Shown here: positions 1 through 32,000 of the stretch, piece by piece | Layout of the letters: each line of letters starts with the position of its first letter | How positions within the stretch are numbered: position 1 is the first letter of the stretch | DNA from: Acaryochloris marina MBIC11017 | Lineage (GTDB): Bacteria; Cyanobacteriota; Cyanobacteriia; Thermosynechococcales; Thermosynechococcaceae | Direction of reading: 5' to 3' | NCBI RefSeq assembly: GCF_000018105.1 | Contig: NC_009930.1 | Location: forward strand, 120,001 to 152,000 | Length of the DNA: 32,000 bases | Position numbers and translations under genes: made by a program | The notes under the pieces: model-generated | The model's input: the letters and a program-made list of their open reading frames with translations, nothing else | Told to the model about the DNA's origin: nothing | The model's database searches: none

Positions 1-173
1 TTTGCAGGGGATGCTCAACTATGGATGGATGGAACAGACCATCAGCAATGGGCCAAGCTTACTTTCTGTGGGTGATCCAGCCATGGTGGCTATTATTTAA
101 TTTGCTCACTAAATCGTTTTCTAGGCCTGATTGGCCTATTTCTCAACTAAAGTGAGCTATTGAACTGCCAAGT

Positions 174-761
174 TTATCGCGTAAAAATAACTTGGGCTAA
201 CTTCAAGGTGAATGCATTGCTTGCTTTAGGATCATGAATGTAGCTAGCTAAAGCTTCAATCAGTTTCTCAGGTTTATTCTGCTCAATTTGAGTTAGAGCA
301 TCTTCGATAAGAATTTCAGCCATTGGACCAATATGAACGGCTAACTCTGCTTTACATTGTTCGATAAATTCACTGTCAATGAGCGTAGGAGAGGCCTGAT
401 CAGCTTCGAGCTTTTCACTATACTTGGAATCCTTTGATTTTATTCCTTGCTCTGATGGTTTGGCTGAAGTTGGGGATAACTTCTCATCGGGAGGTGAAGA
501 ATCCTTAGCGTAGACTTTATGAGAAGGCGCAGCATCTTTGGGAATGAAGCGTCGCCAAGCCATGAAATAAGTTGGAAATTCAACCAGGATATATTGACGC
601 CCTTGTGTCCGTGCATCTTTACAAAACTCGATAGCTGCCTGGCGTAACGATTTTCTGAATGATGGTCCAGGCTTAAACCATTTTCCTTGGATAGTAAGGG
701 AGGAAGACTGATCATGCAGCAAACCTTTTGCTTCTAAATCCACTGATTGGATAATGGACAC
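174..761 (-). CDS. hypothetical protein, 195 aa
   Basis: Longest ORF in the region. It has an N-terminal module, a Ser/Pro/Lys/Glu-rich linker and a helical C-terminal module (FIEQCKAELAVHIGPMAEILIEDAL). No catalytic motif recognised. Confidence 0.55.
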   Translation of the reverse strand: MSIIQSVDLEAKGLLHDQSSSLTIQGKWFKPGPSFRKSLRQAAIEFCKDARTQGRQYILVEFPTYFMAWRRFIPKDAAPSHKVYAKDSSPPDEKLSPTSAKPSEQGIKSKDSKYSEKLEADQASPTLIDSEFIEQCKAELAVHIGPMAEILIEDALTQIEQNKPEKLIEALASYIHDPKASNAFTLKLAQVIFTR

Positions 762-1075
762 CCTATTCCCCCTGACCTATATCTTTTCCTATTCAAGATC
801 AAAGACTTGCTCAACTTTAGTATTCCCTTCATTCGAGGCTAACCAAAGCTTTGGCATTTTACTTGCATTATCATTAATCGGTATTTCAGAGCTTTTAATT
901 TGTGATGATTAAGATAGCTATTCAGGTGGAAAGATAGCGTGGCAAGCATACTTTACCTGCATCTGAACCATTCGCATCTACAAAAGTCCCTAGGTCGAAC
1001 GACTTAGGCATTGCGTCAAACCGTACACTTAAACCTCAGTTTTTTTAGGGTGGGTTATTCTAACTGGTACCTTCT

Positions 1076-1333
1076 ATGAAAAGTAAAAAAGGGTATAGAA
1101 AAATGTTCGATTTCGAGGTACAAAGAGAAAAGCTAGAGCATTTGTACTATTCATCACCAAGCTTTCTATCCGACGAAATGATTGAAGCTGAAATAGGGTA
1201 CATCCCCTCAGAAGTCATTGAGGAGGGGGATGATCTCGACCCCCGAAACAACATTGAATCGTCTCCAACGGTCCTTGACCTGATCGGTGAAGCCGTTGAG
1301 CTATGGGTGCTTAAGCGAGGTGGGGATGACTGA
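1076..1333 (+). CDS. small acidic hypothetical protein (85 aa; start may be the internal ATG at 1103)
   Basis: The ORF's TGA (1331-1333) overlaps the next small ORF, which starts at ATG 1326 (ATGACTGA). This suggests a translationally coupled pair. No motif recognised. Confidence 0.35.
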   Translation: MKSKKGYRKMFDFEVQREKLEHLYYSSPSFLSDEMIEAEIGYIPSEVIEEGDDLDPRNNIESSPTVLDLIGEAVELWVLKRGGDD

Positions 1334-1496
1334 GCTTCGCGAGTTTTCCTTCCTCGTCTTGCACACCAGCGGCGAAGAGACCGTTCAGACAGTCGTGAGT
1401 ACTAGTAAGGATCTCGCCGAAAGTGCGCTGCATCGCTGGATCACAGATATCAAATCTCTGCAACCTATGACTTCCGGGGATGAGGAACAGCATTGA
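1326..1496 (+). CDS. small hypothetical protein (56 aa from ATG 1326)
   Basis: Second member of the overlapping small-ORF pair. The track ORF 1287..1496 starts further upstream, but ATG 1326 gives the coupled arrangement. Confidence 0.3.
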   Translation: MTELREFSFLVLHTSGEETVQTVVSTSKDLAESALHRWITDIKSLQPMTSGDEEQH

Positions 1497-1828
1497 CCAG
1501 CATTGACTCAAATTAACTGGACCGTATTGAAGTACTGGTATATCCCAATTGCTCAGATCATCCAGTCTACCGCCCGATCCATTGAGACGATGAGGACACA
1601 ATTTAAGGAAACCAAAAGACTTGCTGATAGAGTATTTCAGCGTATGGACTCTCTAACCCAGTAGCTAACGGTCAGTATGAATAGTCGCAACGAGGATCGT
1701 GATTTACTCCGAGCAATCAAGGCTGGTATCGATAAGTTGCTGAGACGTTCTGAGTAAACATCTATCAATTCACAGATATATATTTAACGCTGGTTCAATA
1801 TACATGAACTGGGCGATGGAGATAACCT

Positions 1829-2242
1829 ATGGCCGATATCCCATCTCTTTCTCTCCCACAACTAGAACTCCTCAGACTTGCTAAAAAACATTCTGTGGAA
1901 GAACTTCGGCTTATCTATGAGTTCCCAGTGCTGGATGATAATGAACTTTCAAGCGGCCATCCACCGTTTATCCAAGAATTGATTGATCACCATTTCATTC
2001 AGGTGCAAGAGAAAGGTACTTCTTTATGTGCTTCGGAGTTTCAACAAGAAAGCTGGACTGAGTACTGTGACGAGATTGACTATCCCAAGCAAACCGATTG
2101 GGACCGATGGCGGCAGGGATTCATTGTCCAACTCAGTGAGGGCTTTGAAAGCCTGATGACTCCAGGAAAAAGCTTGGGGCAATTCTCTAAGGTATGGATC
2201 CGAGAGATTGGCCTTCGAGGGGTTCAGCCAAGTAGTCTGTGA
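1829..2242 (+). CDS. hypothetical protein, 137 aa
   Basis: Clean ORF with no competing frame, followed by a hairpin at 2255-2284. No motif recognised. Confidence 0.5.
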   Translation: MADIPSLSLPQLELLRLAKKHSVEELRLIYEFPVLDDNELSSGHPPFIQELIDHHFIQVQEKGTSLCASEFQQESWTEYCDEIDYPKQTDWDRWRQGFIVQLSEGFESLMTPGKSLGQFSKVWIREIGLRGVQPSSL

Positions 2243-2254
2243 GTGGGGCTTGGG

Positions 2255-2284
2255 GCTTTAATTCGGTTTAACGAAATTAAAGGC
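2255..2284 (+). terminator. hairpin downstream of the 1829..2242 ORF
   Basis: CTTTAATTCG / CGAAATTAAAG near-perfect 10-bp stem starts 13 nt after the stop. There is no U-tract, so terminator function is uncertain. Confidence 0.3.
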
Positions 2285-2485
2285 CGGAGTTGAAATTCAA
2301 CGAGTGATAGGTATCTCTACGTCTATGGTTCAATAGCCATCATTCCCCTCATAGCTGTATGCAACACAGCTCAATGACATGGGGGATGGAGACAGTCTCA
2401 ACCTGAATGTTTTGAGTAATTATTGGGTATAACCGACCGTTCTGTTGGGTGTTGAATATAGAATCTCCAAGCAAGTATTGAAGGG

Positions 2486-2665
2486 TTAAGCAGACTTGGA
2501 CACTTTTCTTAATTGATAATTCAGCAAATCAGTATAAGACAACAAGGGAGAGCCATGATTCCATTGTGCAGGTAGCTCTCCGTTGTAAATAGCTTGGCGA
2601 ATGTCAGTCAGGGTGAGACCGAATAGAGATGTGGCTGCTTCAGGCGAAATTCGGGAGGAAAACAT
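2486..2665 (-). CDS. small helix-turn-helix DNA-binding protein, excisionase/MerR-like (59 aa from ATG 2665)
   Basis: ISPEAATSLFGLTLTDIRQAIYNGELPA resembles the excisionase-family HTH. GGAG lies about 7 nt upstream of the internal ATG at 2663-2665. The track ORF extends to 2719. Confidence 0.45.
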   Translation of the reverse strand: MFSSRISPEAATSLFGLTLTDIRQAIYNGELPAQWNHGSPLLSYTDLLNYQLRKVSKSA

Positions 2666-2930
2666 GATGTCTCCACTAGATGATTGAGGAACGGATACGA
2701 GGAGAACATTCAATGCCAAAGAAATTATAAATATTTAGTTAAAAAAGTATAAAAAAATTAATGTTGTTTTTATGATTAACGGCGGCTTAAACCGATATTG
2801 GACAATCTTCCCTCCTAAATTCTAGGTGTAAGTTTTTAGTCTCGATGTTAGATCTTGAGTCCCTTTGGGCAAAATCAGTCTAATCAGCTATTACGAACCT
2901 GATTACTTCATCAAGGAAATAGGAATATCT

Positions 2931-2970
2931 AGCCCCTATGACGACAAAGGTAGGGGCTGTTTTCTTTCTT
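2931..2970 (+). terminator. rho-independent terminator with no annotated upstream plus-strand gene
   Basis: AGCCCCTA (2931-2938) pairs with TAGGGGCT (2951-2958) around a 12-nt loop, followed by GTTTTCTTTCTT. Confidence 0.45.
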
Positions 2971-3376
2971 AATCGAAAAATGGCTCATGAAGCTTGCGCC
3001 TTAAAAGAAAAAACACCACATTCTTCCCCAAGAGCGGTGTTTTTTCTTGAATGACAATGAATGCCTCAATCAGACTTATTGTTCCCATAGAGGAGAAAAG
3101 GCAAACATCACAAGAATGCCAATGAACAAGACTTAATCATCACAGGGTTATTGGAATTGGGGTGAACGTGGTTAGGAAGCTTTATCACTTCAGATAAATG
3201 AAATTTGAAACGACGTAATTATGTTTGGGGTGAAGCCAATCATCAGGCCAAGCACTAATGTAACTTCAAGCCTACAGATACTCTTCTACCAAAGTGATAA
3301 AAGAGGGCTAAGCAGAAGTGAAGATGCTAAACCATCCTTACTCAACTAGAATTATCCAACTCACATCCAGGTCTGG

Positions 3377-3778
3377 TTAATTGGAGTTGGATAAATCCGT
3401 CTCGTCCTCATCAAAGCGCTTTTGCATCTCAAAGACCTCGATCAGTTCTTTGTTCAGAAAGTAGTTGAGAAAGGTACGAATGATTGCGATGGCACCCAGT
3501 TTCCCGAGTGCCTCAAACGTAGGAGCAACGGTCGTGGCTAAGACATCTGCCCCCAATTGAAACTCCAGAGCTAATGCTAACCATCGTCCAAAAGTTAACC
3601 GCAATCGTCCCAATGGGAACTGTATAGTTGAGCGACGACGGCGCAAATTAACCGAGAGCTTGATGCTCACGAGCAGGCCCAACACAATACAAAAAGCCGC
3701 TACTGCTTCCAGTACTACTTCTAAAAAAGATACGATGATTTCCAAGTTGCCTTGCAAATGGTGGACGACTTCCATCAA
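3377..3778 (-). CDS. DUF1622-like small membrane protein
   Basis: 133 aa with TM helices. The segment GRWLALALEFQLGADVLATTVAPTFEALGKLGAIAIIRTFLNYFLNKE matches the family I remember as DUF1622. Confidence 0.7.
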   Translation of the reverse strand: MMEVVHHLQGNLEIIVSFLEVVLEAVAAFCIVLGLLVSIKLSVNLRRRRSTIQFPLGRLRLTFGRWLALALEFQLGADVLATTVAPTFEALGKLGAIAIIRTFLNYFLNKELIEVFEMQKRFDEDETDLSNSN

Positions 3779-3913
3779 GCTTCAACCTTGACCAGCACAA
3801 CACCCTGCCAAAGAGACTACCCTGTTGTGTACCTTTATTGAGTTATTCTTGCTGGAGGATTGGCAATTCAAGGCCATACCTCCGATTGCTCGGGTGTAGG
3901 GAAGTGACTTAAT

Positions 3914-4032
3914 TAGGTAATACAGATTCTCAGCGGAATCTGAAAGTTTAAGTATGGGGTGCAAGCGGCCACTTTTAGGTGCAATATTGAGTATTGGTAT
4001 CAGGGATGCGATCTCGGCCTAATCCCTAACCC
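3914..4032 (+). repeat. structured dispersed repeat, copy 1
   Basis: TAGGTAATACAGATTCTCAGCGGAATCTGAAAGTTTAAG...GGTGCAATATTGAGTATTGGTATCAGGGATGCGATCTCGGCCTAATCCCTAACCC. 5' hairpin CAGATTC/GAATCTG; 3' hairpin AGGGAT/ATCCCT. Alignable to copies at 9178, 10815 and 12853. Confidence 0.8.
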
Positions 4033-4318
4033 AGCATACCTTCATTCTCTATACCGATCTGAGCCTGCTTTCTTAGTCATGCGGTTCACTCCCCTTTGCC
4101 TTGATACCTTTGAGGGAATGCATCATAGGTGTTTAATGTCAATTAGATAGGCCAAACTTTTTGGTTCTAACTTCATACTTTTAATAGCGGCTCGTGAGTC
4201 GATTTAGATCTTTGCAATATCATCTTGAGATGCCCGAAGAGCGGTCGGAGACCATCGAAAATCATGGTTTTTACCTCAGGTGATCGCGCCATGGACAAAA
4301 TGACAATTATCAATAAAG

Positions 4319-4366
4319 CCACTATTAATAGAGTTGCTTATAAGTAAGCAACTCTATTAATAGTGG
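4319..4366. repeat. perfect 22-bp-stem palindrome inside the IS left end
   Basis: CCACTATTAATAGAGTTGCTTA - TAAG - TAAGCAACTCTATTAATAGTGG, located between the IS terminus and the istB stop (4395). Confidence 0.85.
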
Positions 4367-4394
4367 GGTACAGAGGTTTTATTCTGACTAGAGA

Positions 4395-5192
4395 TCAGCT
4401 GTCAGTCTTTTGAGACTTGGCTGTGTGTTTGGCCGCTTCTTGTTTGCGGAAGCTTTCTGCTTGCATCTCGAAAATGGTGGCGTGGTGAATTAAGCGATCA
4501 ATGGCAGCCACGGTCATCATTGAGTTAGGAAAGATGCTGTCCCATTGACTGAAAGGTTGATTAGCCGTGATGAGTAGGCTCTTTCGCTCATACCGGTGAG
4601 CAATCAACTCAAACAGTACCGAGGTTTCAACATCGGACTTTTGGACATAACCGAGATCATCAATGATAAGCAGATCATAGCGGTCAAGTTTGGACAAGAG
4701 ACTCTGCAATTCCAATTGAAGTTTGGCCAGCTGTAGTTGTTGCACCAGGGTTGTGGCTGTGACAAATTTTACTCGCTTACCCAACTCAATAATAGAAGCT
4801 CCTAATGCAGAGCTGACGTGTGTTTTCCCTGTTCCGCTCGGCCCAAAAATTAGAATGTTGCTACCGGACTCTAGCCAGTGAGTCGTTTGGGCAAACTCCA
4901 TGAGAGCAGCTGGATTAAGGGTGGGAACATGGGCAAACTCAAAATTGGTCCAGGACTTTCCGTAAGGCAGCTGCGCTTCGGTTAGAGCGCGTGAAATCCG
5001 ATTCTGCTCCCGACGGCTGGCTTCGCCTTGAGCTAAAGCCAACAGAAACTGGGCGTAGGACCAATTCTCCTGAGTCGCTTGATGCTCGATGCTCTGCCAC
5101 TCGTCGAGGAAATGCCTCAACCGCAACTGTTTTAGGGTTGTCATCAGCAACTGGTATGGGTTGTCCGGGTCTGCTGTGGAGGAGTTGATCAT
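4395..5192 (-). CDS. istB: IS21-family transposition helper ATPase IstB
   Basis: Walker A FGPSGTGKTH and Walker B LLIIDDLGY. Start taken at MINSS (5192); alternatives are 5258 and 5144. Confidence 0.88.
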   Translation of the reverse strand: MINSSTADPDNPYQLLMTTLKQLRLRHFLDEWQSIEHQATQENWSYAQFLLALAQGEASRREQNRISRALTEAQLPYGKSWTNFEFAHVPTLNPAALMEFAQTTHWLESGSNILIFGPSGTGKTHVSSALGASIIELGKRVKFVTATTLVQQLQLAKLQLELQSLLSKLDRYDLLIIDDLGYVQKSDVETSVLFELIAHRYERKSLLITANQPFSQWDSIFPNSMMTVAAIDRLIHHATIFEMQAESFRKQEAAKHTAKSQKTDS

Positions 5193-6669
5193 AGTCAGAT
5201 AAATCGTGCTGTTGTGAGGTGACGTCAGGATATTGCTCAGTCGAGAGCTTGAATTCAAAGGCTTGTTTTAATCTGCTCAAGGTCAGGGTGGACTGTTCCA
5301 GTTGAGTTTGTAGGTAGTCAGCCACCTGAGATTCTTGATCTTGAGTTGCAGCGATATAGAGGGCTTCGGTGATTAATCGTGCGGCCTGGTCCTGCTCAAA
5401 ATTAGCTTTGAGTGATTCCCACAGCTGATGCCACTGAAGATTGGGCAGTAGCTCTGATTGCCATTGGCAGTAGAGAAACGCGTTTGGCTTTCTCCTGAGA
5501 CTTTCTGCCACATGCTTGTAATCGATGCTGCGAGCGCGTCTTTTCTTCTCAGAGCCATGGACATGGACCCGCGCCAATTCCACTACGGGAGTGGTGCCTA
5601 AGAAACCGACAAGGCGGTCATGGTATAGGTGTAATTTCAAGCGGTGGCCAATTAAGCGAGAGGGGACTGTGTAAAGGACACAGCGGACGGCAATCGTGCT
5701 ATTGCAGCTGACTTTGGCACTGCGCACTTCATAATCAGGAGTTCGGTATCTGGGCAAGGGCTGTAAGGTGGGCAGCTCCAGTGCAAACTTTTTTTGGCAC
5801 TTGGCATTCAGCTTGGCGATGACTTGCTCGATGAACTGCTGATACTCAGCTACCGAGTCAAAGTCAAAGCTGCCTCGACGATACAGGGCTTGGCACAGGC
5901 GTCGTTTGAAATAGCCATGAGACCCCTCTATTCCGCCATTCTCATGAGAGACACCCAGATTGTTGCGTGTTGGCTGCATCCGGTAATGGTCACACAGAGT
6001 CGAATACAACTGGGTCAGCTGGGGATTGCGGCCGCCAGTATTGCGATAAGCCGCACTCAGACTATCGGTACGATGAATCTTGGGCACGCCACCACAGGCG
6101 GTTAGAGCATTTTGTAGCCCTTGGGATAAGCCGATAAAACTTTCTCCGCCTTGAATCACCTGCACGTACTGCCAGCCGCTATAGCTCAGTCGATAGTGAT
6201 ACAAGATATGGTGAAAGGCTTCACCCTGAACCGTCACACTGAAACCTTTGAGCTGAGCGAAGTCTGACTGTCCCATCTCCCCAGGATGATGTTGAATTTT
6301 GAACATCACTTCTTTGGGCTTGCCATGAGCTGCCTTCCATTTAGCGGTTCGGCGTTGCACGGTTCTGATCTTGTCATCATATTGCCCAGGATGGTTCTCT
6401 TGTAAGGTCTCAAATAGAGTAGTCGCTTCTAATCGAGGCTCACGCTCTAACATCGGCTCAAGTTCTAATTCCCATAATCCATCCAGCGGATCTTCACGGG
6501 TTTTCCAGTCATGAGGGCGGCCGCGTTGGGGACGATGAGTACCACTATCAATGCGGTGGGCTGTGCGGGTAGAAATGCCAGCTTTAGCAGCTGCTGTTTC
6601 TTGAGAAGAGCCGGATTGTTTTGTCTGCATATAAAGATGAACCTGTTGAGGTTTAATAGGAGCTGGCAC
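4939..6669 (-). CDS. istA: IS21-family DDE transposase IstA
   Basis: N-terminal HTH (AAAKAGISTRTAHRI). DDE region (SDFAQL ... HRTDSLSAAYRN ... ENGGIEGSHGYFK). The characteristic C-terminal ...DLSDYDQLL is present. The last ~70 codons run out of frame across istB. Confidence 0.88.
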   Translation of the reverse strand: MPAPIKPQQVHLYMQTKQSGSSQETAAAKAGISTRTAHRIDSGTHRPQRGRPHDWKTREDPLDGLWELELEPMLEREPRLEATTLFETLQENHPGQYDDKIRTVQRRTAKWKAAHGKPKEVMFKIQHHPGEMGQSDFAQLKGFSVTVQGEAFHHILYHYRLSYSGWQYVQVIQGGESFIGLSQGLQNALTACGGVPKIHRTDSLSAAYRNTGGRNPQLTQLYSTLCDHYRMQPTRNNLGVSHENGGIEGSHGYFKRRLCQALYRRGSFDFDSVAEYQQFIEQVIAKLNAKCQKKFALELPTLQPLPRYRTPDYEVRSAKVSCNSTIAVRCVLYTVPSRLIGHRLKLHLYHDRLVGFLGTTPVVELARVHVHGSEKKRRARSIDYKHVAESLRRKPNAFLYCQWQSELLPNLQWHQLWESLKANFEQDQAARLITEALYIAATQDQESQVADYLQTQLEQSTLTLSRLKQAFEFKLSTEQYPDVTSQQHDLSDYDQLLHSRPGQPIPVADDNPKTVAVEAFPRRVAEHRASSDSGELVLRPVSVGFSSRRSQPSGAESDFTRSNRSAAALRKVLDQF

Positions 6670-6944
6670 TAGAGGTTCCTAATTGCGTAGGAGTACAAAC
6701 CCTAGTGTCTTTCCTGTATGGGGATATAAAAAATCGAAAGTGACTGATGCTCTCTCTGCAGATGTGATCTCTGGATTGAACTAGATCCTGATTCCTAGAG
6801 AAGACTATGCAATTGACAACCTCTGTCTACGTAATTGTCACTCAACTATCATAGGCGCTCATCTCTAAGCGCATGCCTATCGTTTTGGATAATTCTTCTT
6901 CAGTATTGTCCTCTCTGGGAATGGGTTTGAGATAATTTTATCAG

Positions 6945-7511
6945 TCAGCCCAGGCTATAACTTGTGCAACCCCAGTGTTCCATTTTCGGTATTCGGGGAC
7001 CACACCATCCTCGTTTTTTTAATTCTCTAGCAATAAACAGATTGGTGATGCCATGGCCAACTAAAACAACAGAGCTAGCTTCATAAGATTGCTGTTCTAA
7101 TAATTCGGCAGCTTTTTTCACTCGTTTTTTGATGTGGGCTTGAGATTGAGCATGTGATGAGCAACCCAAACTCAATAGCAACCTATCCAGAAAAAGCCAT
7201 ATATGAAAGGGTAAACGAATATTGATGGGACACTCAAGCCAAAAATCTACTTCACGAAAAATGGGATCACTGACAGGAGGAATGGTAGGTTCAAGGATTT
7301 GGGCAGAGTGCATCGAACGAGGAATATCGCTTGTGAACACTAGTTTTGCTGATTGAACGAGTACTTGAACATCACCTGTAGGAAAGGAGTCACTGGCAAT
7401 CTTAGCTGATTGAATTCGATTAATGACCTGTGGTAACTCGTGACCACCTATCCACCCTTGTGGAGTGATGGTAGGTTTCCCATGTCTTATCAAGGATATG
7501 GTTCTGCTCAT
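6945..7511 (-). CDS. histidine phosphatase family protein (phosphoglycerate-mutase-like)
   Basis: N-terminal LIRHGKP (RHG catalytic motif) and distal VLVGHGITN second-histidine motif. Confidence 0.8.
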   Translation of the reverse strand: MSRTISLIRHGKPTITPQGWIGGHELPQVINRIQSAKIASDSFPTGDVQVLVQSAKLVFTSDIPRSMHSAQILEPTIPPVSDPIFREVDFWLECPINIRLPFHIWLFLDRLLLSLGCSSHAQSQAHIKKRVKKAAELLEQQSYEASSVVLVGHGITNLFIARELKKRGWCGPRIPKMEHWGCTSYSLG

Positions 7512-7761
7512 ATCTCAGAAGTCTATTGTTCATCACTAAAGATAGGCTAGCTCACAATGGAAGATGCCAAATTTAGTTACCAAACTTAGTAGGTAGGCTT
7601 GGGAAGCGTTACTAGAGGGATGCAAGGCTAGTCGGAAGCGGCAGGTGGTTGAGCTACCAGCCGATCTATTGGGTGTAGCAGCTTAGCCCTTGGTCTTATT
7701 CACAAGAGTCCATATCCCCTTAGCTATGAAGCTTAAAGGGTTACTACTTTCGTATTGTCTT

Positions 7762-7769
7762 GCGATCGC
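7762..7769. repeat. HIP1 octamer GCGATCGC
   Basis: Exact match to the highly iterated palindrome of cyanobacteria. Two more copies lie at 23433 and 26381. Confidence 0.9.
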
Positions 7770-8002
7770 AAAACCGCTCATTCCACATTCCCTCCATATC
7801 AGACCTTAACTAGTTAATATAAATCCCCTGTAGAATCTGAGATTTTATCGCTTCAAAAGCAGTCAACGGTATTTCACAGGTAGAATTGCAGAGCTTTCTA
7901 AGCAGCATCTCCAGCAGTCATGTGGATTGTCGCTGCATAAATCATCTCTACCAAGGGTTCGGAGTCTTTTAACTGGAGAAATTCTAAGGAATGAACCACT
8001 CA

Positions 8003-8764
8003 TCAGTTGGCTTTAGATTCCTTAGTAGCTGCATGATAAAGAGGGGTGGCGATGGTTCCAAGTACGTTCAATACGGAAAGTATACTAATCAGCTTCCATG
8101 ATGTTGAAAAATTATCTGGAGCCATAATGTTTCCCAAAAGCACCATGGAAAACATGGCAATAATGCCAAGGGTCACATATCGCACATTCTGGACAGTCTG
8201 ATTGGTTGTATGGATCCTTAATAACAGAGAACAGTGAGCAAAGGCGACTGCAACAACGAGGAAAGAGAAACGAACCTGGAGCAATTCTCCCCAGTTGTTG
8301 ATTTCTTGATTGGCTAAGATAGCCAGATTATTCACGAAAGCCCAAAATCCGCTAAATACTGATACTGCAATACCTATCTGACCAAATCTATGGTGTTGTG
8401 GATGACCAATTAAAGTCGAGCAACACAAACCAGTCATACTGTAGGTTCCTAGAGATACTGTCGTAAGCAAGATAGTGGCTTGGCTGGTATCAAAACTAGA
8501 TGTAATCAGGGAATAGATAGCGGTCAAAGCGCCAAAAATCAAGCACCCAATTAGACTAATTAAAAATAAGCGTCGATAAACAAACCCCTGTGTCGGAAGT
8601 GAGTCAGACTTCTTAAGGTTAGCCTTCGACTTTGCAGAAAGTTCTGAAATCGGTGGAGGTGGTACCAAGATATCTGCGCTACAGCTGGGACAGGTCATCA
8701 ATTGTCCAGATTGCCCATTGCTTGTTTCGATTTTGTAGCCGCAATAGGTGCAGTGAAATTTCAT
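8003..8764 (-). CDS. membrane protein with N-terminal zinc-ribbon
   Basis: CTYCGYK...CPSC (a CxxC...CxxC ribbon) followed by about six hydrophobic helices. Confidence 0.65.
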   Translation of the reverse strand: MKFHCTYCGYKIETSNGQSGQLMTCPSCSADILVPPPPISELSAKSKANLKKSDSLPTQGFVYRRLFLISLIGCLIFGALTAIYSLITSSFDTSQATILLTTVSLGTYSMTGLCCSTLIGHPQHHRFGQIGIAVSVFSGFWAFVNNLAILANQEINNWGELLQVRFSFLVVAVAFAHCSLLLRIHTTNQTVQNVRYVTLGIIAMFSMVLLGNIMAPDNFSTSWKLISILSVLNVLGTIATPLYHAATKESKAN

Positions 8765-9177
8765 GTTGACCTGCTCTGAGGTGCGGTTTTCTGGATTCGT
8801 TCTTTATAAGCAGACTGAGTATAAGGATCATTCCTAGACCCAATGTGCCCACATGATTGGAATCTATGATTGTTCAAAGACATCCCATTATCATCAGCTT
8901 GCCCTAAGAATTGACATAGTTGATCGTTGGGCTAGTATTCTATATCTGCTGTTTAGACATAGAAAACCCACTAAATCCCCTTCTGAATCAAAAATCTCAT
9001 CACCCTAGGCTGTTCACTGAAATGAGATTCATTGAGTACCACTGTGAAATCTTTGCCCGAAGTATTAGAGTAATAGGCCAGTTCAAACAAAAAAACTATC
9101 GTTGGTGATGCTAATTACGAGATTTACTGACCCGAAGGGTCACTCTAGATCAACGGTCATGATTCATCCACAATTAC

Positions 9178-9301
9178 TGAGTAATACAGAATCCGCAGAG
9201 ATTCCAAAAGTTTGAAAGTCTGGGTGAAATGAATAGGTGTAATGTCGGAGTGTTGGTATTGTTCAAGAGTTCGCATTGCCTCACTCCTAATCCCCAACAC
9301 C
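9178..9301 (+). repeat. structured dispersed repeat, copy 2
   Basis: TGAGTAATACAGAATCCGCAGAGATTCCAAAAGTTTGAAAGTCTGGGTGAAATGAATAGGTGTAATGTCGGAGTGTTGGTATTG...CCCCAACACC. Ends 79 nt from the stop of the minus-strand pentapeptide gene. Confidence 0.8.
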
Positions 9302-9380
9302 ACTTCCCCAAAACCTGCTCAATGGGCGAAGACACAGCCGCATCCTACCCAACAGTCAAGGCATATGTCATGCTGTTTTT

Positions 9381-10145
9381 TTAACAATCACGATCAGGAT
9401 TATGCTTGGAGCCTTTTGGAAGTTTAGTTCTACATAAGAGTGCTTTACCAAGCTGCTGATCAGTCCATTCAGAAACGTTTGTAAGAATAGCATTTGTCAG
9501 GTTAGCGGATTCAAAATTAGCCCTACCAAGAGAAGCTTTACTCAGGTTAGCTTCGCTCAAATTTGCTTTACTCAGGTTAGCTTCAAGAAGGTCGGCTTCA
9601 GCAAGGTTTGCACCCCGCAAATCAGCATCTTCAAGATGGGCCTTATACAGTTGAGCATTGACCAGACTAACATCTTGCAAACCGATAAATTGATCTACCG
9701 GATCTTGGCTTACTTGTCGCGCAATAATCACCTTGATGGCTGCCTGTATATCTTCAGAAATGGGTTCGCTCTGAGCCTTATCCCTATCTAGGGGTGATTC
9801 TTTGGCAATATAACTGACCAGAAATTCCATAATTGTCCAATGATCACTTGGGGAATCCTGAGCTATTTTTTCCAAAGAATAAATCCCCCCAATTCGTACC
9901 AATGGATCTGGATTGCCGAACAGTTTAATTGCTTCTGCAAATCGATCTGAAACACTTCTTTGTTCTGAAACAGCAAGTTGCTTTGTTGCAATTGATCGAT
10001 CGAATACGGAATCTTGGTAATTCAGAAACAATCCGAAAGCAATAGCAGTGCTCCCCACTAAACCCAATAGAGAAATAAGAACCTTAGCAGCTTCTCGATT
10101 ATCTTCCTGGAGCAAAAAGTTCCATACTTTATTAAAAGTCATCAT
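9381..10145 (-). CDS. TM-anchored pentapeptide-repeat protein
   Basis: N-terminal TM helix (VLISLLGLVGSTAIAFGLFL), a helical linker, then ADLRGANLAEADLLEANLSKANLSEANLSKASLGRANFESANL. Confidence 0.85.
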   Translation of the reverse strand: MMTFNKVWNFLLQEDNREAAKVLISLLGLVGSTAIAFGLFLNYQDSVFDRSIATKQLAVSEQRSVSDRFAEAIKLFGNPDPLVRIGGIYSLEKIAQDSPSDHWTIMEFLVSYIAKESPLDRDKAQSEPISEDIQAAIKVIIARQVSQDPVDQFIGLQDVSLVNAQLYKAHLEDADLRGANLAEADLLEANLSKANLSEANLSKASLGRANFESANLTNAILTNVSEWTDQQLGKALLCRTKLPKGSKHNPDRDC

Positions 10146-10209
10146 TCTTTTATTGTTATATAGTCAAATAGAAAACAGCCCCCCTTAAAATAGTTTGATG
10201 AATTGTCCA

Positions 10210-10437
10210 TTAGTCAGTTTTAGCGGAGAATGGCTGTAACAGCCGCTTAAGGCATTTACTGCCAATCTTGATTAGGACTAACCACACCAACCTGACAATC
10301 TCGCCAAATCTAAAATATCCTCTTTTGGGAATATAAGGCTGGTTCGATTGGTAACTAGATGCAGCCAGAGCAATGATCTGGATACTGACGATTGCCAAAA
10401 TCCTATAGATCAATGGAACTGACTTAACCTTGATCAA
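10210..10437 (-). CDS. possible small membrane protein (75 aa)
   Basis: ORF with one hydrophobic stretch (IYRILAIVSIQIIALAASS), on the same strand as the neighbouring gene. No other support. Confidence 0.25.
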   Translation of the reverse strand: MIKVKSVPLIYRILAIVSIQIIALAASSYQSNQPYIPKRGYFRFGEIVRLVWLVLIKIGSKCLKRLLQPFSAKTD

Positions 10438-10814
10438 GCAGCCAGCTTAGGCTTTGAGAATAGAGCACAGTTATTCATCTCTACCTCCATAGTCCAGTCT
10501 GGATAAGAGTTTTTAACGACTTTTAAAATAGCCTCGCACTGATTTCAAAAAAAAGTGTATGTGAGTCATAAAGATGAAAGCACTTCTGTACATTTCTCTA
10601 TCGCTTCGGCAAAAGTTCGCAAAATTTCATCTATTTGTCTGTGAATAGACCAGGGGGAACAACACCTTCCCATTTAGCGTTGAATTAGAGTTTGGCATTT
10701 GTTGAAGTCCTGGCATAGGTGTGGGTTATTGAATAATCTTGCCTAAGCAATATGAATTCTCTAGGGATTTCAAAAGACTGAGTTGTGTTTAGGTGGATAG
10801 GTGAATGATCGAGA

Positions 10815-10939
10815 TAGGTAATACAAAATCCGTCGAGAATTTGAAAATGTGAAAGACTGAGTGAATTAATAGGTGTGATGCCGAGGTGTTGGTATTGAGT
10901 TGCGATAGCGGGGCAACACTCGGAATGAGATCCCAACAC
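10815..10939 (+). repeat. structured dispersed repeat, copy 3
   Basis: TAGGTAATACAAAATCCGTCGAGAATTTGAAAATGTGAAAGACTGAGTGAATTAATAGGTGTGATGCCGAGGTGTTGGTATTG...TCCCAACAC. Ends 158 nt from the GNAT gene stop. Confidence 0.8.
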
Positions 10940-11073
10940 GAAACTCATCTTTACGGTTCCAGCGGCTGATACAACAGCGGTAGCAGCGAAGAAAAGTCAA
11001 GGGTCACCTTGAAGTACAAGCCACCTAAAAGGAAGCCAATCAAGACACCGTTGCTGGTGTGTCCAATACTAAA

Positions 11074-11090
11074 TGGCCTATTTTAGGCCA
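11074..11090 (-). terminator. short hairpin just after the GNAT stop
   Basis: On the minus strand, GGCCTA-AAA-TAGGCC is followed by ATTTAGTATT. Short stem, weak U-tract. Confidence 0.3.
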
Positions 11091-11097
11091 GCCACAT

Positions 11098-11598
11098 TTA
11101 AAGTTTTTGACACAGCCACACACTTGGAATCTGGACTGTAAACCCAGATTTCTCATAAGCTCGACGAGCTGGGGCATGACTTGGGTCTCCACCCGTAGCC
11201 ACCGTTGCAACTTGCATCCCTGCTTCTTTCATTTTTGAGATCACAAAGTCATACATGATGGTGCCAATGCCCCTTCCCGCATGGTTGGGGTTTACGGCGT
11301 TAAGTCCAATCTCACCAACTTTCCGATCTAAGTTGAGTTGGAAAGAGATAAAACCAACGACTGAGCTATCAATCACAGCAGTATAGACTTCCCAATCAGA
11401 GTCAGGTGCGAGTAATGAGGCAAGAAGTTCGCCTTGTGCTTCATCTTCATGCGCTTGAGCCAAATTGTAGATCTCATCCCCCAAAATTTTACGGAATGAG
11501 GCAAAGACAGGTGCGAACGCTGCCTTTCGTATATTTTCTAAATAAGGGAGATCAGTTGAGTTCGCTGAGCGAATTACAACATTTGGTTTAGAGCCCAT
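11098..11598 (-). CDS. GNAT family N-acetyltransferase
   Basis: 166 aa. Acetyl-CoA motif A NHAGRGIGTIMYDFV and C-terminal ARRAYEKSGF. Confidence 0.85.
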   Translation of the reverse strand: MGSKPNVVIRSANSTDLPYLENIRKAAFAPVFASFRKILGDEIYNLAQAHEDEAQGELLASLLAPDSDWEVYTAVIDSSVVGFISFQLNLDRKVGEIGLNAVNPNHAGRGIGTIMYDFVISKMKEAGMQVATVATGGDPSHAPARRAYEKSGFTVQIPSVWLCQKL

Positions 11599-11677
11599 AT
11601 TCGCTATTTCTCGGGTTCTTAGACAATACCCCTAGTTATAGCTATTGTTCTTCACTTTTTACTAACCAGCCCCTACT

Positions 11678-12802
11678 ATGTCACGAATATCAGTCACTAC
11701 GAAGCGAGGCAAGTTCAATAAGTCTCTATGGCTACTACTAATTATTGCCCTTGTTGCTCTTTACCTAATTGCCTGGCCTGTACCCATTGAACCTGTCGCA
11801 TGGGAGGCACCATCCAACCCTGGCTACAGCGGAGCATTTGAATCCAATCAGCGTCTCAAAGATATTCAGAAATTACCTCTAAGGGACAATCATGGCCCTG
11901 AGGATATTGCCCTAGATAGCCAAGGACGTATTTATGCCTCGACCCATGAAGGTCGGATTGTGCGACTGCTACCCGATGGTTCAAGCTCACAGAATTGGGT
12001 CGAAACGGGTGGTCGCCCACTGGGCATCGATTTTGACAAGAGTGGTCATTTGATTATTGCTGATGCGTTTCGTGGCCTTTTATCCATAGCAGAAGACAAA
12101 ACTATTACAGTGTTGGCCACTGAAGCGGACGGGGTACCAATTAGCTATGCAAATGATGTAGACATAGCCGATGACGGCAAAATTTACTTTTCAGACGCTT
12201 CTACAAAATTTGGGGCAAAGGAATGGGGAGGCACCTACGAAGCCAGCCTTCTGGATCTGATGGAACATGGAGGTCATGGAAGACTGTTAGTTTTTAACCC
12301 TACTGATGGAAGTGTTCAGACACTATTAGACGATCTGAACTTCGCCAATGGCGTTGCGCTCAGCCACGACCAAACGTATGTGCTAGTCAATGAAACGGGG
12401 AATTACCGAGTGATTCGTTATTGGCTCAATGGCCCCCAGAAAGGTCAATCTGAGACCTTTCTCAAAGACTTACCGGCTTTCCCCGATAACATATCCACGG
12501 GGCTAGGCAATCGCTTCTGGGTGGCACTGGTTTCTCCTCGAAGTGCGGTATTAGACCAACTATCGAATAAGCCATTTATGCGCAAGGTGATACAGCGTCT
12601 GCCAGCATTCCTACGACCTAAAGCACAGCCATATGGTCATATTATTGCTGTTGATGGCAGTGGTAACGTTGTTCAGAATTTACAAGATCCACAAGGGACC
12701 TATCCCCTGAACACAGCCATAACTGAAACGGAGGAATATCTCTATATTGGTAGCCTGGTAGCACCAAATATCGGACGTTTATCAAAGCCAGATGATTTTT
12801 AA
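11678..12802 (+). CDS. strictosidine-synthase-like / SMP-30-like beta-propeller protein with N-terminal TM anchor
   Basis: GPEDIALDSQGRIY, GRPLGIDFDKSGHLIIADA, ANDVDIADDGKIYFSDAS, NFANGVALSHDQTYVLVNET and YRVIRYWLNGPQKG are the typical repeated blades. Confidence 0.85.
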   Translation: MSRISVTTKRGKFNKSLWLLLIIALVALYLIAWPVPIEPVAWEAPSNPGYSGAFESNQRLKDIQKLPLRDNHGPEDIALDSQGRIYASTHEGRIVRLLPDGSSSQNWVETGGRPLGIDFDKSGHLIIADAFRGLLSIAEDKTITVLATEADGVPISYANDVDIADDGKIYFSDASTKFGAKEWGGTYEASLLDLMEHGGHGRLLVFNPTDGSVQTLLDDLNFANGVALSHDQTYVLVNETGNYRVIRYWLNGPQKGQSETFLKDLPAFPDNISTGLGNRFWVALVSPRSAVLDQLSNKPFMRKVIQRLPAFLRPKAQPYGHIIAVDGSGNVVQNLQDPQGTYPLNTAITETEEYLYIGSLVAPNIGRLSKPDDF

Positions 12803-12852
12803 TCCTAAGGAACTTTCAATGAGTTAGTTGCCAAACTCAACCTGAAATTTCT

Positions 12853-12961
12853 TAGGTAATACAAAATCTATAGAGATTCTGAAAAATTGAAAGACTAGGT
12901 GATTTAATAGGTGTGATATCGGGGCTTGGGTATTGGGGCTGCGATCTCAGCCCCAATACCC
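12853..12961 (+). repeat. structured dispersed repeat, copy 4
   Basis: TAGGTAATACAAAATCTATAGAGATTCTGAAAAATTGAAAGACTAGGTGATTTAATAGGTGTGATATCGGGGCTT, then a perfect 14-bp hairpin GGGTATTGGGGCTG-CGATCT-CAGCCCCAATACCC. Ends 22 nt from the stop at 12984. Confidence 0.85.
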
Positions 12962-12983
12962 AGCTCACAAACCTGCGGCCTTA

Positions 12984-13256
12984 TCATTGATTGGTCAACA
13001 CCTTGCGCTCCGAACCACCGAACCGCAACCACCAGCAAGGATTGAGTGGGTCGGAGCAGATGGCATACTTGGGCAGGTTCACTCCCACGATCAAGCCAGA
13101 GCCAGCTAGGAACACAACCAAGAGGATAAGGATTGCTGACGAGTTCGCCATCAGGGATAGGCACCGATTAATTTGGTTGATAGTTCGCTCATGCCCCAGA
13201 AGCTTCAGCTCCCTGGCTTGGATGATAGATACCTCGTCTAAGGCAATCGCTCTCAT
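12984..13256 (-). CDS. small membrane protein (90 aa), last gene of the parM-like operon
   Basis: Its ATG (13254-13256) overlaps the TGA (13253-13255) of the upstream gene (ATGA coupling). One TM helix (AILILLVVFLAGSGLIVGV). Confidence 0.45.
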   Translation of the reverse strand: MRAIALDEVSIIQARELKLLGHERTINQINRCLSLMANSSAILILLVVFLAGSGLIVGVNLPKYAICSDPLNPCWWLRFGGSERKVLTNQ

Positions 13257-13801
13257 TCGGTGGGCAATGTCTCGGTAGATGAGTTCGTCGAGGCTGGCAG
13301 CGCTGTTTGCTTGGCTTGAGCCGCTAGCCGCTCTCTTAGCCTGGAGGTGAACGGCCCAGGCTTTTTTGCTAACTCGTCTGGATCCTCCACAACTGCTTTT
13401 TGCACACGGGCATTTGCAAAGACGTGGTTCAGCCGACTCATGTAGGCACCCAAAACAGCCTTTTGCAGATCATCGCCATAACCATCAAGGGTCTGCAGCA
13501 CCCTTTCCCCATCCTCATCCGCGATTTTCTCGGCGCGCTCCAAGATATGGTCGGTGCCATCTGACTTTTCAGCAACTGGCTCAGCTTCAACGGGCACCAC
13601 CTCTGCCTGTATTTGCTGCCATGCTTCGGTATAGGTGATTGCTCCGCTTTGCTTGTGCTGCACCACCTCCTTCAACATCTCAATATCTGATTCAGAGAAT
13701 TCCTCTGTCTCCCCTAGCCCACAGATACCGCGAAGTTCAATGAGGTCTTCTTTGCTAATCTGTAAGGTCTTGAGGGTCTTGCTAAAACTTTGATTACTCA
13801 T
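13253..13801 (-). CDS. acidic hypothetical protein, 182 aa
   Basis: Clean ORF that starts 3 nt after the stop of the upstream 122-aa gene. No motif recognised. Confidence 0.65.
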   Translation of the reverse strand: MSNQSFSKTLKTLQISKEDLIELRGICGLGETEEFSESDIEMLKEVVQHKQSGAITYTEAWQQIQAEVVPVEAEPVAEKSDGTDHILERAEKIADEDGERVLQTLDGYGDDLQKAVLGAYMSRLNHVFANARVQKAVVEDPDELAKKPGPFTSRLRERLAAQAKQTALPASTNSSTETLPTE

Positions 13802-13804
13802 TTT

Positions 13805-14173
13805 CTAGTCAAACTCCAATTCAGGTTCATCTTCGTCTGGTTCACAATTTTGAGGGGACATATCAGCAGAGGTTGTTGCTTGCACCACCTGGCTAGCAGA
13901 AACATACCCATTTTTTTGGCATTGGTTCAGGGCTTCTCGATGAAGATCCCGTATTTCATGAGCTGATGATTCGATAGCATTTTGGATATCTGCCGCACTC
14001 CCTCCCTCAATCGCAATATGAATCGGTTCAAAAAGATCCACTAATGCCAGCTCAACTGTCTTCTTGAACTTAGAGCCATAAAAACTCCTTGCACTTTTAA
14101 TGATCAGCTCTTGCTTAGAGCCTGAAATCGGTTGGCAGCGAATAATAATGTTTGTCCTATTTGGCTTGGGCAT
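13805..14173 (-). CDS. small DNA-binding adaptor candidate (ParR-like), 122 aa
   Basis: Lies immediately downstream of, and overlaps (17 nt), the ParM-like gene. Basic N-terminus with a beta-strand-then-helix pattern (NRTNIIIRCQP...QELIIKSA) and a strongly acidic tail (EPDEDEPELEFD). The functional call is positional inference. Confidence 0.45.
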   Translation of the reverse strand: MPKPNRTNIIIRCQPISGSKQELIIKSARSFYGSKFKKTVELALVDLFEPIHIAIEGGSAADIQNAIESSAHEIRDLHREALNQCQKNGYVSASQVVQATTSADMSPQNCEPDEDEPELEFD

Positions 14174-15290
14174 ATTCTTTTACTCCTTTGGGTGTCCAGG
14201 TGCGCCCGGTTACGTGTAGATGCAACATCCAAACATCGATGGCTCTATAGGCCCACTGGGTATTAATCTCTTCAAACTCATCCGATAGCTGCTTGATAGC
14301 CCCATTGAGGGGTTTAAACGCACTACCAAACAGGGCCTTGAATCGGCTTTTGTAAATGGGGGCATTCCCACCCACCAAGTAAAACGCTTGGGCCTGCTTT
14401 ATCCCCCGGTCGCTATCAATACGTTGCTTAATCTCACCCCAATTTTTGTTGAACCCTTCCCTTGTCTGAGTCAGTTTCTGCTCTAAGCGGTGGGGCTTGA
14501 TGAGTGCGGCTAATTCTTTTCTGGCCTGGTCTTGCTTGTTGGGTTTATCCATCAATGCCAGAAACCGGAAGACGGCTTTTGCCCCCTGCACATCATCCGT
14601 AAAGTGCATCACTGAATTCACTATCGAAGACATCCCCAACCCTTCAAAGGTTTTGGACTTCGGGTATGCCAGGGGTCGGCCATCCTCCACGGCAATAAAG
14701 TTGGCATCCTTATGACCGCAGACTCCGACATAAGCTGTGATATCCGGTGGGGGTATCGTTGCCATCCCTGCCCCCTCCATATACCCCTTGGCATCTACAG
14801 CCGCAAAATCAATATGGCGACCGTTGTACCCAAATCCACCCAGCAGGCACGAGAGGAGGTCACTCTCCAAGTCTGCATACTCAGTCCACTCACTGATCGG
14901 TAGCATAAAGTTGATGACGAGCTTGACCCGATCTGGGGATAGCTCTGGGACGCGATCCAGGGCCAAACCCACGAAAGCAAGAACCTTGGGGACCAGCAGA
15001 TCGGCCTTACTCATGTTTGGGTCAGTCTTCGTCCCAGCATGGCCAGGGATTTCCCCCACAATGCGGAAGACCCAATCGCTACCCTGCCTGAAGGTCACCC
15101 GTGACGTTTTGGTTGTACTTCTCCTCTTGTCGTTTTCATAGTTGCTCTGCATTAAGAAGCCAACATTAGGAGGTTGATTGATAAATCCCTCATGGGTTCC
15201 TCCATCAAAGTCAGCTAAGAAAAATCCACGGGTTGATGATGACCCGGTGTCAATGTTGAGATGCAATATTGCACCCTGAGAAAAATTCAT
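14157..15290 (-). CDS. ParM/StbA-like actin-family segregation ATPase
   Basis: LNIDTGSSSTRG compares with ParM FIDDGSTNIK (phosphate 1). FMLPISEWTEY compares with CTLPLTEYY. YLVGGNAPIY compares with VIGGGAEL (phosphate 2). GGAG lies upstream of the ATG. Confidence 0.65.
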   Translation of the reverse strand: MNFSQGAILHLNIDTGSSSTRGFFLADFDGGTHEGFINQPPNVGFLMQSNYENDKRRSTTKTSRVTFRQGSDWVFRIVGEIPGHAGTKTDPNMSKADLLVPKVLAFVGLALDRVPELSPDRVKLVINFMLPISEWTEYADLESDLLSCLLGGFGYNGRHIDFAAVDAKGYMEGAGMATIPPPDITAYVGVCGHKDANFIAVEDGRPLAYPKSKTFEGLGMSSIVNSVMHFTDDVQGAKAVFRFLALMDKPNKQDQARKELAALIKPHRLEQKLTQTREGFNKNWGEIKQRIDSDRGIKQAQAFYLVGGNAPIYKSRFKALFGSAFKPLNGAIKQLSDEFEEINTQWAYRAIDVWMLHLHVTGRTWTPKGVKEYAQAK

Positions 15291-15328
15291 TGTGACGCTC
15301 CAAAAGTTTCAAAAATCTTTCACGTCAC

Positions 15329-15343
15329 AACATTACCCAGAAT
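15329..15343 (-). promoter_or_regulatory. backbone box 1 (ATTCTGGGTAATGTT in the transcription direction), upstream of the parM-like operon
   Basis: Exact inverted copy of the box at 15633-15647, 38 nt upstream of ATG 15290. Contains the -10-like hexamer TAATGT. Confidence 0.6.
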
Positions 15344-15360
15344 AAAAAAAGTTGAACCCA

Positions 15361-15531
15361 AAGCACTGCACTGAAAATGCATTGTTGTAGTCAAAAAATG
15401 CACTAGATTTGCAAGGTTTTGCACTAGGAATACACTACATAGCTTCAAAAATGCACTAGATTTGCATGGTTCTGCACCGAAAATGCACTCTAAAAAAATC
15501 CTGGAAAAACACCCCTCAAATGCAGTCTAGG
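15361..15531. promoter_or_regulatory. iteron cluster (candidate parC centromere and/or oriT)
   Basis: Five AAATGCA cores (AATGCA at 15376, 15397, 15450, 15482 and 15519). A 30-nt unit AAAATGCACTAGATTTGCAAGGTTTTGCAC (15395-15424) recurs at 15448-15477 with 2 mismatches (53-bp period). Confidence 0.6.
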
Positions 15532-15632
15532 AGTGGATTACAGCGGATGAAAACTGCGGATCGTCGGAAAAAATTTTAATATATGCACTACGCCCACCTT
15601 TTGGGCCATCGCGAAAATTCCGAAAAACAGAA

Positions 15633-15647
15633 ATTCTGGGTAATGTT
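15633..15647 (+). promoter_or_regulatory. backbone box 2, upstream of the relaxase operon
   Basis: ATTCTGGGTAATGTT, 36 nt upstream of ATG 15684. Confidence 0.6.
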
Positions 15648-15683
15648 GAAGTGTGGAAATTTTCTTAGTGAGAGGTGATCGAC

Positions 15684-15965
15684 ATGAGCCAAACTCGATA
15701 TAAGACAAAAGTTATTTATCAAACTTGTAAATATGATCATCAAGGGCAGAAGTATTGCATCAACCCGAAAGTGGTCGAAGATAAAACTCAGCCCATCAAG
15801 GGTGTGGAAGTGCCAATCTTAGGTGAAATCATTCCGCCTCCTCCGTTTGGTCTAGAAAGCTATAGCGATCTGTTCTGGCTCCTCATCGCTAGTGTGTTCT
15901 TCCTGAAAATCTTCCCCAACCCAATTGCAATCATGATGGTGTTTTTCTCTCCATCCCGACGATAA
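15684..15965 (+). CDS. small membrane protein co-translated with the relaxase (93 aa)
   Basis: AGAGG lies 8 nt before ATG 15684 (the track ORF starts at GTG 15675). C-terminal TM helix (LFWLLIASVFFLKIF). Its TAA overlaps the relaxase ATG (TAATG at 15963-15967). Confidence 0.5.
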   Translation: MSQTRYKTKVIYQTCKYDHQGQKYCINPKVVEDKTQPIKGVEVPILGEIIPPPPFGLESYSDLFWLLIASVFFLKIFPNPIAIMMVFFSPSRR

Positions 15966-18900
15966 TGTTCCGCCCAACGCTCATCAACAAAGGCAATGCT
16001 GCAATTGAGGAGTATTACACCGAAGACGAAGCCCTGAAGAACAGTGAGGACGAGTACTACGCACCTGGCAAAGATCCGGTCATCACTCCCTGCAAGTGGT
16101 ACGGAAACGGCGCAGACAGTCTGAATCTCAAAGGTGTCATCAACCAGAAGGTTTTCAAAAAACTGTTCTATGGGCACCACCCTGAATCAGGCAAACGCCT
16201 TCGCAAGAAACCCACGAACGGCCAGGAACGGTTAGGGATTGATCTCACCTTTGGACCGGGTAAAGAAGCCTCGATCCTCGCCTTGGTCGGTGGGGACCGT
16301 AGAATCATCGATCTGCATGAGCAAGCCTTGCAGAAAGTCTTCGATATCTTCCAGGCCCGGTACACTCAAACCCGTGTCAGATATGGGAATGGGCAGCGTT
16401 CCTTAGTCAACACCAACAGTTTGATTGGTGCCTTCATCAATCACGCCACTGCCCGCCCAGTCACCATTGACGGTAAAACCTATTCAGACCCAGCCCTGCA
16501 TACCCATATCGTGGTGATGAATGCCACCCAGATTAACGGGAAATGGCAGTCTCTATCGAATGAAGCGATATTTAAATCCCTGTCTCTTGGTTCCATCTAC
16601 CGTCACTTTATCGACAAGGGTCTAGCAGAGCTGGGGTATACCGTGCGGCCTGATGGCAGTATTGAGGGACTTAGCCCTGAGACAGTTTGGCATTTTAAGA
16701 AACGGACTCAGGAAGTTGAGCGGTATCTGAAGAAGTATGGTCTAGAAGATACCCAGGAAAACCGCCAGAATGCAGTCCTGCGAACCCGCAACAAAAAAGA
16801 AGACAACACCAATATCCCTGAAAAGATGAAGGGATGGGTTGAGGAGCTGGTTATCAATAGGTTCAGGCTTCCCAAGCCTGCTAAGAAATCCACCTGGGTT
16901 CATCGGCCTGAATTAGCGCGTAAATATGTGGATAGCGCCATTGCCCATCTACAGGAACGCAACGCCGAGTTTTGCCATGAACTCATCGAGCAGTGGGTCT
17001 TCGATCAGCGTCCACCCTTCACCTATGAAGAGTTGCAGACTGAGATTGCTAACCATCCTCAACTGATCCGCACAAAGAATGACACCTATACCACTCAGTA
17101 CGCCTTGGATCGGGAAGAGAAAACCCGGCAACTTTGGGCTGCTGGTCAGCATAAATTCACCCCCATCACCACGGGTAAGATTGAGTTCAATAAGATGCTG
17201 AATGCAGACCAGCGTATCGCTGTACGCAGTACTCTCGCTAGCAGCAATCGGCTGATCATCTGGCATGGCCTGTCTGGAGTGGGCAAGACCACGACCCTCA
17301 GCGAACTCCAAAAGCATATCGAAGCGATTAACCCTGATATCCAGATCAAAGGCTACAGCCCCACCACTAAAGCAGCAGGGGTGTTAGCCGAAGAATTGGG
17401 CATTGAAACCACCACCGTCTCTGGGTTGATTACTCGCAGGTTAGACACTACTCCAAACCAGTGGTGGATCATTGACGAAGCCGGGATGAAATCAGCGGAG
17501 CAGGGGCTTGAAGTCTTGAAGCGGGCTGAAGCCGTCAATGCTCGTGTGCTTTTGGTCGGAGACATCAACCAGAACAGCTCTGTCAATGCGGGGTCACCTC
17601 AGCGTTCTTTGATGAAAGCTGGAGCAGAAACCTACCACATCAAAACAATCCTGAGACAAAAACGCATTGTCCAGCGGCGGGCAGTCGAGCTGGTCAGCAT
17701 TGGAAAACCCCTGGAAGCTTTAAAGCTACTCAATGAGTATGGTCACGTCACGGAGGTCGCAGATCGCAGGGACCGGGCCGCTCAAGTCGCCCAGAAATAT
17801 CTAAGCCTGAAACCCAAGGAGCGCAAACAAACTCTAGTGGTTACGGGCACCCATCGGGAACGAAAGGCAATCACCACCCTGATCAGAGAAGGGCTACGTG
17901 CTGAAGGTGTGATCAAGGGGGAAGACCAGGCGCTTCGGCAGTTGGTGGACAAACGGTTAACTACAGAACAGACCCATCATCTCAGGTATTACAAGACCGA
18001 TGATTATGTCATTCCCAATGATAATTTCTCTAGTCGGCTCCAGAAAGGGAAGCTCTACAAAGTAGTTGGCGTTGATGAAGCCTCTGGGGTCGTCCGTGTC
18101 GTCTCTCAAGGGGGGCAATACTCCAGCTTCGACCCAGCCAAGTTGGAGAATAAAACCGTCTTTACCGCTCAGAAAATCAATGTCTCCGTGGGGGACCAGT
18201 TGCGGTGGACGAGAAATAACCTGCATGGCAACAATGGCGACCAGTTCAAGGTGACAGCCGTCGAGGGTCACAGAATCCAGATTAATCACAAGAAATGGAT
18301 AGACACCTCCAAACCTTTAGAGCTGGATTATTCGATCACCTCAACCACTCATGCAGCCCAAGGCCAAACGACCTACCGAGTTATCTTCAGTGGAACGATT
18401 GATCCCACTTCATCAAGAGAACCCTTCTACGTTGCCATCAGCCGACAGAAGCATGAGCTGTACATCTTCACCGAAAACTACGAGGGCTTATGCCAACAGA
18501 TTCAACGGTCAGCCGCTCAACTTAATCCCAGAGAACTACTAGGGCTAGATGGAGAACTGGAGCTACCTGAATTTACTCGATCCGCATTCTGGACACCTCA
18601 AACGGCAATGGCCGAGCCTCCCAAGTCAGGCATTGCCCCTCACCACTGGGAGGAGCTGATCGAAGGATCAGGGATTCACCCTGATTTCATTGAGCTAAAT
18701 TGCCACAGCTTAAAGGGTGATTCAGTTTATGAATACCTGCTAGAAGACAAGATTGCAGGGCTGGGAGCAGGCCAGGTCTGGGTTGCTGACCAGCAGAAGG
18801 CGAGGGCAAGAATAGAGCATTGCTGGGATGGAGGATTTTGGATCGGGGCGGGAGTGGAGGCCCAAAGCCTGGATGATCCAATACTTTCCACCTGGGGCAG

Positions 18901-19999
18901 CTTCAAACCGGATCATCCCCGCTATGACAGCAGTAGAGAACGCTTTCAGAAATATGAGCATCCCCAAGGCAGAAGCAGGGGGATTTTCCTGACTGAGGTT
19001 CCAGACTGGTTTAAAGAATATATCTGCAAGAAGTACGACATCACCTCAGCTCTTGGCGATCACTTCTGGAAAATCATTCGAGACAACCCTCAAATTCCCA
19101 TCAAGATTACTGAGGGTGGCAAGAAAACCCTATCCATTACTTCTCAAGGCCATGTCGTCATTGGTCTGCCTGGAGTCAATGCCGGGTATCGCTCTAAGGA
19201 TGACGAGGGCATCAAATTGCCAGAGCGAAGGCTAAACCCAGATCTTGCTATCTTTGCCGTGCCAGGTCGAGAGATTAAATTTATGTACGACCAGGACACC
19301 AAACCCTCAACCGTGGCGAATGTTAGGCGTGACATGGTTCGCACGGGAATGCTGTTAGAGGACAAAGGCTGCACGGTTAAATTCAGTAAGTGGAGTAGCC
19401 TCTACAAGGGAGCTGATGATCTAATCGTCGGAGCTAGCCCCGAAATGCTGGAGCTTGCCATCGATGCCGCTCAACCTTTGGCAGTAGCAACTGCTAAGCA
19501 CTACGAACATGAGTATCAAAAGCTCTATGAGTTTGTGGTGAGAAGGGATGGCGAACTCCCCCACAAGGTGATGAACCTGGAGATCTTTATTGAGGCGTAT
19601 ACCAGAGGAACGACGAAGGATGCCTACAAAACCATCGAGGCCATAAAGCCAGAATTGAATCGCGAAGAGCTGATGAAAGCTGCGCTCCAGCACCAAGACA
19701 AAAAGCGCAATGCTGCTACCACAGTTGTCCCCATCCTTGAAGAATTAGCCAAGACAAAAGGCACCAAGTACCGCCATACCTACCAATACCGTGTAGACAA
19801 GTGGCTGATTGCTTCGGGTAAGCGTGGGCTGACAGTGAGGGACACTGCTACGGGACGCATACTCCTACAGACAAAAATGGGCCGACTCACAAGAGTATCG
19901 GCCCGACCAGGGGTAATTAAGTTGTTTAAATCCACCGTCAAACAGGCTAAGGTTAAGCCCATTCAGCAAGTGCAGAAGGGCAGGAAATATAGCGCCTAA
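15965..19999 (+). CDS. MOBF (TrwC/TraI-type) relaxase - RecD-like helicase - TOPRIM-like domain fusion, 1344 aa
   Basis: N-terminus AAIEEYYTEDE...DEYY. Relaxase histidine triad region NHATARP...DPALHTHIVVMN. Helicase Walker A GLSGVGKTT, Walker B WWIIDEAG, and TTHAAQGQT. The C-terminus has KITEGGKK and, about 60 aa later, MYDQDTK (E...DxD, TOPRIM-like). Confidence 0.9.
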   Translation: MFRPTLINKGNAAIEEYYTEDEALKNSEDEYYAPGKDPVITPCKWYGNGADSLNLKGVINQKVFKKLFYGHHPESGKRLRKKPTNGQERLGIDLTFGPGKEASILALVGGDRRIIDLHEQALQKVFDIFQARYTQTRVRYGNGQRSLVNTNSLIGAFINHATARPVTIDGKTYSDPALHTHIVVMNATQINGKWQSLSNEAIFKSLSLGSIYRHFIDKGLAELGYTVRPDGSIEGLSPETVWHFKKRTQEVERYLKKYGLEDTQENRQNAVLRTRNKKEDNTNIPEKMKGWVEELVINRFRLPKPAKKSTWVHRPELARKYVDSAIAHLQERNAEFCHELIEQWVFDQRPPFTYEELQTEIANHPQLIRTKNDTYTTQYALDREEKTRQLWAAGQHKFTPITTGKIEFNKMLNADQRIAVRSTLASSNRLIIWHGLSGVGKTTTLSELQKHIEAINPDIQIKGYSPTTKAAGVLAEELGIETTTVSGLITRRLDTTPNQWWIIDEAGMKSAEQGLEVLKRAEAVNARVLLVGDINQNSSVNAGSPQRSLMKAGAETYHIKTILRQKRIVQRRAVELVSIGKPLEALKLLNEYGHVTEVADRRDRAAQVAQKYLSLKPKERKQTLVVTGTHRERKAITTLIREGLRAEGVIKGEDQALRQLVDKRLTTEQTHHLRYYKTDDYVIPNDNFSSRLQKGKLYKVVGVDEASGVVRVVSQGGQYSSFDPAKLENKTVFTAQKINVSVGDQLRWTRNNLHGNNGDQFKVTAVEGHRIQINHKKWIDTSKPLELDYSITSTTHAAQGQTTYRVIFSGTIDPTSSREPFYVAISRQKHELYIFTENYEGLCQQIQRSAAQLNPRELLGLDGELELPEFTRSAFWTPQTAMAEPPKSGIAPHHWEELIEGSGIHPDFIELNCHSLKGDSVYEYLLEDKIAGLGAGQVWVADQQKARARIEHCWDGGFWIGAGVEAQSLDDPILSTWGSFKPDHPRYDSSRERFQKYEHPQGRSRGIFLTEVPDWFKEYICKKYDITSALGDHFWKIIRDNPQIPIKITEGGKKTLSITSQGHVVIGLPGVNAGYRSKDDEGIKLPERRLNPDLAIFAVPGREIKFMYDQDTKPSTVANVRRDMVRTGMLLEDKGCTVKFSKWSSLYKGADDLIVGASPEMLELAIDAAQPLAVATAKHYEHEYQKLYEFVVRRDGELPHKVMNLEIFIEAYTRGTTKDAYKTIEAIKPELNREELMKAALQHQDKKRNAATTVVPILEELAKTKGTKYRHTYQYRVDKWLIASGKRGLTVRDTATGRILLQTKMGRLTRVSARPGVIKLFKSTVKQAKVKPIQQVQKGRKYSA

Positions 20000-20059
20000 G
20001 AGCGATAGCTTTCTGTTTATGAGGCTATATTCATAAGCTGCTGTCGATTTAGTCAACTG

Positions 20060-20175
20060 CCCCGCTGCAAGCAGACGGGGTATGGAATACGATTTGCTCC
20101 CTAATCGTAGATTTGGATTGCAATCCCATTTCTTCGCTGCAAGCAGCGGGGAATCTACCCTCACTAGATTGAAGC
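20060..20175 (+). repeat. two tandem hairpin-plus-tail units downstream of the relaxase gene
   Basis: CCCCGCTGCAAGCAGACGGGG (20060-20080) and CGCTGCAAGCAGCGGGG (20135-20151). Each is followed by a CCCT..TAGATT.G tail. A 12-nt palindrome GGATTGCAATCC (20115-20126) lies between them. Confidence 0.7.
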
Positions 20176-20571
20176 GGAGTTTTCCCAGGTATAACTGTGA
20201 ATACCTGATGGAGAAAACTTTTGGGCTTTAGCAGTAGAAGGCTACAATTGGTCAGGTAATGGTTTCCCTTGCTCAAGAAACAATCCAGTAATCTGGTACC
20301 AAGCATGGCCAAATGCGGGTCCACTTCACTCCCTACCCAGCCATGACACACGGAACTCTAACCATAATGATTCGTGAGTAAGAATCGAATGTGCCTTGTG
20401 TCAGCTTATCTGCAGTTCTTAACAAAGTTCCAAGACAATTACTTTGTTTAAAAGAAGGTCAACGACCGCAACGGGTAAAGAATCATGGGTGGAAAGGACA
20501 AAGGAGCAAATCCAGGGGAATGCGAAGGAAGGTGCTTATATACTTCGAGTCGGATAATAGCTTGAGGATAG

Positions 20572-21966
20572 TTGATGCAAAATCAAGATAAACCAACTTT
20601 AAAGCTCCCAATTAAATCTATATTTTATATATTTCTATTAATTGGGGGAATACAACTTATTTCTCAACTTGACAGACTTATAAGGTGCAACTTTATTAGC
20701 ATACGAAACGTAAATCAATGTACGTTATATGGCCAAACAACTTGGGAATGGCTAAAACTTTTAATTGGTCCATTAATAGCCATAACCGGAGGTTTCATTC
20801 TTAATGGATACTTCAAAAATCGCGATGAAAGGCGCTTAGATAAAGCTAAAGAAACTGAATTAGATCAACTAAGACATGAAACTCTGATTACTTACTTTAA
20901 TGAAATATCAAACTTGTTGTTAAACAAAAATTGGCCTAAGTATGGGAGAAATACAAACATCGAAGAAAATCCTAACTTAACGATAGTTGCTTTAGCTAAA
21001 GCAAGAACATCATCAGTATTAAACGAAATCAATGGAAAACGAAAAGGTTCATTATTACTCTTCTTACTTGAGTCAAAAGTATGGCAGATCATTACTGATA
21101 TTGATGGAAATTCTAGTTGGGCAAATTTAAGTTTTTGCGACCTAAACAAAGCCAATTTAACTAGGATTAATTTAAGTGGAGCAAATCTTTCTGAAGCAAA
21201 TTTAAACTTATGTAATCTATCTGAAGCTGAACTTAGCAACACTATCATGATCAACACTAAGCTAACGTCAGTTGATCTTAAGAAATCTAATCTAAGTGGA
21301 GCTAAGCTGATAAAAGCTAACCTAAGAAGAGCGAATCTCAGCGATGCCGTCCTCGAAAATGCAAATTTTAAGGAAGCAAAACTTACTGGTGGGATTCTTC
21401 TTTCAGAAGGCAAAGTTAAATTTTTTTTATTTTATTTTTCCTTGCGGTTTTATTCACTTCTTGTAAGAACCTATCCCTTTAGAATATCGAAATACGCTAC
21501 CTATAAATCTGATAAAATACGTGTTTATATAAACTATCTTTTTGGGGCCAATCTCAAAGGGGCCAATCTCAAAGAGGCTTATTTAAGACATGTTTCTCTT
21601 CTTGGAGCTAACTTAGATAGAGCTGATCTTGAAAGTGCTAACCTATCACAAGCAAATTTAAGTTTCGCTAACCTTAGAGGGGCTTCCCTTATAGAGGCCG
21701 ACCTTAAAGGAGCTTCTCTTATAGGGGCCGACCTCAAAGGGGCTGACCTTAAAGGGGCCGACCTCAAAGGGGCTGACCTTAAAGGGGCCGACCTTAAAGG
21801 GGCAAATTTATGTGACAAAAATATTATCAAGCCTATCAAAATCACGACAGGTCAAATAAAAAAAACCTTTAACTGGGAAACAGCCCTCTATAAGGAAGAT
21901 TTCCGTAAAAAACTAGGACTCCCCCCTACCCCATCATCTAACCCACCAAAAGAAGAATCAGAGTAA
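20572..21966 (+). CDS. TM-anchored pentapeptide-repeat protein, AT-rich gene
   Basis: N-terminal TM helices and a helical linker, then two pentapeptide blocks (ANLTRINLSGANLSEANLNLCNLSEAEL...; ANLKGANLKEAYL...GADLKGADLKGADL) split by a ~50-aa non-repeat segment. Confidence 0.8.
   Translation: MMQNQDKPTLKLPIKSIFYIFLLIGGIQLISQLDRLIRCNFISIRNVNQCTLYGQTTWEWLKLLIGPLIAITGGFILNGYFKNRDERRLDKAKETELDQLRHETLITYFNEISNLLLNKNWPKYGRNTNIEENPNLTIVALAKARTSSVLNEINGKRKGSLLLFLLESKVWQIITDIDGNSSWANLSFCDLNKANLTRINLSGANLSEANLNLCNLSEAELSNTIMINTKLTSVDLKKSNLSGAKLIKANLRRANLSDAVLENANFKEAKLTGGILLSEGKVKFFLFYFSLRFYSLLVRTYPFRISKYATYKSDKIRVYINYLFGANLKGANLKEAYLRHVSLLGANLDRADLESANLSQANLSFANLRGASLIEADLKGASLIGADLKGADLKGADLKGADLKGADLKGANLCDKNIIKPIKITTGQIKKTFNWETALYKEDFRKKLGLPPTPSSNPPKEESE
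21724..21798 (+). repeat. 15-bp x5 tandem (exact 30-bp unit x2) encoding GADLK repeats
   Basis: GGGGCCGACCTCAAAGGGGCTGACCTTAAA occurs twice back to back (21724-21783), plus one more 15-bp unit. Confidence 0.9.
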
Positions 21967-22069
21967 GCACACCCAGGATATTCCTCCCCTATCCCTTCCC
22001 GAAACCAACAACCAAAACGGGTCATCTACCAAAAGACAACCCGACAATGAACCCAATATTGCTTGCCCC

Positions 22070-23707
22070 TCAACGCCTAGCCGCTGCTGCAACCTTCGGC
22101 TTTGGCTTATGAGCCTGAGCTTTGACCTTGGCTTGCTTGTGAGCTTGCTGTTTCTCCAAACCCTGCTGAGTCGTTTTAGCTGCTGATATAAGCTTGTCTT
22201 TCACTGCCTGGGGAGCCTTCTGATTGAACTCTCCATTTTTATACACGGGCTGCTGAGTGGTCTTATCGACAATCAGCAAAGAGTTACCCTTGCTTCTATG
22301 AAAATCGAAGTTTTCACCCTCATAGATGGTGGTGCCTTGGGGAGTTTGTTTTCCTTGTTGGGCCAAAACATATGTTGCAGTGGCGGTTAGAGCTTGAGCC
22401 TGCCAGTCCATCGCTTTCTCACCCACAAACTGTTTAGCCTTATCAACATTCTCGCCAACAGTCGCTTTGACTTGGTTGATCTGATCACCCGCTTGTTGCT
22501 TCAATGCCTGAGCCTGATCATAGACAGGCTGAAGTCTGTCAATCACGGGCTGTAAGCGTTCTCTCACTTTTTGCTTGAATGTCTCAAATAGCTCAGATAC
22601 CTTGGCCTTGGCCTGATCGATTTTCTCTCCGAGGTTCTGTTTGATTTTCTCGAAACGATCTTTCATAGCTGATACAAGGTTTGATTGCCATTGGTTGAGA
22701 CGAGGGTTACTGAGCTGCGGTTTAGGGGCTTGCAGTGCTGCGATCATCTCCTGAGCTTTCGCTTGTTGTTGTTCTAAATGGGCAACATTGGACTCTAACC
22801 CCGAAACGGTTTGCTGCAAGTCCTTGATCTCGGTGGCAAACTCGGCTTTGATAGCCGCACGAATCTGATCCGTGCTAGTTTCCAATGCGGCTACTCTGTC
22901 CTTCATGGAAGGCTGGTTTAACCGAGCTTGCACCGCTTCTGTAGCCGAATCCAAAGCACTTTTCATCCGGTCTTGGGTGTTCTTAACCGTCTGGGAAACC
23001 CGATCAAATTGCTGAGGGGCTAGATTTCGCATCTTTTCTTGGGCGGCTTGAGCATATTCACCACCCGCTAACTGCATCTGGGTAAGCAGGGATGGCGTAT
23101 CTACGGCTAAAGCCAGGGAACCATCTTGTTGTGGAATGGGTTGATAATCAACCTGAATATTCTCACGCAGGTAAGCATTGGCCTGAGCCACGAAGTTACT
23201 AGCATTCTGTTTAGCTCGTTGACCCGCTTGCTCAATAAATTCATTGACGACAGGGCGGATAGATTGGTTTGGGGAGGGGAGTTGATCTGGTTCAACTACA
23301 ACTGCATCTACCTCTATGGCTTCTGGCTCAAGGGATTCCAATTGACTCATAGCCTGATCGACGACTTGATCAGGCTCCATGTCCCACGGATCTGCGACGG
23401 GTTGGCGAACGACTTCTCCTTGTTCAGTGGTTGCGATCGCATTCACCTCTACCTTGGCATTCTCTGGATCTTGGACTGCTGTTTCAACGGCTTCCAGATC
23501 GTCTGGGGTCGTGGTTTCGGGAAGCAGTTTCTTATTGCCAACTTCCAGGTCCTTGAATGCAGCCCTCCCCCATTCATCCCCCTTCTTGACGAGCTGCCAT
23601 GCAGCTTGACCCAACTGTTGCAATAGCTCAAGGGGAGTCAGAAGGATTGCCTCATTGGCCCGCTCAACTTCCTGTTCATTGCCACCATTCTCTAAAATGT
23701 CTGCCAT
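22070..23707 (-). CDS. acidic coiled-coil protein with Lys-rich C-terminus, 545 aa
   Basis: Long ORF. Q/A/E/K-rich heptad-like helices (QARLNQPSMKDRVAALETSTDQIRAAIKAEF, EKIKQNLGEKIDQAKAKVSELFETFKQKV). The tail is KQAKVKAQAHKPKPK. No enzymatic motif. Confidence 0.75.
   Translation of the reverse strand: MADILENGGNEQEVERANEAILLTPLELLQQLGQAAWQLVKKGDEWGRAAFKDLEVGNKKLLPETTTPDDLEAVETAVQDPENAKVEVNAIATTEQGEVVRQPVADPWDMEPDQVVDQAMSQLESLEPEAIEVDAVVVEPDQLPSPNQSIRPVVNEFIEQAGQRAKQNASNFVAQANAYLRENIQVDYQPIPQQDGSLALAVDTPSLLTQMQLAGGEYAQAAQEKMRNLAPQQFDRVSQTVKNTQDRMKSALDSATEAVQARLNQPSMKDRVAALETSTDQIRAAIKAEFATEIKDLQQTVSGLESNVAHLEQQQAKAQEMIAALQAPKPQLSNPRLNQWQSNLVSAMKDRFEKIKQNLGEKIDQAKAKVSELFETFKQKVRERLQPVIDRLQPVYDQAQALKQQAGDQINQVKATVGENVDKAKQFVGEKAMDWQAQALTATATYVLAQQGKQTPQGTTIYEGENFDFHRSKGNSLLIVDKTTQQPVYKNGEFNQKAPQAVKDKLISAAKTTQQGLEKQQAHKQAKVKAQAHKPKPKVAAAARR
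23433..23440. repeat. HIP1 octamer GCGATCGC
   Basis: Exact match. Confidence 0.9.
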
Positions 23708-23749
23708 TATTCTTTATCTCCAAAATTGCTTATATCGAGAAATATGGAT

Positions 23750-24172
23750 TTAGGCTGCGACTAAAGCCAATACATCCTTTTCAGTGGGCATCGGGGGAAG
23801 CTCAAGCTCTCCCGTCAGATCTACGAGGATTCGCCCTGCAACCTGGATATAAGCCCACAGGCCATTGATGCGGAAGCTTACACATTCACTATCAGCGGGT
23901 TGAGCGTAGGCATTCGGATCAAAGCCGATCAGCTTGCCCCCTCGATATTGGATAGCGGGGGAATAGGCAACATCCCCGTAGTAGATCTGCATCTCATCAA
24001 TGACGGTATTTTTAGGCAATGCATCACACCCCCGTTGCTCCAGGGTTTCAATAGCATTGTGATGAGAGTTGGGATATTGGGCATACAACTCAGGAGTGCT
24101 AATTCCCAAGCGTGTTAGTGCCTGTAACTGCGTTTCCGTGAACGTTATTTGTGATTCGGTTTGTTCAGACAT
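23750..24172 (-). CDS. hypothetical protein, 140 aa, first gene of a two-gene unit with the 545-aa protein
   Basis: Clean ORF preceded by backbone box 3. No motif recognised. Confidence 0.65.
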   Translation of the reverse strand: MSEQTESQITFTETQLQALTRLGISTPELYAQYPNSHHNAIETLEQRGCDALPKNTVIDEMQIYYGDVAYSPAIQYRGGKLIGFDPNAYAQPADSECVSFRINGLWAYIQVAGRILVDLTGELELPPMPTEKDVLALVAA

Positions 24173-24199
24173 AGATGTAGGTTTTGAATGCTATGTCAG

Positions 24200-24214
24200 A
24201 ACATTACCCAGAAT
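24200..24214 (-). promoter_or_regulatory. backbone box 3
   Basis: AACATTACCCAGAAT on the plus strand, 27 nt upstream of ATG 24172. It abuts the stop codon (24215) of the coupling-protein gene. Confidence 0.6.
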
Positions 24215-26008
24215 TTAAAGGGCTGAAATTCCAATCGCTAAGATTTCACTGCCGTCGTCTTGGGGAGATGAGGATTGCTGCTGTTCGGGTTCAGGCTCTG
24301 GCAATGCTTCTCTGGCACGGGTTTGATATCGGACCAACTCTTCATCGGTTTTAGCGAGGGCTTTGCTGTTCGCCCGTGCCACTCTGCGATACCGATACCA
24401 TTCACTAATCCCCTGTTTGATTTCCTGTTGCTCCCACTGGGGGATCACTGTTTCATAGAGGACAGGGATTCTCGCCATCTTTTTATTTCTAAAAGCTCGG
24501 TTCAAGTAGTAGAACTGTCCTTGGGGGAGACCCAGTAATTCTTGTAGTGGCACCAGATCCTTCAGATGAGGCTGATTACTTTCGGAGCTGGATGAATGCT
24601 TACCTTTTGATTTGGATTTACTCTGAGACTTGATTTCTTTTTGACCAAACTGTTTGCTGTAGTATTCTGCGGGTTCGTTGGCGTTGAGCTGACCAATGAC
24701 CTGTGTTTTGCAGCCCTCTATCAGGCCCATTGCAGCCTTCTCTCCATAGGTGCCTTTCAAGAAGGAGAACCCTTGGCTAGCAAACACAAAAAATACGCCA
24801 TTGGAACGGGTGACGGTCTGCATCTCTTGGACACCGCACAGTTTAATCATTTGGCATTCATCCAGGAAGAAGCCAAGGGGCTGCGTTCTGGCCCGGTAAG
24901 CGTTAGCTAACATAAAGCACTGGATCGTCGTCGCGATCATCGGCCCCACGCTGGCCTTCAGTTCTGGGTTGAGTCGGAAGATAACGAGGGTCTTACCTTT
25001 AATTTCTAAGTCAACGGTGGAGTCACCGCAAAACGTAGATACATTCGCGGGAGTGAACATGCGGTTGAACTGAAGGAGGGTTGTACCCGCAATGCTGGCC
25101 CCCGTCTCCGCTGATTTCTCAGATGCCAGATATTGACTGAAGGAGGATCTGAGATATGGGGGAAGATCTAAGGATCTAATCCCCGCTGCTCCAATTTCGA
25201 CAATTCGTTCCAAGAGGTAGAACGCCAAGACAAAATTAGCGTTGGGGTCTAGATAGAGTGCCAGCAAGAATACGGATTGCAAGAGCTGCTTCGCGGCCAG
25301 GGGGAAAAACTCATCTCCATTATCAGCGGCTGTTTTCGCTAAGTTCTCGCTAAGGACTTCGGCAACGACTCCAGCCCCATCTTTATCTTCATAGGCTTCT
25401 CGGCCAAACCGAGAGCGGATCATCTGATAGATATTGAAGACATCCGAGTCGTCGTATCCTGGTGCAATTATTTTGACTTTGTACCCGTGAAGCCTGGCAT
25501 AACCCGCAATCTCTGAAGAGGGGCAAGTGGAGGTCTCTGACTCTTCATGACCTTTGGCATCAAACACTGCCAGAGGATAGCCCAGCTTGATCATGCATCG
25601 CTGGAGAGGATTGAGAAGTGAGTAACTTTTACCTGACCCCGTTGAACCTAATGCAACCAGATGTTCTTCAAGATGAGATAGTATCCACGAATTGACATAA
25701 TCTCTGGGAATGAATATCTCTCTAGCTTCCTTATCAACCACCACCCCTTTAGGTTCTCCCACCCACAAGGCAACTTTGTTGCGCTTGCGCTCCTCCATCA
25801 TGTCAAAGCCATAGGTCTTAGCTTTCTTTACCTCTTTCGGAGTCGCTTTACGGGCATCGCCAAGCTTTTGCTTTTTACTGAAGCCGTCTTTGAAAATCAG
25901 CAAAATGATGAGTATTAGAAACAAACCACCCATCAAATAAACCTGGAAGTCAATCTGAGGCCCAAATTGTTGAGGGGGCTGAGGGGGTTGCTCGGTATGT
26001 TGTGGCAT
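24215..26008 (-). CDS. type IV secretion coupling protein (VirD4/TraG/TraD-like ATPase)
   Basis: N-terminal TM helix (LMGGLFLILIILLIF), Walker A GSTGSGKS and Walker B GFFLDECQ. Confidence 0.85.
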   Translation of the reverse strand: MPQHTEQPPQPPQQFGPQIDFQVYLMGGLFLILIILLIFKDGFSKKQKLGDARKATPKEVKKAKTYGFDMMEERKRNKVALWVGEPKGVVVDKEAREIFIPRDYVNSWILSHLEEHLVALGSTGSGKSYSLLNPLQRCMIKLGYPLAVFDAKGHEESETSTCPSSEIAGYARLHGYKVKIIAPGYDDSDVFNIYQMIRSRFGREAYEDKDGAGVVAEVLSENLAKTAADNGDEFFPLAAKQLLQSVFLLALYLDPNANFVLAFYLLERIVEIGAAGIRSLDLPPYLRSSFSQYLASEKSAETGASIAGTTLLQFNRMFTPANVSTFCGDSTVDLEIKGKTLVIFRLNPELKASVGPMIATTIQCFMLANAYRARTQPLGFFLDECQMIKLCGVQEMQTVTRSNGVFFVFASQGFSFLKGTYGEKAAMGLIEGCKTQVIGQLNANEPAEYYSKQFGQKEIKSQSKSKSKGKHSSSSESNQPHLKDLVPLQELLGLPQGQFYYLNRAFRNKKMARIPVLYETVIPQWEQQEIKQGISEWYRYRRVARANSKALAKTDEELVRYQTRAREALPEPEPEQQQSSSPQDDGSEILAIGISAL

Positions 26009-26039
26009 AGGTGAAATTTCCGAAGGATATCTCTATCGG

Positions 26040-26054
26040 AAACTTACCCAGAAT
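26040..26054 (-). promoter_or_regulatory. backbone box 4
   Basis: AAACTTACCCAGAAT, 31 nt upstream of ATG 26008. The 16-mer GAAACTTACCCAGAAT is identical to that of box 5. Confidence 0.6.
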
Positions 26055-26076
26055 TAGTATTACTGGTCTTGATGTC

Positions 26077-26445
26077 TTATCGCTGCCATTGTCGCCATTT
26101 TGGATTAAAAGCATCAAACAAAGCTTCAGCTTCCTCAACTGTCATACCGTTCTCACGAGCATAAACATCGACAGGAGGCCAACCTCGCATTGAATCAGTA
26201 ACAACAACCCAACCTTGATCTGAGTTACGTAGCGTTGCTGAACTACCAGCATGTCCATCAGTCCAACTTACTAATGCAAAATTCCCTACAATTGCAACTT
26301 TATTAATTACTGCTGAAGGAGATAACGCAGAACTGGCAGTAGCAATTACTTCCTCAACTTGATCATTTGATTGGACTTGCGCGATCGCAACTGGAGAACT
26401 CAGAACAAACATTAAGACAACTGCACTCAATATTTTCCCAATCAT
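26077..26445 (-). CDS. small secreted protein (122 aa from ATG 26445)
   Basis: Signal peptide (MIGKILSAVVLMFVLSSPVAIAQ). ATG 26443-26445 overlaps the TGA 26442-26444 of the upstream gene (ATGA coupling). Confidence 0.6.
   Translation of the reverse strand: MIGKILSAVVLMFVLSSPVAIAQVQSNDQVEEVIATASSALSPSAVINKVAIVGNFALVSWTDGHAGSSATLRNSDQGWVVVTDSMRGWPPVDVYARENGMTVEEAEALFDAFNPKWRQWQR
26381..26388. repeat. HIP1 octamer GCGATCGC
   Basis: Exact match. Confidence 0.9.
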
Positions 26446-29054
26446 CTTGTTACTCTCCATATTTGTGTTTGAGGATTGTCAGACAAGTATCTTGAATTAT
26501 CATACGTTCCATCAAAATTCCTATCTGAAACCCAACTAAACGATGCACGACCAGAAGAATTAGACAGAATCTGACTACAGCCTACATTCATACATACACC
26601 AATGTGTTGATAACCTTTTGAAAGGGCAATATCTCCGGGTTGTGCTTCAGAAGGATTGACTTGCTTACCTCGGCCAGCAGCAAACTTATCAGCCCAAGTC
26701 GGAACCCAATCAGTCTGCATAGGCTGAATTCCTGCTCTAGCTAGTACATGATCTACAGACCAAGCACAAGCTTGATTCCCACCTTCAGGTCCACCTGATG
26801 TATCAAATCCCCGCATTTGCTTAGCCGATTCAAAGATAGCGTTATTGATTTCTCCCGCTTCCGGTGCTGGACCTTGAGCAAAAGTGGCTGAGCCATTGGT
26901 GGGCTGGCAGAAAGGAACCCCAAAAGATGCAGTGGCACCCGTTGGAGTAACCGGAGCATTGCCATTAGGACCATAGACTTCAAGGGCAACTGGATCATTC
27001 CACTTCACATCTTCCGCTCCTCCAGGGAGACTGGTGAACTGATTACGCCCCAACAAATAATCAGCAGCCTCAAAATTACCTGAACGAATATAGCCGATGA
27101 TGTCATGGCCGACTTCCTGACCATAGATATCAATCCAAGCTAATGCAGCACGATCACGCTCTTCTTTGCTTTCAGACCAAGCATCAATACCTGTCCTAGT
27201 AAAAAGCGTATTTCGACTCTTCTCGATGAATTGATATTCACCATATGCACCCGTATCAGGATGTGGCCCAATATCAGTTCCTCCAGTAGATTCACCATAC
27301 GCAATGCGGGCTAGATATTGATTGATATGATGTTGTTCACTGTTTGGAGGTGAGCTACCATCAGCACCACCAGTCGTCTGATTTGAATCGGTGGTATTGT
27401 TCGTTTGTGCTGAGGCAACCAATGTAGGTTCCCGGCAAAACTGCTGTTGACTGGGCTGGAGATTACGGATTGCATCAGGAATGCCCCCAGATCGAGCTAG
27501 AAGCAACATGATTCCACCTTCTTTAATGCGCCAGGGGGTTGGAATCCTGATGAAATGAGGGGTGTAATGACTCCCAGTAATTGGATCTGAATAGCCAAAC
27601 TGCCATGCCGTGGACAACCGGGCAGATCCCACCTCATCCCCTGACCCTTCCCTCATGTCTTCCAGGTACAGCTTGACATTGCCTGCCACCCAAGGCTTAA
27701 TCCCGGTGACCTCCTTGCCATTGGCTATAATTCTCAACCAGCCTTGCCCACCGGGCACCATCTGATCTGGCCCTTGAATCCAGGCTTGCCCTGATAACTT
27801 CGTGGGTTCGCCACCCCCATCAACATTGTCCAACTCAAAGTGACGACAGTTCTTGGTATCTTTCCCATCGATTTTGCAGGGTGCAGGTTTAGGAATTTGG
27901 TCTTTGGTCCCACCACTGATTACATAGTCGATGTTATCGACCACTGCGGCAGCATCGGTCGTATCAATTCGCCCCAGCAAATCCAATCGAGTGAAGCTCA
28001 ACGCTAACGCTAAATCAATCTGGTCAAGCGGTACATCTTTGAGGCCAGGGACTTGATTGAGGGTCTTATCTTCAGAACCGGGGATATCCTTAATCGCTGT
28101 CTCTCCCACACCAGGAGCATCAGCCAATCCCAGCTTATCGAGGGGCAAGGTTCCAAGGGGTAAATCCTTTATTGCTTTGGCGATTTTGGGATTCTTCATC
28201 AACTCTTTGATCAGAACTTTGGACCCTTCTTTGATCGCTAAATCCTTAGCCTGCTTTTTGACGGTATCCCAATCCCCGTTGATAATCCCCTGAGTTAATG
28301 GGATGAGCTGCTTTAAGGGCAGTTTCCGCAGACGATTATTGACCTTGCTTAAAGTCTTCGCTAGCTTGCTCCGTTCCTCTTCTGTGAATACGTCACCCCA
28401 GTCTCCCTCTATTAAATCTTCAGCAGGGATATCTGAAATCTCTGGGTTAGACGCTTTCTGTTCGATAAAAACAATGTCTGTTTGATCAATGGGTTCATGT
28501 AGAAGCGGTTCGTCCTCGTAGTATCCAAATGCAGATTGCACCACTGCGGGGGCTTCTTCTAAAGATTGTTCAGCCGCACCAGGATTAATTTGCAGATACT
28601 CTCCCACTGTCATTGTTGATGCGATTGGAACCTCAGACAGGGTTACGGTTGCGGGGTCTTTGCCACTGGCTTTCAAAACCTCATTGATATTCAATTCCGT
28701 AAACTGCTTAAACTGCGGATGATTTTTCAGGTGTCCGATCTTGAGAACTTGATCTGAGCTTGCGTTTGCGGGCCATGCCCCATTGAGATAGGAGGGTGCT
28801 TGGGAACCTGCGGGCAATCGAATACTCCCCGCTGTTTCAGAGGCTGGACTATTGGCAAAGGTCGGTGCGACGACACCAGATGGGTCATAGTACAGGCCTG
28901 GTATCGTGCCTTCTTCCTGGGTTTGAGTATTTTGATTAGCAGCCTTTATGGACTGCTGGTTGATAATCTGTGCTACTGCTGGGAACGATTGTAGGGTGAG
29001 TACAGCAGCAGGTAGTAGGCTGAATATTCGTTGGGGATATCGAGGCATGATCAA
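26442..29054 (-). CDS. secreted bifunctional peptidoglycan hydrolase (lytic-transglycosylase-like + CHAP/NlpC-P60-like), 870 aa
   Basis: Signal peptide (LLPAAVLTLQSFPAVAQ). SLT-like IAYGESTGG...GAYGEYQF. C-terminal Cys-His peptidase pattern GGNQACAWSVDHVL...GDIALSKGYQHIGVC. Confidence 0.8.
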   Translation of the reverse strand: MIMPRYPQRIFSLLPAAVLTLQSFPAVAQIINQQSIKAANQNTQTQEEGTIPGLYYDPSGVVAPTFANSPASETAGSIRLPAGSQAPSYLNGAWPANASSDQVLKIGHLKNHPQFKQFTELNINEVLKASGKDPATVTLSEVPIASTMTVGEYLQINPGAAEQSLEEAPAVVQSAFGYYEDEPLLHEPIDQTDIVFIEQKASNPEISDIPAEDLIEGDWGDVFTEEERSKLAKTLSKVNNRLRKLPLKQLIPLTQGIINGDWDTVKKQAKDLAIKEGSKVLIKELMKNPKIAKAIKDLPLGTLPLDKLGLADAPGVGETAIKDIPGSEDKTLNQVPGLKDVPLDQIDLALALSFTRLDLLGRIDTTDAAAVVDNIDYVISGGTKDQIPKPAPCKIDGKDTKNCRHFELDNVDGGGEPTKLSGQAWIQGPDQMVPGGQGWLRIIANGKEVTGIKPWVAGNVKLYLEDMREGSGDEVGSARLSTAWQFGYSDPITGSHYTPHFIRIPTPWRIKEGGIMLLLARSGGIPDAIRNLQPSQQQFCREPTLVASAQTNNTTDSNQTTGGADGSSPPNSEQHHINQYLARIAYGESTGGTDIGPHPDTGAYGEYQFIEKSRNTLFTRTGIDAWSESKEERDRAALAWIDIYGQEVGHDIIGYIRSGNFEAADYLLGRNQFTSLPGGAEDVKWNDPVALEVYGPNGNAPVTPTGATASFGVPFCQPTNGSATFAQGPAPEAGEINNAIFESAKQMRGFDTSGGPEGGNQACAWSVDHVLARAGIQPMQTDWVPTWADKFAAGRGKQVNPSEAQPGDIALSKGYQHIGVCMNVGCSQILSNSSGRASFSWVSDRNFDGTYDNSRYLSDNPQTQIWRVTR

Positions 29055-29077
29055 CAGAGTTGAGTGACAGTCTGTTG

Positions 29078-29092
29078 AAACTTACCCAGAAT
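29078..29092 (-). promoter_or_regulatory. backbone box 5
   Basis: AAACTTACCCAGAAT, 23 nt upstream of ATG 29054. Confidence 0.6.
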
Positions 29093-29136
29093 TTTGGGAT
29101 CAGGATTGGTTAATTTAGTCTAATTTTTTAGCCCAA

Positions 29137-29174
29137 ATGTACAGTACATCGCTATTTGCACAGATGTACAAAAT
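29137..29174. promoter_or_regulatory. TGTACA/TTTGCAC motif pair upstream of box 5
   Basis: Palindrome ATGTAC-A-GTACAT (29137-29149) and TTTGCACAGATGTACAAAAT (29155-29174). TTTGCAC also occurs in the iteron units at 15417-15424. Confidence 0.35.
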
Positions 29175-29270
29175 TAGTGCTCCGATTGACGAATCTGCTG
29201 GGTTTCAATTTTTGCCAAATTCCAGTTATTCAAAATTACTGCACACCTAAGTTCATTATTCATCAAACAG

Positions 29271-31802
29271 TTAAGTATCCAACTCCTTTATTTTTTTACA
29301 GCAATCGTCAAAATTGCTCTGAACTTTAAATGTGTATGGATGTTCATCACCCAAGAGGTTCTGGAGTATATTCAGGCTTTGTTCGTAGAGGGATTTCGCT
29401 TTGCTGTACCGTCCTTGGATATCGTAGAGTTCTGCCAGGTTATTGAGGCTACGAGCAACATTGGGGTGTTCGTTGCCCAAGAGTTTCTGGAGCATCTCCA
29501 AGGATTGCACATAGAGGGGTTTCGCTTTGCTGTACCGTCCTTGGATGTAGTAAAGTTTTGCCAGGTTATTGAGGCTTTGAGCGACATCGGGATGTTCGTT
29601 GCCCAAGAGCTTCTGTCTCATCTCCAAGGCTTGGTCATAGAGGGGTTCGGCTTCGCTGTACCGTTCTAGGGTGTAGTAGAGGAAGGCCAGGTTATTGAGA
29701 CTTTGAGCGACATCGGGGTGTTCGTTGCCCAAGAGCTTCTGGCACATTTCCAAGGTTTGGACATAGAGGGGTTCGGCTTCGCTGTACCGTCCTTGGCTTT
29801 CGTAGAGTCCTGCCAGGCTATTGAGGCACACCGCGACATCGGGATGTTCGTTGCCCAAGAGCTTCTGTCTCATCTCCAAGGCTTGGTCATAGAGGGGTTC
29901 GGCTTCGCTGTACCGTCCTTGGCTTTCGTAGACTGTTGCCAGGTTAATGAGGCTTGTTGCGACATCGGGGTGTTCGCCGCCCAAGAGCTTCTGTCTCATC
30001 TCCAAGGCTCTGTCATAGAGGGGTTCGGCTTCGCTGTACCGTCCTTGTTTGTAGTAGAGTGTTGCCAGGTTATTGAGGCACATCGCGACATCGGGATGTT
30101 CGTTGCCCAAGAGCTTCTGGCACATTTCCAAGGCTTGGTCATAGAGGGGTTCGGCTTCGCTGTACCGTCCTTGCCTGTCGAAGAGTGATGCCAGGTTATT
30201 GAGGCTTGTTGCGACATCGGGGTGTTCGCCGCCCAAGAGCTTCTGGCACATTTCCAAGGCTTGGACATAGAGGGGTTCGGCTTCGCTGTACCGTCCTTGC
30301 CTGTCGAAGAGTAATGCCAGGTTATTAAGGCTTTGAGCGACATCGGGGTGTTCGCTGCCTAAGAGCTTCTGTCTCATCTCCAAGGCTTGGTCATAGAGGG
30401 GTTTGGCTTCGCTGTACCGTCCTTGGTTGTAGTGGAGTAATGCCAGGTTATTGAGGCTTGTTGCGACATCGGGGTGTTCAGTACCGAATCTTTTTTTTGC
30501 CTGTACCAGGCATTTTTGTCTCCAGGGTAAAGCTAAACCATAGTTTCCTTGCCCTTCATAATATCGACCGATACCTTGAAAAGGTAGGATCAAGTCATCA
30601 TCACTGAGATGGTCAATCCATTTTCTGATAAGTTCCTCTAGATGAGGAATGCAACCTTTTATCTCAGTAATTACATCAATCGTTGGACGTTCATCAATAC
30701 CCTGTTCAATACCCACTATTCCTCTGCAATAAGCCGTTTTGAGGGATTCCCCCTTGTCAGTGCGCTCATGCAACTTAATCCGAAAGAACTCCTTTACAAT
30801 TTGATGGAGTTGATAGGTACTCTCTTCCACTCGTTTGAGTAAATTTCTATCTCTTAAACCTTCATCTCTAAGGTCTTCCAGATCATCATTATCCTGATCA
30901 AATAGACACTCTTCAACCAGATGCCAAGGAATCGGTGCAATCGCAAACATGCCTAATAAACAGGCAAGTTCTTGTTCTACCTCACTTAGTTCTACCCAGC
31001 TCAACTCCAATGCAGAAGCTACCCCTAACTGAGCCGTCATCCCTGATTCTTTGGCAATAAGAGCTTTCGCTGTTAGTTTCTTGGATTCAAGACGCTCAAC
31101 TAGTTTTTCAAAGGACCAGTCTAATTTTCTCGCTAGAAATCGTCCCAACAATTCTAATCCTAACGGTAGGTTACCCACCCAACCACATAGGGTTTTAGCA
31201 GCTTCTAGCTGTGAATAAATCCGGTCTGGTCCCACTAGCGTTTCTAGAAGTGCCAAGGCACTTTCATCATCGAGTTCTTCAATGGACAAAGACTGCACAG
31301 AGCTACCCAAGTTCAAACGAGTTGTCAGCAACACTTTGAACTTCGGATCTGAGGGAGGCAGATAAGGCTCAACTGCATCAAACTCAGTTACATCATCGAG
31401 AACAACTAGCACATCCCCCTCTCGCCAATGTCCCCAGGAATAGTCAACCTGGCCTTTTTCATCTAATCCATCTGGGAGAGTAATACCCAGCTTGGTCTGA
31501 GCAAACGACACAATTTGGGTTGCGATCTCTTGGTCCCTGGCTCTTAGCCAGCAAAATCCACCGGGGTATTGCTCCTGTTCTAATTGAGCTATGGCGTATT
31601 GCAATGCCAGCTCTGTTTTACCAATGCCCCCCATCCCAGCGATGGCTGTAATCGCAATCCGCTGGTTGTTTTGTAATTGCTCGCGAAGGTCTTGAAGCTT
31701 TTGGTTACGGCCAACAAACTCCTTGACACCACTTCGGGGAAGGTTAGAGGGAATGCCAGTAGGAGGATTTAACTTTGCCCAGTCCCGCTCAGGCGACTCT
31801 AG
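29271..31802 (-). CDS. NLR-like STAND NTPase: NB-ARC domain + 9 TPR (42-aa) units; start unresolved, possibly a pseudogene
   Basis: P-loop GMGGIGKT, Walker B VLVVLDDV and a TPR array. The frame is open from the TGA at 31803-31805. There is no ATG/GTG/TTG between that TGA and the ATG at 31634, and that ATG lies inside the P-loop. Confidence 0.8.
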   Translation of the reverse strand, partial: LESPERDWAKLNPPTGIPSNLPRSGVKEFVGRNQKLQDLREQLQNNQRIAITAIAGMGGIGKTELALQYAIAQLEQEQYPGGFCWLRARDQEIATQIVSFAQTKLGITLPDGLDEKGQVDYSWGHWREGDVLVVLDDVTEFDAVEPYLPPSDPKFKVLLTTRLNLGSSVQSLSIEELDDESALALLETLVGPDRIYSQLEAAKTLCGWVGNLPLGLELLGRFLARKLDWSFEKLVERLESKKLTAKALIAKESGMTAQLGVASALELSWVELSEVEQELACLLGMFAIAPIPWHLVEECLFDQDNDDLEDLRDEGLRDRNLLKRVEESTYQLHQIVKEFFRIKLHERTDKGESLKTAYCRGIVGIEQGIDERPTIDVITEIKGCIPHLEELIRKWIDHLSDDDLILPFQGIGRYYEGQGNYGLALPWRQKCLVQAKKRFGTEHPDVATSLNNLALLHYNQGRYSEAKPLYDQALEMRQKLLGSEHPDVAQSLNNLALLFDRQGRYSEAEPLYVQALEMCQKLLGGEHPDVATSLNNLASLFDRQGRYSEAEPLYDQALEMCQKLLGNEHPDVAMCLNNLATLYYKQGRYSEAEPLYDRALEMRQKLLGGEHPDVATSLINLATVYESQGRYSEAEPLYDQALEMRQKLLGNEHPDVAVCLNSLAGLYESQGRYSEAEPLYVQTLEMCQKLLGNEHPDVAQSLNNLAFLYYTLERYSEAEPLYDQALEMRQKLLGNEHPDVAQSLNNLAKLYYIQGRYSKAKPLYVQSLEMLQKLLGNEHPNVARSLNNLAELYDIQGRYSKAKSLYEQSLNILQNLLGDEHPYTFKVQSNFDDCCKKIKELDT
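29347..30483 (-). repeat. 9 x 126-bp near-identical tandem units (TPR array)
   Basis: Unit EHPDVAxSLNNLAxLYxxQGRYSEAEPLYxQALEMxQKLLGx is repeated nine times with high nucleotide identity. Confidence 0.9.
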
Positions 31803-32000
31803 TCAAACGGTCTTATTGATGGTGATGTTTTCACCTTGAAAAACCTCACCACCTGAAATGCTGTTTTGGAAGTTGGTTCCACCGTAGTTATTTTGAACTT
31901 GGGTGTTTGTGTCCTTACTGATATGAAAATTAATTTCTTGGGCTATCTGCCGTAATTCCCCAGCAAAGGCTTCATCTAGCATTTCTACGCCTAGCAGAGT
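31803..32000 (-). CDS. partial ORF (C-terminal 65 codons) ending in a G/N/Q-rich segment, in frame with the NB-ARC ORF
   Basis: My own translation of the minus strand gives ...LLGVEMLDEAFAGELRQIAQEINFHISKDTNTQVQNNYGGTNFQNSISGGEVFQGENITINKTV-TGA. The ORF runs off the window edge. Confidence 0.55.
   Translation of the reverse strand, partial: TLLGVEMLDEAFAGELRQIAQEINFHISKDTNTQVQNNYGGTNFQNSISGGEVFQGENITINKTV

Follow-up and report, generated by a model that had tools for sequence, protein, structure and literature searches.

The window, the whole 32,000-nt stretch of DNA analysed, carries four full plus-strand copies of a repeat, hereafter E, on the left of a four-gene partition (par) operon and a relaxase gene. 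The copies and the features around them are listed below.

3906-4040, plus strand: E copy 1 (nhmmer E-value 5e-30, rebuilt profile 1e-18; alignments)
4254-6847, minus strand: IS21-family element, istA and istB (93.5% identity to ISAcma38 on pREC3; Pfam)
7749-7790, plus strand: fragment like the 3' part of E, TCGTATTGTCTTGCGATCGCAA...CCACATTCCCTCC (weak, nhmmer E-value 0.09)
7808-7846, plus strand: weak left-box match (repeat search family D4, 70% identity; nhmmer E-value 0.047 to 0.001)
9173-9345, plus strand: E copy 2, long form, 9173-9302 plus a conserved tail to ~9345 (nhmmer E-value 3e-35)
10739-10803, plus strand: degenerate half copy, left box and part of the core (nhmmer E-value 3e-4; left-box profile 1e-3)
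10808-10941, plus strand: E copy 3 (nhmmer profile matches)
12846-12968, plus strand: E copy 4 (nhmmer E-value 3e-33)
12984-15290, minus strand: four-gene partition-type operon, ParM-like 377 aa, then 122, 182 and 90 aa (annotation; ParM-like protein 26% identical to pREC4 ParM/StbA)
15965-19999, plus strand: MOBF relaxase-helicase with C-terminal DUF3854, Toprim-like (Pfam, NCBIfam)

An earlier note on this DNA had described four plus-strand copies, and a profile built from them recovered all four (nhmmer E-values 5e-30 to 3e-35), as did a profile rebuilt from 21 family members (1e-18 to 8e-29). The count holds for full copies, but extra pieces lie at 10739-10803, 7749-7790 and 7808-7842. Alignment confirmed the consensus given in that note, and the distances it had given between copies and minus-strand stops (9381, 11098, 12984) were reproduced. 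Terminal inverted repeats are absent, as it had said, and the flanking target is not conserved either.

Copy 1 is the most divergent copy in the window, with a 12-nt insertion and without GAAAGACTGGGTGA. It lies 133 nt upstream of a DUF1622 gene (3377-3778, minus strand), and 214 nt to its right begins the IS21 insertion, which sits between copy 1 and a histidine-phosphatase gene and is separate from E. Copy 2 comprises left box, core, palindrome and a tail, CACTTCCCCAAAACCTGCTCAATGGGCGAAGACACAGCCGCA, that is common by alignment to the par-operon-adjoining copies on other plasmids. A pentapeptide-repeat gene ends (stop codon at 9381) ~40-80 nt from it, and copy 2 is orthologous to the copy at 18344 of the related locus L001, both being inside a block of 95% identity. 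The half copy starts 70 nt upstream of copy 3, and the same tandem of half and full copy was found on L001, L002, L006, L010 and L011 (spacing 70-74 nt in seven loci). Between copy 3 and the end of a GNAT acetyltransferase gene (stop codon 11098) there are ~160 nt. Copy 4 has a perfect 14-bp hairpin around GCGATCTC and is separated by 20 nt from the end (stop codon 12984) of the last partition-operon gene. As to the weaker pieces, the fragment at 7749-7790 lies at the right end of a 4.75-kb segment (~3026-7775) that is missing in pREC4 according to the junction alignment and has CCACATTCYYTCC direct repeats on both sides. The minus strand of 7808-7846 holds the last codons (...SQILQGIYIN stop, translation read from sequence) of a geneA-like pseudogene whose end is homologous to the geneA 3' ends on L009, L002 and L001; the left-box match there may be a chance match or a relic.

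Anatomy and folding of E

E is a family of mosaic repeats of ~100-170 nt. It is non-coding, as the earlier note had held, since aligned copies differ by indels of 1, 5, 7, 8 and 12 nt. A left box of ~40 nt (YTAGGYAATAYA, then the imperfect inverted repeat CAGAWTC-N6-GAWTCTG, then GAAA) precedes a conserved core of ~45 nt (GACTGGGTGAATTAATAGGTGTGATGYCGRGGNGTTGGTATYGAG), and the 3' part is an imperfect palindrome with a HIP1 site (TTGCGATCGCAA) at its centre. In long forms the outer arm of the palindrome is an inverted copy of the core. The parts also occur separately: the left box was found without the rest of E (68 profile matches in 10 loci), one hairpin-insert type is dispersed on many plasmids by itself, and pREC3 has retained the hairpin half alone. 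Identities between copies are poorly correlated between the two halves (r = 0.24). Copies are 75-90% identical to one another, and even those that are 20-35% different elsewhere all retain TAGGTG, GGTAT and AATACA, suggesting a sequence-specific function that the mosaic-repeat model does not name.

The repeat had been described as structured, with two stems kept despite sequence change. Copy 4 did fold better than shuffled sequences (plus strand z = -3.05, minus strand z = -5.43), but copies 1-3 did not (z = +0.25, -0.81 and -0.33). The compensatory AT swap proposed for the 5' stem was not upheld, as 76% of cells pair against 80% in shuffles across 21 family members; the swapped position is unpaired in 18 of the 21, mostly as A.A or T.T in our reading of the alignment. 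Nor is the 3' hairpin a single conserved stem, being instead a variable palindrome derived partly from the core and partly from other small palindromes. A covariation check on the E family found no support. The consensus fold of the long palindrome favours the minus strand (-21.3 versus -14.0 kcal/mol on the plus strand; ~17 versus 4 G.U cells). This asymmetry is uneven across the family (G.U pairs: minus strand 94, plus strand 75), and in one copy plus-strand folding is strongly favoured.

Distribution, position and orientation

The family has at least 24 full copies, all on MOBF-type Acaryochloris plasmids. Across 72,556 plasmids searched, E was located at 18 to 33 places, all of them on Acaryochloris plasmids (8 to 15), and the only true match among 185,579 species genomes was one Acaryochloris MAG contig. 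Metagenome scans returned chance matches only, no Rfam family matches E, and we found no paper on E repeats in the literature.

On every related plasmid, an E copy abuts the 3' end of the partition operon. The spacing from the last gene of the operon is 13-65 nt (433 nt for one truncated copy) over the window, pREC4, pREC3, S15 unnamed10 and unnamed15, pMB04, pMB06 and pMB08. These par-adjoining copies share their strand with the relaxase gene and point towards it. Copies lie on the accessory side of the partition operon, within a few kb of it, and the relaxase/T4SS side has none. Orientation is unchanged though neighbour genes vary, E standing after plus-strand higA as well as after minus-strand genes. 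S15 unnamed15 has a second group of copies ~60 kb away in the opposite orientation, inverted along with neighbouring genes. Between the window and pREC4 the relaxase proteins are 32% and the ParM proteins 26% identical, the last par gene cannot be aligned, and the par-relaxase spacer shows no DNA similarity. The placement and direction of E hold on plasmid backbones that are just 26-32% identical in protein. The palindrome end of E faces the stop codon of the neighbouring opposite-strand gene, at 12-160 nt in ~17 of 21 copies according to the annotations.

Homology breaks at E copies

Blocks of homology between plasmids begin and end at E copies, which separate modules of varying order and content:

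Window: par - E - SMP-30 + GNAT - E - pentapeptide - E - ...
L009: par - E - geneB - E - geneA - E - X
L001: par - E - geneB - E - pentapeptide - E
L002: par - E - geneY - E - geneA

Copy 4 had been placed at the junction of cargo and backbone, and the comparison with pREC3 agrees: window positions 12965-30480 are 92.5% identical to pREC3 from the end of copy 4, and the DNA left of copy 4 is unrelated to it. Junctions fall at several positions within E. They were located at the 5' edge in several plasmid comparisons (imprecisely, as a BLAST alignment runs through any E copy), near position 50 (L009 versus L002), near position 60 (copy 4 versus pREC3), near position 72 (copy 3 versus L001) and at the 3' edge (L009 versus L001). 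In copy 3, the left 72 nt go with the pentapeptide module, as on pREC4, and the hairpin with the GNAT/SMP-30 module, as on the S15 plasmid and a MAG contig. In pREC3, a 1.2-kb non-coding stretch beside the partition operon holds scattered and truncated E fragments.

Interpretation of E

We tentatively favour reading E as a mosaic repeat, intergenic or at transcript ends, that offers homology between its direct copies for module exchange by general recombination. The BIME/REP and ERIC repeats of enterobacteria act as mRNA-end hairpins and as rearrangement substrates. Like E, they are extragenic, non-coding imperfect palindromes of 40-170 nt, assembled from interchangeable sub-modules and found at gene 3' ends or between cistrons. 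They have no sequence relation to E and occur chromosome-wide, whereas E has few copies in one region of certain plasmids, strictly in one orientation and common to plasmids with very divergent backbones. The palindrome would most likely be the transcript-end hairpin of the neighbouring opposite-strand gene; counting against this, a scan found no hairpin-plus-T-run terminator in any E copy. Homology breaks are expected wherever any repeat is present; they show that recombination happened at E, not why E is kept. The single orientation fits a strand-specific role, as the repeat's own transcript or as single-stranded DNA, at least equally well.

The first of these roles, which we consider unlikely, would make each E a transcription unit, with promoter or start in the left box, the core as RNA body and the palindrome as end. 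The product, a plus-strand sRNA or convergent antisense RNA of ~90-130 nt, would run with the ardC, higBA and sigma-factor genes and opposite to the par operon and small cassette genes; it would be expected to start just after TAGGTAAT and end at the hairpin. In favour of this, E keeps its orientation whatever neighbouring genes do, and at two conserved loci a lone left box runs up to the start codon of a gene on the plus strand (hyp442, moxR), in one of them giving the -10 of a TTGACT-17-TAATAT promoter. Several copies have a purine-rich stretch upstream with TAGG(T/G) 19 nt before GGTAA, resembling the Synechocystis SigF-type promoter (-32 TAGGC / -12 GGTAA; PMC2532724), and E-bearing plasmids encode sigma-70-family genes of their own. 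An RNA start inside the 5' inverted repeat would also explain a 5' stem without covariation. However, full copies have the hexamer TAATAC or CAATAC, without the final T needed by sigma-70-type promoters, and GGTAA varies among copies (GGCAA, AGTAA and GTTAA also occur). The sRNA or antisense gene suggested in the earlier note gained nothing from a scan of all copies, which showed neither a sigma-70-type promoter nor a hairpin-plus-T-run terminator, nor from the Rfam and covariation results. No T-run follows the hairpin, the minus strand of long palindromes folds better, opposite to the proposed RNA, and no sequence complementary to the core, as a target for it, was seen in the window. The likeness of GGTAAT to a backbone box, also raised earlier, is probably due to chance, and the link to backbone promoters is weak, since the box that sister plasmids have in this position is a different one.

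It is less probable that E works as single-stranded DNA on the transferred strand, as a priming or initiation (ssi-like) signal in the leading region. Complementary-strand synthesis would then start at E in the recipient, perhaps via the Toprim-like DUF3854 of the relaxase, a domain related to the primase Toprim domain. All E copies lie on that side of the par/oriT region which is away from the relaxase; in F and R388 this side enters the recipient first, and by analogy we presume the same here. ArdC-like, HigBA and sigma-factor genes lie on it too, all directed at the relaxase. Leading-region genes have the transferred strand as their template, and such regions are known to carry dispersed Frpo/ssi repeats of one orientation (PMC11541004). 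Frpo/ssi repeats of the F and ColIb-P9 type are, like E, dispersed same-orientation non-coding hairpin repeats beside oriT on the side away from the relaxase, where anti-restriction and toxin-antitoxin genes also lie (PMC11541004). The presumed transferred (minus) strand of E would present a hairpin followed by a conserved single-stranded stretch, and it folds better in long forms. E differs from Frpo/ssi in being shorter, usually not upstream of a co-oriented gene, and inverted as one group on one plasmid. An Frpo identity was rejected, as no stem rebuilds a -35/-10 promoter and E is therefore not an Frpo-type single-stranded promoter. Further points against a single-stranded signal are the oppositely oriented second group on S15 unnamed15, ~60 kb off, and the presence of a copy on pMB05, which is typed as non-mobilizable. 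The plasmid search gave no E on the plasmids of A. marina MBIC11017, all of which except pREB9 carry a MobF relaxase. Conservation over ~95 nt is also unexplained by this role.

We give little credence to E as a dedicated site-specific cassette site, whether attC-, Xer/dif- or relaxase oriT-like, with crossover in the left box, at its imperfect 7-6-7 inverted repeat, or in the palindrome. The arrays do look cassette-like, with short genes of unknown function closely spaced (stop codon, 13 nt, E, 14 nt, start codon) and in varying order, and the geneA module has left-box-like sequence at both sides. The left box is shaped like a tyrosine-recombinase core (two 7-bp inverted arms, 6-bp spacer), and MOBF relaxases can recombine oriT-like sites (PMC3264647, PMC4176350). 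Nevertheless, a domain search of the 32-kb window found no integrase, recombinase or Y1 transposase, recombinase genes at related loci are unlinked to E arrays, and at least five different junction positions occur. Almost every copy has its own spacer in the inverted repeat, the par-relaxase spacer, the expected place of oriT, has no similarity to E, and matches to the R388 nick core GTATTGTCT are at chance level (10 found versus 6.05 +/- 2.5 expected).

The attC repeats of sedentary arrays (~123 nt in Vibrio cholerae) share with E a similar length, high mutual identity, a single orientation after gene 3' ends, a place between short, tightly packed genes of unknown function, and array content that varies between relatives. 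Unlike attC, E has ~60 nt of conserved non-palindromic sequence beside the palindrome, its junctions are spread over many positions where attC has one GTT, and its modules may hold genes in either direction. Integron attC identity was rejected: the palindrome arms GTTGGGG...CCCCAAC are the reverse of the attC order RYYYAAC...GTTRRRY, and there is no IntI and no attI. The pdif sites of Acinetobacter plasmids likewise are short repeats that bound accessory modules on unrelated backbones of one genus, with no recombinase encoded beside them, but they are 28-bp XerC/XerD sites of alternating orientation; E is 4-6 times longer, has one orientation, and resembles Xer sites solely in the 7-6-7 inverted repeat with its variable spacer. 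A recombination site bounding gene cassettes, as the earlier note put it, holds in part: copies separate modules of variable order and content and homology begins and ends there, yet junctions are scattered and no recombinase is linked.

A non-autonomous transposable element, IS200/IS605 palindrome-associated or MITE, is highly improbable. E is a short non-coding unit that could form hairpins near both ends, and it keeps one orientation per region, as expected for one-strand inserters, and Acaryochloris plasmids are IS-rich, including a TnpB gene on L015. IS200/IS605 palindrome-associated elements share its strand specificity, its hairpins near both ends and its lack of terminal inverted repeats. 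They differ in having a conserved target or cleavage motif, a cognate Y1 transposase (absent from the window and related loci), a defined right end, dispersal and filled/empty-site evidence. E lacks terminal inverted repeats, target duplication and conserved nucleotides at its left end, its 3' boundary is undefined, and a related half copy precedes many copies. The only TnpB found lies 2.4 kb from the nearest copy, copies are very few and all beside the same operon (one MAG only among GTDB representative genomes), and no empty-site polymorphism was seen in orthologous 95%-identity regions. IS200/IS605 element, MITE and CRISPR array each failed a defining test. The three candidates of the earlier note are thus partly supported: the IS200/IS605 element is not supported, and the recombination site is closest to the evidence.

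To return to the favoured mosaic repeat, the plasmid comparisons show that modules have been inserted, lost and exchanged by recombination between E copies, which has also set the boundary of cargo and backbone at copy 4. A circle with one E would integrate at a resident copy, giving a same-orientation array automatically. Given several junction positions and no linked dedicated recombinase, the general (RecA-type) recombination of the host is the most likely agent. Being common to co-resident plasmids with very different backbones, E provides these Acaryochloris plasmids with ~100 bp of portable homology.

Results

A repeat family restricted to Acaryochloris plasmids

We show that E, a non-coding repeat of ~100–170 nt with a left box of ~40 nt, a core of ~45 nt and a HIP1-centred palindrome, is an intergenic mosaic element restricted to plasmids. 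Mosaic intergenic repeats are a familiar kind of element, of which E forms a new family. Profile searches recovered the four copies where the earlier note had placed them (E-values of 5e-30 to 3e-35, and 1e-18 to 8e-29 with a profile rebuilt from 21 members), all on the plus strand, together with partial matches:

3906–4040, plus strand: copy 1 of E
9173–9345, plus strand: copy 2 of E
10808–10941, plus strand: copy 3 of E
12846–12968, plus strand: copy 4 of E
10739–10803: degenerate half copy of E, 70 nt upstream of copy 3
7749–7790: fragment like the 3′ part of E
7808–7842: weak left-box-like match, formed by the last codons (minus strand, ...SQILQGIYIN stop) of a pseudogene akin to geneA, an accessory module

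The left-box-like match at 7808–7842 may be due to chance. The distances that the earlier note gave to the stop codons at 9381, 11098 and 12984 were correct, as was its view that the copies are not coding, since indels of 1–12 nt between them rule out a common reading frame. Terminal inverted repeats were absent, as it had reported, and so was a conserved flanking target.

BLAST searches of 72,556 plasmids with several copies returned Acaryochloris plasmids only (18–33 places on 8–15 plasmids), belonging to strains MBIC10699, S15 and 'Moss Beach'. An exact 18-base pattern from the core, searched in one genome per species, matched one Acaryochloris metagenome-assembled (MAG) contig and gave five chance matches; two metagenome scans yielded chance matches only. 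All known copies are on plasmids and one MAG contig, within searched collections that did not take in the chromosomes of the E-bearing strains. Profile searches of ~330 kb of fetched plasmid DNA gave 24 distinct full copies. Rfam produced no match at gathering thresholds over the whole window, and in E-value mode copy 4 and three copies from the plasmid pMB06 matched generic hairpins only, far under gathering scores. The paper describing the MBIC10699 plasmids is silent on E, and we found no other paper on it.

All copies of E are intergenic or overlap unsupported ORFs only. Public "hypothetical protein" CDS overlap E in five fetched Acaryochloris loci (L001, that is pREC4, 18346–18567; L002, S15 unnamed15, 9527–9697; L011, 13275–13442; L010, 4630–4800; L013, 14193–14432), and are probably spurious calls. 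A small ORF in E was rejected: many copies have ATA in place of the ATG that follows AGGTGTG, and frames differ.

Anatomy and folding of the repeat

The left box reads YTAGGYAATAYA, then CAGAWTC-N6-GAWTCTG, then GAAA, and also stands alone as a repeat, its profile giving 68 matches over ten loci, most of which share the strand of the full copies. At two conserved loci, 5′ of a 442-aa gene and 5′ of moxR, it ends at a plus-strand start codon, and at one of these it provides the -10 of a TTGACT-17-TAATAT promoter. It occurs after higA and ardC as well, and one subfamily of full copies lies 28–74 nt downstream of higA on four plasmids. The imperfect inverted repeat of the left box could be a candidate binding site for an HTH protein. 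Among the higA genes in the fetched loci, five of seven are followed on the same strand, within 28–74 nt, by a full copy or lone left box. Those followed by E or a left box are:

L011, 268–623: higA
L011, 12984–13406: higA
L012, 5799–6218: higA
L014, 11644–12065: higA
L015, 11636–12048: higA

Many full copies have a half copy 70–74 nt upstream, and half copies and 3′ halves are also found alone. Between-copy similarity is poorly correlated across the two halves of E (r = 0.24), and TAGGTG, GGTAT and AATACA are invariant among copies that differ by 20–35% elsewhere. The longest copies carry a core, GGGTGAATTAATAGGTGTGATGYYGRGGATTGG, that pairs with its own inverted, degenerate copy, CCAATCCCCAAYAYCACMCCCGMAATCACTTCCCC, across the HIP1 palindrome TTGCGATCGCAA, followed by a common tail, GAAACCTGCTCAATGGGCGAAG. 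In other copies unrelated hairpins take the place of the inverted-core arm. One of these substitutes is a small palindrome, GCGATGG...CCGACCGGCCTTCGGCCATCGC, i.e. GCGATGG(T/C)CTCCGACCGGCCTTCGGCCATCGC (for example L012 6207–6246), which seems to be an insertion into a HIP1 site (GCGAT|CGC). Copies of the same palindrome are scattered across many Acaryochloris plasmids and in some cases directly adjoin the ends of IS21-family elements (CP071719, CP071720, CP071724).

The structural claims of the earlier note fared less well. It had called all four copies structured; folding gave z = +0.25, -0.81, -0.33 and -3.05 for copies 1–4, so that copy 4 alone beats shuffles. Its conserved 5′ stem was paired in 76.2% of cells across 21 distinct members, against 80.3% in column shuffles. 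Where it saw an apparent compensatory A/T swap, 18 of 21 sequences have no pair, with ~12 A.A and 6 T.T by alignment, and the T.T subfamily looks like the same imperfect palindrome inverted. Its 3′ hairpin likewise dissolved as a single conserved stem, the family showing differing arms.

For the five long copies, the consensus fold reached -21.3 kcal/mol and 26 pairs on the minus strand versus -14.0 kcal/mol and 17 pairs on the plus strand, with ~17 G.U cells on the minus strand versus 4 on the plus. Pairing in the long palindrome came to 86.8% for the minus strand and 85.9% for the plus, and covariation did not rise above shuffles in this set of few independent sequences (79 of 500 shuffles reached the observed value on the minus strand and 448 of 500 on the plus). 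Over all copies, G.U pairs numbered 94 on the minus strand versus 75 on the plus, one copy strongly favouring the plus. The strand asymmetry (G.U versus A.C) is clear in the five long-palindrome copies and non-uniform family-wide.

Backbone and cargo of the host plasmid

The window is a portion of a conjugative-type Acaryochloris plasmid, with these features:

15965–19999, plus strand: MOBF relaxase-helicase gene, DUF3854 at the C-terminus
15290 to 12984, minus strand: four-gene partition operon (par), divergent from the relaxase
15362–15489: eight or more iterons containing TGCACT (AAAATGCACT...), 5′ of the ParM-like gene
15313–15343 and 15633–15663: 31-nt inverted repeat flanking the iterons and containing both divergent backbone boxes
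15332–15338, minus strand: backbone box AATTCTGGGTAA(T/G)KTT
15638–15644, plus strand: backbone box
24203–24209, minus strand: backbone box
26043–26049, minus strand: backbone box
29081–29087, minus strand: backbone box
4254–6847: IS21-family element

Upstream of a ParM-like gene is the usual site of a type II centromere, and such iterons are typical there; the TGCACT iterons are likely the parC centromere and promoter. DUF3854 is kin to the primase Toprim fold and also occurs in CyRepA1 and CyRepA2, replication proteins of cyanobacterial plasmids (PMC10079941). The product of 15965–19999 may be a relaxase-primase fusion. The relaxase gene is followed by a T4SS coupling protein and further transfer-region genes. 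Directly after it, at 20041–20175, we observed a 135-nt non-coding element with a very stable fold (-49.4 kcal/mol, z = -4.3) and two CGCTGCAAGCAG(A)CGGGG motifs. It has 83–95% identity to sequences from two other Acaryochloris plasmids and a Kovacikia minuta plasmid, has no Rfam match and is possibly MITE-like.

Five backbone operons (those of par, the relaxase and the coupling protein, and two in the T4SS region) have the backbone box 30–50 nt 5′ of their start codons. The box resembles GGGTAAG, the -12 element of Synechocystis SigF-type promoters (PMC2532724). The earlier note had likened the GGTAAT at the 5′ end of E to this box. The resemblance to the SigF -12 element holds; the link between E and the box is weak, because sister plasmids carry ATTCTGCCTATGTTC or GCAAGCCTATAGATA at that position instead, and we keep it as a lead. 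Since these sister sequences resemble an ordinary -10 region, the box may be an ordinary -10 region plus operator.

The A. marina MBIC10699 plasmid pREC3 matches the backbone from 12965 to ~30480 at 92.5% identity. The cargo left of 12965 is a patchwork, with pieces akin to pREC4, strain S15 plasmids and a MAG contig. The scan scored 4319–4366, within the IS21-family element and 3′ of istB, as terminator-like; it is a perfect inverted repeat of 22 bp with a 4-nt loop. Eight tandem 126-nt units, 75–84% identical, at 29338–30519 lie within a 787-aa NB-ARC/TPR gene and are coding TPR repeats rather than a non-coding array. Base-composition skew tracks gene orientation and gave no replication landmark.

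A recurrent position and a single orientation beside par

In the window, as on eight plasmids, E stands directly after the final par gene, 13–20 nt from it in five cases and 65 nt on unnamed10 and pMB08; on pMB04 a truncated copy lies 433 nt away. These par-adjacent copies share the strand of the relaxase gene. More copies occur within ~10 kb on the par side away from the relaxase, and none on the relaxase/T4SS side. Between the window and pREC4, the relaxases are 32% identical, the first par product shares 26% identity with the ParM/StbA protein annotated on pREC4, the final par gene is unalignable and the par-relaxase spacers have no DNA similarity. The E copies on these old backbones are 75–90% identical.

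In about 17 of 21 copies, 12–160 nt separate the palindrome end of E from a minus-strand stop codon. The other end faces the next minus-strand start codon, at a distance of 14–64 nt, or the end of a plus-strand gene. S15 unnamed15 carries a second group of copies ~60 kb away, inverted along with the neighbouring higA, HU and sigma-factor genes.

Homology between plasmids breaks at E

Blocks of homology between plasmids start or stop at E copies, and the arrays beside par differ in their modules.

Order of modules from par outward (geneA, geneB, geneY and X are accessory modules)
pMB06: par, E, geneB, E, geneA, E, X
pREC4: par, E, geneB, E, pentapeptide gene, E
S15 unnamed15: par, E, geneY, E, geneA
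Window: par, E, SMP-30 + GNAT, E, pentapeptide gene, E, geneA remnant + 253-aa gene, fragments, phosphatase gene, IS21, E, DUF1622 gene

The junction lies at the 5′ edge of E in several comparisons, ~50 nt into E between pMB06 and S15 unnamed15, ~72 nt into E between copy 3 and pREC4 (identity up to GTGATG), and at the 3′ edge between pMB06 and pREC4. The clearest case is copy 4 against pREC3, where the alignment begins within the repeat at TAATAGGTG. pREC3 has only the 3′ half of E, and to its left lies unrelated DNA with scattered E fragments. A 4.75-kb segment of the window (~3026–7775) is absent from the otherwise 96%-identical pREC4 region. It is bounded by CCACATTCYYTCC direct repeats at ~3016–3026 and 7776–7790, and holds the DUF1622 gene, copy 1 of E, the IS21 element and a histidine-phosphatase gene.

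Comparison with known element classes

E is like REP/BIME/ERIC-type elements in being an extragenic imperfect palindrome built of sub-modules that also turn up in other combinations.

The earlier note had proposed a recombination site bounding gene cassettes. Plasmid comparisons support a module boundary, and the evidence points to general rather than site-specific recombination; a site-specific cassette site fails at least one defining test. An integron attC is an imperfect palindrome with R'' (RYYYAAC) 5′ and R' (GTTRRRY) 3′. On our reading of the alignment, the E arms GTTGGGG...CCCCAAC have the reverse order on either strand and are internal to the repeat. IntI and attI are dispensable for a CALIN; no Phage_integrase domain was found in window ORFs of at least 70 aa, and the arrays adjoin the par operon instead.

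Its suggestion of an IS200/IS605 element was not borne out, as both a conserved target before the left end and a defined right-end cleavage site are absent: the 4 nt 5′ of TAGGTAAT vary (TAAT, TTAC, GAGA, TTCT, AAAT, TAGC and others) and the right end is variable. Neither a Y1 transposase nor a TnpB stands beside a copy of E, either in the window or across ~330 kb of related loci, and one TnpB on L015 is 2.4 kb from E. A MITE was rejected because the ends, TAGGTAATACA... and the variable hairpin or tail, are not mutually inverted and the flanks have no duplication.

Frpo promoters are long hairpins whose stem rebuilds -35 TTGACA and -10 TATAAT, 5′ of a co-oriented leading-region gene (PMC11541004). 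No copy of E has a promoter-like site on either strand, direct reading of the palindrome arms found no TAnnnT hexamer with a -35 partner, and most copies have no co-oriented gene downstream. An oriT or nick-site copy was rejected: the E profile finds nothing in the par-relaxase spacer (15291–15965), and E is common to plasmids whose relaxases share only 32% identity. The R388-like nick core GTATTGTCT occurs at chance frequency only.

None of the 20 sites in 3700–13200 that resemble intrinsic terminators falls within a copy; after the stem, the minus strand has the sequence ATTAATTCA, A+T-rich but not a T-run. A CRISPR-like mini-array was rejected because the sequence between left boxes, of which there are at most two, 70–74 nt apart, is conserved and core-like; the sole match to a CRISPR direct repeat scored 16.5 bits (E-value 6). 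A centromere role was rejected: the parC-like TGCACT iterons lie at ~15360–15490, 5′ of the ParM-like gene. TAGGTR, considered as an iteron bound by a protein, was only modestly enriched (33 versus 20 ± 4.6 expected), mostly through the copies themselves, and a trans-acting antisense core has no complementary site elsewhere in the window.

Discussion

Our comparisons show that E is the place where accessory modules have been joined, lost and exchanged, the cargo/backbone boundary included. Because the junctions are spread over E and no recombinase is linked to it, the exchange would most simply be general homologous recombination at ~100 bp of common sequence. We infer that arrays keep one orientation because a circle carrying one copy would integrate into a resident copy. 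Module exchange at E may be a by-product rather than a selected function. The palindrome half is probably a transcript-end hairpin of the adjoining gene, since it abuts the stop codon, travels with the gene and is retained on pREC3, and since the long copies fold better in the sense of that gene.

E could also be a unit that makes a plus-strand RNA of its own, as the earlier note had suggested; both the orientation rule and the likeness of the left box to a promoter agree with this. In some copies a SigF-type promoter (-32 TAGGC, -12 GGTAA; PMC2532724) can be read, but its key bases are variable and full copies have TAATAC, not TAnnnT. Searches for a promoter, a terminator, covariation and, within the window, a target for such an RNA all came back empty.

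We consider it improbable that E is a strand-specific signal on the single strand transferred in conjugation of cyanobacterial MOBF plasmids, whether as a priming site for the relaxase-fused Toprim (DUF3854) primase or as a folded single-stranded recombination site for cassette capture in the leading region during transfer. E does lie amid ArdC-like, HigBA and sigma-factor genes directed at the relaxase, which carries a Toprim-like domain. The relaxase diverges from par and the ArdC-like genes point to oriT, a layout compatible with a place on the transferred strand of the leading region. However, one plasmid has an inverted group of copies, a non-mobilizable plasmid carries E, and the stems hold no -35/-10 pair. 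If this reading were true, E would be a cyanobacterial counterpart of ssi/Frpo or attC, unrelated to them in sequence and structure.

Acaryochloris holds much of its niche-defining gene content on several very large plasmids, and the route by which these genes are traded is poorly understood. The presence of E at every module boundary beside par, across plasmid lineages, offers a concrete, testable route for exchange between co-resident plasmids. In practice, E also serves to mark cargo/backbone boundaries and spurious ORF calls. To our knowledge, ideas on plasmid leading regions have so far been developed in enterobacteria; if E acts on the transferred strand or as its own transcript, it would extend them to cyanobacteria.

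Follow-up and report, generated by a model that had tools for sequence, protein, structure and literature searches.

What might one short sequence be doing when it is repeated ahead of the partition and transfer genes of an Acaryochloris plasmid? The window analysed here, 32,000 nucleotides from Acaryochloris marina MBIC11017 (NC_009930.1:120001-152000), is an Acaryochloris conjugative-plasmid backbone, and to our knowledge almost nothing is known about the control of maintenance and transfer genes in the conjugative plasmids of cyanobacteria. A sequence-only reading of the window had pointed to the repeated box and had left its role between a dedicated promoter core, an operator and a sigma-specific element.

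The box and the genes behind it

The 11-mer ATTCTGGGTAA is present in five exact copies, at 15333-15343, 24204-24214, 26044-26054 and 29082-29092 on the minus strand and at 15633-15643 on the plus strand, against an expectation for an exact 11-mer of about 0.015 per 64 kb. None of 100 dinucleotide shuffles attained five matches, even with up to one mismatch allowed (mean 0.68), and, the repeats of the TPR gene excepted, it is the top dispersed repeated 11-mer of the window. Every copy is oriented toward a gene start, with the start codon 27-42 nt downstream of GGGTAA. The positions and strands given for the boxes by the sequence-only reading are all correct, and so are the 16-mers said to be shared by boxes 1 and 2 (CAACATTACCCAGAAT) and by boxes 4 and 5 (GAAACTTACCCAGAAT); the cargo half (1-13000) is free of the box, as had been claimed. 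The box had been described as 15-16 nt long and 23-38 nt upstream of the starts. Its presence and its upstream placement stand, but the conserved extent is 17 nt, AAATTCTGGGTAAkkTT, and two start codons were revised: the small ORF ahead of the relaxase probably begins at ATG 15684, as in the pREC3 annotation, 36 nt past the 15-mer rather than 27, and the hydrolase probably at ATG 29048, 29 nt from the box rather than 23.

Box 1 (15329-15345, minus; TTATTCTGGGTAATGTT), with a predicted transcription start near 15323, lies upstream of the ParM-like operon (13253-15290, minus), which holds the ParM-like gene (14157-15290), a 122-aa ORF (13805-14173) and a 182-aa ORF (13253-13801); the ParM-like product, of 377 aa, has a homologue annotated as ParM/StbA (E=7e-16). 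Across the divergent control region, box 2 (15631-15647, plus; AAATTCTGGGTAATGTT; predicted start near 15653) precedes a 93-aa ORF and the MOBF relaxase, with TrwC, helicase and DUF3854 parts (15684-19999, plus). The same sequence, AAATTCTGGGTAATGTT, forms box 3 (24200-24216, minus; predicted start near 24194), which lies directly against the TAA stop codon of the coupling-protein gene and precedes the 140-aa and 545-aa genes (22070-24172, minus), followed by a terminator at 22018-22043. Box 4 (26040-26056, minus; TAATTCTGGGTAAGTTT; predicted start near 26034) is found upstream of the gene for the type IV coupling protein, T4CP (24215-26008, minus), and box 5 (29078-29094, minus; AAATTCTGGGTAAGTTT; predicted start near 29072) upstream of the cell-wall hydrolase unit (26077-29048, minus), consisting of the gene for an 868-aa hydrolase-like protein and a 127-aa ORF. 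Pfam upheld the gene assignments made earlier: a relaxase of the TrwC type with DUF3854, a coupling protein of the TraG/TrwB type and a hydrolase with a weak CHAP match, for which relatives show VanY and M23. Five box-preceded units are therefore present as proposed, but the terminator at 22043-22018 is the only good one and none was found between the three minus-strand units 5, 4 and 3, so that the five are units defined by their boxes rather than proven transcripts. With boxes 3 and 4 inside a terminator-free co-directional array, a role at the level of RNA is possible, and is taken up with the inverted repeats below.

Conservation and layout of the box

The box was followed through eight relatives (pREC3, one Acaryochloris MAG, A. 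marina NIES-2412 and five assembly contigs, the last with 140-aa proteins 71-92% identical to that of the window). The co-occurrence proposed as a check was found, the box being kept at every orthologous site present in these relatives, which gives 34 distinct sites in nine lineages; box 3 is carried by nine of them, box 4 by eight and box 5 by six. Sites were collected with the pattern GGGTA..TT, and the logo is thus circular in part, although inspection of the orthologous upstream regions without this filter also revealed the box in every one. Box 1 is kept as ATTCTGGGTAG/GGGTAC in relatives with different flanks, and box 2 has the variants ATTCGGGGTACTGTT and ATTGTGGGTATTGTT (L132, L135 and L133). 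The box survives replacement of its flanks: beside the ParM module, which is only 67% identical at the protein level, at box 5, precisely where homology with pREC3 breaks off, and at box 4 of L004, where an adjoining IS insertion has replaced ATTCT and GGGTAATGTT is still there.

Outside this backbone the box is rare. There are 34 copies of the full box in the 146 kb of backbone loci but one, within a gene, in the other Acaryochloris plasmid DNA, which amounts to 402 kb and where the bare core is at chance level (39 observed, about 49 expected). IMG/VR, likewise at the level of chance, gave single matches only, with no contig carrying more than one. A generic dispersed repeat, HIP1-like or MITE, is rejected on these counts and on its absence from the cargo; the sequence-only reading had raised the case of such a common repeat, and neither the 402 kb nor IMG/VR shows it to be one.

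Homology between the window and pREC3 comes in blocks that end at or near boxes, one of them exactly at 29094, at box 5, and the ParM module has been swapped beside box 1. This might suggest a non-transcriptional recombination or mobility junction, either a sequence at which modules are exchanged or a site like that nicked by a relaxase, and the reverse complement of the box, ATTACCCAGAAT, has what we take to be a loose resemblance to the nic region of R388. We regard such a junction as very improbable. In every case the box is oriented with the gene that follows it and, within a class, stands at one fixed distance from the start codon, and five copies that differ in their hairpins are unlike what a sequence-specific relaxase needs. 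A conserved oriT-like block, shared by five lineages and containing the hairpin GCCCAnnTTTTGGGC, also lies elsewhere, at 15493-15630 (plus) upstream of box 2, and is the probable oriT; between it and box 1, directly upstream of the latter, are TGCACT-type direct repeats resembling parC iterons (15362-15489). If modules are exchanged at shared promoters, that would be a by-product rather than a function.

The logo of the 34 sites reads AAATTCT-GGG-TA-nnk-TT. GGG, T-12, A-11, T-7 and T-6 are identical at 34/34 sites, GGGTA..TT being also the collection pattern, while positions -10 to -8 vary (GGGTAA/G/C/T), and the GGG at -15 to -13 holds even in L004 where ATTCT is lost. A weak aTTyCA (0.5-0.66 bits per position) is found at -35 to -30, leaving a spacer of 17 bp, and all 34 sites have a purine at the predicted +1. 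No TTGACA/TATAAT-type promoter was found upstream of any unit in a consensus scan. The TAATGT/TAAGTT hexamer, picked out earlier as -10-like, indeed behaves as a -10, with T-12, A-11 and T-7 fixed, a variable middle, GGG ahead and a weak -35-like element at 17 bp. Judged by its sequence, this conservation pattern corresponds to that of an extended -10 promoter.

It would seem probable, at about 0.65, that the box is a dedicated promoter core through which the five units are coordinated. In the proposed layout, a GGG-extended -10, AAATTCT would occupy -22 to -16, GGG -15 to -13 and TAnnkT -12 to -7, with T at -6, the weak aTTyCA at -35 to -30 and the start of transcription at a purine 5-6 nt past the box. 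The reader would be RNA polymerase with one particular sigma factor, the AAATTCT part perhaps adding specificity, and with the five sites read together the partition, relaxase, coupling-protein, 140/545-aa and hydrolase units would fire jointly. Both the starts at the boxes and the sigma that reads them are things we infer from sequence; a literature search found no 5′-end data for these plasmids.

Among the roles first offered, comparative data favour the promoter core or sigma-specific element and disfavour the operator. For an operator, a repressor or activator encoded by the backbone would bind a 17-bp site overlapping an ordinary promoter at all five units, in the manner of KorA/KorB on IncP. 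The specificity of the box for the backbone would fit this, as would the conservation of AAATTCT (-22 to -16) beyond what a -10 element needs, but the box has neither dyad nor direct-repeat symmetry, occurs once per site in strict orientation and is most conserved at those positions that sigma contacts in known promoters. The small backbone proteins, put forward earlier as candidate regulators, do not help: Pfam and NCBIfam recognised no HTH, RHH or other DNA-binding family in any of them, and the 140-aa product, one of those named, has a homologue in pREC2, which lacks the box. An operator is accordingly rated as improbable.

Inverted repeats beside the boxes

Each box is followed, after 0-4 nt, by an inverted repeat that is specific to its unit and reaches the start codon. 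That of box 1, GTGACG...CGTCAC (15292-15328, minus; z=-2.2), lies between the box and ATG 15290 and encloses the GGAG ribosome-binding site, and that ahead of the 140-aa gene, GACATAG...CTATGTC (24168-24197, minus; z=-2.4), has the ATG within its 3′ arm. TTTCCGA...TCGGAAA (26017-26042, minus) follows box 4 and shows a compensatory change from C:G to G:C in L132, and CAACAGA...TCTGTTG (29052-29077, minus) follows box 5, with a compensatory change from A:T to G:C in L132 and L135. In three of the repeat classes G.U pairs render the sense strand the more stable. These compensatory changes and G.U pairs argue for a hairpin in the sense-strand RNA.

The repeats bear most directly on an RNA-level module, in which the box would be transcribed from promoters further upstream and would serve, together with the hairpin, in processing, stability or translation control: AAAUUCUGGGUAAkkUU would be the recognition site of a nuclease or of a protein that binds RNA, and the cistron downstream would then be capped or masked by the hairpin. 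The closeness of a repeat to every box, the pairing evidence in the T4CP and hydrolase classes, the fixed spacing to the start codon and the run of units 5, 4 and 3 would all be accommodated. Such a module has, on the other hand, no RNA rationale for an invariant TA, three variable bases and an invariant T with GGG ahead and a weak -35, which is the pattern of a -10. Boxes 1 and 2 mark the outer edges of the divergent control region, which must contain promoters and in which no further promoter candidates were found. Rfam gave no match anywhere in the window, and the hairpins are individually weak (z from -0.4 to -2.4), the one ahead of the 140-aa gene decaying in L004. We consider the RNA-level module unlikely.

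If the box is instead a promoter core, most of the 5′ arm of the inverted repeat would stay untranscribed from the predicted start, a point against that reading. The repeat is a second feature, separate from the box, and it may, as a weak suggestion, fold into a hairpin in read-through RNA and so cover the ribosome-binding site. In IS10 read-through transcripts are reportedly subject to such fold-back inhibition, described by Davis, Simons and Kleckner in 1985. The arrangement is alike, with the 5′ arm at or upstream of the native start and the 3′ arm over the ribosome-binding site, but support here is weak, the gain in accessibility being +0.16 compared with +0.09 in controls (p=0.07) and clear for the coupling-protein unit only.

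Candidate readers and known promoter systems

By sequence, the best fit to the promoter core would be a host group-3 sigma of the SigF/SigJ type, the alternative being a plasmid-borne sigma. No candidate sigma linked to the box was found: the 474-aa sigma has an 87% identical counterpart on a 144-kb plasmid without the box, and box type does not co-vary cleanly with the 268-aa sigmas. The sister plasmids have other boxes at equivalent places, AAAC(A/C)GTATAT(T/C)C on pMB03 and GCCCCTAT(A/C)n(A/C)A on pREC1, with none on pREC2, and these plasmids encode 268-274-aa group-2-like sigmas as well as divergent 460-510-aa sigmas beside replication and T4SS genes. Different boxes at equivalent sites in the same host suggest plasmid-specific trans factors, a point that also counts in favour of an operator. 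It is a tentative and rather doubtful idea that each lineage of Acaryochloris conjugative plasmids has a private partition/transfer promoter code read by a plasmid-encoded specificity factor, with orthogonal sigma/promoter pairs insulating co-resident plasmids.

One box common to partition, relaxase, coupling-protein and hydrolase units in nine lineages provides a mutable handle on these genes. Were it a promoter core, a single transcription factor could switch plasmid maintenance and transfer genes jointly, and were that factor a SigF/SigJ-type sigma, transfer of the plasmid would become part of the programme behind type IV pili and motility in cyanobacteria. With a plasmid-borne factor, the sister-plasmid boxes would point to orthogonal regulatory codes, which would bear on the coexistence of plasmids in genomes with up to nine large ones and might offer insulated promoter/sigma parts for cyanobacterial engineering.

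Global regulons are familiar from conjugative plasmids, as in the KorA/KorB operators of IncP-1 and the network of IncW R388, and those elements are palindromic or iterated operators with identified repressors. The box resembles them as one short cis element repeated before partition and transfer operons that would coordinate the backbone, but it is an asymmetric element with the form of a promoter core. An ops/RfaH-type antitermination element was rejected, GGCGGTAGnnTG being absent and just GGTAG occurring, in some variants only; Pfam recognised no KOW/NusG-like protein among ten backbone ORFs.

The Bacillus subtilis sigma-B promoters, RGGxTTRA-N14-GGGTAT (quoted in PMC2532724), share the GGGTA(T/A) element, and box 1 can be written as GGGTTCAA-N13-GGGTAA, but the -35 part has no counterpart at the other four boxes and both the phylum and the sigma differ. 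The J-Box of Nostoc punctiforme SigJ, GGGaAtacT (MEME motif TGGGWAWWCTAAAC), is described as an extended -10, TGGGWAWWCT (Gonzalez et al, 2019; PMC6495340), which TGGGTAATGT fits at 9/10 positions. The two have in common an invariant GGG as extended -10, a WAnnnT hexamer directly after it and a weak AT-rich -35, while position -8 is G or T in the boxes and C in the J-Box, the boxes have no downstream AAAC and their targets are on a plasmid backbone. In the type 3 promoters of Synechocystis PCC 6803 SigF, PpilA1-54 and PsigF, there is no TTGACA-type -35 hexamer, the -12 region GGTAA is essential in vitro, and a -32 region TAGGC and an AG-rich stretch from -44 to +1 are present (Asayama & Imamura, 2008; PMC2532724). 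The boxes lack the -32 TAGGC and the AG-rich stretch, having aTTyCA at -35 to -30, A/T-rich sequence upstream and AAATTCT before the GGG, and they precede genes for plasmid partition and conjugation, whereas the SigF regulon comprises pili and phototaxis. The core of PpilA1-54 is GGG (-15 to -13), T (-12) and AAGTT, for which the authors' search string was GGGTAAG (PMC2532724); boxes 1-3 have GGGTAAT, and boxes 4 and 5 (GGGTAAGTT, GGGTAAG) are identical to this core.

Boxes ahead of the backbone units

Five mismatch-free copies of the 11-mer ATTCTGGGTAA are found in the window, at 15333-43 (minus strand), 15633-43 (plus), 24204-14 (minus), 26044-54 (minus) and 29082-92 (minus), each oriented towards a gene with the start codon 27-42 nt downstream of GGGTAA. 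With one mismatch permitted, five matches were reached in none of 100 dinucleotide shuffles and, the internal repeats of the TPR gene excepted, this is the top-ranked repeated dispersed 11-mer in the window. Box 1 precedes the operon of a ParM-like protein whose homologues include an annotated ParM/StbA protein (E=7e-16), box 2 a 93-aa ORF and a TrwC/MOBF relaxase that also carries DUF3854, box 3 the 140-aa and 545-aa genes, box 4 a TraG/TrwB-type coupling protein and box 5 a large hydrolase-like protein. The sequence-only reading had assigned these genes correctly for all five units, as judged by Pfam and homology, and its five-copy box before the backbone units is confirmed and extended by the exact matches, the shuffle test and conservation in relatives. 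Two of its start codons required correction, to ATG 15684 and ATG 29048, and its five transcription units stand as five box-preceded units: no terminator was found between those on the minus strand, the single good one lying 3' of the 545-aa gene.

The absence of the box from the cargo part, also claimed previously, is borne out, with no copy in window positions 1-13 kb. At 4395-6669 this part carries a Mu-transposase-like gene of 576 aa overlapped by an ORF of 287 aa. It also has strictosidine-synthase-like, GNAT and DUF1622 genes, the last of which recurs on the S15 plasmid unnamed43. Within the 122-aa ParR-like ORF, GGGTATGTTT at 13900-13909 (minus) is kept in four lineages; as it codes in frame for Gly-Tyr-Val, the probable cause is coding constraint and not a promoter inside the gene.

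Backbone loci totalling 146 kb contain 34 full boxes. A further 402 kb of Acaryochloris plasmid DNA contains one, inside a VirB4 gene, and shows the bare core, GGGTAnnnTT, at chance level. A pattern scan of IMG/VR with the 16-mer gave single matches, never more than one per contig. In plasmid DNA and IMG/VR the box is thus not the generic repeat that had been considered as an alternative. Rfam and tRNA scans were empty, and the literature searched on the motif, or on plasmid sigma factors in conjugation, yielded nothing relevant.

Conservation in related plasmids

The window is a conjugative-plasmid backbone from Acaryochloris, for which the nearest PLSDB record is pREC3 of A. marina MBIC10699, with ~92% identity across the backbone. 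In pREC3 the box is kept at all five orthologous sites though several of the flanks are unrelated, and one homology block between the two plasmids stops precisely where box 5 begins on its upstream side. TACCCAGAAT persists despite a diverged partition-module allele. Directly upstream of box 1, at 15362-15489, are TGCACT-containing direct repeats, three long copies and shorter ones, which resemble parC-type iterons for the ParR-like protein. The iterons differ in pREC3 and ParM is 67% identical, whereas the relaxase is 95% identical and the relaxase side as a whole ~92%, so the partition module has been exchanged.

A search with the 140-aa protein gave nine relatives at 71-92% identity; a coupling-protein search of metagenome contigs gave none, and a genome scan gave one. 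Eight relatives were compared, comprising pREC3, contigs from six of the nine 140-aa matches and a contig of a metagenome-assembled genome (MAG). The box is present at every orthologous upstream region that these relatives contain, giving 34 distinct sites in total. On the MAG contig (L004) an IS200/IS605 insertion has deleted ATTCT before the coupling-protein gene while GGGTAATGTT is retained; the inserted TnpA of IS200/IS605 type and two TnpB-like genes (L004 1157-4372) lie directly upstream of this box. Extra copies are seen in two relatives (L132 4413 and 19191; L135 4961), as a second box that lies ahead of the hydrolase box by 85-130 nt and as another 3' of the ParM operon, where no gene was called nearby.

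The slots after the relaxase and beyond the hydrolase hold variable accessory genes. A pentapeptide-repeat gene (20572-21966) occupies the first, where pREC3 has a NACHT gene, and an NB-ARC/TPR gene with 252-nt internal repeats (29271-31634) lies between the hydrolase unit and the off-window T4SS genes; L132 and L135 lack it.

The box as a probable promoter core

Aligned on the T of GGGTA, numbered -12, the sites give a logo of A-22 A A T T C T-16, GGG, T-12 A-11, two free positions and k, then T-7 T-6. Positions -10 to -8 are variable, with GGGTAA, GGGTAG, GGGTAC and GGGTAT all seen. The sites were collected with the pattern GGGTA..TT plus ATTCT (at most one mismatch), which overlaps the logo, and in an unfiltered listing of upstream regions no orthologous site had been missed. 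A weak aTTyCA at -35 to -30 leaves a 17-bp spacer, and the base 12 nt past T-12 is a purine at all 34 sites. Fixed T-12, A-11 and T-7 around unconstrained central positions are the hallmark of a -10 hexamer of the sigma-70 family, and the invariant GGG directly upstream is that of two described cyanobacterial promoter classes. No TTGACA/TATAAT-type promoter was found before any of the five units in a consensus scan, and boxes 1 and 2 bound the divergent control region on either side, flanking the parC-like iterons and a conserved oriT-like block, where divergent promoters would be expected. On these grounds the box is best read, with a probability of roughly two in three, as a dedicated GGG-extended -10 promoter core common to the five backbone units. 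The earlier remark on a -10-like hexamer, and the option of a sigma-specific element, agree with this sequence-based reading.

Other readings of the box were rejected. A sigma-54 promoter (GG-N10-GC) would need a second half that is not conserved, and sigma-54 is absent from cyanobacteria (PMC2758279). A shifted register, with tAAATT as the -10, GGG as discriminator and the start at the A of GGGTA, has A-11 in 68% of sites and no -35 left. An oriT/nic site in the reverse complement is argued against by the five gene-oriented copies with different hairpins and by the separate oriT-like block. This block, ~140 nt upstream of box 2 (15493-15630), is kept in five lineages and contains the small hairpin GCCCAnnTTTTGGGC as well as a direct repeat, ACAGCGGAT/ACTGCGGAT; it is the likely oriT for the MOBF relaxase.

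The rival view, on which the box would act in RNA, draws its main support from an inverted repeat 0-4 nt 3' of every box (among them 15292-15328, 24168-24197, 26017-26042 and 29052-29077), with unit-specific arms, the 3' arm ending at or adjoining the start codon. The box-to-start distance is constant per unit class, compensatory changes occur in the coupling-protein class (TTTCCGA/TCGGAAA vs TTTGCGA/TCGCAAA) and the hydrolase class (ACAGA/TCTGT vs GCAGA/TCTGC), and G.U pairs make the sense strand more stable in three classes. The single hairpins are weak (z -0.4 to -2.4). With the box as promoter core, SigF/J-Box numbering puts most of the 5' arm upstream of +1. The hairpin may form in read-through transcripts alone, where it would mask the ribosome-binding site, a parallel to IS10 fold-back inhibition. 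The predicted gain in accessibility of box-initiated transcripts averaged 0.16 vs 0.09 for control genes and was clear for the coupling-protein unit only; fold-back masking, being no more than a trend (p=0.07), was not accepted. An RNA hairpin, read-through insulation or an operator are possible roles for the repeats.

Candidate sigma factors and known promoter classes

Two plasmid-encoded sigma factors were considered as readers of the box. Acaryochloris plasmids carry a 268-274-aa group-2-like sigma located after AbrB or HU genes; in pREC3 (L005 11957-11972) and pREC2 (L002 6965-6980) AATTC(A/G)GGGTAATTCT lies 32 nt before its ATG. This sequence equals the box at 13/16 positions with C at -7, and a link of this candidate to the box was rejected on this C and because its DNA-contact residues in region 2.4/3.0 show no clean co-variation with promoter type. 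Several Acaryochloris plasmids also encode divergent 460-510-aa sigma-70-family proteins, having regions 2-4 and a long C-terminal extension, beside the CyRepA1 gene and a T4SS cluster (L006 9082-10506 in pREC3; L008 20001-21431; L003 45366+ in pMB03; L007 42777+ in pREC1). The divergent 474-aa sigma adjoins the CyRepA1 replication gene and T4SS cluster in this way. Its link to the box was rejected because the 144-kb S15 plasmid holds an 87%-identical copy and zero boxes; no box lies upstream of its own gene.

Sister plasmids have other boxes at positions equivalent to those in the window, 25-45 nt upstream of ParM, coupling-protein, hydrolase and adjoining genes: AAAC(A/C)GTATAT(T/C)C(C/T)C before six genes in pMB03 and rGCCCCTAT(A/C)n(A/C)A before five genes in pREC1. 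In pREC2 no recurrent box was found, nor was a sigma-like gene recognised where the T4SS cluster begins; AATTCTGGGTAATAATGT lies antisense within its ParM operon (L002 16160). On a sample of four plasmids, this hints at plasmid-specific promoter codes.

The sequence of the box points to a group-3 SigF/SigJ-type sigma as its reader, and F-type sigmas are near-universal among cyanobacteria (PMC2758279). On the promoter reading, the five units would make up a new regulon under a known kind of promoter. In the SigF-specific pilA1 promoter of Synechocystis a GGG at -15 to -13 is followed by TAAGTT, whose first T is at -12, and GGGTAAG was the search core used by its authors (PMC2532724); boxes 4 and 5 contain exactly GGGTAAGTT. 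The SigJ-dependent J-Box of Nostoc punctiforme, GGGaAtacT, has been taken for an extended -10 whose -35 is weak and AT-rich (PMC6495340), and the box agrees at 9/10 positions of TGGGWAWWCT in its MEME motif.

Follow-up and report, generated by a model that had tools for sequence, protein, structure and literature searches.

How can a large NLR-like protein be made from an open reading frame that lies directly behind a stop codon and has no start codon of its own? This question is raised by a locus on the minus strand of a 32,000-nucleotide stretch of DNA from the unicellular cyanobacterium Acaryochloris marina MBIC11017, which is called the window here (all coordinates refer to it and all features described are on the minus strand). 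The locus is part of a plasmid-type element, conjugative or mobilisable, and has defence-like genes around it. A first-pass annotation made from the letters alone had noticed an in-frame TGA between a G/N/Q-rich region and an NB-ARC domain, and listed four readings: a nonsense-inactivated NLR-like gene, a sequencing error, stop-codon readthrough, or a split arrangement resembling the bacterial amyloid-signalling (BASS) gene pairs. Among these, readthrough is best supported, due to a weak UGA-C context and a co-varying pseudoknot 8 nt downstream. We assign a probability of about 70% to programmed UGA readthrough, which would produce a free effector plus an effector-motif-NB-ARC-TPR fusion.

One reading frame interrupted by a TGA codon

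The computed re-translation reproduced exactly the residues that had previously been translated by hand; the TGA at 31803-31805, the putative readthrough site, terminates the ORF that comes in from the window edge; it is followed by C-U-A-G, and the frame continues behind it. After extension of the sequence past the window edge (L001/L005), the upstream ORF proved to be a complete gene of 142 codons (window-equivalent 31806-32231, i.e. L005:2005-2430), the start of which lies outside the window at 32231 while its C-terminal 65 codons (31806-32000) are inside. It shares one frame with the post-stop ORF of 843 codons at 29271-31802 (stop codon 29271-29273), which consists of a linker, an NB-ARC domain (31065-31706; Pfam PF00931, E 4.7e-16, residues 33-246 of the post-stop ORF) with the P-loop GMGGIGKT at 31614-31637, and a TPR repeat array as sensor part (29364-30467; Pfam TPR_12 E 2e-179 and TPR_10 E 4e-135, residues about 446-813). 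The post-stop ORF also matches NCBIfam NF040586 with 352 bits at a cut-off of 300, and its P-loop NB-ARC domain followed by a repeat sensor represents the STAND/NLR-like layout. The 55 codons from the TGA to the first G of the P-loop include no ATG, GTG or TTG at all, and the earliest listed start, the ATG at 31634, is indeed the M within the P-loop, as the first-pass annotation had stated in both respects.

A protein search of 400 cyanobacterial genomes together with a covariance-model search of 151 genomes revealed 42 such junctions, namely the present one, three more loci in the same genome and 38 in other cyanobacteria, which belong to at least 12 families. The 57-mers of the 42 junctions are all distinct, hence the loci are not assembly copies of one sequence. 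The four loci of the A. marina genome have the same architecture, one of them with a different effector, an alpha/beta-hydrolase. A single-protein query against genome contigs returned only one match, which was weak and unrelated. Since the same stop occurs at the same distance from the P-loop in the three paralogues and the 38 loci of other genomes, the position of the in-frame stop is, judged from the sequences, beyond chance.

The conservation bears directly on two of the earlier readings. A lone in-frame stop without a downstream start resembles a fresh nonsense mutation, and the locus might accordingly be seen as a former single NLR gene that was inactivated or contains a miscalled base. 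However, comparison of the loci, as the first-pass annotation had proposed for orthologues, showed that a stop is kept at all 42 junctions (39 TGA, 3 TAG, no TAA and no sense codon), with long open frames on both sides in every case. Moreover, both ORFs are under purifying selection, with dN/dS values of 0.11-0.29 (effector ORF 0.11-0.19, linker 0.14-0.29, NB-ARC part 0.15-0.19). The site is spanned by contigs of relatives that come from three sequencing studies, and among the differences listed, of which the weaker ones are shown in part, none falls on 31803-31805; the best-matching DNA runs share only 5-15% of words with the stretch and represent relatives, and no RNA run was among those listed as containing it. 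A dead gene or a sequencing error is therefore very improbable, and both readings were abandoned.

A conserved stop context and a predicted pseudoknot

The stop codon is embedded in a characteristic context. The base in position +4 is C at 38 of the 42 junctions, and the codon after the stop is CTA or CTG at 35 and CTA, CTG or CTC at 38 of them. For comparison, TGA ends only 23% of the long ORFs in the whole genome, in which TAA has a share of 46%. The stop is followed by a spacer of 8 nt (31795-31802 in the window), the length of which is constant at all 22 ungapped junctions and 20 further covariance-model matches. The spacer is not purine-rich in the window (4 of 8 purines), and the consensus CT(A/G)(G/C)AGTC is mixed as well.

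Behind the spacer, an H-type RNA pseudoknot with two co-varying stems is predicted at 31764-31794. Stem 1 would be formed by 31790-31794 with 31777-31781, stem 2 by 31783-31786 with 31764-31767, and the A-rich loop 3 comprises 9 nt (31768-31776). Over 22 loci, 90% of the cells are compatible with pseudoknot pairing compared to 75.6% in shuffled alignments (none of 500 reached the observed value), and the pairing falls to 20-50% once the partners are slid against each other. Stem 1 is paired in 99% of the cases, with base pairs such as C-G (11 loci) alternating with U-A (11), or U-G (9) with C-G (8) and G-C (5), while one pair of stem 2 appears as G-C (9), A-U (7) or C-G (3). In all 42 loci, each loop pairs more favourably with the downstream arm of its own locus (-7.0 kcal/mol) than with the arms of the others (-5.55 kcal/mol), a difference reached in 0 of 5000 permutations, with the proviso that the loci are related, so that permutation and binomial figures overstate their independence and are to be taken as upper bounds. 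The base pair 10/25 alternates between C-G and U-A and thereby causes changes from Pro/Ala to Ser/Thr in the peptide; because this switch alters the encoded residues, selection acts on the RNA. In addition, when L006 and L013 as the closest two homologues are compared with the window, dS is lowered in the first 30 post-stop codons.

The copy in the window is a weak representative, since three of its pairs are G-U, two of them in stem 1 and the third in stem 2. The single-sequence fold of the junction is unremarkable (z +0.84), a measure that is uninformative for a pseudoknot, and no Rfam family was found within 31650-31900 at E <= 1. In the whole A. marina genome, matches of the pseudoknot descriptor that are flanked by ORFs on either side were restricted to its four junctions. 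Collectively, the stop, its context and the predicted co-varying pseudoknot are conserved. A sense codon at the stop position was seen in none of the 42 loci that have the pseudoknot, hence the fusion has never been seen hard-wired in this cassette.

Decoding of the UGA codon

That readthrough takes place, how efficient it is and which amino acid is inserted are points that we infer from these sequence features. According to the proposed mechanism, the locus would be one transcription unit with one long reading frame broken by a programmed leaky UGA. The majority of ribosomes would stop there and release the 142-residue effector. While the UGA occupies the A site, the mRNA entrance of the ribosome would face the pseudoknot 8 nt further on, which together with the weak UGA-C context might sometimes allow a near-cognate tRNA, probably tRNA-Trp, to win against RF2. 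The readthrough product would be a fusion of about 986 residues composed of effector, motif, NB-ARC and TPR parts. Hence, the outcome would be free effector in abundance and, in small amounts, a sensor bearing the same motif at its N-terminal side; once oligomerised, this sensor would recruit the free effector or act as a template for it. Among the established signals for readthrough in viruses and eukaryotes are UGA-CUA contexts and the combination of a stop, an 8-nt spacer and a pseudoknot (PMC7026636).

A different view is that translation terminates at the UGA and the NB-ARC-TPR ORF is started separately, by reinitiation or at a non-canonical start, with the pseudoknot holding or pausing the ribosome. 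RefSeq in fact splits orthologous junctions into two genes, with the NLR starting at ATA in A. marina S15 or at GTG in strain 'Moss Beach', and the classical effector/NLR pairs are two tightly coupled genes, 42% of which overlap (bioRxiv 10.1101/2020.01.06.895854). Furthermore, a GTG immediately behind the stop would permit reinitiation in two loci (L038 and L042). However, the stretch of 55 codons devoid of ATG, GTG and TTG in the window, the prevalence of CTA, CTG or CTC behind the stop, and the replacement of the in-frame ATT/ATA by a Thr or Pro codon in many loci do not agree with a separate start. Two individual candidates were rejected in this regard: the TTG overlapping the stop is out of frame and meets a stop after five codons, and the ATT at codon 17, corresponding to the ATA of the RefSeq orthologue, encodes an Ile that is not conserved across loci. 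Reinitiation would also not need a UGA, yet TAA is completely missing at the junctions despite its large share in the genome, and the resulting NLR would be without the motif that its two-gene relatives have. Two separately started proteins are thus improbable.

Programmed readthrough could also be conditional, i.e. the UGA may be tight in healthy cells and suppressed only if termination is perturbed, for example by a phage-borne suppressor tRNA or falling RF2 levels; the fusion would then serve as an infection alarm. The mobile element with its defence-like genes would suit such a role, and so would the nearly exclusive use of an RF2-specific stop if RF2 or UGA decoding were sensed; moreover, no suppressor tRNA was found among the tRNAs of the host genome. 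On the other hand, this proposal is purely inferential, a cognate suppressor tRNA needs no stimulatory pseudoknot, and three loci have TAG instead of TGA. It is regarded as slightly less probable still than a separate start.

A UGA located closely before a conserved RNA structure is likewise the layout of bacterial selenoprotein genes, in which selenocysteine would be inserted with the help of a downstream SECIS element. However, SelB was not detected at the family cut-off (the best candidate, a 410-aa open frame of EF-Tu-like size, reached 188 bits versus 242), tRNA-Sec is missing among the 74 tRNAs reported by ARAGORN, the structure corresponds to a pseudoknot and not to a SECIS hairpin, and the three TAG loci also contradict this reading, the chance of which is practically nil. 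Several other decoding mechanisms were considered as well. A special UGA-reading tRNA-Trp with a 4-bp anticodon stem has been described (PMC13092985); the two plausible tRNA-Trp(CCA) genes of the genome are not of this type, since both have a 5-bp anticodon stem with an intact top pair (ARAGORN). Ribosome hopping was rejected because the take-off codons vary (GTT, ATT, AAT, ACT, AAC and others) and a matching conserved landing site is lacking, and a prfB-type +1 shift does not apply to two ORFs in one frame.

The effector and its G/N/Q-rich tail

The extension of the sequence, which the first-pass annotation had suggested in order to identify the N-terminal domain, was successful in so far as the upstream ORF is now complete; the encoded protein, however, matched no family in the Pfam, NCBIfam or PADLOC models. 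In the AlphaFold2 model, residues 9-102 form five helices, and the tail (106-142) is modelled with low confidence. A sequence search of the PDB gave no match below E 0.05, Foldseek against the PDB returned nothing at E <= 0.001 for the model, and the best hit of a wide VIA-align search had a Z of 4.7, which is inside the noise for helical bundles. The protein is related to effectors of true paired-motif loci (40-47% identity), the closest comparison being the effector of the two-gene locus L017 (47% identity, E 1e-36). Its N-terminal domain is predicted to be helical and may be Bell-like, and the effector may be of the cell-death type.

The last 32 codons before the stop (31806-31901) encode a G/N/Q-rich, strand-prone tail, which in alignments corresponds to the motif on the effector side of L017 and L045. 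In these two loci, the adjoining NLR begins with Met and the same motif as its effector. The last 16 residues of such tails are identical between L007 with a helical effector and L008 with a hydrolase effector. The tail may therefore be regarded as a BASS-like, amyloid-signalling-type motif, which would imply an amyloid/cell-death logic.

Comparison with known systems

With an effector of ~140 aa that is predicted to be helical, ends in a G/N/Q-rich motif and is encoded directly upstream of and collinear with NB-ARC-TPR, the locus resembles the Bell/BASS-NLR amyloid-signalling gene pairs (Dyrka et al. 2020, bioRxiv 10.1101/2020.01.06.895854) and the E. coli Bab/Agp system (bioRxiv 10.1101/2024.11.07.622273). 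Hydrolase, CHAT and TIR effectors occupy the effector position here as in the former study, which stresses mostly filamentous hosts, with Acaryochloris outside these, and contains no mention of stop codons or recoding. In the known pairs the motif is repeated at the N-terminus of a separately started NLR, whereas here the two ORFs are one frame cut by the UGA and the pseudoknot. The earlier idea of a BASS-like split was hence partly right: the short protein with a G/N/Q tail homologous to paired-motif effectors is real, but a canonical pair is not present, because the NB-ARC side has neither a start nor, as had been noticed before, a matching motif (none in the 55 post-stop codons). Apparently, the locus is a one-frame version of a BASS-type pair, and its product would be the one-frame counterpart of the two-gene effector/NLR systems. 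The fusion architecture has a precedent, since natural all-in-one Bell-NLR fusions have been reported (bioRxiv 10.1101/2020.01.06.895854).

On the RNA side, the closest parallel is the gag-pol signal of the gammaretrovirus MuLV, which also has an in-frame stop between two ORFs, an 8-nt spacer and an H-type pseudoknot, and in which a fixed small share of the long fusion is made beside an abundant short product (PMC7026636). However, MuLV is a eukaryotic virus, whereas the genes described here are located on bacterial plasmids or chromosomes and depend on a bacterial ribosome and release factor (RF2). Furthermore, the stop is UGA (39 of 42) where MuLV has UAG, the pseudoknot (5 + 4-5 bp) is of much smaller size and the spacer is, unlike that of MuLV, not rich in purines.

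In E. coli dnaX (tau/gamma) and in OrfA/OrfAB of the IS3 family, recoding determines in what proportion two products, one short and one long, with a common N-terminus are made. These are cases of -1 frameshifting, whereas the ORFs in the window share one frame without a slippery heptamer, so that readthrough is required. In paralogous NLR loci of the A. marina genome, the boundary between effector and NB-ARC carries an A_AAA_AAG heptamer with a stop behind it; this is the classical bacterial -1 frameshift signal of the dnaX type and would likewise yield a short effector and a long fusion.

Readthrough of the coliphage Q-beta A1 and B. subtilis SacB genes is not known to need more than the codon context, such as a conserved 3' pseudoknot, and adds a tail or domain, whereas here the effector would be joined to an 843-residue sensor. 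In both known cases, a leaky UGA-type stop is read through by bacterial ribosomes to give a C-terminal extension (PMC7026636), which would also apply to the present locus. Our literature search found neither a published description of this junction nor a demonstration of pseudoknot-stimulated readthrough on bacterial ribosomes, and we know of no such case.

Implications for bacterial NLR systems

Taken together, we see slightly better than even odds for a more comprehensive view, in which pseudoknot-programmed UGA readthrough on bacterial ribosomes would turn one frame into a complete NLR system, with an abundant free death-type effector, a rare effector-motif-sensor fusion, one shared amyloid-type motif and a ratio set by the RNA, and in which the UGA-pseudoknot cassette would also act as a portable joint for swapping effector modules onto sensors. 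If this is true, it would be, as far as the searched literature shows, the first case in which a pseudoknot stimulates readthrough of a stop codon in a cellular bacterial gene, and a recoding device regarded as viral would be extended to bacterial ribosomes and RF2. The annotation would then have to be corrected, because public records contain two genes, one for a 'hypothetical protein' and one, with an invented ATA or GTG start, for a 'TPR protein', and loci of this kind could otherwise be called pseudogenes. The sister genes, with their dnaX-type frameshift signal at the corresponding domain boundary, would provide a built-in comparison. Finally, the locus would represent a new way to build an NLR, with one frame, two products, one shared motif and a stoichiometry written in RNA, and its architecture would be intermediate between the known two-gene and all-in-one NLR systems.

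Structure and conservation of the junction

Re-translation of the reverse strand from 31400 to 32000 reproduced exactly the hand translation of the minus strand in the first-pass annotation: the TGA at 31803-31805 terminates the ORF that runs in across the window edge, and no ATG, GTG or TTG occurs before the P-loop, the first being the ATG at 31634, which encodes the Met within the P-loop. Past the TGA, the same minus-strand frame stays open for 843 codons, down to 29271, and encodes an NB-ARC domain (PF00931) with a TPR array, i.e., the predicted product is an NLR-like STAND NTPase. Extension of the window by 1.5 kb past its right edge identified the upstream ORF as a complete gene of 142 codons, here called the effector. 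A terminator-like site is located upstream of this gene, and none was found on that strand between the effector ORF and the NB-ARC-TPR ORF. In pairwise comparison with six homologues (two paralogues of the same genome and four loci of other genomes), dN/dS was 0.11-0.19 in the effector ORF, 0.14-0.29 across the 55-codon linker and 0.15-0.19 in the NB-ARC part. Relative to the nearest two homologues, L006 and L013, dS in the first 30 codons past the stop was 0.09-0.14 versus 0.4-0.5 elsewhere, and this unusually low synonymous divergence suggests that the nucleotide sequence itself is under additional constraint.

The same-genome DNA search revealed three paralogues, on contigs C5 (90% identical), C9 (67%) and, as a weaker match, C1; each has TGA in the same frame 55 codons ahead of the P-loop. 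Among the first three copies the 13 bases around the stop are invariant, although overall identity drops to 67%. When the junction protein was searched in 400 cyanobacterial genomes, matches were obtained in 141; of the 150 matches listed, 22 run across an in-frame TGA and a single one across a TAG. The retrieved loci, 15 from nine further families and seven of the same genus, carry the stop 48-61 codons ahead of the P-loop and more than 100 open codons upstream of it. These 22 loci were used to build a covariance model restricted to stem 1 of the RNA element described below. Its search in 151 genomes yielded 20 additional loci, all of which have a stop where the model places it (18 TGA, 2 TAG), long ORFs on both sides and, in most cases, a P-loop STAND domain downstream. 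The whole set comprises 42 distinct junctions with 39 TGA, three TAG, no TAA and no sense codon. Genome-wide, TGA ends 23% of long ORFs; the corresponding enrichment at the junctions (binomial 6e-22) takes no account of relatedness and can only be read as a ceiling for the significance. C occupies the +4 position in 38 of 42 junctions, the stop is followed by CTA or CTG in 35, and T precedes it in 33.

These data speak against two of the initial explanations. A nonsense-inactivated gene does not agree with the same TGA in three paralogues, a stop at all 42 junctions and dN/dS values of 0.11-0.29. A sequencing error is contradicted by contigs of relatives from three sequencing studies, which cover the site and list no difference at 31803-31805, weak differences not all being shown; the differences near the site are simply those of the C5-type paralogue. 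Judged from these comparisons, the junction stop is not a lesion.

A co-varying pseudoknot after the stop

The 22 junctions align without gaps and share a predicted H-type pseudoknot (31764-31794 in the window), in which stem 1 pairs nt 9-13 with 22-26 past the stop and stem 2 pairs nt 16-20 with 36-40. Over the 22 loci, 90% of the cells are paired, compared to 75.6% in column shuffles (as high in 0 of 500) and 20-50% with slid partners. Stem 1 is 99% paired, and two of its pairs vary on both sides (C-G 11, U-A 11; U-G 9, C-G 8, G-C 5). Stem 2 is 81% paired, a figure that would be higher but for one subgroup, in which the register is offset by one base, and one of its pairs occurs as G-C 9, A-U 7, C-G 3 and G-U 2. 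Across all 42 loci, the complementarity of the loop is higher to its own downstream arm (-7.0 kcal/mol) than to the arms of other loci (-5.55 kcal/mol; 0 of 5000 permutations); this preference also holds in the 20 new loci alone, which were picked by a model blind to stem 2. The swap of the 10/25 pair forces a change from Pro...Ala to Ser...Thr in the encoded peptide, which argues that the RNA and not the peptide is conserved.

The window's own copy includes three G-U pairs, and the single-sequence fold with ViennaRNA, which cannot predict pseudoknots, did not single out this stretch. Rfam contains no such family. A loose descriptor of the element matched 313 stop triplets genome-wide by chance; ORFs on both sides were present in only four cases, which are exactly the four NLR junctions of the genome.

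Relation to two-gene amyloid-signalling pairs

The 142-residue effector belongs to no family in Pfam, NCBIfam or PADLOC. Its AlphaFold2 model, based on 20 homologues, shows five helices over residues 9-102 (pLDDT 74-88 over most of them) and an unconfident tail; Foldseek and VIA-align gave no clear structural relative. The protein shares 47% identity (E 1e-36) with the L017 effector and 40% with the L045 effector. In both of these loci the effector ends in a G/N/Q motif and a separate NLR gene opens with Met and the same motif. Such a layout defines the Bell/BASS-NLR pairs, whose motifs are also found on hydrolase, TIR and CHAT effectors and for which all-in-one fusions are rare but reported; stop codons are not mentioned in that study (bioRxiv 10.1101/2020.01.06.895854). 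Past its motif, the L017 NLR has the same linker as is found in the window behind the segment encoded by the pseudoknot. Given this homology and the common linker, the arrangement in the window equals the two-gene layout minus the NLR-side motif and start codon, plus a cassette of about 13 codons with UGA and pseudoknot. The initially suggested BASS-like split pair is therefore retained for the effector and its tail; in contrast to the known pairs, the motif is on the effector alone, the NLR side lacks motif and start, and one frame is split by UGA and pseudoknot.

Probable readthrough and its alternatives

The NB-ARC-TPR ORF is under selection yet lacks a start codon, so that ribosomes must arrive there from the effector ORF. 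Both ORFs are in the same frame, which rules out frameshifting in the window; the stop must either be decoded or be skipped in a bypass of 3n nucleotides. The ribosome would decode the UGA and thereby join the effector to NB-ARC-TPR in one chain. The near-exclusive UGA, the +4 C and CUA/CUG as next codon are known weak-termination contexts, and the pseudoknot starting 8 nt past the stop has the same geometry as the MuLV readthrough signal and as frameshift stimulators (PMC7026636). Stop-codon readthrough, already among the first proposals, is hence the reading best supported by the comparative evidence, and we regard programmed UGA readthrough as probable (roughly 0.7). The estimate was not set higher because all evidence is comparative, we found no published demonstration that a pseudoknot stimulates readthrough on bacterial ribosomes, and GTG immediately follows the stop in two loci.

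Regarding the decoding tRNA, selenocysteine was rejected, since no SelB scored above the cut-off and no tRNA-Sec occurs among the 74 tRNAs, which also include no suppressor tRNA. The two credible tRNA-Trp(CCA) genes have ordinary 5-bp anticodon stems (ARAGORN). The second of them and an unusual tRNA whose anticodon loop has 8 nt (tgta), as called by ARAGORN, are about 8.5 kb apart (C1:291195-291267 and C1:299739-299812), and a third tRNA-Trp call (C1:3513958-3514041) looks spurious.

The main alternative assumes two proteins, with the NB-ARC-TPR ORF started by unusual reinitiation. It would account for the two loci with GTG directly after the stop and for the RefSeq annotation of orthologous junctions in A. 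marina S15 (NZ_CP064927.1) and Acaryochloris sp. 'Moss Beach' (NZ_CP071721.1), where a 142-aa 'hypothetical protein' is followed by a 'tetratricopeptide repeat protein'; as start of the latter, one record gives an in-frame ATA 48 nt past the stop and the other a GTG 87 nt past it. However, the two-protein reading does not explain why TAA is avoided, why no start is conserved and why the NLR is left without the motif. If readthrough applies, the RefSeq split into two genes means that this layout is unrecognised in public records.

Sister loci on C8 and C9 and in related genomes provide independent support for a two-product logic. Here, a caspase-like effector ORF (HFSGHG...NGC) is in the +1 frame with respect to the NB-ARC ORF, which it overlaps. 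Reading of L009 (C8:11318-14776) and L010 (C9:49664-53116), both on the minus strand, in all three frames showed A_AAA_AAG directly followed by TAG in the overlap, which matches dnaX/IS3-type -1 frameshift signals; a -1 slip would lead straight into the NB-ARC frame. The same A-run is found in L018, L019, L022 and L053, and the C8 locus L012 has the same domains hard-wired as a fusion without recoding. Thus, two different recoding devices at one domain boundary would have the same outcome.

Mobile context and signs of module exchange

Matches of the NLR stretch in the plasmid database are all Acaryochloris plasmids typed as conjugative or mobilisable, and two places downstream of the NLR gene a TraG/TraD-type type IV secretion coupling protein is encoded (597 aa, 24218-26008, minus strand; PF12696, E 2e-27), which together indicate a mobile replicon. 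Directly downstream of the NLR gene lies an 870-codon ORF (26445-29054, minus strand) with no Pfam family at E <= 0.001. An ORF of 213 aa just past the right edge of the window (L001:2885-3523, minus strand), located upstream of the effector gene, likewise has no Pfam family; membrane helices are predicted at both of its ends, together with a repeated, Lys/Arg-rich coiled segment. Between this ORF and the effector gene lies a terminator-like hairpin.

Sequence comparison also gives signs of module shuffling at the junction, and the cassette looks portable. The C1 copy (L008) carries another effector, a 303-residue alpha/beta-hydrolase, and has the motif tail, stop and pseudoknot in common with the C9 copy (L007), the 30 nt ahead of the stop being identical despite hydrolase versus helical effector. 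L014 of A. marina S15 (G002:C5:197144-200740) combines a window-type effector (dN 0.06) with linker and NB-ARC of the C9 type (linker dN 0.30). Two further matches to the UGA-pseudoknot model, L095 (G055:C1:2248230-2251286) and L103 (G136:C1:4286580-4289639), are followed by long ORFs with no P-loop seen in the first ~75 residues. The cassette may thus also be placed ahead of other STAND or non-NB-ARC bodies.
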